DNA of 63,248 nucleotides, filler included, from Hausera hauseri (taxonomy: Eukaryota), in the NCBI GenBank assembly GCA_046269625.1. It is 12 parts of 12 records of this genome, joined end to end, with 100 filler letters (N's around TTAATTAATTAA, not from the genome) between each part and the next. Parts side by side here need not be neighbours in the genome. Positions count along the whole stretch, not along the records: positions 6,395 to 10,397 come from JBJURY010826639.1; 11 more parts are not named here. One strand, given 5' to 3'. The notes beneath the pieces are model-generated. The model worked only from the letters and a program-made list of their open reading frames with translations. It had not been told where the DNA came from and did no database searches. Made by a program: the position numbers and the translations under genes. Below, piece by piece: positions 1 through 63,248 of this stretch; positions within the stretch are counted from its first letter, which is position 1, and each line of letters starts with the position of its first letter.

Positions 1-720
1 TAAAGGTTTCGCAACCCGGCTGAAATCCTTTATAAATTTTCGATAATAATTTGCCAGACCTAGGAACCGACGTAATTCCTCAACTGTACTTGGTTTTGGA
101 AAGTTTTTTATCTTTCCCAGTAATTTATCTTGATGTTTAACGCCGTGTCTATCCACTCGGTGTCGAAGAAAATCTATTTCCGCTTGGGCAAATGAACATT
201 TCTTTGGATTTATCTTTAAGCTCAATATTTCGCATCTATCAAAAAGATCCTGTAGATCTTTCAAATGTTGTTGAAAATTAAATGATGCTATTATCACGTC
301 ATCAATATATACCATGGCGTGCGGGCATCTAACAATAAGACTTCTGTCTCTCTCTGGAATATTGGTGGCCCATTTTTCAATCCGAAGGGCATCCTATTAA
401 ACTCCCATAACCCTTCACGGATGGAGAATGCTGTCTTTGGTTTATTTTCTTCCTTCACTTCTACTTGCCAGCAGCCTTATTGTAAGTCGATCGTCGAGAA
501 TATTGTTGATCCATGTAATTTATCTAATATTTCGTCAATTCTTGGTAACGGATACGTATGGTTCCGCTATTTCATTTAGAGCTCTATAATCTATACAAAA
601 TCTCATGATCCCATCCTTCTTCTTGACCATCATCACTGGCGCTGTCCATGGCGAACAACTTGGTCGGATTATTTTATTTTCTTTCATTTCCTGTATTATT
701 TTTCGTGCTTCTTGCTTCTT
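1..720 (-). pseudogene. Ty3/gypsy reverse transcriptase remnant
   Basis: Minus strand reads [38 protein letters not shown] and RRFLGLANYYRKFI, broken by stops and frameshifts. Confidence 0.92.
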
Positions 721-965
721 GCAATATGCTATTTATAGTTAGATTGTAAATATCCACAACGCGAGAACAACCTTGCACAACACAAAAACTGAAAAACAAT
801 GTGATGTATAAATTTCGAAATGAATTATTAATTCAATTTTAGGAATAAAATAATTATTGAACCAATTCCAATCGTAGATAATAAGAAATCTCGATTGCAA
901 TATGGCTAAAAAAATTCCAATTCAAAAGGTGTAATAAAATTTATTGTTGCATTAAAACAACTCAC

Positions 966-1185
966 AAGAATCGAATACGTAAATAATAAACAATTACCCC
1001 CAGACACGGCTCCATGAAGACCACAGAAACCGATAACCAATACAAAAGCACCAATAACAATCAGAAAGATATCTACAATATTCAGTACATTCGTGCTACT
1101 ATTTTCAAACGGTTCAGATGTTTCATCGAATTTTATTTTGCATAGCAGTTCAAATAAAGTTGATTTGCCGACTTTGAGCCATTGG
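966..1185 (-). pseudogene. Tetraspanin fragment (TM2-TM3)
   Basis: IFLIVIGAFVLVIGFCGLHGAVSGGNCLLFTY fits the tetraspanin GFxGxxGA..CLL signature. TM1 is absent, and the fragment ends at a GTGAGT donor-like site (960-965). Confidence 0.75.
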
Positions 1186-1564
1186 TTTTCGATTTTATAC
1201 CTTGTGTATTGGTTTATGTTAAAATTCACTAATTTAACAAGGAAGCACGTATAATATTTCTACTGGCTGTAAAAGCTACATAAGAAAAATATCTGAAAAG
1301 TCTCTTGGCAATCTGAGCTAAGTAGCAAAAATTTACAAATAATCAACTGCTCTAGACAGCGAAATCACTTCATCGTCATTTGTTGGAAGCAACGTTGAAT
1401 CACTACTGATTGAACCATGGGATCATCGAAAAACAACTCGGTTAGGTTCCGATGAATAAACAGACAAGTGACAGGAGGCACTTTCTGAACTGTAACTGTC
1501 TTCAATGTATGGACTAACTATTTTGGTAATGGTGAAGTCTTATGGGCGAATAACAGTTTTCAAG

Positions 1565-2167
1565 TCATTCGTAAGTTGTGTCGAGTATGGCTACTTCTTT
1601 CTGATTCAATGTCAAGTCCGATAAGGAGTCTTTGTTGTCATGATTTGGTTTTGTAGGCTTTTCATTGGAGTTTTCGAAAACTGAATTCATACTGGAAAAC
1701 CAGTTATTTTGGTTGTTGTTACTGTTTTTGCTGTTACTGTTGAAAGAAATATAATTGTGGCTGTTAGCGATATTGTTGACGGAGTGAGTTGTGATCCGTA
1801 ACCGTTTATGCAATACTTGGCTTCTGTTTCTCGGAGTACAAGATGGACTATAACTAGCAGCGAATCGATTGATTTCTTTATTACTAGTTTGAGCCTCCAC
1901 TAGTCCACCCATGAAACGAGTTGTCATTGCAGCAATGGATTTCAATGGATTGTTAGTTTTATCTTTCAAGTACTGGATGTATTTTGGACGACATCGTTTA
2001 ATAAGAATATCTATAACTCCAGCCTCTCTGGACACTTCTTCTAACGCCATTATGTGTTTCTCCTGCATCTCGTTTTGAATTGCTAAATGTTCTACTTTCA
2101 TCTCCGAAACACGTCTGGCCTTTTTCTGAAGTGCTATACGAAATTTGTCTCTTTGTTTTTCATGCAT
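1565..2167 (-). CDS. Hypothetical 200-aa ORF, possibly another captured host fragment
   Basis: Open frame with a helical N-half and an N/S-rich C-half; no family recognised. Confidence 0.35.
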   Translation of the reverse strand: MHEKQRDKFRIALQKKARRVSEMKVEHLAIQNEMQEKHIMALEEVSREAGVIDILIKRCRPKYIQYLKDKTNNPLKSIAAMTTRFMGGLVEAQTSNKEINRFAASYSPSCTPRNRSQVLHKRLRITTHSVNNIANSHNYISFNSNSKNSNNNQNNWFSSMNSVFENSNEKPTKPNHDNKDSLSDLTLNQKEVAILDTTYE

Positions 2168-2321
2168 TAGAAAGATTTATTAATGTTTAATACAACAAAA
2201 TTGAACAATTCAAGAAATATTTCTGTAACTGCTGTTTTGTGAATGATTTCTAAAATGAATGCATTCGGGGAAAATAAAATTGTTTCTTAGACTGCATATA
2301 GCATGTTTTTATATCAGCAGT

Positions 2322-2807
2322 CTAAATAAAATAAAATGAAAAAACACCATCTCTGATTAGATTGACACTATCAGCGGATGTTCTAATTGGATCGTCGGGT
2401 ACAATTAAATTCCGATTAAGTGCAAAGGAATTATTCGTACCGAGTGGAGGGCGAAGAAGTTCGGTGATAACTTCCATCAAAGTCCCATCACCACCGGCGA
2501 CTACTAAACAATCTTGATCGTTCACTCTCAAAACGGACATCAAATTTTTTCCTTTTTCTTTACTAACCGTCTCGACAAGCGTCACCAAATATCCATTAAA
2601 ATTGAGCAACGGGAAGAGGTTCTTACTGTAGGATTTGCTGCTGCCTCGATCATTCGCCACGGGATTCAGAATGACTGTTAGCTTTTTCAATTTATCTGTC
2701 GGTCTCAATAGTTCATTGCCGTATTTCCTTGCTTTCTGACAAACGGATTCAAGTATGGCACTTAGTAGTATCGATTTCTTAGGAAGAGTTCTAACAGCAG
2801 AAATCAT
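2322..2807 (-). pseudogene. AGK: Acylglycerol kinase-like N-terminal fragment with in-frame deletions
   Basis: CQKARKYGNELL, KKLTVILNP, VVAGGDGTLMEV and PLGTNNS match the DAGK catalytic motifs of AGK. Segments after the N-terminal TM and before PLG are missing, and the C-half is absent. Confidence 0.8.
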
Positions 2808-2877
2808 CGTGACTAAATTAAAATTTTCAGTAAAATTATCAAATTTTGCATTTATCTTCTTTCGAAACGGGAAATCT

Positions 2878-2970
2878 GGGCCTGCCTATGTGCCCGACTC
2901 GCCGGCAGTGGAAAACCCGGCCATGCCCAACCGAATAGGCCAGAGGATGCCGGCCGCTGTAGGCACCACA
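2878..2970 (-). other. Conserved GC-rich structured motif, copy 1
   Basis: Hand alignment of the reverse complement to 36442-36533 gives about 71/93 identical positions; no similarity seen in the flanks. Confidence 0.85.
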
Positions 2971-3151
2971 AACCTGATATTAATTGTGTGCATTCAACGT
3001 AAGTACTGGTCACTAGGAAACAGGTGTCGTTAGCATTTTCCAATGTGACGATAAAGTCAGGATTTTTCATGCTGAACATTACACGGTGGGATCTCACTTG
3101 AAGATAAACGTCCAATGGTTTGAATGGAATTGTTTTGATTTGTTCTGGAGT

Positions 3152-6100
3152 TTATCTTAATCTTGCTATTAGATAAGGAATTTTGTTATGTACAGAGTAG
3201 CGAAAACTACTTAACCAAAAGGTATTTGGGAAGGATGATTGTAATTGTAGTGTAAGGAGTATTTGTCGATTATCGTGTTTCGTACATAATATTGAAGGTT
3301 GAGGACTTTTGACCTCTAAAGTATAAACTTCTTCACTATAACGTTTCGCGGCGCACGATAGGGCGTAATGGGCTCTACTGATTTGAGGCGCAACCACTAA
3401 AATTTCGTTTTCGTTGCTTTGATTCATTTATTATCTACAATAGCGAAAGTGCACGGAATTGTTGGTGCCTTTCTTTCGATTCCAGTTACCGTGCATCGCC
3501 ATATACCATTTACGATGCAAAACATAGCAAATATTAGTGAATATTCCTGATCAGGTTGTGCAAATATGCAAGTTGATTGATTATGTTCTCTGGAGTAGTG
3601 GATGTTATTATCACTAATGGATATATCAGCATATCGAGTGGTTATTTGCATTATTCTGCCTTTTGGTACTTTCCTATCCCATTCAACGGGTAAGCATTGC
3701 TTCTTGTAATCAGGTTGGTCTACAAATATTCTTTCCTCTAAAAACAATCTGTCTATATTAGTTTGCTTCTTTTGTTCGGGTGAATTATCCGTCAACGATA
3801 GCGTAACCATCTTTGGTTCTGTGGGTATCATTATTTCAATTGTCTGATTCTTGGAGCGTGGATGTAGACGTACACATTATCTTTGATTTTCTGTAGATGG
3901 TTAATGTTCCCCATTGTACTTTTACAGATTTATCATTTGTTTTATTCTGTTGAGAAGAAATTATAAATAGACACTTCTTTCTATGATTATACTGGATAAA
4001 GAGATTCCCTGGTATGGTTTCTTTTATGTCCCATGGTTCCGTTCTCGGATTTCTTTTTAGAAATTTCATAAAATCTGAAAAGGTATCTGGTAGTACCAGA
4101 TTAGACAGATTTGTAGTTATTTTCCGAGGATTTAAAGTTAGCTGTGTTACCGAGTTGGGTATACAGAAAACTAATATACTCAATGGTAGAATTATCCGAT
4201 AAGGTTGTGGATCATTTCTCGTTCGTATTTGATGAGAGGTGGTGTGTTTTCCAATTTGCCAGTGTCAATGTTAGTACTAATATAATTATAGTGACAGTAG
4301 GAGGTATAATAGTTATCAGTAGTAATAGTCTAGAGTCCTGGCTTGTTGTTATATTGGGCAATCTATTCTTTACCAATATTTTGTTTTCGATAGCTATTGT
4401 TTGCGACTTAGTATGAAGGTTGTGTCGTTTTTCAGTGGTGGTTACATGACACAATGCTATTGTTCTTTGTTTACGAAATGATCCATAAGGTTTGTGTATT
4501 ATCTGTACCCAATAAAGAGATAGGAGTCTCAGATTATCGCATTTAGTAGATGTGTTAGTGAGTGGAAAACAAATGGCGGCTGCATCGTCGAATGAGATCA
4601 TATAATTTTTGCTGGGAAAGTTAATTATGACATGACTGTCATGCACATGGAATGAAATGTGTAAAAGATTGAATCAAATTGTTTTAATATGCTCGGGCAG
4701 TTGTATGCCATCATAAGATGCTTATAGTGGTGCATCAAGGATGTCAAAATTGGTATTACTTATCTAGAATATATGGGGACAGGTGGATGGTATTTGCAAA
4801 GTCAGTAATATTTGCCGATCATCACCTGGTACACAGATCCTCGATGGTTCTAGGCTGGAATATTCCATATTATAGTCTTCGTCGTTCGTTAATTTCGCTG
4901 TACAAGTTATAATATAAAAAGTATTTTATATTCGAGGTATAATTTATATGAATCCGATGGAATTTTCTACGTCTGCATTTACTGATTGATCGTATTCAGG
5001 TATTGCGCGGCATTGGATATCGGCTGATTTATTATTATTTTCCTTAGTCGAGTTTTCTACTTCGGATTTTGTTTCTATTGGGTTAATTGTTGTCATTTTC
5101 GTGTGTATCGTGACAAAGATGGTCCGTCGCATGGTAATGTTGTAACCTAACCCACTTATGAGTTCTGATACTTGAAATATTAAGGATTAGGTGTGTTTTT
5201 GGGAAACGCGACAACATTTGTTTTCCTTTAATTCTGAATGTGCGACACAAATGGGTCTATATAATTTAAATAATGTCGCTGATTTTTTTTCTTTTCCTGT
5301 CGGTTTGTTTATATATGTTATTATCAAACATTTCTTCTCTGGGTTATAATAAATGGGGAAAACCTTAAATGTGAATCGTTGATTATCTTTTAATTTGAAT
5401 CTGGTTTTTACCGATAGTTTCGCATAATCTCGAAATATGACTTGTGATCTTTATTGGTTAGAAATAGTGGAGATTAGATTCGACTCAAGTGGAGGTGTTG
5501 GGGTTATTTGTGCCCATAATCCTGGTATATACACTGGCATTATACATCGAAATTTATTCTTACATAATGTAGTGCCCATTATTATTGTAAAAATATTGAT
5601 AATTATTATCACGGCTTCTTCATGGTTCATTGGAATATGGCGTTTCTTGACCATTTTGAATCTATTTGGCCCCTTTGGGTAACTTAATTGCGGAGGCTGC
5701 TGTCTAATGTTATCTAGTGCTGACTGCCTCACAATTATTGGAGGTTTTGGTGTTGATCATGCTAATACGTTCGTCATACACAGTGATAAGATACATGAAA
5801 ATAATATTACTTGACTAAGTTTTGGCTTCGTACCTTGATAGCTTATCGAAACACTTTCGGTATTCTGCTGGTTATCCAGTTCGGCAGAGTTTTTATTTGT
5901 AATGGACTTCTCTTTTGGTGTGAAATTTGAATTATGTCGTACAGTAGAATTTTCATTCGTGATAAACTCTCCTTTTGTTATGGAAGTGGGTTTAATTGTT
6001 TCGATAAGGTTTTCGTTTGTAACAGAATTTGAGATTAGTTGGCTTAGCTTATTAATATTGTTATCCATTATCAGCCAAGATTTTTTGTCTCTGACGGGGC

Positions 6101-6188
6101 CTATAAATTTATTCCTTTTATTCTTTGAGTGTTGGTTTACATCGGTGATTTGTTTATGCATTTTTGTAAGATATTGCAGACAAGACAT
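3152..6188 (-). pseudogene. Degenerate series of orphan ORFs with signal/TM segments
   Basis: Co-oriented ORF pieces separated by stops and frameshifts, with hydrophobic segments LFSCILSLCMTNVLA, VIIIINIFTII and LLLLITIIPPTVTIIILVLTL. Confidence 0.45.
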
Positions 6189-6275
6189 TGTAGTTAGTAG
6201 ATGGAAGTGAGCGCACTGAGCCAACCCCCCCCCCCCCCGGCGGAAGGAAAACTTCTCTGATTGACCAATCAGAGA
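6184..6275 (-). promoter_or_regulatory. Putative promoter/leader: CCAAT-containing palindrome, poly-G run and conserved leader
   Basis: TCTCTGATTG-AC-CAATCAGAGA perfect inverted repeat at 6254-6275, then a G-run and a leader that aligns without gaps to 31720-31770. Confidence 0.5.
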
Positions 6276-6294
6276 GCAGGGAGGGAAAGAAAAA

Positions 6295-6394
6295 NNNNNN
6301 NNNNNNNNNNNNNNNNNNNNNNNNNNNNNNNNNNNNNNTTAATTAATTAANNNNNNNNNNNNNNNNNNNNNNNNNNNNNNNNNNNNNNNNNNNN
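6295..6394. other. Artificial contig linker (first of 11)
   Basis: N-run + ttaattaattaa (stops in all six frames) + N-run, 100 nt. It recurs at 10398, 14673, 20084, 24390, 29452, 35968, 41021, 47892, 52180 and 58107. Confidence 0.99.
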
Positions 6395-6770
6395 ACAAAT
6401 TCCAATTCGGATAGAAATCGAGGAAATTACAAAAGTTATAACTATCAAAATCATTACGATGATAATCGAAACAATGATAGTCGACGAAATATAGGTAGTA
6501 CATAAGGTTCGACGAATCTGTACAATAGAAGCCTAAATAAGAATAAGTCCCTGTACATGAAGACGGTAGACAGAGTGTAGACAGAAATGGAAATTTAGTT
6601 TGTTTTACTTGCAGAAAGGAAGGACACATCGCAAGGTTATGTCCAAATCCGCGTAGTGTCTCATTCGGCGAGTCTAATAAGACTAGTATGATTAAGGCCA
6701 ACAGGAACTTAGAAGCAAAATATGGTGGTCATGGTGATACAGGTACTATTATCGACATACAAGACTTGTG
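6395..6770 (+). pseudogene. Gag C-terminus with CCHC zinc knuckle
   Basis: CFTCRKEGHIARLC (Cx2Cx4Hx4C) at 6601-6642, preceded by an N/R/Y-rich low-complexity tract. Confidence 0.85.
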
Positions 6771-6999
6771 AAAATTTCTAAATGCTCAGCCTAAATCTGC
6801 AAATCCGCAAATTTTGATGATAGAGAAGAACATGGATATAAACTAAGACTATTAGAAGTGTATCATGGTTTAGCAGAGCCAAAAACTGAATATGAGTATG
6901 CGATAGCATCCAAGCGAATTGATATGACACGAAAAAAGAGTATTCATACGAGTAATAAAACTGCCGATACAGCAGGAACTTCGGAAGAAGTCGACTTAG

Positions 7000-9900
7000 A
7001 TGCATAGCCTGAGTTTATCGTTGAAAAAGTAGACAAAACTACTGAAGACGATATAGTTGAAAAAGAATTTATTGAGCCATTAATACTTAAAATTGCAAAA
7101 AATAGAGGTCGCAGCCCCTCATTGAAAACGAAGCGAAGAAGTCGTTCACATTCACAAGTAACTAGAGAGAAAATAGAAGAAACAAAAATACGAAAATCGC
7201 TGTAGAGAGCGACGTAGAGCCTAGATTAAATACGCCAGAAATTGGTCCATTCACATCTATAGAGCTAAAAGAATCTGCAGAGTCAATTAATGAAATTAAC
7301 GAGATTTGCCCATTCCCACAAATGAGGAAGAAATGGGAAATATTGATGATTTTTATTCAAGAAATTTAAAAGTCCGACGTTCGTGGAAAAATGCCGATAA
7401 ATTAAAGAAAATGAGAATTAGATGCCACGATCCAGAAATATTACAGCGAAATTTAGAAAGACTTAAGCAGATTAGTGAACAGGTAGATATATCCGGTAAG
7501 AAGCAACAATTTGCTGAGAGGTTATATAAAAGTTTAAAATTATGTAGTGAAGGAAAGCTCGATGAAGCAATCGACTTATGAAAACCTGAAGAGGTGCCAC
7601 CTGAAACGTTAATAAAATGGAAACGTGAATTAAAATCATGGATTAAAAGTGGAGTCGAATTATCGGAAGGATGGAGCAAAACTAAGATAGTGTCGATGTA
7701 AAAGTCTATAGCTCAGACGCTATTCTTCACCTTGGAAGCAAATCCATGACTAAAGAGAGTAGACCGTAATATAGAGCATATGATGGATGAGATTCTCTGT
7801 GCAATGATTAATCGGCTTAGAGAAAAACCGGTTAACCATCGAAGTGGCGTTGATTTAGAAATATTGAGTATAGACCCAGTAAATATTTCTCCCCTAATGG
7901 AAGTGATAAAAATCGCCTTCACGGTACCCAAACGGTATACAAACCTAGAGAATCGTATCAAAATGGAAAATGAAAGGTGGACACAAATTTGTAGTTTCAG
8001 AAACCGAATTATGTTCCTAAATAACAAAGAAACCAAATACGTAATAAAGGCTTGTATTGTAAAATTTGATGAATATAAGGACGAGTTCAGTTATGTTGGC
8101 CGGATTATGAATTTCATAAAAAGTCCAGATGATGAATTAAAGGATGCGTACAAGATGCTAGACAAGGTTATATTAGCAAAGCCGATAATAACTAACTAAC
8201 TGCGGGAATGGTCCGAATTAGTAGCAAGACTAAGTAAACTAGTGGAAGACCATAAGAAAGAATTTCCAGAGAGCGAACCTTCTATCAAGAAACAATTAGA
8301 AAAAAGTGCACGTAACTTGGATACAATACAAGCGGAAATAGATGTTCGGACTCAATTCGAAGCATTACGACAATTAAACTTTATGAAGAAGAAGCAAGAA
8401 GTGGCGATATTAAAAGTGATATATAAAATGATCGAAGAAACAAACTTTACAGAAAAGCGGAATATGACTTACGAGTTTCACCCAGGATTAATAAATGTCA
8501 AAGTAGAAGGAATCCAACATCTAACAGCTAAATCTATCGATGAAATTTCCATCTAGGATATCGAAACCTTAGATATTTGTCCAGAACATAAAACGACTAT
8601 AGAGAAAGTAATGAGATTCATACATAAGCCACAAGAATGTATAGCTGGAACAGGTCAAAATTGCCATACCGAGCTGACAAAAATAAGAAACCACCACCAT
8701 CTTCGTAAAGAAATTGTTCGATACAATAGATCCCGACTCAAAATTCATTAATGAGATGCACGAGTTAGCCCTTGTCTTAGTAGAAATGGCAGCGATTAGT
8801 GATGAGAAGATGAGACAATTGATGCCTAAAATAAGAGAGGTTGAAGAAACATGCATTAGAACTAAACAAAGAGCAACAAGGTTAGACGAATTAATAAAAG
8901 AGCTCGAAGTCTATCAGAAGAAATATGCTTTTACCGAGTCAAAAATCAAAAATAAGCGTGAATTTGTACAAAGATGGCAAAGAGGTATAACTATCGAACT
9001 AACTGATTATCATCAAAAGGGATTCGTCCATTCTAATGAACTAGGCAAACTACTGAAAATGATTCATTATGTCTGTGGAATCGGAATAGGGTTCTGGACT
9101 AGGCAGATAAAAGAAATACAACTGGTATTGAAAGAAATTAGAGAAAGCGAGCACAGAGCGAATACAACGTTGACAAACTATGGACTTCTATATGTTGGAA
9201 ACGAACCGGAATGGGATGCGTACTTAGATGCATTAACGGCCGAAAATCCTGTGACTCCAGTACAGCTAAACAAAATAGAAACGTGTCCGTAGAACAGAAG
9301 AATCGATGTGGAGATGCTCCTGGATTCAGCGCTAACTGAAAAAGATTTAACGGAACTAATTAACATAAACATTACTGAAAGTAAGTTAGGACAACGTATT
9401 CCGATTTAAACTAAACTATGCAGTGAGAACACAGTTTATAGTGCGGTGCCGAAACTTTTGATAAAGAAATACGCTAAAATCTTGAGGGCTAAACCTCAAG
9501 TAACGATGAAGGTAAGGATATCATCCCAGGGGATGGACGAAAACGAATGTGAGTTTACTACGTATTCCTATGTAAAGGACGTAAGAGAATGGCTAATAAA
9601 TAATGGTGGAACAAACGAGCTAAACTATAGATTCTATTTTAGAGGTAGAATACTAGACTATTTTGAACAGATAATAGACGTCGGAATCATTTCCGACGAA
9701 ACGAATTGAATAGTGGTGATAGTATCCAATGAACGGACTAAAGAAGAAGCCATGCGTAAGGCAAAAACAGAACAATGTGCATGATAAATCATGGGAGTCC
9801 GAGACGCTGCAATGTATTTTGAATATTTACAAACGGATGAAGACAAGGATCAATACGATAAAAATTTAGTTCTACTGAGTAAAAACTTAACCAATGTCCC

Positions 9901-10397
9901 AAGACAGAAACGCCCAGTCGGTAGGCCTAGGAAAATACGAGAAGTAACTGACTATAATGTAGAATTGATTAGAGAATTGAGACAGATGTCGATTCTTACC
10001 TTCAGCACAGACAATGAAGAATTAAGAGAATTAATGAAGAATTTAATACGTATTGTAAATTTTTCGAGCCTTCGAGGCGACACATTAGACAATAAAGTAT
10101 CAAAAAGTAATATAACCGATAAATCGCTAATCGAAAAGATCATGGTGGAAAACACCACTGAAGAATTAAGAAAAGTATCACTGTACTTAGCTATCAAAAT
10201 AAACCATAATCGAGAGAATGAAATTAATAGAGCTACAAGTTTAGCACGAAGAGCGGCGAGAAAGCTACCATGCGAAGTAAACTGCTCGAAATTATTCGAT
10301 AAGAAAGAAAACAAACGGTTCGGAAATGGCAATAGACTCGAAGATATGCTACGTAATTTGACAACGACAGATAATATTAACCGGAAAAACGAATCCA
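7000..10397 (+). pseudogene. Degenerate accessory polyprotein (helical region, ubiquitin-like domain, AT-hook), copy 1
   Basis: Fragments are collinear with the minus-strand ORFs of C5, e.g. RYTNLENRIK, YVKDVREWL.NNGGTNELNYRFYFRGRILD and PVGRPRK. Confidence 0.85.
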
Positions 10398-10497
10398 NNN
10401 NNNNNNNNNNNNNNNNNNNNNNNNNNNNNNNNNNNNNNNNNTTAATTAATTAANNNNNNNNNNNNNNNNNNNNNNNNNNNNNNNNNNNNNNNNNNNN

Positions 10498-13400
10498 AGA
10501 CAACAGCACATAAAATCGTCGGCAATTAAATATTATTTATATATTATTACATCCCATTTACTGTTGTTCATACTGCTTCTATATATTTCTAAAAAAAAGG
10601 AGACCAAAAAGCACAGCCCTTGTTGAGCACAACATCACCGCCCCGTGACAAAGCAACGAATGTGGAGGTAAGAAAGTGGAAAATGTGGAGGAACATTGTA
10701 GTCTGTCTAAGCGGTCTTTGTATGAATAAGACATTGAATACCATCAATATATAGTTCCTTACTGTAGATACTAAATGTGACTGATTTGCGGTGTTTCGAT
10801 GACTTTATATCTGCTTGCTGAGGTAATTGATGTAAAACAATATGGAATGTTGTCGTGTAAGATGTTGTGTCGTACAAGGACGAAAAAGGAAGGGAAGAAG
10901 GAGATGTAAAGGAAAAGGAAATGAAGATTGTTTGACTAGTAAAAATGGAGGTAGGAGCTGGTTTTGAAGTAGGATAGGAATTAGGCGTAGAGAGAGAGGA
11001 AGAAAGAGCAATAGATGAAGGAGCAGATATGGAGGTCGGAAGGGAAAAAGGTGTAGGGGGTGTAGAAACGGAGATAGGAATAGGCAAAGGAGTCAAAAAT
11101 GGTGTAGATGATTCAATTTTGGAATATCACGTACGAAAAAGGCAGGCTTGACGTTGTTTATATGCACCGCTAGTTCCTTACCGTCTTTAGAAATAATGAC
11201 ATTGTGGGAGTGCAATTTAACAAGTTTGTAGGGCCCCAAATGCCGTGGTTGAAAACCGCACGCATCTAGTTTCTCAATCAGACAAACTTTGCAGAATATA
11301 AATCATCAGGAGGGTACATTTTATTGTTATGTAGTATTCTGAAGAATGAATCTTTATTGACTGCGGCAAAGTGGTCCTGTGCTGCTCGGATCATTTCGTC
11401 TGTGGGTGTATCTTCCAAGACAGTTAGCCCAAATAATGAAAGTAAGGGGCTCTGAATAGGGCTTCGGTAGGTGAACATCCTGTAGAAGTGGATGGAGTGT
11501 TTCGCCAACCTAGCAGAACTAACGGAAGTAGGGCTGTCGAACTGTTATTGGATTCAACGAGGATTCTTAACCACGTTTTCGGTGTTCTGTGGAATCTTTC
11601 TAAAAGACCATTCGATTGGGGATGATACGGTGTTATGCGTATATGGCTGATTCCTAATCGATTAACGAGTGATTTAAACAGGTTGGATTCGAACTGAGGA
11701 CCTTGGTTTGTAATAATAAATCTAGGGGATCCAAACCTGCTGATCTATGTGCGGATGAAAACGTCGGCTATTGTTTCCGTGTTAGTGCTCTGCAGAGGGA
11801 CAGCTTCTGGCCATCGCGAGGAACGATCCATCATTGTCAAAATAAATTAATGACCGTTGTCAGGCTGGAGAGGGCTAACAAGATCTCTATGTACGGACTC
11901 CAAACGCGATGATATAGTGGTAGCCTCAAATGCCTGATGGTTTTAAATTTTTGGCAGGCCACATATTCCTTCACCCACGCTTGCACATCAGAACGCATAG
12001 ACGTCTAAATTACCTGTCGGTGAAGCAAGCGAAAAATGGCTTTAGCACAAAGATTATGTAGTGAATGTACGCTGTTGAATGCCTGTTTTTGCAAGGCCGG
12101 AGCTAAGATTATTTTAGCCTGTCCTGGTTTGGATGTGTCCAAAGCCACACCGTCAATGATATTGCAGGACGTAAAAGATTTAAGGATGTCTTGGGGTGGT
12201 TGGTTTTCCTGAAGCTGGTTTGGAGTAAAAATAGGCTTAAACTTAGTTGAGCTTACGGACCTAGATAAAAAGTCGGCGACCAAGTTGTTAGCGCTGTTGA
12301 TATGTTTTATTTCGAAATTAAATGTCGGCAAATATGAAATTTATCGTTCCTGTCGCGTAGAAGGATGTTTCATTACTATGATGTTTATTAGGTGTTTATG
12401 GTCGGTTTGTATGGTGAAACGCCGAGCAGTGAGCAAATGTTAAAAATGTTTTAAGGCAAAAACTATAGCTAGTAGTTCTCGGCCGAACGTGGAGTATCTG
12501 TTTTTAGAAGATGTTAGTTTGCGTGAAAAGAACTCCAGCGGTTGATTTTCGCCTAAAGCGGTAGTAGAGGCGTCTGTAGTAAGAATAAGCTCAGCGTCTG
12601 GCTTAGGGTATGCTAATATTTCGACAGTTTTTAGGCCTTCTCTTAACTTATGAAACTTATCTAGGAGTTCCGGCATACACTGTATTTTTTGATGCTTTAT
12701 TCCGCTACTTAGGTAAGCAAAGGGTGCGGTTAGATAGGAGCAGTATGGAACATATTTGTGGACAAAATGTAATGTGTCTAGGAAACTCCGAATTTCATTT
12801 GATGTTCGCGGTAATTGCACGTTTTTGAGGACTTCGACACGGTTAGGCTGAGGCGAATGTCCTTAGAGAGAGATAACGTGTCCGAGGAAATTTATGCGTC
12901 GTTTAAAGAAATGATATTTTGTAAAGTTTACTTGGAGGTTGTATTAGTGTAAACGGTGAAAGATGGATCGTAGATGTTCCTCATGCTCTTTGATGGATGA
13001 AGAAGCAACTAGAATGTCGTCAATGTAAGGATGAGCATAAGGAAGATAAAAAAATGGCATCTATGTGATGCGGAAAAGTTTGTGTTATTCCGTAGGCCAA
13101 AAGACACGTATAAGTATTTGTAAAGGCCGAAGGGTGTAGTAACGGTGGTTTTTTTGATATCTTCTGGTGCCACAGAGATTTAGTGATAAGCCCTTACCCA
13201 GTCAATAATGGAATAGATTGTGGTGGAATTGAGACGATGTGATGTCTTTTATCAATGTTAATGTGTACGTGTCCATTATATTCAAAGAGTTTAGTTGCCA
13301 ATAGTCACCACATGATCGCCACAATCCGTACTTTTTTGCATAACTTGTAAAGGAGAAGACCATGGTGACTTTGATCGACATACAATGCCGGAGTGTTCAA

Positions 13401-14672
13401 GATCTGGGAATTTGGCTTCAACCGCTTGTCTGCGTCAAGGTGATAATGGACGTACCTTTTGACGAATGAGCCTTTGGTGTTACGTAATGATGTGATGTAA
13501 AGTGCTATTTTTTGGTGTGAAAGACCTATCTTTCTGAATGACTCGAGCGCACGACATATTAAGGTACTGTTGCAGATTTTTCGACAATTGTAAAAGATCG
13601 GGTGAAAGCGAAATGGTTTTGTCATTAATAGTTGAAATTTGAAAGTTACTCAGTGGTTTAATATCTAAAAGTATTTGAGGTAGACTGGTTGTGTTGAAAA
13701 TTGTATCTGAGGTATTGCTTTTATCCTATGGTTTTACCGTAGTGGCAAAATCACACTTGTCGATATTCAATCTTGCTTCAGTTCCAAATCATATTTTAAT
13801 AATTTGTGAAATAATCGGTTTATTAGCTGGCATTTTCAGAATTGACTTCCTTGCGACACTAGTCCGTGCGACAAGTGAGACGCTATTTATCTGTTTGGTT
13901 TGATATTTAATGAAGGCACTTTTCAGATAACGTTGTTTACAATCCACTAAAAGATTGTAATGCGACAGAAAATCAGATCCAAGAATGACTGTCTAGACAT
14001 TTGCGACGGTAAATGTCCAATGAAACTCTGAGGAGAAATTTGGCAGGGTGAAGGAAAGTTTCGAAGTTCCGGAAACATGCAGTGGTTGTCCTGAAGCTGT
14101 AGAAAGAAATTTTATTTTAGATGTAACGTTTTGAACAGGAAAAGCAGCGGTAAAAGTGATATCGCAATGCCTGTGTCGATAAGGAAATTTATATATTGAG
14201 CTGTCGGTGCCATGGTAGAAGCTTTTAATGTGAACACTGCGAAAGAAAATTTTCGGCTATTAGAAAGTGAGAAGTGGCTGTCGCCAGTGCTTGCTGAGAG
14301 CTCTGACAGCGAAGTTAGTTTTTCTGAAAGAGGGGAACCAGGACGGCTGTTGGAAGCGGAGGTTGTCTATGCGATACTTCTGGATATAAAATTTGCATCC
14401 TATGTCAAATTTTTGTGTTTTGTTATCAAACTTACCGTGATAATAGCAAATCAATGAACGCCCAGTTGAAGGTGAACGACCATGAGATACAGAACGATAA
14501 CGACCAGAGATAAAACTCCTTCGCTGCGTCAGCGTAATTTCATCTAATTTGTTATTAATATTATTAATTGTCGCATTTTCAGCCCGTAGTTGATTTAATT
14601 GTTGTTCGAATGCTGTATTATTGTTGCTAACAGCTGCAGAAATGATGTGTTGTGCGTGTAAGTTCAAAACGT
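10498..14672 (-). mobile_element. Decayed Ty3/gypsy element (gag end, PR, RT, RNase H, IN, partial 3' LTR)
   Basis: CYYHGKF knuckle, FLIDTG protease (~14180), YIDDILVAS (~13020), TTDAS..RELLAI RNase H, N.VADFLSR and the integrase YHPQSNGL.ERFHR motif. A purine tract GGGGCGGTGA precedes TGTTG at ~10634. Confidence 0.92.
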
Positions 14673-14772
14673 NNNNNNNNNNNNNNNNNNNNNNNNNNNN
14701 NNNNNNNNNNNNNNNNTTAATTAATTAANNNNNNNNNNNNNNNNNNNNNNNNNNNNNNNNNNNNNNNNNNNN

Positions 14773-15290
14773 AACATTGCACATAACTTCGTCGAATACT
14801 CGAGGATAATTTTGTTCAAGTAATTTCCCACAACTTTCCAAAATTATACTGATGGAATTTATATTATCGACATTGGAGTTGTCCTTCAGTAGAACTTGTA
14901 GACAATGGAGGACGATTCTGCCATTGAGACAATTTTGAAGATACAATTTCGATATGAATCTCATGTTACCAAAATATGTGTCTTTTACTTGAGATATTTT
15001 CTCTTCTACACTTTCTTTGTATAGATTCTTCATTCGTTCGTCATTGTCCATCATTTGCACGAGATTTTGTTCAAAGAATAATTTGCATTTATTCAAAATC
15101 AGTGCCCGAAATGTTACCGTTTCACATTTCAAATCGAAAATTCGACTGCAGAATCTCGAATAGACTTTAGCGTATCCCGGTTCTTTGATGGCCTTATTGA
15201 ATATTTTATCACAGAGAAGTCCGACACTAGTTTCATCGGTAAAACTGCAACTTCTCAATTTTTTCAAACATGACTCGAAATTCTCTGGTT
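14773..15290 (-). pseudogene. eIF4G-type MIF4G domain fragment
   Basis: PENF..L, IFNKAIKEPGYAKVYSRFC, FRALILNKC, GNMRFISKLY and ILESCGKLLE. Confidence 0.85.
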
Positions 15291-15790
15291 CCGATTGCAA
15301 ATGTTGACAGTTTTTCTCTAAATTAGCTTTAATTTCTACCAACTCTTCTAATTCGACTTTTTTATCGTTAATCTTTTTGATTGCTTCCAAACAAGCTTCG
15401 ATGATACCAGAATCAAGAATATCACTTCCTGGTTTAAGACCTTGCCATTTATCTTTAAACTTTTCAATCTCTTGCTGAAACTGGTCTTTTTGTTAAAAGA
15501 CTGTCTCTCATCATCAATTGAAAATTTTCCATCATTAATTCAAACTTTGTCCATTTTTTATTGAATTTGAGCAACTGTATCAATGCCACCACCCGCTTTA
15601 TCTATTTGGGAACTTAGCCTAGTTCGATCTCTGTTAAATACTCCATATTTCTGGGTGTAGACGTACGCATAGAACTTTGATTGCATTTGTTAAATTTGCA
15701 TCAAAATTATCCACAGTTCCTTTGATATTTTTCCACAGTGAATTAAGAAGTGCGTCGGAATTGTTTTGAATTAAAGTATCAGCGGACATT
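15280..15790 (-). pseudogene. DYNC2H1: Cytoplasmic dynein-2 heavy chain tail fragment
   Basis: Across frameshifts it reads AGGGIDTV, KW.KFELMMENFQLMM and QEIEKFKDKWQGLKPG, matching the recalled DYNC2H1 tail AGGGLET..KWDKFELMMESHQLM..ELEKFKARWDQLKPG. Confidence 0.8.
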
Positions 15791-17173
15791 TTCGCAGGAA
15801 TGCAACTTACCGTGATACAATCTCATTCGATTTCGTTGTGTTTGTCTAGAGTTTATTTATTTTTTTCAATTCCAATACCAATTTATTAAAAATTACTCTG
15901 ATTTTATTCTATATTTTATTTCCTTGTTTTGTTATTATTGGAGGAAAAAAACTTTCAATTACTCGTTCAATTATTTTTCTCACGAATCCTACCAAAATCG
16001 GATTAATTTACTAACTACCAAGTCGGCAACGCGAGAACTCCCCAATCGCCCACTAAGAAGTATTGCGAAAGTGGAGCACTCGGTCAACCAAACGTGTCGC
16101 TTTAGGGCCTCAAAGAAAAACGCTATAAGATCTGAACACTCCTATAGCAATAGTGCGATTCTAGTACAAAATGCCTCAACACCTTTTTTTTACCTTTATT
16201 CTTTACCACTCAATTTTCAAAAAAAACTAAATTATCTCGCACCCAATAAGAGAAGTATAGAGCAAATAGACAACCGTAATAGTGGAGGCCCACTTAACAA
16301 AAAAAAACAAAAAGTACGATTTTATCAATTATTCTAAAAGTTTAGCAATCACAATTAGGAAACCGTGGCAATTGGACAAATAGTCCACGGTTTCTCTAAT
16401 AACATCCAAACTATTTTTTCAATCAGGCTATTTAGGGCCCTCAAAAAAAGTTAAAAAAAATAACAATTAAAGCACTTGATAAAATAATCTAAAAGAGAGA
16501 ATTGATACCCACTTGAAGATTTTCTTTCACTCTCCAAAGGTTGAGTCCTACCGATTTAAATGAGCTCTAAGGATGCTTGCGATCTCGAATGATACTCCTT
16601 CATTTTATAATAACAAGTCATTCGTTTCTTTCCTTTATTTTTCTACTTCTACTTCTAATTTGTGTAGTTATATATACTACTAACACACAAAAAATTACAA
16701 TACGTATCGCATAATCTCGCATTAGCATTGTGTACAACAAAAATTTAATTACAAGTAAAAAATCAGTGCATAGTGAAATTGTCTAATTAATAGACATCTT
16801 TGCGATTCACATTGCCTCAGAGGCAGTCAATTTCTAACAATACAAACGCGAATATTTCCTTTCACGCCTGTAAGTCATGCTACACTCGTCTCACATGTCC
16901 TCATCAGCTGAATTCACGTCTGAATACTCCCAACGATTCATCACTTAATTAATAATAATTACAACGGAGAGAAACTAATCAAATTATAACACAAGGGGGG
17001 CAAAATATCGTCTTCCACTGGCGATAAAAATCATAATTCATGGCTAGTCCAATACAATTTGATCAGTCCATGATGAAAATCCGTATCTGAAGTATGGCCT
17101 GTTTTCGATTGGATTCGTAATATGACGTCGGAAGCGATGGTAGCATCCGTGAATACTAATTGGTCAGCATTAT

Positions 17174-18277
17174 TCATGGTTTGAGATATCTGAAAGGATT
17201 TCTGTGCTGGGTGATGAAAGTATTGAGTGGTAATAATTGCATAGCGGGGCTATCAGCATCCGTCGGCACACGAGAGAATGACAAGGTAAGATCTGATGGT
17301 GGATTCTCGAAGAAAGAAAAGTGCTCCCAACTGCATTGTGGAATTGAAGATATGGGTGTATGCGGTAGTGTAGTTGCCAAGTTAGACAGGGCTTGTGGAC
17401 GCCAAGGAGGTAAAAGCCAGTTAAACAGGCGTCTTTCCTTATAAATATCGTGGACAATGAATATCATGTATTCAGCGTCCATTTTACCTGGTATAAAATA
17501 TTCGATCAATTTGTATATGATAGGAAAGGGTTTAAAGCCATTTTGGCTATAGTTGAGGTCAATATATCCCAGTAATAGCTTGGGTGAAAGGTGCCAAAGG
17601 TTCAGGAAATAGAGTGGATCGAAAGTAATCAATATTCTGCCATATATGGCACGTTGAACATGAGCTCTACAGAGAGCGAAATCTGGTGCGTGATCCAGGT
17701 CATCTAGAGATATACTATGACAATGTTTATCCACATTATCGATCTTTTCTCTAGGGCAAACAAATGTCTTGTATTTTACATCAAGTGGTCCATCAGGATC
17801 GGCATTAAGATCACCCAAGTAGATGTGAATTAATACAGGGAGACTGCCAGAGAATACCACGGCATAGCCGACAAAAATAATATCCTGGATAGGGTAGGAA
17901 TAAGGTGTCCGAATATAGGAATGTGGGGAAGGACTTGGGGGTTGGGGAAGCCAGTCGAGTTCATTTAGGGACATTTTTCCATTAATTGATGTATACAGAT
18001 AACGGCGCCAAGCTGGAATATCTAAATATTCTAGTTCTACATACGTAACCGAATTTTCTCTCATTAGAATAGTAAAGGTATGTGAACTCCAGACATCTGC
18101 TGTCAAAAAAATAGATTTAAACGAAGATAAGTATACTTTAAATACGGGCAAGGGTGATCTGTGGATCTCTAATACAATAGATCCTTTAATAACAGACAAG
18201 AGCATATCTTTTGGTTGCGACGGGAAGTTCTGAATGGAAAATTGTTGGTCTAAGATTTGTCTCATGGGGTATGGCAC
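17174..18277 (-). CDS. 367-aa orphan ORF with possible EEP (endonuclease/exonuclease/phosphatase) motifs
   Basis: YLGDLNA...TF...KIDNV...LDHAP appear in the order of the EEP motifs GDxN, T, IDY and SDHxP, but with compressed spacing. Confidence 0.4.
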   Translation of the reverse strand: MPYPMRQILDQQFSIQNFPSQPKDMLLSVIKGSIVLEIHRSPLPVFKVYLSSFKSIFLTADVWSSHTFTILMRENSVTYVELEYLDIPAWRRYLYTSINGKMSLNELDWLPQPPSPSPHSYIRTPYSYPIQDIIFVGYAVVFSGSLPVLIHIYLGDLNADPDGPLDVKYKTFVCPREKIDNVDKHCHSISLDDLDHAPDFALCRAHVQRAIYGRILITFDPLYFLNLWHLSPKLLLGYIDLNYSQNGFKPFPIIYKLIEYFIPGKMDAEYMIFIVHDIYKERRLFNWLLPPWRPQALSNLATTLPHTPISSIPQCSWEHFSFFENPPSDLTLSFSRVPTDADSPAMQLLPLNTFITQHRNPFRYLKP

Positions 18278-18286
18278 ATAATTGTG

Positions 18287-19990
18287 TTACCAATAAGAAA
18301 TTAATATGCAGCGGTCTTGCAGGCTATTACTTTTGAATTTATTTGGGATTGTAAACACAGAGGGATATTTAAGTGTAGTGTTACGAAGTGATGTATCGAA
18401 ACGTATGGACCGATACGTGGATCTAGAACGTAAGACCTCAAAAAGGAAAGGAATAAATGATCCTTTAGGCAAAGAAATGGGTAAACGTTGCATTTGTTGA
18501 ATATTGGCAAATTGAATACTTTGCCCGATATTACGGATTAGTGGGGCAAGCGTTAAAAAATAGGAAGTGTTGGGATAAGACGTAGAAGCGAGGGGTAAAA
18601 GAAGTAAGGGATAATGGATTGTATCCATAGTTTGCTCGACGGATGCTTCATCACTTTCAACACGGATAATGGACTGCACATAGGTTGCTTGCTAGGAAGG
18701 TATTGATGTCATACGAGGATATCTATCTTCACGGATGCAATAAGTTACTGGAATCACCTTGATACTCGATCGAACTAAAAAAATAAAGTGGGTGTTAGAC
18801 CATTGTGCATAGGCCTGAAAATAATAGGCCGTGGCCAACTTTAATTGTCATAAAATAGTTGTATAACCACTATCGGTTTGTCTATCGACAATCTCGCCGG
18901 GCACGAAATAATTCAAATTAAAGTTAACATCATATTGTGGTACATTTTCATATTCGTTTAAGTACTCTGTATAGAATGTCTCGTTGGATCTCTTAAGATA
19001 CACGGCAAGTGAAAAGCATATTATGATTACTATACCTGAAATGATGATTACTACCACCCATATGTAAAAGAGAGCGATTGAAGTTTTTCTTAGGTCTACA
19101 AGCGTACTAGTTGTTGAAGCAGGCATACGTGAGAAGAAATAGAAAGCAAACTTTTGTTTCCAATTTGAAAAATTTGGAAAGAATGGCATGGGCTTTTCCA
19201 CAAGTTTAGTAGTTATAAAATGCGTTACATTACCTCCATGGGTAGATAAATTTAATGAGAATTGATTAAATACTGATTTAATGGTTGTAGTCGGGCGATT
19301 TAGTTTTGTAGGTATGTGTCGTGAGTTTAACGTGCCAACTTTTGGTTTTATCCAGGGTGATGACCTAGATGAAAATAAATGCTTCAAGTTTAAGGTAGTA
19401 TTAATTATGACACGATGCGAGGGATCTATCAAAACAGCAAACTGGATCCTACACACAGAGGATCAAAAATGAATATCTTCTTTCTTTAATATTATAAGTC
19501 GAGGCGATGAAGGTCCAACAGACACCAACCAATGTTTCCCTATATATATGGCTTCCAACACTGGAAGGTTCCACCGTGTTCGTAAAACATCAATAAAAGA
19601 ATAAGGGATTGCTTTCCACAAAAATGACCCTGATGTATATAAAGATTGAACAGGGGGAATTAACCAATCGTGTATGAAATATACATTCGTCTCAGATATC
19701 GGGATAGTGATTCTGATCCATGTTGGCTTGTTATAGTATATAGGAAAACGTGGTAAATCGAGGGACAATTTTGGAGTAACTGTCCTTCTAGAAAAATTTA
19801 ATCTAATTCCTTCGATTTGTACCAAAACTCCAGATTGTCCCTCAGTCCATAAATACTGATAAGCTAAGAATGGTTCTCTGAAGATCCGAAACGATGGTGT
19901 TTGTAAAGGTGGTGTTTCCCACCTATCAACTACTGTCGTTGAGTCTTGATCAAGAAACGCGAAGGTTTGCTGCACTGTAGGTTTGTCCAC
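18287..19990 (-). pseudogene. Degenerate orphan ORF series including a type I membrane segment
   Basis: Three co-oriented ORFs, with TM IALFYIWVVVIIISGIVIIICFSLAVYL followed by a Tyr-rich tail. Confidence 0.45.
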
Positions 19991-20191
19991 GGGGTAAAAC
20001 CATGCGCCACCAGGCGATTCAATTGTACAAAGGCCAAGAAATTCTATTGACCGGTTATTCCAGATATGAAATATTAAAATTTTNNNNNNNNNNNNNNNNN
20101 NNNNNNNNNNNNNNNNNNNNNNNNNNNTTAATTAATTAANNNNNNNNNNNNNNNNNNNNNNNNNNNNNNNNNNNNNNNNNNNNATACCTTT

Positions 20192-21646
20192 TTATGAGGT
20201 GACTTGAAATTTATCGTCTGTAATTCCTTTTGCTAGATTCGTTCCTGTCAGCTTGTTGGGAACGGCAGTAATACCTCCATTAGGTAAACTAGCCCAATCT
20301 GTTTCACTGCGTCTAAACATCGGCTGTCCTAAGGTTGCTTCACAATTCTTAAGAATGGTTGGTTGTGTCGCGTTATCCAACAACACTCTCGTCAATGGTG
20401 TAGCTAATCTTGGAGTATTTTGATAAATAACAGGAAGTTCCTGGATACAACGTTTTTCTTCTACATTGATGGGAACTTCTCTCTTTTCACATTTATAGGT
20501 TAATAACACTTCGTCCGTAACTCGACCAAAGATTCCTTCTCTCATGGGAATTATTGGAGAAGCCAATTCTGGGTTCGCATATATAAGAGCCATTTTAGTT
20601 CTCATGATTTCTGTGTCCAATTTGCAGTCGTTCATTATCATTTTATGTTATAATTCCGTTATTCCGACTTGTCCTTTATAGTAGAAGTAATCGTCTCTAT
20701 TTTTTAGGTAGTCCTCAATCCGAACATCCTGCGTTTTCAATTTGTAAGTTTTTGCGTTTATTTCTGTTTCGGCTACGACAAACGCTTCATAGTTTGTGGC
20801 AAACATTACTACGTCGCAACGAGTCATCATCTCTTTTTTTATAAATTTTAGTCCATGCGGATCTGAGATTAATACAGTAGGTGTACGGTGTTCTGATACA
20901 TCTTCGCGTGTCCTTGAGTTAATTTCTGATTTATCCACATATCGTTTTCCGGTAGTTTCATTAAACTTTAGCTCCTCAATTTTGATGAAATTACAGCTTA
21001 TTCCAGGAGGAGGTTCCCATATTATAACCGAACTTCTAAAAGCACATGTTCCTTCTTGTAAATGGCATTTTTGATTCTCAGTGTATAACTTAGTGACGCT
21101 ATGAAACATTACCTTCTGTGATCGCATTTCTGACTCGTAGAAATCCACAACTACTACGTTCGGTTCCAATCCTTTTCCGGTATCGTATTCTGCTCCATTA
21201 CAATGTCCGGTGTGCATGTCCAGTCTTCCAGCCACTATTTTGTATGCTCTGATTATTTTTCCTGGTTGCATTTCTAATTGCATACTGCCCCATTGTGCCC
21301 TTCCGTTCTCTTTGGTTTGTTTGCAGTGCTGACGTTGTAGGTTCATTGGAATTAGCGGGGTAGTTGGCTTAATTATGGAGAAATATCCGTGTATCAGGCT
21401 GCAGTGGAAAATACTGCGGGATCGTCTCAACATGCACTCCATTCCGTTTAATGATATCAATTCTTGTTGTTGATACAGGAAATAACTTTTCTCTCTTGTT
21501 TCTAGTTTGTGCGGTCTAGCATCCTCGCATGTTTCCAAATCCATTAAAGAATATCTTTGGCCTAGTTTAAACTTATCGCAATTGTAGACGGTTACCATGC
21601 TTATGTACTTTATTAGCATCATTAAGATGAGCAAGCTAACTAGCCA
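20192..21646 (-). pseudogene. Chuvirus-like class III fusion glycoprotein ectodomain (env)
   Basis: Internal signal peptide, then VYNC..YSLMDLETC, C.LRRSRSIFHC, GHCNGAEY, CHLQEGTC..IIW and, after one stop, EVLLTYKCEKREV..CIQELPV..PLTRVL. This Cys/motif pattern matches recalled chuviral glycoproteins. Confidence 0.8.
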
Positions 21647-24389
21647 ATTTGATTCGTTTTTCCGACCTCCAACGTCTGTCGTTGTCAGGCTACGTAACAT
21701 ATCATCAAATTTATTGTTGTTTCGCTTATTTTCTTCTTTGTCAAATAGTTTTGCCCAATTTACTTCACAGGGCATTCTTCTTACTGCTTTTTGTGCTAAG
21801 CTTATTGCCCGATTGATTTGATTTTCGCGATTGGGATTTATTTTGATAGCTAAGTATAATAACACTTTTCTCAACTCCTAGATGGTGTTTTCTACCATGA
21901 TCTTTTCTATTACTGACTCATCGGTTAAGTTACTTTTTGATAGTTTGAAACGTGAACTTTTCATCATTTTGGCTGCATTAAATATTATCTTTTCTTTATC
22001 ATCTAACACATCTCCCCGAAAACTAGAATAATTCACAATTCGTATTAAATTTTTCATCAGCTCAGTTAATTCGTCATTCTCCGTGCTAAGAGTTGGAATC
22101 GATATTTGTCTCAATTCTCTAATTAACTCTCCACTGTAATCTATTTATTCTCGCAATTTTCTAGGTCTACCTACTGGACATTTCAGTCTCGGACCCTTAG
22201 TGATTGATTCACTTAGTGGTACTAAATTTATGTCGTATTGTTCCTTATCTTTGTCCGTTTGTAGATACTCAAAATACAGGGCAGCGTCTCGGACTCCCAT
22301 GATTTGTCCTACGCATTGTTCTGTTTTAGCTTTACGTGTGGCTTCTTCTTTTGTCTGTTCAATAGCTATTACTGCCACTATCCGATTTTTTTCGTCGGGA
22401 ATAATCCCGACGTCTATCAATTGTTCCAAGTCATCTAATATTCTACCTCTAAAATAAAATCTGTAATTTAACTCATTTGTCCCGCCATTGTTTACTAGCC
22501 ATTCTCTTACGTCCTTTACGTAGGAATCTGTAGTCAATTCGCATTCTTTTTCGTCCATCCATTCGGATGACACTATTACTTTTATCGTCACCACAGGTTT
22601 AGCCCTCAAGAATTTAGCGTACTTTCTTATCAAAAGTTTTAGCACCGTACTATATATCGTGTTTTCGCTAGATAATTTAGTTAGAGTTGGAATAAGTTGT
22701 CATAGTTTATTTTCGGTCATATTTACGTTAATTAACTCAATCAAATCCTTTTCAATTAGTGCTGAATCCAGTAGCATCTCCACATTGAACCTCCTGTCCC
22801 GCGGACATGTTTCTATTTCATTTAGTTGTACTGGCGTCGTAGCTTTCCCGGAAAGTATCTCATCGAAGTATGCATCTCATTCGGGTTTGTTTCCGACATC
22901 TAGAAGTCGGTAGTCTACTAACGTCGTATTAGCTCTTTGGATGCTTTCCCGAATTTCCCTTAATCTAGGTTGTTTTTGTTTCATTTGCGTAGTTCGGAAA
23001 CCTACTCCATTCCCACAGGCATACTGGATCATTTTCAGTAATTCACCGAATACGTTTGAGTCGATGAGTCCCTTTTGGTGATAATCTGTCAATTCGAGAA
23101 TCACATCCTTTTGCTATCTTTGTACAAATTCTCGTTTATTCTTAATCTCTGATTCGGTAAGACCATATTTATTCCGATAGACTTCAAGCTCTTTTGTTAT
23201 TTCATCTAACTCTGTTTCTCTTTGTTTCGTTTTGATACATGTTTCTTCTACTTTCTGTATTTTGGGCATCAACTGCCTCATCTGATCATCACTGATTTCT
23301 GCCATTTCCAATAATAGATAGGCTAGCTCATACAACTCATAACCTTTGAATCAGGGTCCATTGCATCCTGAAAGCTAAAATGTGGGTCGTTTCCGATTTC
23401 TATCAACTTGCTATGGATGTTCTGGTCTGATCCGGCCATCCATTCTTGAGGTTCGTGTAGAAACCTTATTGCATCTGTTAACATATTTTGATATCCGGGA
23501 CAAATATCCAAGATTTTAATATCTTGTACCGAAATTTCGTCGATTGGTTTTCCTGTAGAGTATTGGACTCCTTCTAGTCGGACAATCCTTAACTTTAATT
23601 TTACATCATAAATCATATCCCGTTTCTCCGTAAAGCTCGTTTTTTCGATCAATTTGTAGATTTCCTCCATCGTTGATGCTTCTCGTTCCTGTTCCATAAA
23701 TTTTAGTTGTCGTAGCGCTTCAAATCGAGTACGGATGTCTATTTCTATTTGCAACGTGGCTAAATTGTGCGCACTTTCCTCTAATTGCTTCTTCACTGTT
23801 GGATCGCTTTGCGGAAATTCTGTTTTGCGATCTTCTACCAATCTGGTTAGTCGCATTACTAGTACGGACCATTCCGATAATTGATTTGCGATTACCGGTT
23901 TCGCCATTATGGCTTTATCTAGCATCTTGTAGGCATCTTCTAACTCATCATTCTGTCCTTTTAGGAAATTCGTAACTCGTCCGACATAACTAAACTCGTC
24001 CTTGTACTCGTCTAACTTTAAGATACAAGCTTTTATTACATATTGAGTATCCTCGTGGCTTGGAAACATAATACGGTTCCTCAACCCATAAATATATGCT
24101 CGTATTTCATTTTCTAATTTAATACGATTCTCTAAATTCGTATACCGTCTAGATACGGCAAACGTGAGTTTAATCATCTCCATCAAGGGAGGAATATCTA
24201 CTAGGTCTATACCAAATATTTCTAAATCGACATTACTTCGATCAACAACCGGTTTTTCTCTAAGTCTGTAAATCATTGCTAGGCGAATTTCATCCATCGT
24301 ACACTCTAGACTGCGAGTTGCTTTCTTTAATTTCGGGTTTACTTCTAGAGTGGATAGTAATGTCTGAGATTTAGTGACTTTTACGTCAA
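21647..24389 (-). pseudogene. Degenerate accessory polyprotein (helical region, ubiquitin-like domain, AT-hook), copy 2
   Basis: Homologous to C2. UBL at ~22370-22595, GRPRK at ~22160; the last segment runs in frame into the glycoprotein. Confidence 0.85.
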
Positions 24390-24489
24390 NNNNNNNNNNN
24401 NNNNNNNNNNNNNNNNNNNNNNNNNNNNNNNNNTTAATTAATTAANNNNNNNNNNNNNNNNNNNNNNNNNNNNNNNNNNNNNNNNNNNN

Positions 24490-27400
24490 ACAAACACTTT
24501 ACATCTGACAACCGTCAATGACGTATCGAAAGAAGCCGTCTATAATGGGATTAACGTTGGGTGTATCAACTGGTACTAGCCAAGTATGGGTTCAGACTAG
24601 CCATCAAACAGGCCTGAGATGGACATGGGCTCAAAACAACAACTGGCTAATGTTGGCTGGAACGGGGTCCTATATATATATCGGGGTGGAATAGACATAT
24701 CATCCAACTTATGAATAAAGTTAAATCGCAACTATTTAATTATAATTGACATATTGGCTAACAAATAGACAATTATAATATATAAAGTGAAATATAAAGT
24801 CCTACCCCCTCATGGTGCTACACAGACTCCCTGACTTGCGAAGACCGAACTATACCTCACGATAGTTGTCTTGCAAGTGAGGATAAGTACCTCAAAAACC
24901 CCTAACAACATTAATTTTTCCAAATGGCCCAAGCTGATTGGTGTTTAAAAAGGGTAAGTGACGTTGTATGACAACTAATTGATTAAAAACTAAATCTGCA
25001 AAAACTAAGAAACAAACAACCTTCTCCACATTTCCCCCTTTCTCAAGACGAAAAACCCACTGGCTTTTTCGCAACAATCATAAACATGGATGGAAACATC
25101 ACCATTGAGCAGTTCCTATTTTTCAATTGACTAACTAGGTACAAAAGAAGTGTACAACCCCACTTAAGTGTATATAAAACACAATTATATCCCATGGTAT
25201 AGAATGTCTTAACTAAAATGACAAATGAGATAGGAAAAAAAAAATTTCGACAATAGCTATCATGGTGCACAAAATAAAACACCATGAAATGAAATTATTT
25301 ACAATGTAACAAATCATAAAATTTATTATGCTATCCAAATGTACTTGAACAAGATAACCAATGTAAGTATGAAAAAAAAAAAAAACACAACCCACAAAAG
25401 TGTAATTAAACTACAAATGCAGGAACAGTAGTTTACATCATGTACTCATATGAAGAAAAAAAACAACCCCAAACACAAAGAGTGTTAAAATTTCATACTC
25501 AGCATAGCACTATATGCAAACCTTAATTTAAACACAATGATAGGTATTTAACACATGTAATATGTGTACAGTAACCAAAAATTACAAATTTTCATTGCAC
25601 CAACACTGATTTGTGTATGCAAAATGGCACAACATGACATAATACAATGAATACCTCTGCATATCAAGTGCAATTAATATTATAAAAAAACAAGTCAAAT
25701 AGGTACAAAATTACTGATAACTCAATGAATGAGCAAAGTATAAAAAAAAACGAAAGCAAAATCAGGTAAGTTGAACTAACACGTCATGTGTTCAAATCCA
25801 TATCTCTATGGTATATAGAGAACAATGTATGTACAGGTTCTTAAAACAAATACTGTCCCTTCCCAAAGACATCAGGATCATTCAATATTTTACCAACAGT
25901 GATAAAGACAAAGAGGAAAATATTAAATATAAATGTCAGAGTACAATGTACCATGACAAAACACACATGAAAATTAGAACTATCCTTTTATTGTGAACAA
26001 ATGAAACAATAATATACTACAAAAGAAGATCTCTCTTGTGAAGACACTGAATCAAGTAGGTCGCTTCTGGGAAGATGTGAAGCAACAGAACACATCAGAA
26101 TGACATCTGATCAGACACAGGATATCCTCTAGAATAGTGCAGAACCCAACAGATGAGCTGTTCAATGCTCCAGATATCCTCAGACAGTCAAAGAATGACA
26201 TGAATCTGCTGCCATTATGTTCAAGAAATGAATCTCAAACAACTGAGGAGAGAATCTGACCAACACAGAAAACAGATGTATTAGAACAAAGAAAATTAAG
26301 ACCACTGGGACAAAGCAAGTCAGCACTCCGTGAAGTGTTAACACCGCACTCCAAAAAAAATTAAATTGCTGATTAAGCCTGCTTCACCCAGTAGGTTCAT
26401 GAATTTCACATAAAATGTTGAATTAAGAAAACTATTTAATTTAAATTATGACTTAAAAAGTTTAAACTTTCCCCCTAGAAAATAATTCAACATAACAGTT
26501 AACTTCAAATTGTAAATAATTCGAAACTATTCAAATCCATATAAATTCCAAGTTGAAATCTCAGTATTTCAAAAGGAAACTTAACCCTTGGTGTATGACA
26601 ATATTTTGTACAAAAATGGGTTCTCAACAACCACTTTTTAACCCATAAGTGGTTATAATAAATTTAGTACTTAGTTAAATGCTCAACTATTAGACGCCTT
26701 AATGAATACATAACCCAGTATTCAAATTATCCAATATTACCTGATCAATAAAAAACACAGTCAACCAGAAAATATTTACTCTTCTTGTGGTATAAACAGT
26801 AATGAGTGCGCTATCTCACACTGTGCTTTACCACAAAAAGATCACACTCCAATACCTTTAAAGTATCCGATCATAAGATAAAACAATCACTAAACTAACC
26901 CAGAGGTTATAAAACTCAACCCTTGTCATTATAATCAACCAATCAGTAAATAAACAATAAATCACTGTTAAGTAAAACCTATCATTGATCAAGTAGTAAC
27001 CCAGATATTCCAAATTGATAGTACTAAACAAAAAAAACTATATCTACCCATTAAACTGAGTCATTAACTCACAACTGACAAAAAGTATTATTGTCAACTT
27101 ATTGAGTGCAAAAAAAAAAAATACTAAGCCATCATTGTCACATACATTCATGTCAGCAATGTTCACAACTCTCGTACTTTCTTGCCAACACTCAGCAAGA
27201 AACAGATACAATGAACATATGAATATAAGCTACTACTTATATTTCACAAAAACAACATGACTGGAAAAACACAAACACCAGTTGAGACTCAACATAGAAC
27301 AAAAACATAAATTTTCTCCATCTGATTCTTACACAGTCACTACTATCTTTCTTTCTCACATTCATAGCATTTTCCCATACTAACATCATTCTACCCAGAC

Positions 27401-29451
27401 TTTCCAACAAGAGTCAACAACTGTTGTAGGGGAATGGGAACAAATCCAGTATGTTAATCAATTGAATCGATTATTATCATCCAACAATCCCAAACACATT
27501 CGGGGATACATAGTATGGTTCCCTCATACAAACACAAATGGTACCGGTATTCCTGGATCCACCAATAATGTTGACATTAACCAACATTAACCAATCCTAC
27601 CAATGTAAGATGGATTTCAAAAACGTGGCTCCACGAGCACACATACAGTTTCCTCTGAAACTATCCACAATTGCTAGCACTACAAGACACCTATGGGATA
27701 AACCCAATAACTGACGTCACTCACAAAAATCATGCCATGGCCAATGGTCACACAGACCCCTGAATCATATACGCTATATGATCCAAACGTGCCTCACAAA
27801 AAAAACATTTAATTAATCACATGCCTGGTAAACCCCTGGTAAAAAAAATGACCAACCAATTGTAGACTGCTGTACTGGCTACAGAGTTACAAAAGGCAAA
27901 TGTCAAATACACACCCAAAATTACCACTTAGGGACTGTTACAGAATCAGGAAAACCTAGCGCTTCGAGTTCCCAACAATACCCAATGGGGAAGCTGTACT
28001 TCAATCACACAGACAATGCAGTGCGGTGTCAAGACACTACAAAGAGTACTTAGCTTTTTGTGGTTAGAGTCCAAGAGATCCATTTATGGAGCAGCTGTGA
28101 TGTAGGGAGGTCATCACCCAGATCCATCAGGGAAGATAATGAACTGCTGACCGCAGGCAAAAGGCACCGAAAACTTAAACAGCAGCCACACATGCAGGGG
28201 GGGATACAACAGGAGATCAACCAGGATCATCCCAAGAGCCAGATGTACATGTTATGAAAAAAAAATATGAGTTAACCACAAAATTCATAACATAAATGTA
28301 ATGTTATCAATATAAATGTATAATACTCTAAGTCCCACACCGTCATCTGAGGTGAAAAAAAAAAAAACCCAATAGACAGACTTCACAAAGTGACAAACTG
28401 TCAAAGACCAAAACCACCCAAAACTTAAATGTATAGATCCCAAAGAATGATCAGCAAGTAACTCAAGAAGGTTATTCGATAACACAAATGTCCTGAAAAG
28501 TAAAGAGGACAAGCTACCCAAGACATAGTCAGGAATACTAAATAGCACAGAAGTCCAAATTACAAGACCAGACAAGATACCCAAGACAAAGTCAAGGAAT
28601 ATTCAAATAAATAGAAGCTCAAGAAACAAGAAAGGATGAGAGCCCAAGATGAAATCAAGAGGTACGAGCACAAAGACCTAGGGCACAAAACTTGACAAGC
28701 CTACCAAGACGAAGTCAAGGAGGGTCACCTAATGAAAAAGACCAGAGGACAAAACCGGACGAGCCTACCAAGACGAAGTCCGGAGCTACTTAATAGCTAA
28801 TAAGTCCAAGGAACAAAACGGACGAGCAACCCAAGATGTCAGAACCCTCAATGCGATCTGGTTCAAATCCGAATAGGCAGAAGAGCCATCTCGTTAAGTC
28901 TAGGGTATATTTTCCAGATTTAATAAAGCACTGAGGAGAACTGCATACTATAATGATGAATATAATGTGTGTACACTTGTTTAATAAATTAAACCTCAAA
29001 ATGTAGAAAACACACAAAATATGAAGGAACAACAGAATACATATTAAATTTTACAAATTTAATATATAATTAATAAACCTGGCCAAAACACGGGCCAAGG
29101 ATGATCATGGAAGAAATGAAGTTTTAAATAAGCGTTTTAATAATAAAACAAAATTGAATGAATACTATTACTAAATGAGCATATAAGAAAAAAACAGACT
29201 ATAATCTTCTTAAAAAGAAGTAAAGTATGCTTAAATTGTGTAAATATATTAACTATCACACAATCACAAAAACAATGATATAATAAACTTGCCGGATGTT
29301 TGTAAGTTTACTGCAGAGAATGACGGGACCGTTGCCAACTGCCATTACAGTTCCAACAATAACGGTTTTCATTTACAAACACTTTACATCTGACAACCGT
29401 CAATGACGTATCGAAAGAAGCCGTCTATAATGGGATTAACGTTGGGTGTAT
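24490..29451. mobile_element. Circular or tandem 4,885-bp unit, possibly a collapsed LTR-like element
   Basis: 24490-24566 is identical to 29375-29451 (77 bp). A TATA run, AATAAA and TGTA...TACA ends lie around the junction. Confidence 0.6.
28505..28840 (+). repeat. Degenerate ~63-bp tandem repeat, 6 units
   Basis: CCAAGA core at about 28518, 28581, 28644, 28704, 28768 and 28831. Confidence 0.8.
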
Positions 29452-29939
29452 NNNNNNNNNNNNNNNNNNNNNNNNNNNNNNNNNNNNNNNNNNNNTTAAT
29501 TAATTAANNNNNNNNNNNNNNNNNNNNNNNNNNNNNNNNNNNNNNNNNNNNGAATTGGAAAGCCATGGAATTTCATATGAAACAATATGAATATAAAAAA
29601 TTGTTGTACAAAGAAAATTTATGAAAAATTTAAATAACTTTAAAAAAATTGAAATCCAACTAGTGTTATTTATTTAAACAATAAATTTTTGATTCTTTTT
29701 ACAAATTCAACATTCAGATCACCAATTGGGTGAATGTGGACACCACAATTGAGTACGATAGTTTTTGAGATGGTTTCCGGAAGAGGGAGACTCATTACTC
29801 TCAACGCTAGAAATATAGCTATTCGAGGTATGATAATGTACAAGATCATTTACAAAATTTTTATTTTTTAAAATTGATTTGATATTCATTCTTATAAATG
29901 AATTGCACGCTCGTAAAATTGAATGTAAATCCGATAAAA

Positions 29940-31250
29940 CTAATAAAATTTTGGAGAAGGGCTTCCCATCAAACGACGCTGTCTACAATCGATAATTAAA
30001 TTGTAATGTGAAAGAGAGTCTGATCCAAGGATTGGACTTTGCACATTGGCTATTGTGAATTTCCAAGAAAAGGGTTCAGAGAAGCCTGATAGGGAAAAGG
30101 AAAGATTTGCTGTGCCAATGGTGCGCAACGTTTCACCATTGGCTGTAAATAATGGTTTACTGATTAAAGAAGATTTTTGCTATTCATAAAAAAGAGGAAG
30201 AAGTGAGACTGCAGCTCCAGTATCAATGAGGAAAGACATGGAAGAATTTTTAGACGTAATGGTAGCCTGCAGTTTGAAGACATTAAAATATGCATTACGG
30301 CTGTTTAGTGAAGCGTTTGAGCCTTGGTCATAAGTTGCCGTGACTTCTGGTGGCGTGGTTAGTTTTCTGAAGGCGCCATTGAGTGTGACTATGCCGAAGA
30401 ATTGTAAAATTTCCAGCTTTGTATGCACTTTCGAGCATTGTCGTGAAATTTATTGTGACAAATGTAGACAGACTCATTTGATATCAAGCTTTGATTGTAA
30501 AATCTGCATCCTATGCAGTATGTATTTGCGTTCTGCTTATATTTGGAGTGAAAAAAGCAGGTCGGACCGCGCACAGGAGAACTGTTGCGCGAAGAGCGAC
30601 TCGTCTTATGGGGAGCTGCCGATTCCAAGAAAAAAATTTGCGTGGCAATATCATTTGATTGAGCTTATCTGTGATGACTGTAATTGCTTGTCGTATTGCG
30701 ACATTCTATATGCAATGATTGAAGCTGATTAACAGTGTTTGTTATTGTGTTTTGATTGTATATTTTTGGTGCTCTCAGTACTGCTGCAATCGTGAGTTGA
30801 TTTTGACTATGTATTATATCAAAGCTTTTGTCAGCCAACTGTGCCAAGTTTTCCAGTGACGCACTCTTCTCAACGACTGTTAGAAGAGCTCGAATTTCCT
30901 TGGGCAAGGGTTGCAAAAAATAGAGTCTTAAGAGATCGGAATTGGTTGATTGTGTTAAACTTAGCGTGATCAGTTGCGATAAAGAAGTTCGAAGAAAGTC
31001 TGAGGGTTTGGTATTGCCCAAGGTGTTGCCATTGAAGTATTTTTGGATTATTAGGCCTATAGAAGGTTCATCAAGTTTGAGTATTGCAGAATGTAGGGAG
31101 TTGTAGGGGTGAGCTTCTATGAAAATTTCGGATAGGTCTACAAGGCGCGACTTTAAAGAGGAAGGCAAATAGACGAGCAAGTTATTGGCTTTGAGAAACG
31201 GTTCAGTGAGTTTGTGTGCATTAAGCCACTGGACGTGAAAATCTAATCAG
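29940..31250 (-). mobile_element. Ty3/gypsy gag-protease remnant
   Basis: LGNTKPSDFLR gag motif, CFFH...C...C knuckle, FLIDTGAAVSLLP and ILGSD; same gag/protease type as C3. Confidence 0.88.
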
Positions 31251-32212
31251 GTACAATGTGAGTTTTGATTGTCAAGGAAGAAATCTACGCATTGGTACGT
31301 AGTGTTGATGGTGGATTTGGTAAGATGGACGACTGGAATTGTGTATGTCTTTTTGGTTTCGGAAGTGTCGGAATTGATATCAGAGCAACCAAAAAGTCTG
31401 GGTGTGATGCGAATAATGGGAAAGACAGATCGGAAAGGCATGGATATAGGTGAGTTGTCTGTTGGATGAAGAAGAAAACCGTTGATATGTAGGTAGAAGT
31501 TTCTAAAAGATAGATGTTTTGTGATGAATGAATGGAGGTGTTGTGATTTTGTGTATGCGTATGTGTAATATTCATATAGATGTTTATTATGGTAAAAGAA
31601 GGAAATGAAAGTGCGCAATTGGGTGCTAGCTGCATAATGTGGTGGCCCCTGACGCCTCGCAGCCTGATCCGCGACCTTGTGGCATGGAACCGAAAATGAA
31701 ACTGCGCCACAGTGGAAATGACATATTAGAAAGTAGGAGGATGTGAGGACATGGGGCCAACCCCCCCCCCAGGATTGGAATTCAATATTCAATAATCAAT
31801 ATTTTTATATGGCAAATTTTGGAAATCAATATTTTATATAGGAAAAATTTGGCGCAGCCGGGGTTTCACTATTTCCACCCCCAATTTCTTTAAATTTTGC
31901 AAAATTGATATAAATACCCTTGTGTAAGTGTCACTTGTGAATAAAAATGTCTCAACCGGATAATTTGTCAACATTAAAATCGAAAATGACACTTTATGGA
32001 GCATTGTTAAAGTTGAAAGAAGAAGAAATTCATCAAGGATTACACGAAGTTTAGCCTTTGTTTTCTACGACAGATGATTTAGTGTATATAGCACCAGAGG
32101 TTCTGTTGGAGTTAGTACGAAGCAGACTGATTTATGCTACTCCGATGATTCATAAAATAGACAAAATGGTAGAAGAATTGGGAAATAGTCAGAAGGAACT
32201 AAACAATGTAAT

Positions 32213-32948
32213 TGTTACAGTTGGGATGGCCCCTACCGTCTCCCACTATATCAGTATTTAAATTCAAGTTAGATCGCTTTTCAGCAGGTTAGGATTACTC
32301 GTTCTCGAGTAATCTGCTTGTGCCTTATTAAGTTTAAATAAATTATATGCTGTACTGCTGGTACTTCGTGCGGTTTAGATGATTGCCTTAGTTTATAAAT
32401 TCTCGACTTAACTATTTGATTTTAAGTATAAATTTACCCTTATGGTAGTCAAATCGTCCTTAAGGGACGATGGAAACTAGAGAGTGATTTTAACAACAAA
32501 CGAAATAAAATTAACCTTTATTTTTCGACACCAATAACACAATAATTCTTCAAGAATGATTCACTAATGATAACGTCAATAATAATTTGCATTTTTGTTC
32601 AACTCGGAATTTGGTTTCGTCAACAATATCGCTTCAGTTAAGATTTGGTTGTCCGACTCTAAGTCGTACACTGATTTCGTTCCTGAACTTCTGATTTCTA
32701 TCGTTTTGTAATCTGCTTATATAGCAGCAGATCTTGCAGTACAATATTTGTTTTCACTTAAATTCAATTTCGTAGACTTATGTACAAATAAAACTTAATT
32801 ATCTAGATTTCTAAACTACTTCGGTATTTGTTTATTTCACAATTCTCCATTTTCTTATTCACTCAATTTCTATTAAAATAATATTTACATTTTCAATGGT
32901 AATTCACAATGTTAAAAATTTTCAATTTTCTCCACGAAATGACTGTAA
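32213..32948. mobile_element. Probable solo LTR interrupting an ORF that starts at ~31948
   Basis: Begins TGTTACAGT and ends ACTGTAA (terminal CA missing); non-coding interior. Confidence 0.4.
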
Positions 32949-33169
32949 TTTTCTCCCATGTATGTTTTCATAAATTAGTGGAAATTTACATTGTTTTAAC
33001 ATTGCTTTGAGTATTTTGTATATATATTTTACTTTATGTAAGATTAATTTTAAACCCTGAAATGAACTGAAATGGAGATCATTATCGGCGATGACGATAA
33101 ATGGTATGATCCGAGAGCAGTCTGAAACGTTCTGGGCCTTTCAATAAAAGAAAATCTTTCATATTTTCC

Positions 33170-34085
33170 AATAATTCAATACTACCATTAAAGTTTGTTT
33201 CTGGAAGGTATGCAAAAAATCCATTTACGGCTTCAATGGATTCGTCATTTGATGTAAAACGCTTTCCAGACAGGAATTTTTCAGGTTTTGAAACAGATAA
33301 TAGTTAAAGGGAGCCAAATCTGATGAATACGTTGGATGTTCAATCAATTTGTACTTCAATTCGTTGAATTTTTCCATCGCTAAATCACCTGTGTGAACAC
33401 GTGCATTGTGTTTTTCTTCTTTAAAGCAGGTCTTTTTTACGATTTTTTTTCATCCAACTGATCAAAAAGATTGCAATCATATTCAAAATTAATTGTTTTA
33501 TTTTTTTGAAGATAATCCATCAACAAAACGCCCTTGTAATCCCGAAAACTGTTACCATAACCTTCCCTGCTGATGGAACAGCCTTTGACTTCTTTGGTGC
33601 ACTTCCACCGGTTTCAATCCATTGTTTCGACTGCTTTTTTGCTCCGATGTATACTGGTGAATCCAAGTTTCATTAGCAGTTATGAAACGACACATGAGAT
33701 CCATTTTATTTTCCTTAAAACGATTCAAACACGCCTGAGAAATACGCATTTAAACACGTTTTTGTCAATTGTTACCAAATGCGGCACCCATCTTGCAATC
33801 TTTTTATATGCAAATCTTCATGCAAAATATTTCCAACTCGTTGTTTAGGGATGCCTGTAGCCTCAGCTATTTCACTCACTTTCACTCGTCAATCATCTAA
33901 CACCATATCATAGATGTGTTCAAAGATTTGTGGTGTTGTAACTGTTTTTGGACGATCTTCGGGTAGATCCTCTTCGAGGCTGGAAGGAGCAGATTTAATA
34001 AGAGCAACCAATTTTTTTACAGTGAGAAGTGAAAGCGATGCATACTTATACAATTTTGACAATTTCTGATGAATTTCCTTTGGAC
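33170..34085 (-). mobile_element. Mariner transposase remnant
   Basis: RPKTVTT, FITANETWIHQY, NARVH and HPTYSSDLAP (YSPDLAP motif), with multiple lesions. Confidence 0.9.
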
Positions 34086-35967
34086 TAGAGGGAAAATGGG
34101 GGTTCTCTCTCACCCCGGGGGGAGTAATTGATAAATTAAATTGCATATGTGCCAATCGATAGTGCACACTGTACACTATCGATTGGTAGTGTGTTAGCTG
34201 ACAATGCCCTTAGACACCGGTGCTACGCACATTTTTGCACATTTCACAAAATCGATAACTGCATAGTGCATTATTGATTAAATAGATCGGGATAAAATGC
34301 TAATCGATAGTGCACATCAGTTAGAATCGATTAGCCCACAGTGCAGGAGTGCAGCACATGTGCACGTGTGCAAAAATCAATAATATGGGATTTCCGATAA
34401 TTCCAATATTGATGATTAGGACACGGCACCGAGTGCAGTCAATAGCACACATGATGGACTGTGTCAATGTGCAGTTAGAATTTAAATATATTGATTGGTT
34501 TTCAAATAATTCCCAACTGAGGGAGAACCCGCATAGGCCTTTTCGCTATTAAATAAAAATCGATAATCAAATCCGGGGCAAGTAATTGTAGGTAGTACAC
34601 ACGGTGCACTACCAATATGGAAATAATCAATGTGGAGGTGCCCTTGGATAAGGTTGCCAAAGCACTTTTTCACTTTTCACATATTTGTCACTGCACAGCG
34701 TAGGATTGATGGAATCGATCGGTGTCAAGTGCAGGTAGATAGAGCACATCGATATGCACCTTGGTATATACTGCGCAGTGCAAAAGCAATAATATCGTAT
34801 TTACGATATTTTCAATATTGATGATTAGGACATGTGACTGGGTGCATTCAAACAAAAGCATGGTACAGTATATGAATGTGCAGTTAGAATTTAAATTTGT
34901 CGATTAGTTTTCGAATAATATCAATCCAAAGTGCAATTGAGGCAGACTTCCTATAGGCTTTCTAGGCCCTAAGGGAACAAAATTCGATATTATAATTAGC
35001 GGGAACAGATAGAAAGTCGACTATGGTGATGTCGAATCTCAAGTCAGGTATTTGAAATTAGAATATTTTAACATCGAATATCCAACTATTCGAAAAATCT
35101 AACAAAGGCATTCGATTCCTCATATATGAAAACCCCCTTATGCATAAAAATCATTCCACGAAAATGTACTATATAGATACAAAATCAATATTTTGAATTA
35201 AGCAATATGCGCATTTAAAGTCCAGTGAAGCGGAAATCGGTAAATCTAATAGCGGGGTAGGATAGGAAGTCGTGCATATTAAATTTTGAAATATAATGTT
35301 AGATATTCGAATTCGAGCTTACAAGTAGAATACTTAGCTATTCGAACTGAAATATTCGGTGAAGCATGCATTATTCGACGAATCTAATGAAATCATTCGA
35401 TTTCCCATGTAGGAAAACCTATTTGAATTTGCGCCGTCATGTGTTTAATTTAACTGATTCATTAAAACAAAAAGCGCATTAAAACCAATCACTAAGCGAG
35501 ACAGTACATGGTGATATGGCAATATATTTCATTATTTCCAAAATCACTTTAACGATAGGTGAGTTTTTTAATTGTGCTCCTCAAAATAATTGGTTGATTT
35601 TTAGATATGCAAATTTTACAGCAGATGTTTGGTTCAAATCCACGAGCCTAAAAACTGCCACAGTATAATAAACAAGTACTTTGGCCATCTATACAAAGGA
35701 TTCAGTATTATATATGCTTTACATGTGAGGTAGTGTGTCACATCAATTATTAAGACTTTTACAATGTCCATAAACAGCACATAATTTCCTTCAGCAAGTC
35801 GAAAAAACAAATATTCAGTGCAAATATGCAAATAACGACTTTTGAGTCAAAGGAAAATCAAAGATGCAGTTTATACGTGTATTGCACATGTGCAATACAC
35901 AACCCTCAGAACTGCAATAATACTATGAGGAGCTATTATTAATACAAATTTAACAGGATCTTCTATT
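34086..35967 (+). mobile_element. Palindrome-rich DNA element terminus, copy 1
   Basis: Collinear with the reverse complement of 42848-44606; starts TAGAGGGAAAA and truncates the mariner. Confidence 0.8.
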
Positions 35968-36441
35968 NNNNNNNNNNNNNNNNNNNNNNNNNNNNNNNNN
36001 NNNNNNNNNNNTTAATTAATTAANNNNNNNNNNNNNNNNNNNNNNNNNNNNNNNNNNNNNNNNNNNNCCAAATACTAAATATACAAATGAGTTGCAACAA
36101 TATTACGATAGTAATAAAGTAACATCTACAAAAGTATTAACAGCACTGAGCGGAAATGAGATAAATATAAAATGACCTTATAGAAAAGTTACTACGGGAC
36201 CAATAACAACTCTAAGACCGTCACGAACGACGTATACTCATTCAAGGTTGGAAATAATACTAATATGCACCATAACCCCCATAATAATAGCATTATGTAT
36301 ATTACTGATTGTAAGGTTAATTCTGTACTTACGAAAACGTGGCAGAACAAATTGGGTTAGAATTGACATGCGACGTATAGCAAATATCTTGGATACAGAT
36401 AATCCAAGTTGACGATGGTTTCAGCGGATTGTTGTCGATGC

Positions 36442-36533
36442 TGTGGTGCCCACAGCAGCCGGTGCCCTTTGGCCCATTTGGTTGGGCACGGCCGGGCGTC
36501 GGCTGCCGCCGCGTTGGGCCCATAGGTGGGCCC
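36442..36533 (+). other. Conserved GC-rich structured motif, copy 2
   Basis: Homologous to 2878-2970 on the minus strand. Confidence 0.85.
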
Positions 36534-36548
36534 CCGATCTCTCGCCTC

Positions 36549-36672
36549 ATGAAAGTCATGCGAAACATTCGTCAGATGAACTGCAGTCACAATAGAATTG
36601 TTCACGTCGATGCGTCCGTTTTTGACTGCAGGCATTTATTGCAGTTGATCAATTTTAATTGGAATAAAATGG
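36549..36672 (+). pseudogene. Leucine-rich repeat fragment
   Basis: IRQMNCSHNRIVHVDASVFDCRHLLQLINFNWNKM fits LxxLxLxxNxI....F. Confidence 0.65.
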
Positions 36673-37619
36673 TTCCGGTCAAGCGTTCAAATCGATCTAC
36701 TGCTGACAAGAGACCATCATGGTTAAACTCTGAATCTCCTCCATCAAGTCCAATCGCAGCTGATAAAAAGAACATCTGTAAATCTAAGAAATCCAAAAAT
36801 GGAACATCTAAAATTTGACTCGCATAATTCGCAGAAAAATTGCATCAAAACTGCTAATGACACCAACCAAAGCTTTTACTAAGTCACTGTGCTTCAAATT
36901 AAATGGACGAAAATGGACCAATTGTTAGAAGTCAACGGCGGGTATTTTCCTTTAAATCAGATCCAACTAAAACGGACATCAGAAATTACTTCATTCGTGA
37001 AAGTTTAAAGGACAAATATTCCCCAAAACGACAACAAAAGTGGTAGATTATCATCGCCATCCAACACGCGAAGAGTACCAACTAGCGAGAAAAATGAAAA
37101 TGTAAAATTTAACGGAAAAAATTTAGCAGCATTAAATGGTAGCAAACCGGAAACCAAAGAGTTGAATGCCAGCAGACGTAATACTTTTCCCATAGACTTA
37201 TCAATTCAGATGAATGGTCTGTTAAAGCAATTCGATGATCTTGAACAAGACATGAAAAGTCCAACAATAACTGAGTACTCCATACCATGTAGCTCTACTC
37301 ACAATCACCACTGTTGTTTGTGCTGTGATTATCTACAACAACCCAGCCATAGCCGATACTCCTTGCAAGGAACCGAAGAATTTAATGGCAACAAAATTCT
37401 CTTTCAAATTACAACAACAGATCATCCAAAATATCTTGACTCCTCAGAAAATCTTTCCAAATCTCGCATCCAGGAAGTAATGAGTGATATGGCAAAAACA
37501 AAGAGAAGCATATCAACAATAACCAACTCCGAAAGGAATACATCTTTTCTGAAGAAACGAATCTTTGAATTAGAATCAAGATTGGACATTTTGTATCGAG
37601 CATTAATCACGTGATAAAT

Positions 37620-37948
37620 CAGAACACAAAATCTAATTTTATTTTCAAAAAAAGTACTGAAAGCCAATGTACTGATATTGAAAGGCAACTCGATTTATTG
37701 AAAAAATCATTATCAAGCATCAATGGTATTGCATAATGAAGTCATTCATTGTTCCTATATATGATATTGTAGAATTTCTATAAAATGTCGTATTTTTCAA
37801 ATGCAGATTTTTTGAACATTTGAAATTTCATGATGTATTAAAATTAAATAACAATGAATTGAAATACATATCAAATAATCTGTTTTCCTCGTTGAAATCA
37901 TTGAGATATCTGGATTTGACCTCGAATAAAATAACTGTTGTAGAGTAA
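37620..37948 (+). pseudogene. Second leucine-rich repeat fragment
   Basis: VLKLNNNELKYISNNLFSSLKSLRYLDLTSNKITVV, followed by AATAAA signals; not in the ORF track. Confidence 0.75.
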
Positions 37949-38169
37949 TAAAAATTTTTGTTTTAATAAAAAAATAAAGTTTAACGCGTTTGAATTGAAT
38001 TTGTTTATCTTACGCAATTTTTTTTCAACAAATTCGTATTCCGTTTATTTTTAGAAGGCGACTGTGGATAATGTACTAATTTGTTCATCAAACCACACTA
38101 TACATATATTCCTATGGATTTTTGTTTTTATAGAATATTTATTTTGGTTTCCGTCCATAACGCCAAATA

Positions 38170-39524
38170 ATGTGTACATCTGATGATTCGGAATTTCACT
38201 TTCACGACAGTTATATTATTCATATTTTCAAATGAATGCGAAACAGCAGCTACAATGAATCGACATTATCCAGCAAGAAATTTGAAATATCACGAATCAG
38301 TGGGATTTGTGAGAAATTATTCGCCAGGGATTACGTTCTGCAATTAATCGGTAACAAAAATGGTTCCCTTTGTGCCTATTATCCACCGACAATTATCATC
38401 CGTATTAGAAAAGTGAGAAGGACACAGGGGTTCATGTGCAATTCATGTCACGGAACAGCATTTTTATGAAATTTATTTACAATTCTATCAATGCACGATG
38501 TAGTCAATTTCGGGTGCCCACATTGAGTTTTAAAAAGAATTTCCTCTGTCGACCAAGTACGTTAAGTGGAACATTTGAAATTTACGGACGGCAGTGTATC
38601 TCATCGTTGTTCGGTACGTCAAATGAATTCGGGATTCCGTCGACATCTGGAAAGGAAACATTCGATAAATTACGTGGGGATGATAAAAATTTATTGAAAA
38701 ATATTCAGATAAAATATATTTTCGATTTTATACTGGAAAATAAGAAAATGATGTTCGGATTACCAGTTAATTCATCTGAAAGGGTAGGTCGACACAATCG
38801 ATACAAAGATTTCGAAATCATCAGTTTACCGTATCCAGGATGTGAATTTTTCAACGATTGGCAATTGACAAATTACGACCTGACTGGGGCGATGTTTGAA
38901 TGGGATAAAGTGGAAATTAATTCTCGACTCAGTAGAAATTTGTCGGCGACTCAAGCAATGACGATAAATATCAATTGGGCACAGTATATGACTTGGGATT
39001 TGACAGAATTGACAACGAATTATCTGAAATTGATTTTGGGAATTATGATTGAAGATAACTGTGGTATCCTCATACACTATATATCTGGCTGGGACCGAAC
39101 TCCGTTATTTGTCAGAATCATCAGATGTATATTGTGGGCAGATGGGTTATTGCATCAGTCTCTGAATCCATCTGAAATACTCTATCTTACTCTTGCATAT
39201 GATTGGTTCTTATTTGGTCATCAAGTTAAACAGCGGCTTGAAGCTGTAGAAGAAATGTTGATATTTGCTGTTGCATACCTCCGTCACGCATCAACAGACC
39301 CGACAACATCAGTTCGCCATATATACGGTGATTTCATTGAAGCGTTCTGTTCTCACTTGACCCGATCAAGTAGTGATACCGCACTCAATACTAAAGACCC
39401 AAATTATATATTTCGGGAAATTTTTGGTTCAAGCCCATTTGAAAGCCTTTTTGAAATGTTAACCGATTGCGGTACTGATATGTGTCAAATTATCGATACG
39501 ACTCTAATAGAAACAATGAAGTGA
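38170..39524 (+). pseudogene. MTMR14: Myotubularin-related protein 14 (Jumpy/EDTP) copy, frameshifted, catalytic Cys to Tyr
   Basis: LFARDY..NGSLCAYYP, LPYPGCEFF, HYISGWDRTPLF (normally HCISGWDR) and LAYDWFLFGH. Confidence 0.92.
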
Positions 39525-39589
39525 AAGTTATGTATAATAGTGGTATTATACCAAACAGTGTAGACTGATCAAGAAGGGGACACGGAGAT

Positions 39590-39945
39590 ATAGTGATGGA
39601 TAAAAGGACACAGGAAAAAGTATGGAAATTTAGGAAAACGGAAAATTTCCAGGAAGTATCCTTCAACGGAATGGAGGAAAGTGGGAACGATACGCAGATC
39701 TTCACGCTAGAAGAAATATTTGTCGAACAGATATATAGGAAGTTTAGTGGCCTACCAGGAATCAAATTAAAGATACAAGACAGATGAGAATATTGTTTAT
39801 TGGACACAGGGGCCAATGTAAACGTCACAAGCAAGAAGACCGTGGATAAACTTGCAAAAACACACACATAGAGGAATCAAATATTACACAACGATGTGCA
39901 AAAAACAGCCCCCTAGATTGCCTGGGCACACTGAAAATAGACGTA
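39590..39945 (+). pseudogene. Gypsy gag-end/aspartic protease remnant
   Basis: LPGIKLKI..CLLDTGANVNV (DTG at 39803), then NSPLDCLGTLKI. Confidence 0.8.
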
Positions 39946-40149
39946 GAAATGAAAGGTGACTCTCTCAAAGCGAATATAGTTGCCCAGACTCAGCAGGCAC
40001 AGGAAGTTATAGAAAAAAACATCCCCAGGCTGAAAGCTGCACTTGAGGAACATGGGATGTCCATCGAAGATCTTCTGGTTTCTATCCAGTCTGACTCAGT
40101 AGAAGATTACAGCCAACAGCAACACAATCATTTTCAGGATCATGTCTGA
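39921..40149 (+). other. fliK: Bacterial flagellar hook-length control protein C-terminal domain fragment
   Basis: LG.LKIDVEMKGDSLKANIVAQTQQAQEVIEKNIPRLKAALEEHGMSIEDLLVS plus a Q-rich tail fits the FliK C-terminal pattern. Confidence 0.7.
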
Positions 40150-40335
40150 AAGGGTGCCATTTCATGGGTGTAGTTCTGGAAGTTTCCATTACCATAGCAC
40201 TGCCTGATAACTGTTTTCTGTTCTATACAACAGGTTGCAGAGTCAGGGTCGGGGTAACTGTTAAGTAACCAGAGTCAGAAGCACTAGAAATAAAGAGTCC
40301 CAGTAAAAAATGGTGTGTCTGTTCAACAACAATGT

Positions 40336-40501
40336 CAGGGCTGTAGAGTCACAATCAAGGAGTCACAGTAATTTTTGGATGGCCAGAATCGCAACCAGAG
40401 TCATAGATCAGAGTCAGTTATGAGTAGCCAGTATCTGAGTCAGAGACATCAGAAATAAGGAAGCTGGTGGTGAAATATCAACTCCTGACTCTGTTGCCCT
40501 G
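40336..40501. mobile_element. Decayed GAGTC-repeat MITE
   Basis: Imperfect TIRs CAGGGCTGTAGAGTC ... GACTCTGTTGCCCTG with internal GAGTC repeats; a second partial copy near 40230. Confidence 0.55.
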
Positions 40502-41120
40502 GGTTACAGTCAAACAAAGCTGATACCATCATTTCTTCTTTGATCTTATGATCTGTGTGACGTCATAATCTGTGTGACACGCGGAAAAAAGTATGAATTT
40601 AGATCTATCTGGAGGAAGCAGGAATGAATAGATCTCTGAATGAATAGAAATCTAAACGTTCAGGTGTACTCATCCGTACTTAGATCTTAGGATATCTAGA
40701 TGATACATGTACTACTAGAGATCATGGGAAGTTCAGGTATCTTAATGAGACAGGAACTGAGAGATACAACGATGTTCTAATACCTTAATGTGAGAGAGGC
40801 TGTTACAGATTATGTGATGTTCAGATATCTGAATGAGTGCGGTAGATGACATTAGATAATTGGATGCTCAGGAATCTAAATGACTAAGGTGTGATATTTG
40901 TATTAGAGTAACGGGATGATTAAGGATTGAGTCCAAGGTGTGCGCCACTCTTTAGTTTTCCATATTTTATTACAAATCTGTGTCAGGATTTCAATCATTG
41001 ACTCTCCTCCAGCCTGGATANNNNNNNNNNNNNNNNNNNNNNNNNNNNNNNNNNNNNNNNNNNNTTAATTAATTAANNNNNNNNNNNNNNNNNNNNNNNN
41101 NNNNNNNNNNNNNNNNNNNN

Positions 41121-42847
41121 GATTCTTGCGGTTTTTTAACCACTGTAGTGGTTTATGATCAGTGTAAATAACAATAGGTTTGGTTTCCGATAAATATTGG
41201 TCATCTAACGTATAAACTATTGCAAGTAATTCACGTTCGATTGTTGAATAGTTCTCTTCATGTTTTTTTAATTTTCTTCCTTCAAACAATATAGGATGTT
41301 CTTGTCCTTGATCATCCTTTTGTGATAAGACAACTCCGATTCCAATTTTACTTGCGTCCGTTGCTAAGAAATATGGTTTCGACATATCGGAGTACGCTAA
41401 TATAGGTGGGGCTAATATATTATCTTTCAATTGTTGATAAGCCTTTTGACATTCTTGAGTCAAAACAAGTTTAGAATTTTCCTGTAATAATGAATGTAAC
41501 GGTGAAGCTATCTATTGGTAATTTTTAACAAATTTTCGATAGTAGCTTGTGAGGCCAAGAAACTTCGGGACTCCCTTAAGCGTCTTTGGTACCGGAAAAT
41601 CTTGGATTTTATTTATTTTTCAAATCTGAGGACTAATGCCTTTTCGACTTGCCGTGTGACCCAAAAAGTCTACTTTTGTTGGAGCAAAACAGCATTTTTA
41701 TTCCAAGTAATGCACACCTCCCCAACATATCTTTAAGATGTTCTTTATGTTGCTTATAATCGATTGATGCAATTATTACATTGTCTGCCTAACACATTAT
41801 ATGTGGAGCATCCATCGTATTTATGTCCATGGCCGTTTGAAATGTTCCTGGGGCATTTTTCATTCCGAGTGCCATGCGGTTAAATTCATAATGTCCGTCA
41901 GCAATTACGAAAGCTGTCTTTTATTTATCCTCTTCTTGAACTTCTATTTGCCAGAATCCTTTTTGTAAATCTAACGTAGTGAATAACGTCTTATCCTTCA
42001 ATTTATCCAATATTTCGTCGATTCTGGGTAGCGGATAAGTGTTGTCTATAGTTATTTCGTTCAAGGCACGGTAATCCACACAAATTCTAATTGACCCATC
42101 TTTCTTTTGTACCATTACAATTTGAGCTAACCATGGCGAATTGCTTGGTCGGATTATATCATGTTGTTTCATCTCGGCTATTATTTCTTTTGCCTCTTCT
42201 CTTTTATCATAATTAAGCCTATACGGTCTCTTTTCGATGGGAGTCTCCATTCCTTGTTTTAATTTAATGCCATGTTTGATGACTGATATTATTCCCATAT
42301 CATATTCATCTATTGCGAATACATTTTCATATTGGTGTAATATTTTTATTATACCTTCCTTTTCTGCACCTGTCAATAGACTTTCTTTACCAAATAGATC
42401 ATAGTCATTCCAATTGATGGGAGTTTTAACAAATTTTGTTATTTTCTTATTTTTGTTGAGATGGCTTTTTAATTTATTTATTGGTTCATTTTCTAATCGT
42501 ATTCCGCTTTCTGTTCATGTTTTACGTCGCTGTTTTTCCCTGAATTCTGACAACTACTGTACAGTAGAAATAATAGCTTCCTTTGCATTATTGCCTATAT
42601 CTTTTACGATATATATAGGCAATTCGTGTGCCTTTTCTCAATAGTTTTGGTTTGTTTGAAGTATTGGCTATCCGAACAATTACTTGTTGTTCTCGAATAT
42701 TGTCTATCGTATGAGCAATCCATAATTCATCCTTATTTATAAAGTTTACATTTGGTTTGATGTATACATCTCCTTTATCTCGGCCTTCTACTAGAGCTTT
42801 GGGCACAATCTATGTTCTAGATGGTATTAACACATCTTCCTTAATGG
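41121..42847 (-). mobile_element. Ty3/gypsy pol remnant (RT, RNase H)
   Basis: IIRPSNSPW, RICVDYRALN, YPLPRID, LDLQKGFWQ, TDASKIGIG, ERELLAIV and TDHKPL. Confidence 0.95.
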
Positions 42848-44606
42848 ATACACATATGAACTACATCTTTGATTTTCCTTTGGCAGGAAAGTCGTTATAG
42901 GCATATTGGTACTGAATATTTGTTTTTCCGACTTGGTGAAAGAAATCCAGTGCTATTTATAGACATTGTAAAAATCTTCATAATTGGTTTGACACACTAC
43001 TTCACATGTAGGGCATATATAATACTGAACCCGGTTGTATAGATGACCAAAAGTACTTCTTCATAATACTGTGGCAATTTTCATTCTCTGTAAAGATTGC
43101 ACATCTAAAAATCAACCAACTATTTTGAGGAGCACAATTAAAAATCTCACCATTCGTTGAAATGATTTTGGAAGTAATGAAATATATTACCATTTCAACA
43201 TATACTGCCTCTCTTATTGATTGGTTTTAATGCACTTTTGTTTTAATGCATCAATTAAATTAAATACATGTCGGTGCCAAATTTAAAGTTTTCGACCATG
43301 GGGAATGGAATGACGTCATTAGTTTCTTCGAATAATGCATGCTTGATCGAATATTCTAGTTCGAATAGCTAAGTATTCAACTCGGAAGCTCGAATTCGAA
43401 TAGCTAACATCATATTCCAGTTCAACATACGTGACTTTTTATCCCGGCCCTCTTATGGATTTATTGATTTCCGCATCACTGGGCTTTAAATGCACATTTT
43501 GCTTAGTTCGAAATATTGATTTTGTATCTATATAGTACATTTTCATGAAATAATTTTTATGGATAAGGGGGCTTTCATATATGAGGAATCGATTGCCGCT
43601 GTTAGATTTTTCGAATAGTTCGATTGCCATAGATTGCCATACTCGATTTTCTATCTATCCCCGCTAATTATAATATCGAATTTTGCTCCCTTGAGGCCTA
43701 AAAGGCCTATGGGGAATCTGTCCCAGTTGCACTTTGGATGGATATTATTCGACATCTATTAGATAAATTTAAATTCTAATTGCACATTCATATACTGCAT
43801 TATGTTTGTGTTTGAATGCACCCAGTCACATGTCCTAATAATCAATATTGGAAATATCTGAAATCCGATATTATTGATTTTTGCACACTTGTACATGTGT
43901 TTTTGCACTGTACAGTATATATCAAGGTGCACCTCGATGTGCTCTACCTACGTACACTTGACCCCGATCGATTCCATTATTCCTACGCTGCACAGTGACC
44001 ACTATGTGAAAAGTGAAAAAGTGTCTTGGCAACCGTATCCAAGAGCATCTCCGCCTTGAGTATTGCACTGAACCATAGTACATCAAGTACTCTACCCGTC
44101 AGTATATGTGCCATATTGATATTATTTATTTTCATTTCATAGCGGAAAGGCCGATTGTAAGTCTGCCTCAGTTGGCAATTATTCGAAGACCAATCAATAT
44201 ATTTAAATTCTAACTGCACATTCACATAATGCATCGTGTGTGTTTTCTATTGCACGCAGCGCCGGGTACTAATCGTCGATATTGGGATTATCGGAAATCT
44301 TATATTATTGGTTTTTTCACACTTGTGCGTGTGCAGCACATCTGCGCAGTGCACTAATCGATGTGCACTGAAGTGCACTATCGATTATCACTTTTCCCGA
44401 TCGATTCGATCAATTGTGTAATGTGCAGCGACCGATTTGTGAAAAGTGCAAAAATGTGCATAGCAAAGGTGCGTAGCGGCACCGTCGCCTAGCACACTAT
44501 TAATCGATAGTGCATAGTGTGCATTATCGATTGCCACATGTGAAAATTGATTTATCGATTACTCCTCCCCCCGGGGTGGGACAGAACATACATTTTTTCC
44601 CTACTA
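42848..44606 (-). mobile_element. Palindrome-rich DNA element terminus, copy 2
   Basis: Reverse complement of 34086-35883; terminus TAGTAGGGAAAA. Confidence 0.8.
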
Positions 44607-46377
44607 CCAACGTCGCATGTTATTTGTGCTTTTGCTTCATCTTCTAGCAGAAGATTATATTCAACTGGTATCTTGACTTGGTTCTGATGTTATCATTATG
44701 GAAACACCTTTATCAATAATACTCACAAATGAAACAATTTTGTCATAGATTACATGAGCGTTGAACGATGTATCAAACGTGTAACAGTTTGGTTTGTGGC
44801 ACTGTAAAAGACGATTAATTCATTTCATCCTGTTTGAATATACGGAAAATGATGTAGGATACTGCACTAATTAGGGAAATATTCAAATAGTAGCCAATGA
44901 ATTTTTATAAAATCTGGCAGTAACACAATACACATCATGTTGATTATTTGTCACAAATCATAAAGTTAAATTGGCTTCCATGCTGAAGTTTCAAATTGGT
45001 AACGGATTGTTAGAACCATTATGACAAGTTGGGTAATTCGGCCAATATCCATTTGTATATATTTCGTTCATTGCGGTCCACTAGTCAGAGGTTAATCCAT
45101 TCGATTCTTTTGATTCTCTAGAATAGCAAATGCGTTTGTTATCATATGTTCCTTCATTAATAATCTTGTCGTTCTTTAAATATCCTGTACCAATATTTAC
45201 GATCGGTTCGACAGTCGATCTCTACATCATAAGATCTTCTCAAACTACCGCACCTCGCGTCAATTCGTTCACTGGATACCTCACATTCCCACAATCCGAA
45301 TTCTCTGAACAATTCACCCAGACCAACTTTTATGTTACCATTCACTCCTTTCGGTTTAATTTTCGAGTTTATTCGACCATTTTCCAGGTTGTTCATCTTT
45401 TAGATAAAGGGCTCAAATGTATCCTTCTGAGCATTCTTTGACTCGACAGTTTCAAACATCACAATTCGAGGCAAATGTTACACTTTCATTATGAAAATCT
45501 TTTTAACATTGTAATTTTTTCTCATGTAATCTCTTAAAACATTTTTATATCCGATCGGAAGACGTTCAGACCTCTCACACGATTTTCATTTTCCACTTTT
45601 ACAAGCTCATGCACCACTCCTAAGCGCTGAATATTTCTGTTAATTTTCATCTAACAATTTTTCCCAAAAAGGCACAACAGAACAGTTTTGCTCCAATTAT
45701 GAGAAATATAGTCTTCCTCCAGGACTTTAACACATATTTTTAGGTGAAACTTATTAACATCGGCAGTGATATTTGATTTCGGCTCAATTATATGGATGAG
45801 TTTCAAAAATGAAGCTCTATTGTTCTCGTAACCATTCTGATCAGTCGTAAGTGGCGTGAAAATGCCGATTCTGGCACAGCAATCCCCATTCCCTCCCCGA
45901 ACTTCCAGTCATGTGGTAGCTTGCGCAATTTTGCACGGATTTGCGCACTTCCAGTCTTTTTTGGTCAATTTTGCATAATTTCCGTCAAATTTTACGCAAT
46001 TTTGGCCACGTCACACGCGAATTTTACGCAATTTTGTCATGAAAATTGCACAGTACATGACGTTCTCACGTGACAATTTAAAAAAAATCCACAAATATGC
46101 TCAGAAGATTGCACAATCGACATTAAATTAAAAGTGTCTTTTTGGAATTGCATGAGAACCAGAAACATTTTACCGTTTTCTATTCGGAATTGAGATCAGC
46201 TCATCGGAGCGGTTCTAAAGGTCTATATAGTGGTCGGTAATATGGGTAACTGGCTCAGAAAACTGTATGCCGATTCTGGCACAGTTCCGGTTTTTCAATG
46301 AAAATGGCCCGAAATTCAATATATCAGCCCATATGAGTCACACAAAGTTCGTTGAGATGTCGTTCTATGCAGCTCAA

Positions 46378-47832
46378 TTAACCCTATTGGGTTAGAAGTT
46401 GCAAATTTGCAAGTTATTTAGAATTTAATAACAGTTTGCAGTCATCTAGTTTTACCCTACGTGTGTTTCTATGTCTATGGACATGTGTTGCATCATTTCA
46501 ACAGTTCTTTGCTGCCAAATTCTGTGCTCAGCTTGTCACATTTGTTGATCAGCTGACGCCATGTGAATGTTTGCTTTCTCAGTAGATAATGCGTACACGT
46601 TGACGACTTCTATCTGATCTCAGGGTTCGTAAATTTTATTTTTCATTAGCTAAAATGATGAATAAATGACGTTAGACGAAGAATCATTCATTAGTTGTGA
46701 AAGAATTTTATATTTATAAGCGCTGGATAGGCGATAAAAGTTATGTTACAAATTTGCAACACTTGGCTCATAAGGCAACATATGGCCATATAAGTGAACA
46801 TGTATACCGTTCAAACTAGTTATTATGCAGATTATACTATGTGTGATGTGTGTAGTCAATAATGTACACATGATGCAGAGAAATTTTAATGTTGCTTTAT
46901 TAATTCTGCTTGTTTATGTTTTCCGATTCGCTAGACAGAGTTTCGATGAGTTCAAGAAAGCATTATAGTATAGGTGAAGTTTTGGATCTTCTTTATATTC
47001 CAGATGGCACAGTATCAGATGATGAAGAAGATGCACATGAATGTGATGATACTGGAAAATCGGATAAAGATTTTATGCCAGAGACATCGAATGCACAGTT
47101 GAGTGCAGAGTCAGAATCAGAAAATGAAGAATCCAGACTCCATCGTTGTGGAACAAGATTCGTAGTGGAGGTATAGAGTCGTGGGGATGTTGAAGTAAGC
47201 AGTGAAGCATGTGATTTTGAAAATGATGCTTCACATGACGATAGTGACATCAGTACTCCTCATGCAGTAGCTAAAAAGGCTTATCGTTGAAGTGGTCGAG
47301 GAAATGACTAGAGAAGTGGAGCAGATTTGGAATTTTGTGAGCAGCCATTCTCTCAACCACCAAATGCCACATGTGCATACGAATATTTGGAATGTTTTAT
47401 GATCGAGGGATGTCTGAACACACTTCTAAACAAACTGATATCTATGCATACCAGCAGAAAGGAATAGCCCTGCGATCTTTAGAATGCCAAGGTGCAGAAT
47501 ATACTGGTCTCCGACTTGTCGTATCAGTAACATTGCAGATATGATGTACAGGACACGATATGACAATCTACGAACTTTTATTCATATGAACGAAGAGGAA
47601 GGATGAAGATGGTTACGATCCTCGTTTTAAAGTTCGTCAATTGATTGACCAGTTTCGTCAGGATTGCTTTAACATTGAGCCAGAACCTTTGCAGTCTACT
47701 GAAGAACAAATGATACTCTTCAAGAGTAGAAATGGAATGAAACAATGTACAAAGAGCAAACATCATAAGTGGGGCATAAACGTTTTCACCACATATTGTG
47801 TATCAGGATTAGTGTATGATTTTCTGGTGTGA
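46378..47832 (+). mobile_element. piggyBac element: left end and decayed transposase
   Basis: TTAA followed by CCCT, a TTGCAAATTTGCAA subterminal palindrome, an acidic N-terminus, and FKVRQLI..EEQMILFKSR..KQ..SKHHKWG..SGLVYDF. Confidence 0.9.
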
Positions 47833-48234
47833 ATTTTTCGATGTGAATTTTCGATGCTATTTTGACAACTGGTTCACCTCAATAAAACTGCNNNNNNNNN
47901 NNNNNNNNNNNNNNNNNNNNNNNNNNNNNNNNNNNTTAATTAATTAANNNNNNNNNNNNNNNNNNNNNNNNNNNNNNNNNNNNNNNNNNNNTGAGTTTCA
48001 AAACGCGTTTTTAGAGTCATTAGCTCATCTTCAGGTGGATGACATGTAATACTGAATAAATATTTCAAATTATTCTTTCTGAAAAAAAATCTGCCAAGCG
48101 GGAAAATGCACATCTCTGCAGACGGGCTTCTTGAACATGACAGTGGGTTTGCTCCAATTAAGTAGATACTCAGTCAACAGACCCAAATCTAATTGCACAA
48201 AGTCTGTGTATAATGCTTCTGCTTCAGGACTTAC

Positions 48235-48348
48235 TTAAATTGCACAGAGCACCTTCCCAGCCATCTGCACATATGCACTGGTATGAACTGACACCATCAA
48301 TGCAAGTTCCAAAATTCTGGCACGGATTGCTAGCACAATCATCTATAT
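48235..48348 (-). CDS. Single 114-bp exon encoding a calcium-binding EGF repeat (Jagged/Serrate or Notch type)
   Basis: ttttacag / [37 protein letters not shown] / gtaagt; symmetrical phase-1 exon, not in the ORF track. Confidence 0.9.
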
Positions 48349-49029
48349 CTGTAAAATACATCAAGGAAATCTTATAATAACAAATTCTGGTCAACAGACA
48401 GGTTTGCTACTGGCCCCAGCAGCATGGTTGATCGTGTCTACAAAGTGTTTCCTACTGCCTGGAGGAATTCAGTCCACAATAACAATTATGAAAATGGTAA
48501 AGTTCTGTACTTTCCTTTATTCCAACTTCTAATTTTCTCCATTTTTAACTTCTCGAGTTCTTCTATAAGTTTGGCATTTATATATATCTATTGCCGCCTG
48601 AACTATTTGAATTATATATTTTAAATTCTTTTATTTTTCTGTTTTCCTATTTATCTTGATTAACAATTGATAATTTCGAATTTTTCCACTCGTTTAATCC
48701 ATTGGGTAATTGCATACACTGATTAGTTGAATAATAAGTTTCTGTATAGTGATTAAATAATAATTGTTCGTTAAATTCCACTTGCTATTTTCGGTTTCAA
48801 TTTTGTTATTTTCACTTTCTATTTACATTTTTACAATTTTTGCGTCCGTTTTACAACATTTCTCCTCCCTAAACGGCACTCTCCGATGCACCCATTGGGT
48901 CAGAAGAGGTGCTGCGCAAACGGTTCATTTGTCCACGTAAGTCCGCTTACGAATCCCATTCATCTTGCGGAGATCGCGGGTCAAAATGGTATGATTTGAT
49001 GAGTTTTTCGGGCGATATCTCCACTATGT

Positions 49030-52000
49030 TTTTAATCTCCATTAGCGAAATATTTTAGTCTAGTAGCTTCCGCTCTGCACAGTAGACAGGTCGTTTTCCC
49101 GTTTTACAAGGTCCGCGTTTCTAAACAGTATCGACAGTGTTTGTGGGTAAAATCCTTATTATCCAATACCACAAATCCTTGGTATAGGTTTGCATTGCAA
49201 ACGGGGCATTTCTCTTTTTCGCCTCCGTCTATGTCTACAAGGTTTTTGTCCACTTCAGTGCGTTCGAATACTAGTCCTATCCTATCTTGGTATAATTATC
49301 CATATAGTCGTTTTTGCTTAGTATCTGTAGAGCTTTTCTTGGGGTCGTCTGACACAGTAACCAAGGTCCATTCAACGATTTCTTGTTTATCCAAGTCGAG
49401 TAATTCGGTTTTCTTGTATTGTCTCTTAAGTTGCACTCGAACTTGGATATCCACTGGGACAGTTAGCCGATTGGTTCAATTTTTCAATTGAAATATCGGG
49501 GCTAGGTACTTACCAATGGTTGTCTTCTCGGGCGTAACCGTTTCCGCTTACAAGTCTTCTAGGAACAGTAGAGATATAGAATATAGCTTCTTTGATCTTG
49601 CCTTTGCTTTAATATTCAGCCATAAGGAGTATTCTGGTATATTCTTTAACCTGGTTACTATGATTGGGGCTAGTTCTCCCCAGTTTCTTCGAAGTACATT
49701 CACCTCTGTCTTGTGTGGTCTACATTTAAGGGTTTTCATTTCCGGTTCGCTGGTTTTCTCGTCTTCTTGTCTTTTTAGTTTTTCTGTGGGTTTCGTTGTT
49801 TCTTCTTCATGGATGGATATAAGTCTGCTAGTTGACGGTTTTATCTCTTCCACCTGGTTTTTACTGGTCTTACTTTCTTTTTACTAATATATTCAAAGAA
49901 AGAAGTTTTTGTTTTTTGTCCTTTCGGCAGTTCTCCCATATTCGACTTCTCGCCTTCCACTGTCTTTTGGGAAGCTAATCCAATCTCAGTTTGGGTCTGA
50001 CTGATTGATAGTTTTTGCTGATTTCTGTACGTTTTAATTGGGCTGTTTTGAACTGTCACTTGGAAACTGTTATGTCCTTGTGGCTCAGTTTGTCTATATA
50101 TTGGATAATCACAAAATCCTTTCCGGAATTTTTGAACCAAGATTTTTGGGTTGTTGTCGGAGTTCATATTTTGTCTGGGTTCTCTTGGTTTCCACTCGTG
50201 TTTCCATCGTAAGGAGATGTAAATATCTCTTATAAGTCGCGTTCGATGATTTGTTGCTATCAATTTGGGAAATTTGAACTGTTTGCCATTCATGGCTTCT
50301 AACAACATTTTGAACTGCATTTCAAGTGATGCTGAAAGGAGTAGACATCCCTTTTGCTTCATTAGGGTGTTTTCTACTCGGCTTGCAACCGATAGATTGC
50401 GACTTAGTTCACGAATCACCGCTGTATATTCCTGTCTAATTCCTAGTCTTTCTAGCATTTCGTGTACTCTGAATCCAGTTACAACTAATCCGTATAATCA
50501 GTGGCTTATGTCTTGTTGAATTTCTAAGAAATCCTTGCCCTTTACAAGTTGCAGTTTTGTGATTCCGGTAACGTCGGGAAATGTATCCTTTACTTTGGTT
50601 CGAGGTGCAATTATTTTGTTTATGAGTTCGTCTCGGTTTACACGTCGGATATATACTTCGATTGAGGTGTACCATCCGTAATCCTTCTCTCCATAATTTA
50701 CGGCTAAGATTCAAATATTCCGGCCGTCTCGAACTAAACTGAAAGACTCTCCACTTTGTTCAATTTCATCTTCGAGGGCTTCTGCATGAATAATAAGGGT
50801 GTAGCGGTTTCTTTGTTTCAGTCCGCAGGGCTAATTCGAACATCAGTTTGATCGGAAGTTCGGCGACTCTTAATTGCAAAGCATAGCCCATGAGACTATA
50901 ACAACACAACTCGTATGAACTAAATTTTTACTGTTGACCTATTTGTGTATTCCAGGATTGTCCTGTATTGGATTTCGCCATCAGCGACATGTATGTACAA
51001 TTGCTGATGCGTCGGCTCACGAGGAATCATATCTCTCAGTAGACATGCTCGCGCATCCTTTGGGTTTCGCATCGCGTATAATCAAATTAATCGATTGTCC
51101 TCTAGACCCGATTTTAATCCATTCGTTATTCTGTTTTCTTGATCTATTTCTGCATAAGTTTTGTTTTTCGGAATTTCTCCAATTTGGCGATATAGGCTTT
51201 TGGTAGTCGGTTTCAGAACTGTCACATGTTGCTGTAGGAATTCGATGTCGTAACTGAGACTGTTAGCTGAGTTCTTCGCCTCTTTGGCCATACTTGCTCT
51301 GCTAAAATAAAAATAAAGGTCAATCCTAAGACAGATCATGGTTTTGAAACAAAACATTTTCTTTGTCTGATGATGGGATAACCGATCTGTAATTGTCAGG
51401 TTATGCCATCATAAATTCCGCTTCGGTATCCTCTTTCCCGTTTATCCCTCTGTTGATTTCGACGTCGATTACTAAAGTTTTTGCAAACTACAAAAATCAT
51501 CGCGGTTAATAAAGCTAGAACAAAAATTTACAAGCTTATTATAGCTATCATCGGTAAATTATTTGTTTTAATCAAATTTTCCGTGGTGATTGCATTTTGA
51601 GTGCTCGTCTCTTTATATTGCATTACGCGAACTTCGTCGCTTAAGGTCTGAACTATCAGGGTCTTGGACCTCTTATCCTTTGCGGTAACTTGAATTATGT
51701 CCGCCAATTCCTTCTTGGGCAATTTACTTGTCGGAATGATGTTGGTAGTGAGAGTTGTTCTTGGAACGGTAGTCGGTTCTCTCGTAGATGTTGAGAGCGA
51801 TAGTTCCCATATTACGTCCTTGGGGCGGTATCTTCTCAATTACGTACTCGGCTCTTTTGGTTAAGTATTATACAAATCGAATTGTAATTGGTAGTTGTAT
51901 CCTAACGGAATATCTACGGCACACAGTAAGCCGTCGTCGTGCAAGATAACAATATTCTGGGGTGGGAGTTGAAGAATTTAATGGCATAAATAGGATAGAA

Positions 52001-52179
52001 ATTTATCTGTCTCCCGGTAATTCTATTTTGGTTATGATTCGGATACATTGGTTTTCGAAGTCTTTAGAAATTCCGATAATGTTGAAATCTATCAGTCTTT
52101 TAAATGGGTCGATGTTTCGGACTATCTCGTCCGTCTTGTTTCGGTTCGCATCGTACCGTTGAGGCATTCTATTTTGAAT
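49030..52179 (-). pseudogene. Degenerate orphan ORF series: Thr-rich stalk plus TM protein, and a long ORF ending in a RING finger
   Basis: TM IAIISL*IFVLALLTAMIFVVC near 51500; CPVC-x17-HKHCRYC-x12-CLLCR at 49077-49208. Confidence 0.6.
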
Positions 52180-52279
52180 NNNNNNNNNNNNNNNNNNNNN
52201 NNNNNNNNNNNNNNNNNNNNNNNTTAATTAATTAANNNNNNNNNNNNNNNNNNNNNNNNNNNNNNNNNNNNNNNNNNNN

Positions 52280-52675
52280 TCGACCTAATAAATATCCATC
52301 TAATATTTGACTAATTGTGTTTTGTTGATGTTTTATCGACCTAATAAATATCCATCTAATATTGGACTAATTGTGTTTTCTTTATGTTTTGTCGACCTAA
52401 TAAATATCCATGGAATGCTTTTTATGAGAATGAGAAATTGTTTTTGTTTTATTTTTTTTTTAATGGTTAATAAATATCCATCTAATATTTGACTAATTGT
52501 GTTTTCTTGATGTTTTGTCGACCTAGTAAATATCCATCTAATATTTGACTAATTGTGTTGCCTTCATGTTTTGTCGATCTAATAAATACCCATCTAATAT
52601 TTGACAAATTGTGTTTTCGTAATGTTTTGTCAACCAAATATTTGGTCAATTGTGATTTCTAGATGTTTTATCAAT
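52280..52675. repeat. 56-bp tandem array (about 6-7 units) next to Maverick genes
   Basis: Unit TCGACCTAATAAATATCCATCTAATATTTGACTAATTGTGTTTT... starts at 52280, 52336 and 52392 and resumes near 52468. Confidence 0.95.
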
Positions 52676-52806
52676 ATACTAAATAAAATTTATATTTATT
52701 TAATAAAATCGTTTCATTAACCTACAATAAAGCAATAAATAAAAAAAAACATTATCCAAATTATATTTCATTAATCTAATAACCATACACCAGATTTAAA
52801 CTCGTT

Positions 52807-53481
52807 TTATTTGTAATCATAACGGGCTTCTTTGACAATCCATATCGGTAGTTTTATACCATTTCTTTCTTGGTATCCACATATTTCCACATTTATTCGA
52901 CACTTGGCTGAACTGGGCATTGTGTCTAATTCCCGACCAATAACGTCTAACAGTCGAGCTTTTTGTCCAGGAATATAAACTGGTGCATTGAACCGTTCAA
53001 AGGAATTTTTAACGAAGTCCAACTCAGAATCAACTGATTTCAATGTCGAACGAAGACTGTTCATATCACGTTCGCTGACATCCTTTACCTGGTATGCTAT
53101 CTTGGATTTAGTAAGAATAACCGGATCTGTCATTTCAACGGTAATCGGCTCTTGCAAGAAATAAAATAGCCGATTTTTATGTTCATGATTAACTTTCTTT
53201 TGTGTTGCAGGCTTTAGACATAGTTTTTTGCCTGTATTCAATTTGATTTCTTGACGACGTTTTTTATTATTCTTATTTATACCAGTATCAATCATTGCAT
53301 TCTGTCGTTGAAAACTTGGTTTTGATTCTAACATTTGTTTTCCGGATTCTTCTGACATTATATCCTCTATATTTAAATTGTCTTTTTGATCACTGTTACA
53401 TTCGGTATTGATATCGTCATCAGACAAAAGACCAAATAACCAATCTTCGGATATGACATGGTTGTCGGATAAGGAATCCAT
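52807..53481 (-). CDS. Hypothetical protein (acidic N-terminus, basic patch, globular C-domain)
   Basis: Intact 224-aa ORF co-oriented with the TBP-like gene. Confidence 0.7.
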   Translation of the reverse strand: MDSLSDNHVISEDWLFGLLSDDDINTECNSDQKDNLNIEDIMSEESGKQMLESKPSFQRQNAMIDTGINKNNKKRRQEIKLNTGKKLCLKPATQKKVNHEHKNRLFYFLQEPITVEMTDPVILTKSKIAYQVKDVSERDMNSLRSTLKSVDSELDFVKNSFERFNAPVYIPGQKARLLDVIGRELDTMPSSAKCRINVEICGYQERNGIKLPIWIVKEARYDYK

Positions 53482-53558
53482 TGATTAGAATAAATGGAAA
53501 ATGGATTATAGTTTGTTCATTTATAGTTGAAAACGAAATGATAATTACATTGATACGT

Positions 53559-54014
53559 TTAAACAATTAAATTCAGAATGTTTGTAATTATTCCATTAAC
53601 GGTTTCAAAGTATTCTAGTGACTTTAAACCAACAATTACAATCTTTCCGGAACTGAAAACATTTACGCACAAAGGTCGGTACATATTAATACGAAGGGCT
53701 GGAAAAAATTCTGGTTCGAATAAACTGTCAACTCTCCTGGATAATTTATGAAGATTTATTGAAATTCCAAGAGTATATGTAACTGTAATCGATTGAATAC
53801 CATCAATTATAATTATGAAATTGTATTCACTCATCTGTATTTGATGTTGAAGTATTGGTTTCCTACAACCCATAAGACGGCATTTACCTGTTTGAAAAAC
53901 AATTAAACTGAAATCTGGAAGTTTCAGAACACATTGTCGAGGCTTCCATTCATTGAATTTTAAACTTTCAATGGAACCCGAAATGTGACCCTGATAGTTT
54001 ATATTGGATAACAT
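53559..54014 (-). CDS. TATA-binding protein-like, reduced
   Basis: Two TBP-type repeats: LIVFQTGKCRLMG and IQSITV..INLHKL..FEPEFFPALRI..VNVFSSGKIVIVGLKS. Confidence 0.88.
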   Translation of the reverse strand: MLSNINYQGHISGSIESLKFNEWKPRQCVLKLPDFSLIVFQTGKCRLMGCRKPILQHQIQMSEYNFIIIIDGIQSITVTYTLGISINLHKLSRRVDSLFEPEFFPALRINMYRPLCVNVFSSGKIVIVGLKSLEYFETVNGIITNILNLIV

Positions 54015-54105
54015 GATTGTAATACAAATATTATTTCATTTATATACTAATTGATTTGCCCACTTCATTCCAACATCCATTTCATTTCATTTCAGGTGAG
54101 AAAAT

Positions 54106-54573
54106 ATGGAACAAATTTGTTATTGCAATATGGATGATTATAGCCATTTACCGAAAAGAATGAGTAATGGAGCTGCAGGCTATGATCTTTTTTCCGGTGA
54201 AACATTTATTCTAGAGCCACATAGTCAGGAATTAATTGACACGGGAATTCGGTTAATAATTCCTGAGGGATACTATGGTCATATATGCTCCAAAAGTGGA
54301 TTGGCAAGCAAGTACAATATACATGTTGGTGCGGGTATCGTGGATTCTGACTATCGAGGAAACATTAAAATTCTTCTAATCAATCATTCTAAAACGCCAT
54401 ATCCAATACTTACTGGAGAAGCTATCGCACAAATGATAATGAAAAAATATGAAACATTCAGTTTCAAATTCTTATCAGCAGAAGATTTCAACAGTAGCTA
54501 CCATAGTACGATTCGAGGAAATAAAGGTTTTGGACAAATGACAAAATTGAATTATGATTGTAATGATAAATGA
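54106..54573 (+). CDS. dut: Trimeric dUTPase
   Basis: AGYDL, KSGLA, GIVDSDYRG, IAQ and RGNKGFG (motifs 1-5). Confidence 0.95.
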   Translation: MEQICYCNMDDYSHLPKRMSNGAAGYDLFSGETFILEPHSQELIDTGIRLIIPEGYYGHICSKSGLASKYNIHVGAGIVDSDYRGNIKILLINHSKTPYPILTGEAIAQMIMKKYETFSFKFLSAEDFNSSYHSTIRGNKGFGQMTKLNYDCNDK

Positions 54574-54681
54574 ATAAAGTCGGTATTTGAAAAATTCTGT
54601 TTTTGCTTACAATGTAAATTGTACCAAAGGACAATCAATAAATACTATAAACAATTAAGATAAAAAATCCACTGCATCAAT

Positions 54682-55326
54682 ATGCTATTACAAAACAATG
54701 CTGTTTTTCAAATAGTTGGACCGAGCGGAAGTGGTAAAACTCATTTTGTTTGCAAATTACTTCAGAAAGAAAATTTATTTCAAACAGCTTTTCGACACAT
54801 TTATTGGCATCAAGGTGGTGGTGGCGAGGCAGGAATAACTGGGAAAGAATTTTGTAAGCTGAAAAATATATCTGTAATAGATGGATTTGATAAAAACTGG
54901 TCCGATAGATTAAAACATGGCGATGTTATAGTTATAGATGATCTCTACCAGGAAGCCAACAAACAGGGTGATTTCAATAATCTGTTTACGAAAATCGCAC
55001 GTCATAGAAATGTTACGGTTATATTCATTACACAGAATTTATTCCATCAAGGCGGTCATCATCGAACAAGGAACCTGAATGTTCACTATTTGGTTTTATT
55101 CAAAAATCCCCGAGATCAGACTGTAGTGGATTTTGTTGCTAGACAGTCATTTCCCCATAATAAGGGGTTTCTCATCGATGCATTTCATGATGCAACATTA
55201 AAACCTCATGGATATTTGTTTATTGACTTTACACAACAATGTCCAGATGATGAACGTGTTAAAAGTGATATATTCAATTTAAAAAAAATAACGGTCTATA
55301 AACAAAATAAGAAAAATGGAAAATAG
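54682..55326 (+). CDS. Maverick packaging ATPase (A32/FtsK-like)
   Basis: GPSGSGKT, VIVIDDL, ARHRNVTVIFITQ, LFKNPRD and HGYLFID. Confidence 0.93.
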   Translation: MLLQNNAVFQIVGPSGSGKTHFVCKLLQKENLFQTAFRHIYWHQGGGGEAGITGKEFCKLKNISVIDGFDKNWSDRLKHGDVIVIDDLYQEANKQGDFNNLFTKIARHRNVTVIFITQNLFHQGGHHRTRNLNVHYLVLFKNPRDQTVVDFVARQSFPHNKGFLIDAFHDATLKPHGYLFIDFTQQCPDDERVKSDIFNLKKITVYKQNKKNGK

Positions 55327-55336
55327 TATCTTTCAA

Positions 55337-55489
55337 ATGAAGAATCGAAACACGAAGAGATCATTGTTGTCTTATAAACCAAAGCGAAGAAAAAGAACAA
55401 AACGATCAAAGAAGCAGAAGGGTAATGGTATTATAAACAAATATAAACAGCCAGTCAGGAGACGTAAAATACGTAGAAATGCGTTTTAA
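55337..55489 (+). CDS. 50-aa K/R-rich core protein (pVII/mu-like)
   Basis: MKNRNTKRSLLSYKPKRRKRTKRSKKQKGNGIINKYKQPVRRRKIRRNAF; below the ORF-track cutoff and fills the gap between its neighbours. Confidence 0.75.
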   Translation: MKNRNTKRSLLSYKPKRRKRTKRSKKQKGNGIINKYKQPVRRRKIRRNAF

Positions 55490-56309
55490 AAAAGTTCATA
55501 TGAATGTTGATGGTGATAGTAAGAATAGTTCACCAAAACTAAGACGGTTTTCTCGGAGTATACCATATTTCAAATCGTTACTCAGAGCCCCAGCAAACAC
55601 TAGATGGAAAACAATTCATTCAATGCCTCCCTTTGTTCTCAATGATTTTATGTCGGTTTTGCAACAGATTGTTTTGGGTCGTGTTGATATTGGAAAGCAA
55701 AAACAAAGATTGTCCAAATACAGAGAGGTACTCGTTGATATGGCGAAAGCTGTGAGTTTAGCAGCAAAAAAACGGGTTCTTGAAAATCGCTTTCCCGTTG
55801 AACAAATTGGACAACTTAAAGGTAGAAAAAAGAAAAGAGAAAGAAAAGCCATCGAACAACAGTATTTTGGATCTGCAAAAACTCATCAGGTAGGAGATGG
55901 ATTATTCAGTGCAGCGTTGGAAATTTTAGGTAAATTAGGTTCAACGATGAATGAGCAAAACACACCACATGCACTGATCAGACGGATAAAACAACAAAAT
56001 GGTGGATTTTTATTTAGCCCAATTACTTTGGCTAGAGGATTGATGTCACTTACACAAGCGGCAACTAATCCAAACTTTATACATGATGCAGTCCAAATAT
56101 TAGCAAAGAACAATGTCATAAGGAAACCAATTGATAATAATCAAGACGGAAATGGATTTGTTTGGGCAGCTTTATTGCCGATTTTAGGTGCGATAAAAGC
56201 CGCAGCAATTCCAGCTGCGATTACAGCAGGGAAAGCCGCTGCCGTTGGAGCAGCACAAGCAATTGGTGGTTACGCAGCAAAAAAGGCAATTGATGCTGTT
56301 GCTGAATAA
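55479..56309 (+). CDS. Maverick basic virion protein with pX-like hydrophobic C-terminus
   Basis: Basic helical N-domain, then QVGDG, QNGG and QDGNG motifs, each followed by a hydrophobic segment, e.g. FVWAALLPILGAI. Confidence 0.75.
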   Translation: MRFKKVHMNVDGDSKNSSPKLRRFSRSIPYFKSLLRAPANTRWKTIHSMPPFVLNDFMSVLQQIVLGRVDIGKQKQRLSKYREVLVDMAKAVSLAAKKRVLENRFPVEQIGQLKGRKKKRERKAIEQQYFGSAKTHQVGDGLFSAALEILGKLGSTMNEQNTPHALIRRIKQQNGGFLFSPITLARGLMSLTQAATNPNFIHDAVQILAKNNVIRKPIDNNQDGNGFVWAALLPILGAIKAAAIPAAITAGKAAAVGAAQAIGGYAAKKAIDAVAE

Positions 56310-56355
56310 ATAAATGTATAAACAAATATGTATATATCTTTGTTTTCTTTAATTA

Positions 56356-56625
56356 ATGGGACCTGTTCAATCTCTTCCGAATATTAATTTTACCATTCGT
56401 TCAAATTGTTGTAATACTGATGATGACGATGATAAAGTTGATGGAAAAACTGTGGTTCAATCCCGAAGAACCAGTTGGTTATACCGGAGTTTCAAAGCTC
56501 GCCAAGGCCGCAAAGACAACAAAGAAACTGACAGCAGATTGGCTCAGGATGCAGCTGGCATACAGCTTGAACAAACCAATGAGAAAACGGTTTCCAACTC
56601 GAAAATATCGAGTGGCGGGAATTAA
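56356..56625 (+). CDS. Small ORF overlapping the integrase start
   Basis: MG start, SNCC, acidic run then a basic stretch; lies in a different frame from the integrase. Confidence 0.4.
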   Translation: MGPVQSLPNINFTIRSNCCNTDDDDDKVDGKTVVQSRRTSWLYRSFKARQGRKDNKETDSRLAQDAAGIQLEQTNEKTVSNSKISSGGN

Positions 56626-57481
56626 TGAACTCTGGCAAATGGATTTGATGGAAATGATTCCGTACGCACGAATTAACGATGGTAACAAGTATATATTGAC
56701 ATGCATAGACGTATTTAGTAGGTATGCACGTGCCATGCCTGTTAAGAGTAAGTCTGCAAAAGACATTAGTAAGGTTATATCTTCCATGCTTAAAGATGTA
56801 CAGCCGAAATCCATTCAAACGGATTTGGGTAAAGAATTTTATAACAGCTCTGTGAAAGGCATACTAAACAAATATGCCATTAATCATTATTCCGTATTTT
56901 CGCAATACAAAGCTCCACTTGTCGAAAGATTCAACCGAACATTGCGAGGTCGGCTTAACAAATATTTCACAAATCAGGGTAAAAAGACGTGGATTCACAC
57001 TTTACCAAAAATTATCAATGCTTATAATTATTCTGAACACCGAGGTCTCAATGGTATGCGACCAGTTGATGTTACCAATGACTTAAGTACTTGGTTAATG
57101 CAATATGATAAAAAAACCGAACACAGAAAAACAAAACCTAAGTACAAAATCGGTGATTTTGTTCGTATTTCGAGAATCAGCACTACACCATTTATTAAGA
57201 ATTTCAATCACAACTGGAGTGATGAAGTCTTCCAAATTTTCGAAATAAACACCCAGCAAATGCCTGTTATGTATGTGATACAAGATGAAGATGGACAGAT
57301 TATTCAGGGTAAGTTTTACGAAGAAGAATTACAGGTATTGCCGGCAAAACCCGATATATACCGAATACAATCAATTCTTCAAACAAAAGGAAAAGGTAAG
57401 TATAAACAATATCTTGTTAAATGGCACGGATACACAACACCTACATGGATTTCCAGTAATCAGATTCAAACAAAACAATGA
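56420..57481 (+). CDS. Maverick retroviral-like integrase with chromodomain
   Basis: WQMDL, CIDVFSRY, QTDLGKEF, VERFNRTL, YKIGDFVRIS, NWSDEVF, GKFYEEELQ and YLVKWHGY. Confidence 0.96.
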   Translation: MMTMIKLMEKLWFNPEEPVGYTGVSKLAKAAKTTKKLTADWLRMQLAYSLNKPMRKRFPTRKYRVAGINELWQMDLMEMIPYARINDGNKYILTCIDVFSRYARAMPVKSKSAKDISKVISSMLKDVQPKSIQTDLGKEFYNSSVKGILNKYAINHYSVFSQYKAPLVERFNRTLRGRLNKYFTNQGKKTWIHTLPKIINAYNYSEHRGLNGMRPVDVTNDLSTWLMQYDKKTEHRKTKPKYKIGDFVRISRISTTPFIKNFNHNWSDEVFQIFEINTQQMPVMYVIQDEDGQIIQGKFYEEELQVLPAKPDIYRIQSILQTKGKGKYKQYLVKWHGYTTPTWISSNQIQTKQ

Positions 57482-58106
57482 GCTTTTACATGGTATTACC
57501 GAGTAATAGCAGTAAAGATACTCGTCCACAAAACACTGCGAGTGAATTCATTGTGGACTATGAAAATCCGATTGAATTAAAAAATGGAAATTGGACTGTT
57601 GGTTTAATTGAATTCTCATTTTTCTACAGTCCACAAAGTATAAGAAGAGGAACGGAGATTGAGTATGAATCGGAATGGGAAATATTGGAGAAAATTGAAT
57701 GTGACATTGAAATTGAAGATCTTGGAAAACTTACTAGCAGTACATTAACGAAATTTACCTATGTTCATGGAGCAGGTATAATAAACAAGCATGTAATATT
57801 TAGTGCTGATGTGGATTTTCAAATTGTGTTTCCTACATTGGAGGATGCTAGAATGTATGGCTTTGAAAGCACGTTAACAAAATCCAATACAGCAACAATG
57901 CCAGAAGGAGTCGTATCAACCAGAAAACATAACGTAGTTGGTTTAAAACTCACAGTACAACCAACAAGAAAAACTAAAATCTCACAGATTTTTATGAAAC
58001 GACAGATGACAACAAAAACATATACATTCAAGAATGATGTTGCTGTTGCCACACCTGAAGACCTCTGTACCTATTTCTTACATAACTGTTCGAGTATATT
58101 TAATAC
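57478..58106 (+). CDS. Maverick minor capsid (penton-like) protein, truncated by contig end
   Basis: FYMVLPSNSS..NTASEF..IEL..WTVGLIEF, the N-terminus typical of the ORF following Maverick integrases. Confidence 0.75.
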
Positions 58107-58310
58107 NNNNNNNNNNNNNNNNNNNNNNNNNNNNNNNNNNNNNNNNNNNNTTAATTAATTAANNNNNNNNNNNNNNNNNNNNNNNNNNNNNNNNNNNNNN
58201 NNNNNNAAACTTTCCAGAATTCCTACACTTGGCCCTTTGTTCCACAAGATGATGTGTGAATTCTCTATTACATTTGAACCGCATATCAAAGAAGATGGTG
58301 CCGAAAAAAT

Positions 58311-61300
58311 GTGATAAATAACTTAGTGAGTATTCAGCAAGTAACAGATGAAGTTAAAAACGATTTATATGATATGAAAGAAAATCAAATGGAGGGATTT
58401 TTGCTCAGTCAAGTTTCGGTGGATAATTCATTGAAGGGAAACAATATTACATCGTATACGGAGGATTTGAATGTACCACAAAGTAATCTGGTTGATGAAC
58501 TAGAAAGTAAATTCTCTACTGAATATATTAATTATATAGATTTTGTTTATATAGATTTTTTATATTTGTCTCCTGATAAGTCTCTTATACTGGCTCAAAC
58601 TGAATTCACAGGATTTAATGAAGACATCGGAAAATCATCTGCAACAGAACAGATAACTCATAACACTGTGACACACCAAGAACTTAATAAAATTCGAAAG
58701 CAGGGAAATGATTGTCCGAATTTCGGAAATGTTATTAAAAGAAAGTTACGTTGATTGAAACATTTTTCAACAAGTTCAGCAATGAAATGGGCCAATATTT
58801 CAATAGTTATCCACAGAAAAACAGTGAAAACGAACTAGTTTATATTTCTAATGAATTGAACATTTCGTCAATGTCAAATTATTTTTCGCTGAAAAAGAAT
58901 TCATCTAAGGATACAGCCTTAGTATGGGGCTGGTTGCACAAATTGATCAGTTGTCTTCATGTGCACTTGAAGGATGTTACAGTTTATTATCAGTTCATGT
59001 ATACATTCAATTTATGCAAAGAAGGAATCGAATTTGTTAAAGGATGCTTGAATATCATGCTTTTCGAAGACTCATCTTTGGACTTAAAACAAGTCAATTT
59101 TTCTTTGAAAAACTGTTTGGCTATAATGATAAGTCTCAGTGACATTGCTGAAGAAATTTTCAGTAATTATTTAAAAGTCAAACTAATTTCCCAAAGAATC
59201 AAACATACTGAGCCGCTTGAAGCTAGTATGCTCATTTCGTGTTGTATTGATGATGTTGAACTAATGGAAGGTGAAAGTCTTTTGGTTTTGAGAAAAGATT
59301 TTGAAACAAACTTGTGGACAGTTGAAAAACTAATATACGGTGACAACAATCAGAGGCCGATTGTAATTCAATTTATGCACGAAACGGCAATAACTCCAGC
59401 GATTCATTCAATTACAATTGTCAAGCCAAATCCATATATCGCCATTCCGAGTACTGAAAAACTCATTGAATTTGACGTGCTTATATTATAAAATGATAAT
59501 AGAATTTTGCATATGCCTCTTTTCAATGAAGAAAGCAAAAGTTGTCTTATTTTGGGTCTAAAATGCCTTGACGATGGAAAATTATTAAAAATTAATGATG
59601 CTATGGAAATGGGTTTAATTAATGTCCAAAGCCAAACGTGTAGAGTTAATGAATCGGGAACGGAAATAGACTTGGAAGAAGCTCTAAGAGAAAACTATCT
59701 CATTTCTGTTGAAATTGAAAATGAACTGATGTCCTGTAACGTAATTGATTGTTTAGTAAAAAACAAAGTCGAAGATCCATTTACTCGATGAATATGAAAT
59801 ACCTTTGGTTGTCAATACGAAAAGTAACGAAGTGATGGATTTTGATAAAGCAGTTTGGGAAATGCCTTTAAATTTAGTTTTGCATAATGTTTGATGTGAA
59901 AGAAAACCATTATATCACGGTTAAGGATGCAGAAATCGAGGGAAAGTTAGTTCTGAAAGGAAAAAACGAAGAATGCATAATCGAAAGAACCGAAGTAAAA
60001 TGGGTCAACATCATTGAGGAATTTGTTGAACTGATGTCTGCGATTCAAATGAACTCCATAGATCTTATAAATGGAACATATCAAATATCTGAACCGAAAT
60101 TAAAGATGAATCTCATTGACGCTATATTCTGTGGTTTAATTGGAATTAAAAGTTCGGATGGAAAAGGTCCTATTAACGAAAACACTTTGTACGACGAAAG
60201 TCGGATGATCCGGAAGTACATACAATAAACACAGATGAAATAAATTTATCAACAAGATCTATAAATATGTTGTGTAAACTGTATGAATCAGATTGTTTGA
60301 ATGAATTTCTAATCCATGACGAAAAATCAGAATCAGCACAAAAGAGCCATTCTTATAAACGACTTTCATTCGATCCCTTACTTTGCTTGATTAATGATGA
60401 ACATAGTATATTTGAAAGTTACTTTTGCGAAGAAGTAAAATTTGATGACGTCATTTCTTTAGTAGAAACATTAAATACATATTTTCTTTGTCCTCAAGTA
60501 AAAGCAAATAATCATTTAATGGACTATGTAACTCTCCAATCGATACTAATCCAAAATTCTGATGACATAAACGATGATATTTTGGTAGTAGACTGTAAAA
60601 GTTTAGTTATTTTTCAAATTTCCGACATTGAAAAGCTCACATCCTCAAGATTATTTTTAACAGCGTTAAATCACGACGAAGTTGCTAAATATTTACTCCA
60701 ACTTGAACATTTTCTAAAGAAGGGTCTGAATATACTGGAAAATTCCATGGAAGTCAGAAGAAATTTCTTGTAAAGTATCCATTATTAGTGACGTTATTTG
60801 TGTCATTTTCAATCTCGACACCATGACGCATTGCTTTGTAAACTCAGCTGAAAGGATTTCGCTTCAGGAAACAATTAACCTGCAGTTAATTCAACGGGAA
60901 GCAGTTGTCGAGCTGTTGCAATGTTTGGAAGAATCCTCGTTTCAGTGTTTAATTTCTTCCAAATTGTTCAATGCGTCCACAAATTTATTTTCGAAATTCG
61001 GAACTTTGGACAAAGCGGTTGGAGCAAAAATGATAAAACCAGATGAAGTTTATTTGTTACATAGTGCTGATAGTAGAATAGTATCACTCGAATGCTTAAT
61101 TAGTGATCACATCTTGAATCCATCAACCAATGAACTGGAATTGGAAACGTTTGAGGGGAAATATGTACTTCCACTGAGTGAAGCTATTGAATATTCCAGA
61201 AACTTATTCAGAGCCGACCTTCAACCATCTATGTTTTTGACGACAGTTGAAGAAACATTTAGAGACTATTTAGAAAAATACCAAATACCCATCAGTGAAG

Positions 61301-61590
61301 TATTGATAAAATTTGAAGAACCCGACATTGGGACAATACACGCGGAAAATGCTATGAAACAAGGTCTTTTATTTGATGATACAAAAGTTCGAGAAGCAGA
61401 ACACGAAAACGAAATTTATTACCGAAATTTATTACCTACTAAAGAATCCACCGCGAAAAAGGTACGAGTTACGGAATTGATAGATAATAGAACAACGATG
61501 GAAATTGAGGCTGTAGAGATATTACATTCTGTTTTTGATGAATACTATAATTACCAAGTAGATAATGTTCATATGTTTATAGCAAATGAT
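58311..61590 (+). pseudogene. Plakin/spectraplakin-like pseudogene (plakin SR-SH3 region and plectin repeats)
   Basis: WGWLHKLISCLHVHLKD..YYQF, an SH3-like segment, and repeated I.DAMEMGLI / LEEALRENYL / LIDAIFCGLI motifs, broken by stops. Confidence 0.7.
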
Positions 61591-61594
61591 AATA

Positions 61595-63248
61595 TACAGT
61601 TGGACGAAAGTTGGGAAGAAATGGAAAAGGTATCTGGCGGGTGTAAATGGATTAGAAAAATAAGGAGCCGAGATATAAAATGTGTGGAATTCAATGTTGA
61701 ATCACGAGACGGTACTTATGGAATATATTCTTGTTTAAGTTTGCTTATGTACGCTACAAAACGAAAGCAGAAGTTAGATGCGATAGATATTAAACGTGAC
61801 AAAAACGATGGCCACATTTACGAAACATTAAATTTATAGAAACGGAGAAAGGAGAACACGTGGATGGAATCATAGGTGCCAACTATATACACCTCCATAG
61901 ATCTATAAAAGAAATTCCGGGAAAACCAGGGGAACCACTATCCCGATTGACTCCCCTTGGTTGGACATGTGTAGGAATTCTGGATAATCGGAAAAATAAT
62001 ATAATACGTAATAACTTAGTGCGGACGTACTGGACCAGAGTAGACGAAGTGAACGATAATATAAAAAGATTGTGGGAAATTGAAAATTCGATTGAAAAGA
62101 AAGAAGTCTGGTCGAAATTAGATAAAGAAATTCTCCAAATCACAAAGGATAAGATGAAGAAAACCGAAGATGGAAGGTATGAAATCTCTACCATAGAAAA
62201 GTAAAATGGAAGAAATACCAAAATCCAGACAAATGGCATAAAAGAGACTTGAATTTCTGGAAAAGAAATTAAACTCAAATAATTCTGTAAGGACAGCTTA
62301 TGAGCAAGTGATCGACGGTCATATCAAGAAAGGGTCTGTAAAATTAGTAGAAGAGAAGGAAAACGAGACGAACTATTGGATACTGCCACATTTTTCTGTT
62401 TTGAAACCAGACAGATCTACGACTAAAGTTAGAGTAGTTTTCTATGCAGCTGCAAAAGTGAAAGAAAAAAGCTCAAATGATTTGTTACATCCAGGGCCGA
62501 AACTACAACAAGATTTAGTAGATATTTTAATTCACATGAGAAGATACAAAATTGTATTGATTTGTGACATAGCTTAAATGTTTTCATTGATTAAAATATC
62601 TCCAGACGACAGAAAATTTGTACGATTCCTATGGAGAACAGACGGGAAAATCAATACATATCAATTCACGAGGTTAGTATTCGGACTAAATGCCTCACCT
62701 TTTCTAGCGCAACTCGTTAGCCAGGTTAACGCGGACATATTTGAAGAACGATATCCACGAGCGGTTGAAACGATTAGACAATCCACGTATATGGATGATT
62801 GACTCCGTTGAAACAGAAAATGAAGCTACTGAGTTATATCAACAGTTAAAAGAAATTTGGGATAAAGCGAAAATGAAAACACATAAATGGCTATCAAACT
62901 CAGAACAATTACATCATAAGATTCCAGAAGACGAGAAGGCGAAAGAATACACCTTCAGAAGTGAAGTCAACAGTATCTCTAAAACTTTGGGATTAAAATG
63001 GAATGTGAAAGAAGACCGATTAACTTTCGACGATTGGGGGAAGTTACGAAAATAGGTTAACAAAAAGAAGTGTTTTAAGCGCCTTGGCAAAAATTTTCGA
63101 CCCTTTAGGATTATTGAGCACCATTACTATAAGAGGTAAATGTTTGTTACAAGAAATGTGGTTGTAAAGAATTGATTGGGATCAAGAGATTCCCGAAGAG
63201 TTACAAAAACATACAAAGATATGGTTAGATCAATTAACCGAGATCAAC
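61595..63248 (+). mobile_element. BEL/Pao pol remnant (protease region and RT)
   Basis: GEPLSRLTPLGW, LPHFSVLKPDRSTTKVRVVF, GPKLQQDL, RLVFGLNASPFLA, YMDD, TLGLKW and FDPLGL. Confidence 0.95.

Follow-up and report, generated by a model that had tools for sequence, protein, structure and literature searches.

Decayed copies of a probable Burro-type giant Ty3/gypsy retroelement with long non-Pol coding sequence and an envelope glycoprotein

Two contigs from a Hausera hauseri assembly (GCA_046269625.1), here called contig 2 and contig 5, are decayed and diverged copies of a many-copy element that is likely a giant flatworm Ty3/gypsy retroelement of the Burro type, with pol predicted to be located beyond the contig ends. 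Both lie in the stretch of 63,248 nucleotides that we analysed (the window), which joins 12 contigs through spacers of the form N44-TTAATTAATTAA-N44. The contigs are 4-7 kb long, and the total length of a Burro is >30 kb. Positions 7695-10395 of contig 2 are colinear with positions 24387-21651 of contig 5 (Table 1); the zinc knuckle is found on contig 2 and the envelope gene (env) on contig 5, with 0 cases in the window of both on one molecule. Read together, one long frame of the element would encode, in this order, a knuckle, a helical and coiled-coil cargo, a probable ubiquitin-like domain (UBL) and an AT-hook-like motif, followed by a helical block, a membrane segment and a glycoprotein, and the protease, reverse transcriptase (RT) and integrase would follow downstream of the glycoprotein beyond the contig ends. 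An earlier note on this DNA had proposed a rearranged giant retroelement or a non-autonomous enveloped element. The reading as a giant retroelement with an env and no pol between gag and env is supported, but not as a new rearrangement: an env without a preceding pol is the Burro or GAG-ENV-POL arrangement, which was already published in 2019 and is only modestly surprising. We are fairly confident that the family is a previously undescribed, decayed member of this known element type.

Table 1. Features of the two element copies, in window coordinates
Feature	Position	Strand	Basis
Contig 2 (entire contig, feature under study)	6395-10397	+
Asn/Arg/Tyr-rich low-complexity stretch	6395..6600	+	translation
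CCHC zinc knuckle, nucleocapsid type	6601..6642	+	Pfam PF00098 E=6.9e-5; motif scan
Charged linker, several frame changes	6643..7299	+	translations
Region X1, ~480 codons; prediction almost entirely helical, including a helical hairpin	7300..8748	+	model, pLDDT 41
Region X2, predicted coiled-coil hairpin and helical linker	8750..9487	+	heptad scan; model
Probable ubiquitin-like domain	9488..9730	+	Pfam ubiquitin E=0.014, below cut-off, contig 5 copy only (1/2 copies)
AT-hook-like basic motif, GRPR core at 9911	9908..9934	+	motif scan; alignment
Helical block immediately before env, truncated by contig end	9950..10397	+	dN/dS; low-confidence model
Contig 5 (homologous second copy)	20184-24389	-
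Diverged contig 5 copy of X1 through helical block	21651..24389	-	blastn 72.5% identity over 2,756 columns; alignments
Hydrophobic segment, in frame with cargo	21578..21650	-	Kyte-Doolittle peak 2.28; translation
Mononegavirus/chuvirus-type fusion glycoprotein ectodomain (gB-like, class III)	20184..21643	-	PF24664 E=7.7e-32

The knuckle match exceeds the Pfam cut-off and is the sole knuckle on contig 2, which begins 70 codons upstream. The low-complexity stretch ahead of it is, judging from its position, likely the end of Gag with the capsid part off the contig. From the knuckle to the end of contig 2 run 1,251 decayed, co-oriented codons, which bears out the earlier description of a knuckle followed by a large decayed non-Pol coding stretch. 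A plus-strand path with five frame changes contained 13 stops in 1,333 codons versus ~104 expected for random DNA of the same composition; the path was picked by eye, a choice of frames that lowers the stop count slightly, and dN/dS served as an independent check. Comparison of contigs 2 and 5 gave a dN/dS of 0.146 (322 codons) and 0.148 (530 codons) at a dS of ~1-1.6. The region between knuckle and env was real coding sequence under purifying selection. Because of the stops and frame changes, these two copies themselves could not yield the polyprotein.

The knuckle might instead be a nested insertion or the product of an assembly chimera, with the cargo and env being a piece of an endogenous RNA virus or of another element. 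The knuckle is indeed present in one copy only, contig 5 beginning downstream of it, and no long contig among the run contigs listed (with 2,313 further rows) bridges positions 6695-6834 in one piece. However, knuckle and cargo have one base composition, the linker shares the A-rich strand bias of its flanks (and includes an Arg/Ser-rich patch at about 7104-7157), and strand and frame direction are unchanged over the junction. Single contigs of one run connect 6665 with 6821 and 6655 with 6732, and another spans 6423-6695; depth is continuous in 30/30 bins, and no start or end point was shared by many of the run's molecules on contig 2. Further, the Burro layout predicts just such a neighbour for the cargo (PMC6431247). 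Neither composition nor run-contig coverage gave a sign of an insertion boundary, and we regard this explanation as very unlikely.

Region X1 contains 5 in-frame stops and has 61% amino acid identity to contig 5 over 322 codons. Searches of Pfam, PDB and the ESM Atlas and fold searches assigned it to no family; in the ESM Atlas neither X1 nor the helical block had a match of at least 0.9. Modelling the cargo with AlphaFold, which the earlier note had suggested, gave a nearly all-helical X1, although the pLDDT was 41 and the fold searches returned no family. Both AlphaFold models were built from two-sequence alignments, and their pLDDT of 32 and 41 is too poor for recognising or excluding UBL, BCL2 or MATH folds. 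Fold searches with these low-confidence models returned generic coiled coils or hairpins only, PDB sequence searches with the element proteins returned nothing significant, and NCBIfam gave only sub-threshold noise. MATH had no Pfam match in the cargo, and the X1 model is nearly all helical, yet of the low confidence given above. The coiled-coil hairpin of X2 lies at about 8790-9190 (its heptad peak was reached in 4/100 shuffles), and X2 has a dN/dS of 0.18-0.21 between the two contigs. Residues 14-148 of its low-confidence model resemble only generic coiled coils, SMC arms among them, with Z up to 9. These data favour a coil that is Smc-like by analogy.

The segment after X2 is probably a ubiquitin-like domain, a weak call whose position suits the Ubi2/SUMO-like domain of Burro. 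In addition to the Pfam match listed in Table 1, it had a non-significant match to UBL4A (E=1.4) and was modelled with a beta-grasp-like order of strand-strand-helix-strand-strand, at a pLDDT of about 28 within the pLDDT-32 model; the two copies share 76% amino acid identity here with a dN/dS of 0.156. The AT-hook-like motif, which follows the UBL and precedes the helical block, is kept in both contigs and had no Pfam match. The layout with a UBL and an AT-hook put forward in the earlier note stands in part, with a sub-cut-off UBL in the contig 5 copy and a GRPR motif in place of a Pfam-supported AT-hook. The helical block is strongly conserved, with a dN/dS of 0.066 over 146 codons. Its low-confidence model has six helices and it occupies the place of the BCL2-like domain of Burro; Pfam, PDB and the ESM Atlas returned no match to a family, and the fold search barely tested this region.

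In contig 5 the sequence goes from the residues RKNES directly into a hydrophobic stretch (residues 558-581 of protein P0005), the only strong one among the six proteins scanned and likely an internal signal or anchor for Env. The earlier note had recognised this passage and held that contig 2 stops at the same residues. We reject RKNES as a biological end of contig 2, since the contig itself terminates two bases further on and the apparent stop is a contig edge. The Env frame is the cargo frame in contig 5. The PF24664 match covers profile positions 5-430 of 653, with the contig terminating inside the Env ectodomain, and the Env sequence has 14 cysteines and one internal stop. By eye, its block TPTV..G.KFIKK..C..ATNY is also found in six Schmidtea env sequences from the supplement of PMC13524379. 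FIKK occurs once in the entire supplementary env file, in Smed_errantivirus_1, and ATNY at the corresponding position only in Smed_1 and Smed_5; singly, TPTV and ATNY are also present in certain envs of insects and bryozoans, either at a similar position or elsewhere. Word-limited, weak protein database searches with the Env region (longer proteins) and with the read-through from X2 to env found nothing at E<=1e-3.

The Burro elements (Burro1-4 / GYPSM1) are giant LTR retrotransposons of the Ty3/gypsy type from dugesiid planarians, which Arkhipova and Yushenova 2019 describe after Jurka 2007 and Grohme et al. 2018 (PMC6431247). Their ORF1 encodes, in order, CCHC knuckles, Smc, (MATH), a Ubi2/SUMO-like domain, a BCL2-like domain, an in-frame Env, protease, dUTPase and RT (PMC6431247). 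The Burro Env gives mononegavirus matches, Pol comes after Env, and the N-terminal Gag has a retrotrans_gag motif (PMC6431247). Our element shares with Burro the knuckle, a long non-Pol cargo, an in-frame Env before any Pol and a very high copy number, and its predicted coiled coil, probable ubiquitin/SUMO-like domain and helical block would fit as well; in Dugesia japonica, decayed Burro fragments with stops and frameshifts have likewise been reported (PMC6431247). Unlike Burro with its 2-3 knuckles, contig 2 has one, and others may be cut off by the contig start. The MATH, BIR and ankyrin domains of Burro were not detected on contigs 2 and 5, but the MATH_TRAF_C of the S. mediterranea ORF1 is absent from the D. 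tigrina ORF1 as well (PMC6431247). The AT-hook-like motif between UBL and helical block would be an addition to the description of Burro, as the term 'AT-hook' is absent from the text of PMC6431247.

Chary and Hayashi 2026 (PMC13524379) describe GAG-ENV-POL errantiviruses with an HSV/gB-type Env, the type to which chuvirus-like glycoproteins belong, and this is the sole layout reported for the phyla concerned, Platyhelminthes, Bryozoa and Nematoda. The survey covers intact elements, including Smed_errantivirus_1-6, and took GAG from the 5 kb upstream of ENV (PMC13524379); we infer that the Smed_errantivirus elements are Burros. Our element resembles these in its chuvirus/gB-like Env, in having no pol between gag and env and in the Env block common to the Schmidtea set. 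In contrast to the survey, our copies are decayed and have ~1,250 codons from knuckle to env, and the consulted sections of PMC13524379 contain no account of such a cargo, with 0 occurrences of 'ubiquitin'. The same broad glycoprotein class was captured by Anakin, mosquito BEL/Pao elements with a chuvirus-derived glycoprotein of which defective copies are common (Dezordi et al. 2020, PMC7642597). However, Anakin has a BEL/Pao pol with no large cargo described in the accessible text, and there is no Pol between knuckle and glycoprotein in our element.

Contigs 2 and 5 could come from an independent GAG-ENV-POL lineage of Ty3/gypsy (or BEL/Pao with a chuvirus-like glycoprotein) that has similar cargo, no kinship with Burro and its pol elsewhere in the element. 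GAG-ENV-POL elements are not monophyletic (PMC13524379), the BEL/Pao elements called Anakin also have a chuvirus-like glycoprotein, and we found no direct sequence link to the Burro cargo; the Burro assignment is argued from domain order, the env motif seen by eye and the host lineage rather than from direct alignment to a Burro protein. Still, the succession of knuckle, coil, probable UBL, helical block and in-frame env follows that of Burro (PMC6431247), and the Env motif block resembles Schmidtea envs. For the BEL/Pao form, envelope genes are described downstream of the polyprotein (PMC7642597), whereas no pol precedes env here. We consider an independent lineage unlikely.

The earlier note had found no protease, RT or integrase after the knuckle, and our searches agree. 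Six-frame Pfam analysis of contig 2 recovered the knuckle only, while the same search recovered RT and RNase H from contigs 3 and 9, and a motif scan of contig 2 was negative for protease, YxDD, RNase H and HHCC. None of protease, RT, RNase H and integrase lies between knuckle and env in contigs 2 and 5 taken together. Using tblastn, we found no continuation of their proteins on the other ten contigs, and locus searches of viral and metagenome contigs found no relatives and no locus that extends contig 5. The LTRs, like Pol and the capsid part of Gag, lie off the contigs. These absences do not imply non-autonomy because both contigs end before the position of Pol after env, and the missing enzymes are probably just beyond the ends of these short contigs. 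A Ty3/gypsy RT-RNase H is found on contig 9 behind a stretch that resembles a dUTPase by eye, and contig 9 shares the A-rich bias of contig 2. The dUTPase-like stretch had no Pfam match and this RT could not be linked to our element; we rejected A-rich composition as a tie between them, as a BEL-like piece on contig 12 is A-rich too.

A non-autonomous, pol-less gag-cargo-env family, packaged and copied by the Pol of a helper element, would also show no pol in contigs 2 and 5, and mosquitoes harbour defective LTR elements that carry a glycoprotein (PMC7642597). However, neither contig extends to the post-env site of pol in Burro-type elements, which leaves the earlier suggestion of a non-autonomous enveloped element without support. 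Strong purifying selection (at the dS given above) is expected of an autonomous lineage, though a helper-dependent maker of Gag and Env could match it. Our literature search for pol-less gag-env LTR elements returned no relevant report. We consider such a family distinctly unlikely. One specific form of it is improbable to the same degree: a many-copy satellite in which strong selection has preserved Gag, a class III fusogen and a 1,250-residue cargo of coiled coils, ubiquitin-like domain, AT-hook and the block in the BCL2 position. If true, this satellite would supply particles and envelope and take Pol in trans from a Burro-like helper, in a flatworm lineage with no earlier report of such elements.

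For the Burro-type element that we favour, Burro and GAG-ENV-POL elements suggest how the protein might work. A single polyprotein would be made and the hydrophobic segment would thread Env into the ER. A C-terminal Env anchor would bring the chain back into the cytosol for the parts that come next, namely the protease, a dUTPase-like domain, RT, RNase H and integrase, and the protease would release the individual pieces. Gag particles bearing the class III fusogen could then pass between cells and integrate. Host pathways of ubiquitin, chromatin or apoptosis may be the targets of the cargo, an idea that is equally speculative in published work. Burro-type elements are little studied, and the present family is further evidence against their cargo being junk: two subfamilies ~1 or more synonymous changes per site apart have retained it with a dN/dS near 0.15, and near 0.07 just before env.

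The element is a many-copy, diverged repeat family. From one run, 10,689 contigs map to contig 2, of which 8,921 do so at <95% identity, and all 30/30 bins are covered. The 12 contigs of the window need not derive from one organism, and the host lineage rests on a host gene in the window, MTMR14 (38409-39521). Trematodes are its top three matches, and no planarian MTMR14 is among the 120 matches listed. In a sparsely sampled tree (19/120 matches) it groups with trematodes (support 100/99) on a long branch (2.27). The Burro group may reach beyond Dugesiidae, should the host prove to be a different flatworm.

The earlier note described C2, the second contig of the window, as a Gag knuckle followed by a large, co-oriented and decayed coding stretch with no Pol content, and this description held. 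The CCHC knuckle was the sole Pfam match in all six frames of C2, and 1,251 codons run from it to the contig end. The plus-strand path, with five frame changes picked by eye, contains 13 stops in 1,333 codons versus ~104 expected at random, and a scan of C2 with motif patterns for protease, reverse transcriptase (RT), RNase H and integrase revealed no catalytic motif of these enzymes. On contigs 3 and 9 the same Pfam search picks up RT and RNase H, so these domains are visible to it in such material. The stop at the residues RKNES, to which the note drew attention, is a contig edge: C2 ends two bases past RKNES because the contig itself ends there.

A second, diverged copy, C5 (contig 5), is colinear with C2 (72.5% over 2,756 columns), and its frame passes from RKNES through a hydrophobic segment into a Monjiviricetes fusion glycoprotein (PF24664, E = 7.7e−32, profile 5-430 of 653), within which the contig ends before the remainder of the profile. 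Cargo (the coding stretch between knuckle and env) and env share one frame on C5, and knuckle, cargo, membrane segment and fusogen all have one orientation; both copies are broken. Compared codon by codon between the copies, dN/dS is 0.146 over 322 codons for the first part of the cargo (X1) and 0.148 over 530 codons from its second part (X2) to the end, and is lowest in the block directly before env (0.066 over 146 codons), with dS of about 1.0-1.6. Judged from its sequence, the cargo was real protein-coding material, and the low dN/dS with high dS indicates that the copies derive from two old subfamilies, each keeping its frame before decay.

The note had proposed the order gag, X, ubiquitin-like domain (UBL), AT-hook and env with no pol in between. 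The lack of pol stood in both the Pfam search and the motif scan, and the AT-hook is a GRPR motif conserved in both copies. The UBL is weakly suggested by a sub-cut-off Pfam ubiquitin match in C5 (E = 0.014; no Pfam match in C2), a UBL4A match (E = 1.4) and a low-confidence model with strands and helix in the expected order. The AlphaFold check proposed for region X gave mostly helical predictions for X1 and X2 and no family: both cargo models are of low confidence (pLDDT 32 and 41), and four fold searches with them returned generic coils only. The heptad score of a predicted coiled-coil hairpin was matched by 4 of 100 shuffles, while that of X1 was no higher than shuffles. The final helical block had no family match in Pfam, PDB or Atlas, and sequence and locus searches found no relatives.

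C2 DNA is present in one public run (share of words 0.31), which may be related to the source of the window. At ≥80% identity, 10,689 contigs of that run map onto C2 and cover 30/30 bins (406 at ≥99%, 1,362 at 95-99%, 3,769 at 90-95% and 5,152 below 90%), which shows many diverged copies and is not a copy number. A check set beforehand for the knuckle asked about nested insertion. Among the contigs listed, there is no point across the knuckle-cargo junction at which many molecules start or stop; one spans 6423-6695, single contigs connect 6655 to 6732 and 6665 to 6821, and none covers 6695-6834 whole. From the knuckle through to env, base composition is even, with A at 0.38-0.42 and AT skew at 0.20-0.31. 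Nested insertion of the knuckle is therefore unlikely, and a chimera is highly improbable.

The element is most probably a Burro-like giant enveloped retroelement. It likely adds a new member, in decayed form, to a group that is known but has seen little study. As described by Arkhipova and Yushenova (2019, PMC6431247), planarian Burro/GYPSM1 has one ORF of about 4,900-5,100 residues, ordered as Gag with two to three CCHC knuckles, Smc, MATH, Ubi2/SUMO-like, BCL2-like and Env, the latter matching mononegavirus fusion proteins; excerpts of PMC11410931 and PMC13238120 each mention Burro once. Nine membership features were tested, of which three were found here (a knuckle preceding long cargo; a mononegavirus-like env, in frame, ahead of pol; many copies) and none was contradicted. 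For the other six, the contigs gave one knuckle (two or three in Burro), a coil prediction, a weak UBL match, no Pfam match to MATH, a helical block without family match at the place of BCL2, and a host-type gene that groups with trematodes. By analogy with Burro, a single polyprotein would be made, the hydrophobic segment would direct Env into the ER, the Env anchor would bring the chain back so that protease, RT and integrase lie in the cytosol, and the protease would free the parts; particles would pass between cells by the class III fusogen. The idea that the cargo acts in the control of ubiquitin, chromatin or apoptosis is speculative, both for this element and in published work.

The note's reading as a rearranged giant or non-autonomous enveloped element was partly supported, in that the giant enveloped character stood whereas a pol-less satellite, which the pol-free stretch up to env would fit, is decidedly unlikely. 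Burro carries protease, dUTPase-like, RT, RNase H and integrase domains after Env (PMC6431247), with the dUTPase-like domain at the same place before RT as a stretch on contig 9. This contig 9 RT is a candidate pol of the C2/C5 element and suits a Burro pol; it has the same strand bias as the element. It counts for little, because it is unlinked, the stretch has no Pfam dUTPase match and the bias also occurs in a BEL-like piece.

Chary and Hayashi (2026, PMC13524379) describe errantiviruses of Nematoda, Bryozoa and Platyhelminthes with gB-type env in the order GAG-ENV-POL. Schmidtea contributes six of those listed, present in up to 215 near-identical copies. In a motif comparison made by eye, rather than an alignment, the C5 env and the six Schmidtea envs have the block TPTV..G.KFIKK..C..ATNY in common. 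In the supplement file of that paper, FIKK occurs once, in Smed_1, ATNY five times (at this position in Smed_1 and Smed_5 only) and TPTV in rows from Schmidtea (two) and insects (three). That the element belongs instead to a separate lineage, of GAG-ENV-POL type or otherwise with env, is unlikely. Dezordi et al. (2020, PMC7642597) describe chuvirus glycoproteins in BEL/Pao elements and place the envelope genes of that superfamily downstream of the polyprotein.

Features of the 12 contigs, in positions along the whole stretch
Feature	Positions	Contig	Strand	Basis
RT related to contig 9 RT	355-713	1		71% nt
Diacylglycerol-kinase-family domain	2322-2885			Long uninterrupted ORF
Piece of the element, filling the contig	6395-10397	2	plus	
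CCHC knuckle	6601-6642	2	plus	Pfam, E = 6.9e−5
Part colinear with C5	7695-10395	2	plus	
Predicted coiled-coil hairpin	~8790-9190	2	plus	Heptad score
MIF4G domain	14773-15492			Long uninterrupted ORF
Four consecutive ORFs, 134-370 codons	17174-20083	4	minus	One with hydrophobic helix; no convincing Pfam match
Identical 77 bases at both ends	24490-24566, 29375-29451	6		
MTMR14	38409-39524	8		Long uninterrupted ORF
Ty3/gypsy RT and RNase H	41121-42850	9	minus	Pfam; cut upstream by 1.8-kb repeat that contig 7 shares at 78%
dUTPase-like stretch ahead of RT	~42610-42851	9	minus	By eye
EGF-like exon	near 48400	10		By eye
Decayed A-rich coding stretch	48900-52179	10	minus	Hydrophobic helix near 51500
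RING-like finger	near 49100-49210	10		Pfam, E = 0.005, below cut-off
Polinton/Maverick-like cluster	52280-58106	11		Pfam: TBP-like, dUTPase, A32-type packaging ATPase, integrase with chromodomain; 56-nt tandem repeat at contig start
Several ORFs, 116-369 codons, then BEL/Pao-like piece	58207-63248	12		ORFs, no convincing Pfam match; piece, by eye

The window (63 kb; 12 contigs of 4-7 kb each) is a collection of short animal contigs and no virus genome; identical N-spacers, with stop codons within them, separate the contigs. Besides C2, Pfam places Ty3/gypsy RT and RNase H on some contigs, and a Polinton-like cluster as well as host-type genes on others. Among the best 120 of 995 matches to the host-type gene MTMR14, the top three are trematode proteins, and a tree of 19 of those matches groups it with six trematodes (support 100/99) on a long branch flagged as unsure by the tool. 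Assuming one source for all contigs, these sequences indicate that the host is probably a flatworm. The contig 10 stretch could represent accessory ORFs of a giant element, and the 77 bases repeated at both ends of contig 6 reflect either one unit of a tandem repeat or a circle in the assembly.

Follow-up and report, generated by a model that had tools for sequence, protein, structure and literature searches.

The env locus, its decay and its sister copy

The window analysed here, a stretch of 63,248 nucleotides from Hausera hauseri, consists of 12 separate contigs of 4-7 kb each, joined artificially through spacers of N44-TTAATTAATTAA-N44, so that adjacency across spacers is without meaning and the stretch is not one locus. 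The env gene under study lies on the minus strand of a 4.2-kb contig (piece 20184-24389), behind a long upstream coding region (Table 1). We read it from 23320 on the minus strand as a protein of 1045 residues with X at the stops, termed P0001. Seven in-frame stops interrupt this frame, at 23116, 22879, 22702, 22147, 21880, 20650 and 20194, the last two inside the env ectodomain, and a frame change is found near 23340, in the upstream coding part. Because of these seven stops and the frame change this copy is dead, and the protein cannot be made from it. Stop-codon reassignment was ruled out, since the stops mix TAA, TAG and TGA and differ between the two copies present in the window. The initial annotation had placed a glycoprotein at 20192-21874; the glycoprotein is indeed there, on the minus strand, but as two ORFs divided by the stop at 20650.

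Table 1. Features of the env contig and of the second copy, with the evidence for each.
Feature	Position	Strand	Basis
Class III (gB / chu-like) env ectodomain as predicted, up to contig end	20186..21595	-	Pfam, model, Foldseek, cysteines
Internal hydrophobic peptide, likely signal peptide	21590..21646	-	Hydrophobicity; same place in relatives
Helical domain at the Bcl-2-like position of relatives and Burro	21716..22108	-	Collinear in alignment
AT-hook-like GRPRK motif	22157..22174	-	Read in sequence
Ubiquitin/SUMO-fold domain	22352..22594	-	Model, VIA, Foldseek
Helical + ubiquitin-like unit, common to Gag-Env-Pol relatives	22370..22756	-	Relatives-only profile, blastp
Upstream charged helical coding region (P0002 and P0001 aa 1-188)	22757..24387	-	dN/dS 0.13
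Second, separate decayed copy of upstream region	7695..10397	+	72.5% nucleotide identity, 2756 columns
Gag-type CCHC zinc knuckle, second copy	6598..6648	+	Pfam zf-CCHC E 9.9e-5, over its cut-off

The contig end falls inside the env ectodomain, before the transmembrane anchor and any Pol. Neither Pfam searches nor tblastn with ten related polyproteins found protease, RT, RNase H or integrase on the env contig, and the sequence upstream of env is not Pol, Pol domains being absent over 2.7 kb. As the contig is without Pol domains, it is relatives and the second copy that support the designation of a retroelement polyprotein. The latter, on piece 6395-10397, stops just short of the signal-like peptide and carries the zinc knuckle about 1 kb upstream of the shared region, with apparent frame changes between them; the knuckle is thus located on the sister piece and not on the contig of env.

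Comparison of the two copies gave dN/dS values of 0.128 (327 codons) and 0.129 (527 codons), the aligned parts contained 13 stops of which none was common to both, and the frame changes occurred at different places. The low dN/dS, the unshared stops and the differing frame changes indicate that the upstream region was once genuine, uninterrupted coding sequence and that the two copies degenerated independently; judged by its substitution pattern, the family was formerly under purifying selection. The in-frame fusion to a retroelement polyprotein that had been proposed for this locus stands as regards the upstream coding sequence, whose link to env is in frame apart from unshared lesions, and it agrees with the second copy and with relatives in which Gag, Env and Pol occupy one ORF; the frame is not open in this copy, given the seven stops and the frame change, and any downstream link to Pol would lie beyond the contig. 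At 80% likeness, contigs matching the env piece numbered 13,146 in run X1 and 988 in run X2, most of them less than 95% alike, and those matching the sister piece, knuckle region included, 10,689 (X1) and 497 (X2). These counts, which measure depth and not copy number, point to an old, high-copy repeat family; the window itself may have come from X1.

The neighbouring pieces of the window contain fragments of eukaryotic genes as well as transposons. Decayed remnants of Ty3/gypsy RT, RNase H and integrase were seen at 1-732, 11445-13530 and 41122-42427, none of them linkable to the env element; identity to Pol of the env relatives is mostly 36-63% for the remnants at 1-732 and 41122-42427. The Polinton/Maverick-like piece at 52280-58106 encodes an rve integrase (56357-57478, its chromodomain weak), an A32-type ATPase (54664-55323) and further, unassigned ORFs, with tandem repeats at its left end. 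The first and last 77 bases of 24490-29451 are identical and no long ORF is present there; this piece is either a circle as assembled or a single 4.9-kb unit of a tandem repeat. On the minus strand, 17177-20083 holds four ORFs (134-370 aa) with stops between them; three were scanned, yielding a weak DUF6709 match only, on an ORF with a transmembrane-like stretch. Further ORFs encode a MIF4G domain (14773-15492, minus strand, E 2e-16, at a contig end with no start in view), a diacylglycerol-kinase catalytic domain (2325-2885, minus strand, uninterrupted, E 6e-13) and a weak myotubularin-related match (38409-39521, plus strand, uninterrupted, E 0.06).

Domains of the env glycoprotein and of the region preceding it

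Residues 560-996 of P0001 matched the Pfam family PF24664 (Monjiviricetes_fusion) with an E value of 7.7e-32, over model positions 5-430 of 653, and the structure predicted for the ectodomain as a monomer reached a mean pLDDT of 91. In Foldseek searches against the PDB the top matches of this model were all herpesvirus gB (best E 5.7e-12, TM-score 0.44-0.5), whereas against viral proteins they were chu-like and related glycoproteins (best E 3.5e-30, TM-score up to 0.74), the viral structural matches being 15-20% identical. In an alignment of 130 rows, all 14 ectodomain cysteines were kept in at least 97% of the rows aligned. By predicted fold, env is a gB-type class III fusogen, with a putative trimer and putative fusion activity; the proposal of a chuvirus-type class III fusogen was thereby borne out, including by the structural match to class III fusion proteins on which it had been made to depend. 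A sequence search of the PDB with P0001 returned no matches, the ESM Atlas search with env no usable match and a word-seeded homolog search with env none, and a scan of viral contigs gave 12 pattern matches of which none was confirmed. A transmembrane stretch is found about 540-550 aa into env in all five relatives checked, with Pol after it; env of the P0001 contig stops about 470 aa in, short of that anchor position.

Immediately before the ectodomain, WLVSLLILMMLIKYISMV (21646-21593, minus strand) is the most hydrophobic stretch of P0001 and is in frame with the upstream coding sequence, in agreement with the internal signal-like peptide, continuous with the upstream domain, that had first been noted. 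The 16 relatives examined all carry an 11-residue hydrophobic core 9-16 residues before the first env cysteine. Release of env by signal peptidase at this peptide is plausible, considering standard membrane topology, the cleavage itself being putative. No description of polyprotein processing through an internal signal peptide was found in the literature passages and searches covered.

Further upstream, residues 243-323 of P0001 are predicted to fold as ubiquitin/SUMO (pLDDT 70-86; VIA Z 12.9, rmsd 1.4 over 74 aa). A profile built from relatives only scored 28.1 bits (iE 5e-12) against the helical and ubiquitin-like unit, with none of 1000 shuffles scoring as high, and it detected the unit in both window copies; blastp of the unit against the relative P0158 gave an E value of 2.5e-7. 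The helical domain located between this unit and env is less distinct: 131 of 1000 and 26 of 200 shuffles scored equally well in the Bcl-2 profile tests, the model was of low confidence and the GGW motif was absent. In relatives a Bcl-2-like domain is weakly visible (P0007, Pfam E 1e-3, BCL-XL E 0.01), and the GGW motif is present in 4 of 17. Of 16 relatives, five carry a GRP[RK] motif. For the charged helical region at the upstream end one small homolog, P0032, was found, and P0002 had no match in Pfam, in the PDB or among homologs, word-seeded search included. An HSP70 identity for P0002, suggested by a lone ESM Atlas lead (0.77), was dropped, as Pfam and PDB gave it no backing.

Relatives of the env polyprotein and alternative origins

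A full HMMER search yielded 295 matches at E≤0.001, of which the 17 at E≤1e-30 were all domain-scanned. In these 17 best relatives a protease follows env in 11, five of the 17 also having RT-RNaseH; a Gag marker precedes env in four, three are env-only fragments, and RT or integrase before env was found in none. The env is 25-33% identical to its long best matches. P0158 (3003 aa) carries the helical and ubiquitin-like unit, env and a full Pol within one ORF. P0014, which aligns with P0001 aa 178-887, has the order knuckle, ubiquitin (E 0.03), AT-hook, Bcl-2 (E 0.06) and env, the middle three being weak; a word-seeded homolog search with its residues 380-800 retrieved only P0014 itself. The best match, P0004 (HBK71150.1), is a 2627-aa Gag-Env-Pol polyprotein filed as a protein of a Flavobacteriaceae MAG, a filing that is probably a binning contaminant. 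Several tandem aspartic-protease domains follow env in P0154, P0158, P0005 and P0009, in which a second membrane protein after the integrase was also noticed by eye; P0154 has seven aspartic-protease stretches and ankyrin repeats, as in Burro.

Phylogenetic analysis of env was performed with the 116 sequences that were long enough among 151 env-profile matches (455 columns), and with a second, IQ-TREE set of 39 sequences (16 in-group and 23 out-group, hand-picked across the first tree); both trees were midpoint-rooted and contained no named virus, chuvirus, Anakin or Burro sequence. P0001 fell in a clade of 17 with a support of 0.999 in the 116-sequence tree, and its nesting in the Gag-Env-Pol clade received 99.5/100 from IQ-TREE, on a long branch. 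A protease motif after env was present in 11 of the 16 other clade members vs none of the 99 sequences outside the clade, and in both trees the env of P0001 grouped apart from stand-alone glycoproteins. P0035 has a DUF5641 Pfam domain before env, the sole such match; we take this domain to be of a kind found in BEL/Pao elements.

These placements bear on whether the element acquired its env on its own, as the initial annotation had suggested, a retroelement of this lineage having captured a chuvirus glycoprotein in the manner of Anakin. In favor of such a capture, the best viral structural matches are chu-like glycoproteins and the branch of P0001 is long; yet P0001 lies inside the Gag-Env-Pol clade and its upstream accessory domains are common to clade members, the viral matches are 15-20% identical vs 25-33% for the long polyprotein matches, and P0035 is placed outside the clade. 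We therefore regard an independent capture as highly improbable. An endogenous chuvirus fragment (non-retroviral EVE) was rejected, since the upstream sequence is of retroelement type and env groups apart from stand-alone glycoproteins.

Two other readings retain the retroelement and differ in how env is made or in which lineage it belongs to. Env of the same element might be translated alone from the Met at 21700, through a spliced or subgenomic RNA, in which case the peptide would serve as a normal N-terminal signal and its frame continuity with the upstream sequence would be incidental. Both copies retain this Met, which precedes the hydrophobic core by 19 aa, and a Met stands within 22 aa of the core in 7 of 16 relatives, but in the other nine no Met is found within 46 aa, and the spacing varies; the nearest upstream Met is 5-220 aa away in the 16 relatives examined, so that their env is without a fixed start of its own. 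In relatives env moreover continues into Pol in one ORF, which would require polyprotein processing even if env had its own start, and we consider separate translation unlikely. We hold it similarly unlikely that the element is a non-autonomous Gag-Env derivative, or belongs to a GAG-ENV-POL errantivirus lineage other than Burro proper. Pol was not seen, an absence that is uninformative because the contig ends within env; the 4.2 and 4.0 kb of the two copies showed no MATH, BIR or ankyrin domain, and Pol does not unite the GAG-ENV-POL elements in one clade (PMC13524379, in excerpt), but a ubiquitin-like domain in front of env is characteristic of Burro (PMC6431247, in excerpt).

Proposed mode of action and comparison with known systems

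The explanation that we favor, with a probability of roughly 0.85, is that the locus holds a decayed env gene for a predicted gB-type class III fusogen, which likely came from an LTR retrotransposon of Burro-like Ty3/gypsy type whose Gag, accessory, Env and Pol parts formed one long frame. This layout has already been described in flatworms, so the locus is a new example and not a new gene capture; both the architecture and the env type are published, and the surprise is low. The element likely works like Burro. In active ancestors, Gag and the accessory domains would have been made in the cytosol, after which the internal peptide would start translocation into the ER and host signal peptidase would cut just before the VYNC motif, leaving the ectodomain free in the lumen. 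The transmembrane helix of env would act as a stop-transfer sequence, placing protease, RT and integrase back on the cytosolic side, and there the Pol enzymes would be trimmed by the protease of the element itself. A single mRNA could in this way supply capsid, fusogen and enzymes for enveloped particles moving from cell to cell.

Such a scheme offers a concrete topology by which one ORF of 3,000-5,000 aa could yield capsid, envelope and enzymes. With this locus the Burro-like Gag-Env-Pol retroelements gain a further family, divergent, decayed and high in copy number, and modelling suggests that the env proteins of this clade are class III fusogens of gB type, preceded by a conserved signal-like peptide within the polyprotein. 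A speculative extension, which we think doubtful, is that in Burro-like elements the env signal peptide, once cleaved, stays as a membrane tail anchor on the Gag-ubiquitin-like-Bcl-2-like precursor, so that capsid assembly, together with a domain that modulates apoptosis, is tied to the membrane at which the gB-type fusogen gathers; with the same reserve, the host of this family may lie outside the triclad planarians, which if true would widen the range of Burro.

Anakin comprises mosquito BEL/Pao elements with a chuvirus-like glycoprotein (PMC7642597, in excerpt) and shares with the present element the same glycoprotein family within an LTR retrotransposon. Unlike in Anakin, env here follows Gag-side accessory domains and not integrase, and Pol of the nearest relatives follows env; an Anakin identity was rejected on the lack of any Pol domain in the 2.7 kb upstream and of RT or integrase before env in the 17 relatives. 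The comparison with mosquito BEL/Pao elements made at first accordingly had to be given up, as env, judged by its relatives, is on the Gag side, before Pol, and nests among Gag-Env-Pol polyproteins of Ty3/gypsy type, whose layout is published (PMC6431247 and PMC13524379, in excerpt). A nematode belpaovirus has one Gag-Pol-Env ORF (PMC9094657, in excerpt), and Troyka was ruled out, being without env and having a different knuckle (PMC12440569, in excerpt). The glycoproteins of Jingchuvirales and related Monjiviricetes resemble env in Pfam family and predicted fold; unlike those of Jingchuvirales, env is embedded in a retroelement frame, is 15-20% identical in structural alignments and has no nucleoprotein or RdRp nearby.

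Ty3/gypsy errantiviruses of the GAG-ENV-POL type with a gB-type env have been reported from Platyhelminthes, Nematoda and Bryozoa (PMC13524379, in excerpt). The element shares with the Platyhelminthes_C1a group of that excerpt a gB-type env that, judged by relatives, probably lies between Gag and Pol, and six S. mediterranea envs from its supplement have, in a comparison by eye only, the same 8-cysteine pattern and domain I-II motifs as env here and its top matches; unlike the Platyhelminthes_C1a elements, the copy here is not intact. Burro, or GYPSM1, denotes giant Ty3/gypsy LTR retrotransposons of planarians (PMC6431247, in excerpt, citing Jurka 2007 and Grohme 2018) whose single ORF is ordered Gag-CCHC, Ubi2/SUMO, BCL2, env and PR-RT-RH-IN, and of which copies with stops and frameshifts are known (PMC6431247, in excerpt). 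Burro elements are further marked by long LTRs and by a size of more than 20 kb. The Burro env was likened there to gypsy Env, whereas env here models as gB-type class III, and the MATH, BIR and ankyrin domains of Burro are the ones not seen in the two copies. The Burro-like label rests on env and the Gag side; any Pol, LTRs and Gag capsid would lie beyond this contig. In common with Burro, the family has a Gag CCHC knuckle (in the sister copy), a long helical region, an Ubi2/SUMO-like domain and env, probably all in one frame, a helical domain at the BCL2 position in which the Bcl-2 motif is not recognisable here, an env related to mononegavirus-type glycoproteins, a high copy number and decayed copies.

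Follow-up and report, generated by a model that had tools for sequence, protein, structure and literature searches.

The GC-rich motif that begins at position 36442 in this sequence from the flatworm Hausera hauseri has an outer edge that is an element boundary, the sharp end of a high-copy repeat set among unrelated flanks. The motif and the LRR fragment directly behind it were multiplied together early on, and copies that also carry a Ser/Asn-rich ORF, which form a subset, spread later. We tentatively read the motif as the left end of a non-autonomous flatworm DNA transposon with one-sided capture of genomic sequence, probably by Helitron-like read-through, and give this reading not quite an even chance.

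The window, that is, the whole stretch of DNA analysed (63,248 nucleotides), consists of 12 contigs of 4-7 kb with artificial linkers of the form N44-TTAATTAATTAA-N44 between them. The motif occurs in contigs 1 and 8, which are unlinked loci because an artificial linker joins the contigs. An earlier note on this DNA had listed an LRR, ORF pieces, a second LRR, MTMR14 and a protease behind the contig 8 motif, and all of these pieces are present, in that order and on the plus strand:

36068..41020, no strand: contig 8, which carries the string under study and is bounded by linkers on both sides
36234..36441: another repeat, broken at 36441 by the motif; its start is a bin edge and not a mapped boundary
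36442..36556, plus: GC-rich element terminus (115 nt, GC 0.71), starting TGTGG, with a 5-bp terminal hairpin
36557..36674, plus: LRR fragment 1, amplified with the motif (LRR_8 E=0.0073; frame 36534-36686)
36675..37725, plus: broken Ser/Asn-rich coding pieces with a coiled-coil-like end (longest ORF 37009-37611, 201 aa)
37726..37800, plus: intron-like segment (GT start, GC about 0.26)
37801..37944, plus: LRR fragment 2, exon-like (LRR profile E=3.6e-9)
37945..38054, plus: intron-like segment, GT...AG (110 nt, GC 0.20)
38170..39524, plus: MTMR14 copy without introns, most likely a pseudogene (probable, inferred ATG at 38170; 3' ORF 38409-39521 open)
39525..39934, plus: broken gag-end/protease remnant of a gypsy-like LTR retroelement, very high-copy (contig records 39534-39703 and 39760-39934)
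39935..40149, plus: bacterial FliK C-terminal fragment (PF02120 E=1.4e-14; atlas 0.94)

Read evidence comes from the contigs of one public run, X1 (share 0.54), the only run listed, which may itself be the sample behind the window. According to the depth tool's own note, summed depth does not equal copy number, and the nesting argument therefore rests on individual contig records; those inspected were the 8 listed of 7,897 for contig 8 and the 8 listed of 595 for the motif region. In this run, the loose ends of 284 contigs lie before 36442 and their flanks agree at 0.36, compared to 0.34 expected for random flanks; 7 contigs continue past 36441 with sequence found nowhere in contig 8. Summed depth is 12,653-14,939 within the motif and 3958 in the bin to its left (36234-36399). 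On the inner side, other motif copies depart from the window sequence at 36514-36534, and agreement over the next 30 letters is 0.61-0.77. From these departures we infer a common motif end with variable sequence behind it.

The second copy of the motif heads a string of its own in contig 1:

2861..2970, minus: second terminus copy (87 of 115 aligned columns identical, 76%)
2340..2834, minus: diacylglycerol/acylglycerol-kinase-type fragment directly behind the motif (DAGK_cat E=4.4e-13)
906..1193, minus: tetraspanin fragment (E=4.2e-8), then a 60-nt GTGAGT...TAG intron (965-906)
1..726, minus: broken reverse-transcriptase remnant at the string's far end (tblastx match to the contig 9 reverse-transcriptase region)

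The two motifs align with a score of 109, which is beyond chance, the best of 500 shuffles having scored 30, although blastn missed the pair. The order in contig 1, counted from the motif, is the kinase piece, an ORF of no known kind, the tetraspanin piece with its intron and the reverse-transcriptase remnant. Thus contig 8 does mirror contig 1, as had been claimed, with the same layout and different cargo at an unlinked locus. All eight identified pieces of the two contigs read away from the motif (a probability of 0.004 for independent pieces, two of which are weak matches). The kinase piece had no homologues among 1104 candidates. There is no third copy of the motif in the window, and a pattern made from it found no matches in metagenome contigs or in viral contigs, both collections being poor in animal DNA. 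Classification of the motif as a ribozyme or other known RNA was rejected. It has no Rfam match (one weak, unrelated match lies at 40595-40710), its folding z is -1.9 on the plus and -3.1 on the minus strand, and only 1 of 28 pairs shows a double change between its two copies.

Individual contigs tie the first pieces of the contig 8 string to the motif. Two diverged records, 36491-36589 (13 differences in 99 letters) and 36516-36589 (9 in 74), bridge the motif and LRR fragment 1 with at least 31 letters on each side. A third, 36639-36802 (6 differences in 164, 96%; depth 40.8), crosses from LRR fragment 1 into the Ser/Asn-rich ORF, with the step near 36670. Identity to the window rises outward, from 87-88% in copies of the motif with LRR fragment 1 to 96-98% in other run X1 copies of the Ser/Asn-rich ORF pieces. 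The diverged bridging contigs and these identities together indicate joint amplification of the motif and the 5' half of the string, the oldest part of which adjoins the motif. An increase in age along the string had been put forward as a check, and a gradient is seen, from old beside the motif to young away from it. Summed depth is 165-298 over LRR fragment 1, 40.8 from 36675 and 15-45 on to 37727. The Ser/Asn-rich ORF matched no Pfam family above the cut-off (atlas best 0.80) and had no homologues among 616 candidates. This ORF and LRR fragment 1 may derive from one gene or from two.

Farther out, summed depth is 6.6-7.9 at 37728-37893 and 38060-38391, which is about single-copy, and 15-29 over the body of the MTMR14 copy. 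Among the listed matches (8 of 7,897), no record bridges the junctions between the ORF and LRR fragment 2, between LRR fragment 2 and MTMR14, or between MTMR14 and the protease. The claim of a cargo string behind a shared GC motif thus stands for LRR fragment 1 and the Ser/Asn-rich ORF, with contig 1 showing the same layout; LRR fragment 2, MTMR14, the protease and FliK are candidate cargo. The objection that the junctions might be unsupported fails for the two junctions nearest the motif, which are bridged by independently assembled contigs.

The single-copy depth of the distal junction bins would also be expected if there were no capture, and a short interspersed repeat had simply inserted among decayed segmental duplicates and transposon debris whose blocks were duplicated passively. 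Repeats adjoin both sides of the string, and a right end is absent, as this explanation would have it. However, at two unlinked loci cargo starts no more than about 40 nt from the inner end of the motif, diverged copies share the motif and LRR fragment 1 but not the sequence left of 36442, and the common orientation of all eight pieces also speaks against passive duplication, which we regard as rather improbable.

The exon-like LRR fragment 2 measures 144 nt, two 24-aa repeats, if a degenerate acceptor at 37799-37800 is used, and 138 nt with the AG at 37805-37806. The match is clear (160 PDB sequences at E<=0.01 in addition to the profile E-value). LRR fragment 1 shows the repeat pattern, but its profile score is weak and below the cut-off. 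Two separate LRR fragments had been proposed, and both are borne out, the first by its pattern. The string is not intron-free throughout, since LRR fragment 2 retains intron-like flanks. Because this fragment and the tetraspanin piece of contig 1 retain intron-like sequence, both strings point to putative capture at the DNA level.

The MTMR14 copy is a clear homologue of the phosphoinositide 3-phosphatase and gave 995 homologues in the search, the best of them 43-49% identical. The stretch 38215-38400 is homologous in one frame and the stretch from about 38400 to 39479 in another, which corresponds to one frameshift at about 38400. In-frame stops lie at 38233 and 38406, and there is a one-codon gap at 38501. 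The copy is therefore broken, as the earlier note had said, but by a single frameshift accompanied by two stops and the gap, not by several frameshifts. The change of HCISGWDR to HYISGWDR that the earlier note had pointed out is found at 39075, where the window sequence reads Tyr instead of the catalytic Cys at 39078. The Cys is kept in 268 of 268 homologues that cover the active site (1 of 269 examined lacks coverage there), and a Cys-to-Ser form of MTMR14 has been used as an inactive control, according to the accessible part of 10.64898/2026.04.04.716461. The window copy differs from active MTMR14 in the lost Cys, the two stops and the frameshift.

The frameshift and the 38406 stop are not sequencing errors, since both are covered by an exact 212-nt contig (38261-38472) from run X1; the 40 difference rows listed, with 258 more beyond them, do not include the Cys-to-Tyr site. 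Nor is this the only MTMR14 locus. Other MTMR14-like copies in the run include a 202-nt contig with 19 differences and another contig with a 3-nt insertion at 38501. FastTree groups the window copy with protein P0181, which is 57% identical across 187 columns, and with six fluke proteins at an SH-like value of 97, making a flatworm host likely; the 58 rows comprised 19 chosen matches, 38 further representatives and the window ORF, and long branches could contribute to the grouping.

Eleven of 73 near-invariant residues are altered in this copy, and two of the eleven adjoin a gap or sit in a poorly aligned end. The homologue median is 2.4%, and only 1 of 155 homologues is as high. Two features speak mildly against a pseudogene: all three disruptions fall in the first 240 nt (0.006, calculated post hoc), and the 359-codon 3' ORF is free of stops, with a simulated P of about 0.02-0.06 at the observed 11-15% amino-acid change; the simulation used substitutions only, and P would rise if some of the change came before release. 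On balance the copy is most likely a pseudogene, a decayed duplicate that is probably without function, with a small chance of past retention. A pseudophosphatase product, which the earlier note had suggested, is unlikely because of the eleven altered residues and because two stops and the frameshift separate the start from the rest. This candidate was rejected, as conserved residues are eroded to near the neutral level despite the open 3' ORF.

The MTMR14 copy has no introns, and retroelement coding pieces terminate both strings. Both features would be accounted for by LTR-mediated retroposition, in which a Gypsy-type LTR would begin with the motif and template switching would bring in the cargo as RNA. 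Such a process would also yield the shared orientation of the pieces. The TGTNR start of the motif agrees with an LTR, as does the majority flank before 36442, in which 4 of the final 9 columns have G (a probability of about 2e-5 for each column under random flanks, although the contigs are not independent), as would follow if some copies had a polypurine tract. Chimeras of several genes are known to arise in this way, and like the window strings they stand beside retroelement coding pieces in the portion of PMC5131818 available to us. However, the window string keeps intron-like flanks and lacks a full LTR, and intron sequence is kept in the tetraspanin piece as well. The motif stops at about 115 nt without a CA end or primer-binding site shared by the two copies, and motif copies in the run diverge just behind it. 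Retroelement debris is common in the window, making a retroelement at the string's end a weak point, and the absence of introns from MTMR14 may simply reflect an intron-free parent. We consider retroposition improbable.

The remnant behind the MTMR14 copy lies in a repeat of very high summed depth (up to 284,414 in run X1) and contains an LLDTGA motif. Its retroviral-type protease profile is weak, with an RVP E-value of 0.023 that falls below the cut-off. The identification of a gag/protease remnant is sustained by the motif and the depth, but the label 'gypsy' is probable by resemblance only. Just behind the MTMR14 stop, at 39532-39568 on the plus strand, is an 8-bp hairpin followed by 13 nt, CTGA and T, a geometry like that of Helitron1. 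A comparable hairpin-CTRR site occurs in 3 of 300 shuffles and in none of the other 11 contigs, the stem length having been picked post hoc. The retroelement contig 39534-39703 runs through the site, which is probably not a boundary here.

The string had been thought to end in this remnant, which is wrong, because the FliK C-terminal piece continues on the same strand past 39945. FliK joins the protease remnant at a look-alike peptide motif, and its CpG content is 0.30, compared to 1.2 in MTMR14. None of 123 pattern matches was confirmed as a FliK relative among the genome contigs. The run X1 contigs leave gaps at 39950-40120, which falls within FliK, and at 40586-40880; such gaps prove nothing by themselves. 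Only 29 letters of the FliK tail lie inside an exact record.

These circumstances, together with the short, unplaced contigs of a repeat-rich genome, raise the concern that the assembler stitched the whole string together. The bridging of the first two junctions by independently assembled contigs and the exact contig matches at 38261-38472, 40121-40336 and 40313-40585 argue against this, and a chimera of the whole string is very improbable. For FliK alone it stays a serious explanation, and an assembly chimera and a real bacterial insertion are about equally likely.

The termini of the element offer further means to compare transposition mechanisms. Both copies of the motif begin with TGTGG, a TGTNR terminus, which is a feature of Gypsy LTRs and Ginger TIRs in the available text of PMC2836005. 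From base 1 the contig 8 copy can form a hairpin with a 5-bp stem and a 3-nt loop; the contig 1 copy requires one G-T pair. A hairpin of this type arises by chance with a probability of 0.03 under strict pairing and 0.19 when G-T is allowed, so it is weak evidence. The flank before the motif ends in C in contig 8 and in TT in contig 1. No right end of the element is found within either contig.

The motif could thus be the roughly 115-nt TIR of a Ginger-like cut-and-paste element with an integrase-type end, which acquired its cargo via template switching or gap repair and was then re-transposed as a composite. The length of the motif lies within the Ginger TIR range of 40-270 nt (the same portion of PMC2836005). 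Its inner and outer limits are sharp, and Pack-TIR elements share with the strings captured genomic fragments, introns included, and re-amplification into multicopy subfamilies (PMC8277862 and PMC2836005, from excerpts). However, a second, inverted motif arm was not found in contig 1 or contig 8, nor was a target duplication seen. The flanks match neither CCGG/CCGT (Ginger1) nor RTATAY (Ginger2) in either copy, and both strings read away from the motif. Pack-TIR cargo in animals is as a rule single-copy and short, with a median of 224 bp, in the accessible part of PMC8277862, in contrast to the multi-gene, kilobase-long cargo of the window. This origin of the strings is doubtful.

Rolling-circle read-through fits the fixed end, one-sided growth, retained introns and age gradient of the strings. 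A partner enzyme would nick at the motif, pass the proper right end and copy downstream host DNA into the new site. Repeated rounds would append fragments distally, so that the oldest and most numerous cargo adjoins the motif. LRR fragment 2, the MTMR14 copy and the protease piece would then be either the most recent captures or simply the flank of the landing site. Read-through capture has been shown by experiment for Helraiser, whose left end is essential and whose right end can be bypassed (PMC4778049), and bat Helitrons capture sequentially at the DNA level (PMC4224331), both sources having been available in part. In the same excerpts, HelibatN and Helraiser resemble the window element in that one end is fixed, capture is at the DNA level and includes introns, fragments are added sequentially, subfamilies are nested and intron-free gene copies occur occasionally. 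In contrast, the window element is without a 5' TC, an A/T target or a demonstrated hairpin-CTRR end, and no RepHel partner was found among the 43 ORFs scanned in the window. Helitron1 elements are defined by a 5' TC and insertion between A and T (PMC11417382, in part), and the starts and flanks of both copies differ from this definition.

The left end of Helitron2 has a 5' T and a terminal hairpin in the accessible text of PMC3627910. Such an end is present in contig 8 and in contig 1 when the G-T pair is allowed, and one-ended transposition is described for HLE2 in the available parts of PMC3627910, PMC11417382 and PMC5148889. The T/T target of this group is matched at only one of the two sites, contig 1. 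Its asymmetric 3' inverted repeat was not found, there being no inverted 12-mer match with two or fewer mismatches in 4.4 kb and 2.9 kb downstream, although this end could be situated outside the contigs. No family is represented by its full set of defining ends, and the element is filed in no named family.

Planarian Burro elements are flatworm retroelements with host domains, but these domains reside within one intact polyprotein (PMC6431247, in part). That Burro elements carry a myotubularin was not confirmed, there being no mention of one in the accessible portion of that review. No report of a flatworm element of this kind was found in the literature, including the available parts of the planarian genome papers PMC11410931 and 10.64898/2025.12.11.693146; Repbase, subscription papers or supplements may describe the terminus. 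Capture of gene fragments by transposons is a known kind of event, and the type of terminus seen here fits no named family cleanly.

Several other contigs of the window have features of their own. A Polinton/Maverick-like contig (52280-58106) encodes a dUTPase, an A32-type ATPase and an integrase, and on the opposite strand a TBP domain that is possibly a captured host gene. The minus strand of 14773-20083 carries long ORFs without identification (370, 222 and 204 aa) and, at the contig end, an ORF with a MIF4G domain (E=1.7e-16). Contigs 6395-10397 and 20184-24389 are 72% alike over 2.7 kb, and broken ORFs in the latter match a Monjiviricetes-type fusion glycoprotein. A 1.8-kb repeat with internal direct repeats is common to 29552-35967 and 41121-47891 (78% identical). 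Contig 24490-29451 begins and ends with the same 77 nt, which would fit a circular unit, a tandem unit or a k-mer overlap from assembly. The plus strand of 58207-63248 carries a series of co-oriented ORFs (100-370 aa) without Pfam matches.

Multicopy, multi-gene capture in animals outside Helitrons is rare. For example, 4 multicopy families were counted among 370 Pack-TIRs in 100 genomes (PMC8277862, in the part available). The presence of strings in 2 of the 12 window contigs suggests that the process is common in this genome. Pseudogene copies arising from capture could lead annotation astray or supply small-RNA pathways. Given a contiguous assembly, the capture mechanism would be directly testable by means of the nested age gradient. 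A bolder and unlikely version of the proposal is that the motif belongs to a very abundant and so far undescribed family of flatworm transposons that has an integrase-type TGTGG end and serially captures and re-amplifies intron-bearing fragments of host genes over kilobases, including whole coding sequences such as MTMR14 and even bacterial DNA (FliK). If true, this TGTGG-ended serial-capture family would be to animals, at genome scale, what Pack-MULEs are to plants.

Follow-up and report, generated by a model that had tools for sequence, protein, structure and literature searches.

A reduced TBP in a Polinton-type element of Hausera hauseri and a candidate late-promoter box, YATAAACR, ahead of virion-module genes

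Why would a Polinton-type element carry its own TBP gene, and what would the product read? The window analysed here, a stretch of 63,248 nucleotides (filler included) joined from 12 records of the Hausera hauseri assembly GCA_046269625.1, contains a gene that an earlier note had interpreted as a reduced TBP homologue of a Maverick/Polinton, either redirecting host Pol II to element promoters or acting as a decoy. The gene lies on contig JBJURY010182528.1 (window positions 52280 to 58106), 5.8 kb of a partial element with the gene order 56-bp array, orfA(-), TBP(-), dUTPase(+), A32 ATPase(+), 276-aa ORF(+), rve-chromo integrase(+) and penton-like ORF. The features are as follows.

52280 to 52640, no strand: 56-bp tandem array at the contig end, 6.2 copies
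52807 to 53481, minus strand: orfA, 224 aa, no Pfam match
53518 to 53525, minus strand: canonical-type TATA box TATAAATG, 44 nt 5' of the orfA ATG
53559 to 54014, minus strand: reduced TBP of 151 aa, helices H1/H2 missing from the N-lobe, C-lobe complete
54037 to 54046, minus strand: canonical-type TATA box (TATATAAATG), 30–32 nt 5' of the TBP ATG
54106 to 54573, plus strand: dUTPase, 155 aa (PF00692, 3e-29)
54646 to 54653, plus strand: TATAAACA box, 36 nt 5' of the ATPase ATG
54682 to 55326, plus strand: A32/FtsK-type packaging ATPase, 214 aa (PF04665, 2e-7)
55297 to 55304, plus strand: TATAAACA in the 3' end of the ATPase gene (codons Y-K-Q), identical letters in 7/7 family loci checked
55432 to 55449, plus strand: two TATAAACA boxes, 47 and 37 nt 5' of the 276-aa ORF
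55479 to 56309, plus strand: 276-aa ORF, N-part matching a small conserved Polinton gene 3' of the ATPase
56317 to 56324, plus strand: TATAAACA box, 103 nt 5' of the integrase ATG
56420 to 57481, plus strand: retroviral-like integrase with chromodomain, 353 aa (PF00665, 8e-13; chromo weak, 0.01)
57401 to 57408, plus strand: TATAAACA box in the 3' end of the integrase gene, 77 nt 5' of the penton-like ATG
57478 to 58106, plus strand: penton-like gene (putative minor capsid), truncated at the contig end, named from position and similarity to ORFs of loci L012 and L017 (4e-15)

The A32-type ATPase, the rve and chromodomain integrase and the penton-like ORF share the contig with the TBP gene, in line with the assignment of the earlier note; these three features and the dUTPase are shared with Polintons/Mavericks (adintoviruses). 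Absent from the 5.8 kb are pPolB, the major capsid and the protease; relatives of the element add pPolB, protease and a putative major capsid. The window ATPase shares 75% identity with those of L005, L006 and L017, the C-part of the 276-aa ORF is hydrophobic and Ala/Gly-rich, and the penton-like ORF had no match in the profile library. No TIR was seen on the contig. The 56-bp array has a summed contig depth of ~1.2 million versus ~100–140 over the TBP gene (run X1), and because of this very high copy number in the genome we read it as probably satellite DNA of the host and not as a recognisable TIR. The orfA–TBP, TBP–dUTPase and dUTPase–ATPase junctions are each spanned by contigs of runs X1 and X2, one of which may be where the window comes from. 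Assignment of the locus to a fragment of a Polinton-type element, with its ends outside the contig, is supported. Going by the adintovirus-like gene set, its host would probably be an animal. On other contigs of the window, long inverted matches of 80–87% link 34117–35882 and 42848–44569, on two different contigs, and represent one repeat family, not TIRs, and a chuvirus-type fusion glycoprotein gene (20648–21775, minus strand; PF24664, 5e-15) sits in a region with a 72–77% copy at 7706–10317, likely an env-carrying retroelement.

The 151-aa protein is a member of the TBP superfamily and not a canonical TBP. The two-lobed saddle fold anticipated by the earlier note is present and takes up the whole 151 aa, with no N-terminal extension. 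The repeats are likewise as that note described them: the C-lobe (repeat 2) is complete, and repeat 1 is without its helical segments, directly visible both as a model with no N-lobe helix and as shortened helix regions in the alignment (24 versus 30 and 26 versus 34 residues); Pfam detects one TBP repeat only. Three of the four intercalating phenylalanines are kept (F40, F104 and F120; F116, F190 and F207 in yeast numbering), the fourth (yeast F99) being replaced by Pro or a gap. The C-lobe glutamate pair of the TFIIB stirrup, E100/E102, is observed intact, and to judge from sequence the protein would retain the TFIIB-binding feature of a canonical TBP. The basic N-lobe H2 patch (TFIIA/TAF1/Brf/Mot1) is absent along with the helix, in model and alignment. 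Pooled over copies, some of them frameshifted, pN/pS is ~0.27, with 20 synonymous among 40 of the 52 listed differences to other copies; residue R46 differs in one other copy. Runs X1 and X2 contain further TBP copies of ~90% identity, one with a 1-nt and another with a 5-nt deletion in the gene. Runs X5 and X6 gave no sequence over the gene, a result that does not demonstrate its absence from them.

Metagenomes were scanned with the family alignment and the best 80 of 386 loci were kept, of which the top 26 (L005–L030) constitute the family. The TBP gene belongs to a large conserved family and is not a one-off capture. Among the 26 loci, 9 carry a Polinton core gene, 13 carry orfA and 23 carry any shared gene (marker queries were derived from the same loci and the counts include self-matches; Pfam matches back pPolB, integrase and protease); the 3 loci with no shared gene are all <1.7 kb. 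In L022, the family TBP gene lies amid core genes, between pPolB (PF03175) and the ATPase, integrase and putative capsid genes, and L012 contains the protease PF00770; putative capsids were named by position and size, with no informative library match. Core genes occur in only one (L080) of the other 58 loci. Searching by ATPase alone retrieved 6 loci (L085–L090), with TBP in 2 (L085 and L088) and no TBP match in L087, L089 and L090, all partial. The viral contigs searched yielded no close relative and no Polinton, only 4 distant TBP loci without Polinton genes. At the level of proteins, 110 clusters (50% identity) score E<=1e-10.

The neighbour orfA adjoins the TBP gene in 13 of the 26 family loci, in tandem, divergent or convergent order, and some members have acidic tails; its atlas leads (Pox_I3 and DUF2738, score 0.84) suggest that it is possibly a single-stranded DNA-binding protein, as a lead only. 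A 166-aa ORF without Pfam match (L012 3360–3857 and 7 other loci) is the immediate 5' neighbour of TBP in 8 of the 26 loci and looks nuclease-like by eye, going by a motif. In L017, the TBP gene is broken at ~377–416 by some 40 nt that begin with GT and end with AG, probably a spliceosomal intron, and a split at this point may also apply to several database proteins that start with 'MG' in mid-lobe. By eye, the sequence separating TBP from ATPase in L027 resembles a tRNA at ~3440–3530, and L022 (7136–8390) and L027 have in common a conserved CT-rich leader motif 5' of KilA-N and 150-aa genes.

We aligned 156 proteins of suitable length and defined the family as the 112 with R122 and N205 (the selection rule), in a yeast numbering derived from plant-type P0097 plus 41, where the labels F99, F116 and F207 are those of yeast TBP. 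Conservation in the 112 is complete for M124, F190 and F207 and close to it for S/T159 (111), F116 (110), E188 (110) and E/D186 (104), with N71 in 82 and F99 in 0; positions 194/203/205 are mostly R/C/N. Intermediate forms (160–178 aa) keep H1 and a shortened H2 region, and reduced forms are 144–157 aa. In a quick IQ-TREE analysis of 85 of the 156 rows (24/61 reduced, 17/33 intermediate, 6/18 mixed and 38/44 others), the family occupies one branch apart from the included cellular-type TBPs (SH-aLRT 96), within which the reduced forms, including the window TBP, are nested (99) among intermediates on a branch that also holds 2 intermediate-binned and 2 mis-binned rows. Given a root outside the family, this nesting implies stepwise helix loss. 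The TBPs of L080 and L088 fall outside the family on long branches, and the tree singles out no donor of the family.

The DNA face of the protein is altered. Cellular TBP (PF00352; yeast 1ytb, human 1cdw/7egb) has two complete repeats with H1 and H2, whereas the window TBP has a helix-free N-lobe in the model, lacks F99 and differs by V71N, V122R, T124M, N159S, I194R and L205N, among them polar substitutions of the DNA face whose conservation is seen directly in the family. TRF2, which has lost intercalating Phe, fails to bind TATA (PMC10005294); unlike TRF2/TBPL1, the window TBP keeps three of the four. The best viral fold matches are NCLDV TBP-like factors (TMq ~0.7, E 8e-8), which are longer (186–547 aa among the top 20 matches versus 151 aa). 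NCLDV TBPs have a non-conserved N-lobe regulator patch, a feature shared by the window TBP, and most pair with their own TFIIB and have variable stirrup residues (PMC7221094), whereas the stirrup here is host-like.

A candidate target for such a DNA face is the box YATAAACR. All 6 sites on the contig are on the plus strand, ahead of the ATPase, 276-aa, integrase and penton-like genes, and the dUTPase has no upstream YATAAACR; across the whole window the motif is not enriched (22 versus 16 +/- 4, 6 of the 22 being on the TBP contig). In the 120 nt 5' of virion-module genes defined by homology, scored against shuffles, we observed YATAAACR for 26 of 31 such genes across family elements (<1 expected per set): 17/21 on the 8 reduced-TBP contigs (shuffle mean 0.66, max 3), including 4/4 on the window contig, and 9/10 on the 3 intermediate-TBP contigs (shuffle mean 0.17). 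Opposite-strand YATAAACR occurred 0 times in the 120-nt regions scored. TBP genes have YATAAACR in 0/21 cases and TATAWAW in 8/21, a start having been found for all but 7 of 28, and orfA has the box upstream in 2/13 loci. For the site at the end of the ATPase gene, 7/7 loci use the spelling TATAAACAA, even with a low usage of TAT and AAA codons (joint codon frequency 0.10–0.30 in three of these loci). The motif was first found on most of the scored loci, which are mutually related (L012 and L015 are near-duplicates), and the only held-out positive is L085, fetched by ATPase after motif definition, which has a family TBP and the box at 2/3 genes in the strict form and at 3/3 as ATAAAC.

Plus-strand YATAAACR sites lie 24–50 nt 5' of an ATG in 38 of 66 cases, compared with 27/111 for YATAAA[AGT] and 106/903 for random positions. 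Against a promoter reading, 10 of 24 box-to-ATG distances fall outside 30–50 nt, and the common spacing of 32–37 nt implies very short leaders. No clear initiator consensus was seen 3' of the box.

The box changes with the type of TBP. Polinton L080 encodes a full two-lobed 172-aa TBP with different DNA-face residues, and its virion-module genes have YATAAACR in 0/6 and GTAAGAA in 4/6 cases (shuffle 0.2); at 5617–10614 of this locus the divergent TBP gene lies between integrase and capsid genes, and the gene strand carries 11 copies of GTAAGAA against one on the opposite strand. L088 has pPolB, ATPase, integrase and protease and encodes a near-canonical 185-aa TBP (11568–12122, minus strand), and together with its partial kin L087 and L090 it has YATAAACR at 0/13 genes and canonical TATA at 7/13 (shuffle mean 2.0, max 6). 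Elsewhere on the contigs there are counter-examples, with 6 plus-strand GTAAGAA in L022 and 3 YATAAACR in L080. As read from these sequences, the covariation spans three TBP types, two of them from single lineages, and is therefore confounded with ancestry, the set compared comprising no complete Polinton without TBP as a contrast for box–TBP dependence. L088 is filed in a bacterial MAG, and L085–L090 all look eukaryotic while binned into prokaryotic genomes.

We consider it somewhat better than an even bet that the reduced TBP is the element's private late-promoter factor, reading YATAAACR and working via host TFIIB and Pol II, 'late' being assigned from gene type and the early/late split of boxes from position. 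Host TBP would first drive TBP and orfA from ordinary TATA boxes. The viral TBP would then read the C at box position 7, which would lie under the remodelled N-lobe; it would favour TATAAACA over TATAAAAG, with C at position 7 the preferred feature among TATAAACA, CATAAACA, TATAAAAG and GTAAGAA. The N-lobe of TBP contacts the 3' half of the box, selections with yeast TBPm3 (I194F/V203T/L205V, which alter specificity) disfavoured C at positions 6–8 (PMC1636458), and it is because the remodelled N-lobe would face this unusual C that we infer an activator of virion genes. TFIIB is bound by two C-lobe Glu of TBP, and the N-lobe H2 patch binds TFIIA, TAF1, Brf1/2 and Mot1 (PMC7221094); the kept stirrup would engage host TFIIB and bring RNA polymerase II to virion-module genes, with start sites ~25–31 nt 3' of the box, and loss of H2 would release the viral TBP from TFIIA, TAF1, Brf1 and Mot1/BTAF1. 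Host TFIIB is the proposed partner; no TFIIB-like gene was noticed on these contigs (no match among ORFs scanned with Pfam, all contigs being partial). The outcome would be a one-gene early-to-late switch. The loss of one intercalating Phe counts against this late-factor reading, as do the residual activity of host TBP on a similar box (see below), the box ahead of orfA in 2/13 loci, its absence ahead of the dUTPase of the window, and the change at R46 in one other copy.

Herpesvirus vTBPs (KSHV ORF24, EBV BcRF1, HCMV UL87) are the probable functional parallel, with a polar DNA face and a non-canonical late-gene box in common with the window TBP and, by position, a canonical box at early genes. 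KSHV ORF24 has a polar face, acts on TATT late promoters with host Pol II and is without the TFIIB Glu (PMC12529657). It keeps four Phe and works in a six-protein complex, and ORF24, BcRF1 and UL87 carry a Pol II-binding N-terminal domain and extra C-terminal domains, whereas the window TBP is a bare 151-aa saddle with the TFIIB Glu; the boxes also differ (TATT versus YATAAACR), and structural matches to herpesvirus vTBPs are weak (E 0.02–0.09). By analogy, the protein probably works like a herpesvirus vTBP without being one.

Two alternatives deny that protein and box belong to a viral promoter system at all. That the gene is a host TBP/TRF paralogue or decaying retrocopy merely beside a Polinton fragment would fit the contig without a visible TIR and the frameshifts in some other copies, and is the least credible reading, as Polinton core genes accompany family members at 9 of the 26 loci and in L085, and the family forms a single clade apart from the included cellular-type TBPs. 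That YATAAACR is a TBP-independent signal for polyadenylation or termination of the preceding gene would be in keeping with its resemblance to AATAAA variants and with its overlap, in several loci, with the stop codon of that gene. We regard this as very improbable: the box is found at 0/5 TBP 3' ends that no same-strand gene follows and at 0/6 minus-strand orfA 3' ends, where A(A/T)TAAA occurs at 4/5 and 5/6, respectively; 16 of 24 sites start within upstream coding sequence; and the distance to the next ATG is tighter (sd 24) than that to the previous stop (sd 73).

Other readings accept the viral TBP and give it a different task. Box and TBP may be co-inherited lineage markers, the box being read by host TBP or another factor (e.g. 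C2H2 or KilA-N) and the viral TBP bending DNA at the termini for replication, packaging or the like; this is unlikely, even though the comparison of three TBP types contains no TBP-less control, a possible ssDNA-binding gene adjoins TBP in half of the family loci (13/26), and L022, L027 and L028 encode C2H2 and/or KilA-N proteins, because the TFIIB-contacting Glu, needless for a replication role, are kept in 104–110 of 112 proteins and the box is TATA-shaped and TATA-spaced. Only marginally less likely is the decoy or host shut-off function of the earlier note, in which the protein would engage TFIIB or host TATA boxes without productive outcome and the box would be read by host TBP alone. A kept TFIIB stirrup with lost activator surfaces would suit it, as would residual activity of host TBP on TATAAACG, which retains 27% activity in plant protoplasts (PMC10005294), so that a box of this kind is weakly usable by host TBP. 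For a decoy, however, there is no need to keep non-canonical DNA-face residues constant across 112 proteins, and this reading leaves unexplained both the different boxes of L080 and L088 and the placing of late genes uniformly on a weaker box than that of the TBP gene itself. Of the two functions in the earlier note, Pol II redirection is favoured on present sequence comparisons, owing to the specific box ahead of virion-module genes that changes with TBP type. A repressor that sits on the box, occludes host TBP and silences integrated virion genes would leave identical sequence evidence, and loss of the TFIIA surface could yield a poor activator; it is nonetheless distinctly improbable given the conserved TFIIB stirrup and the activation of late genes by characterised viral TBP mimics (PMC12529657).

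Viral TBPs and vTBP-specific late boxes are already known in larger viruses, and mirusvirus-like elements also hold TBP genes (PMC10675990). For related viruses, the only TBP found in print, in the text accessible, is a figure-legend label: in a section on non-animal datasets, Starrett et al. 2021 (PMC8502044) name 'TBP' in the legend of Fig. 5, for MELD viruses whose PolB is adintovirus-like. This marks a TBP-like gene in an element of the Polinton class, and is a label only. The accessible text of that paper gives no structure, family or promoter, and its Fig. S2 text (animal maps) has no TBP label. The literature searched, mostly outside subscription papers and accessible in part, contained no account of a reduced Polinton TBP or of a YATAAACR box; PMC12220804 held nothing relevant to either, and an own TBP with a matching late box is outside the Polinton hallmark genes in that literature. 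New here are the covariation of TBP type with box and the stepwise loss of helices.

At a little under even odds, Polintons run their own orthogonal core-promoter code, in which lineages would hold distinct TBP–box pairs (YATAAACR, GTAAGAA and canonical TATA) and a single 17-kDa TBP, its helices lost stepwise and its DNA face re-tuned, would plug into host TFIIB. How Polintons switch on their virion genes bears on their status as active viruses, and the TBP–box pair makes the matter directly testable, with a single small protein and a site of 8 bp. If the late-factor reading is true, TBP can work without the helix bound by eukaryotic regulators, the family would provide a natural altered-specificity series for the study of TATA recognition, and these elements would possess a one-gene viral early/late transcription switch.
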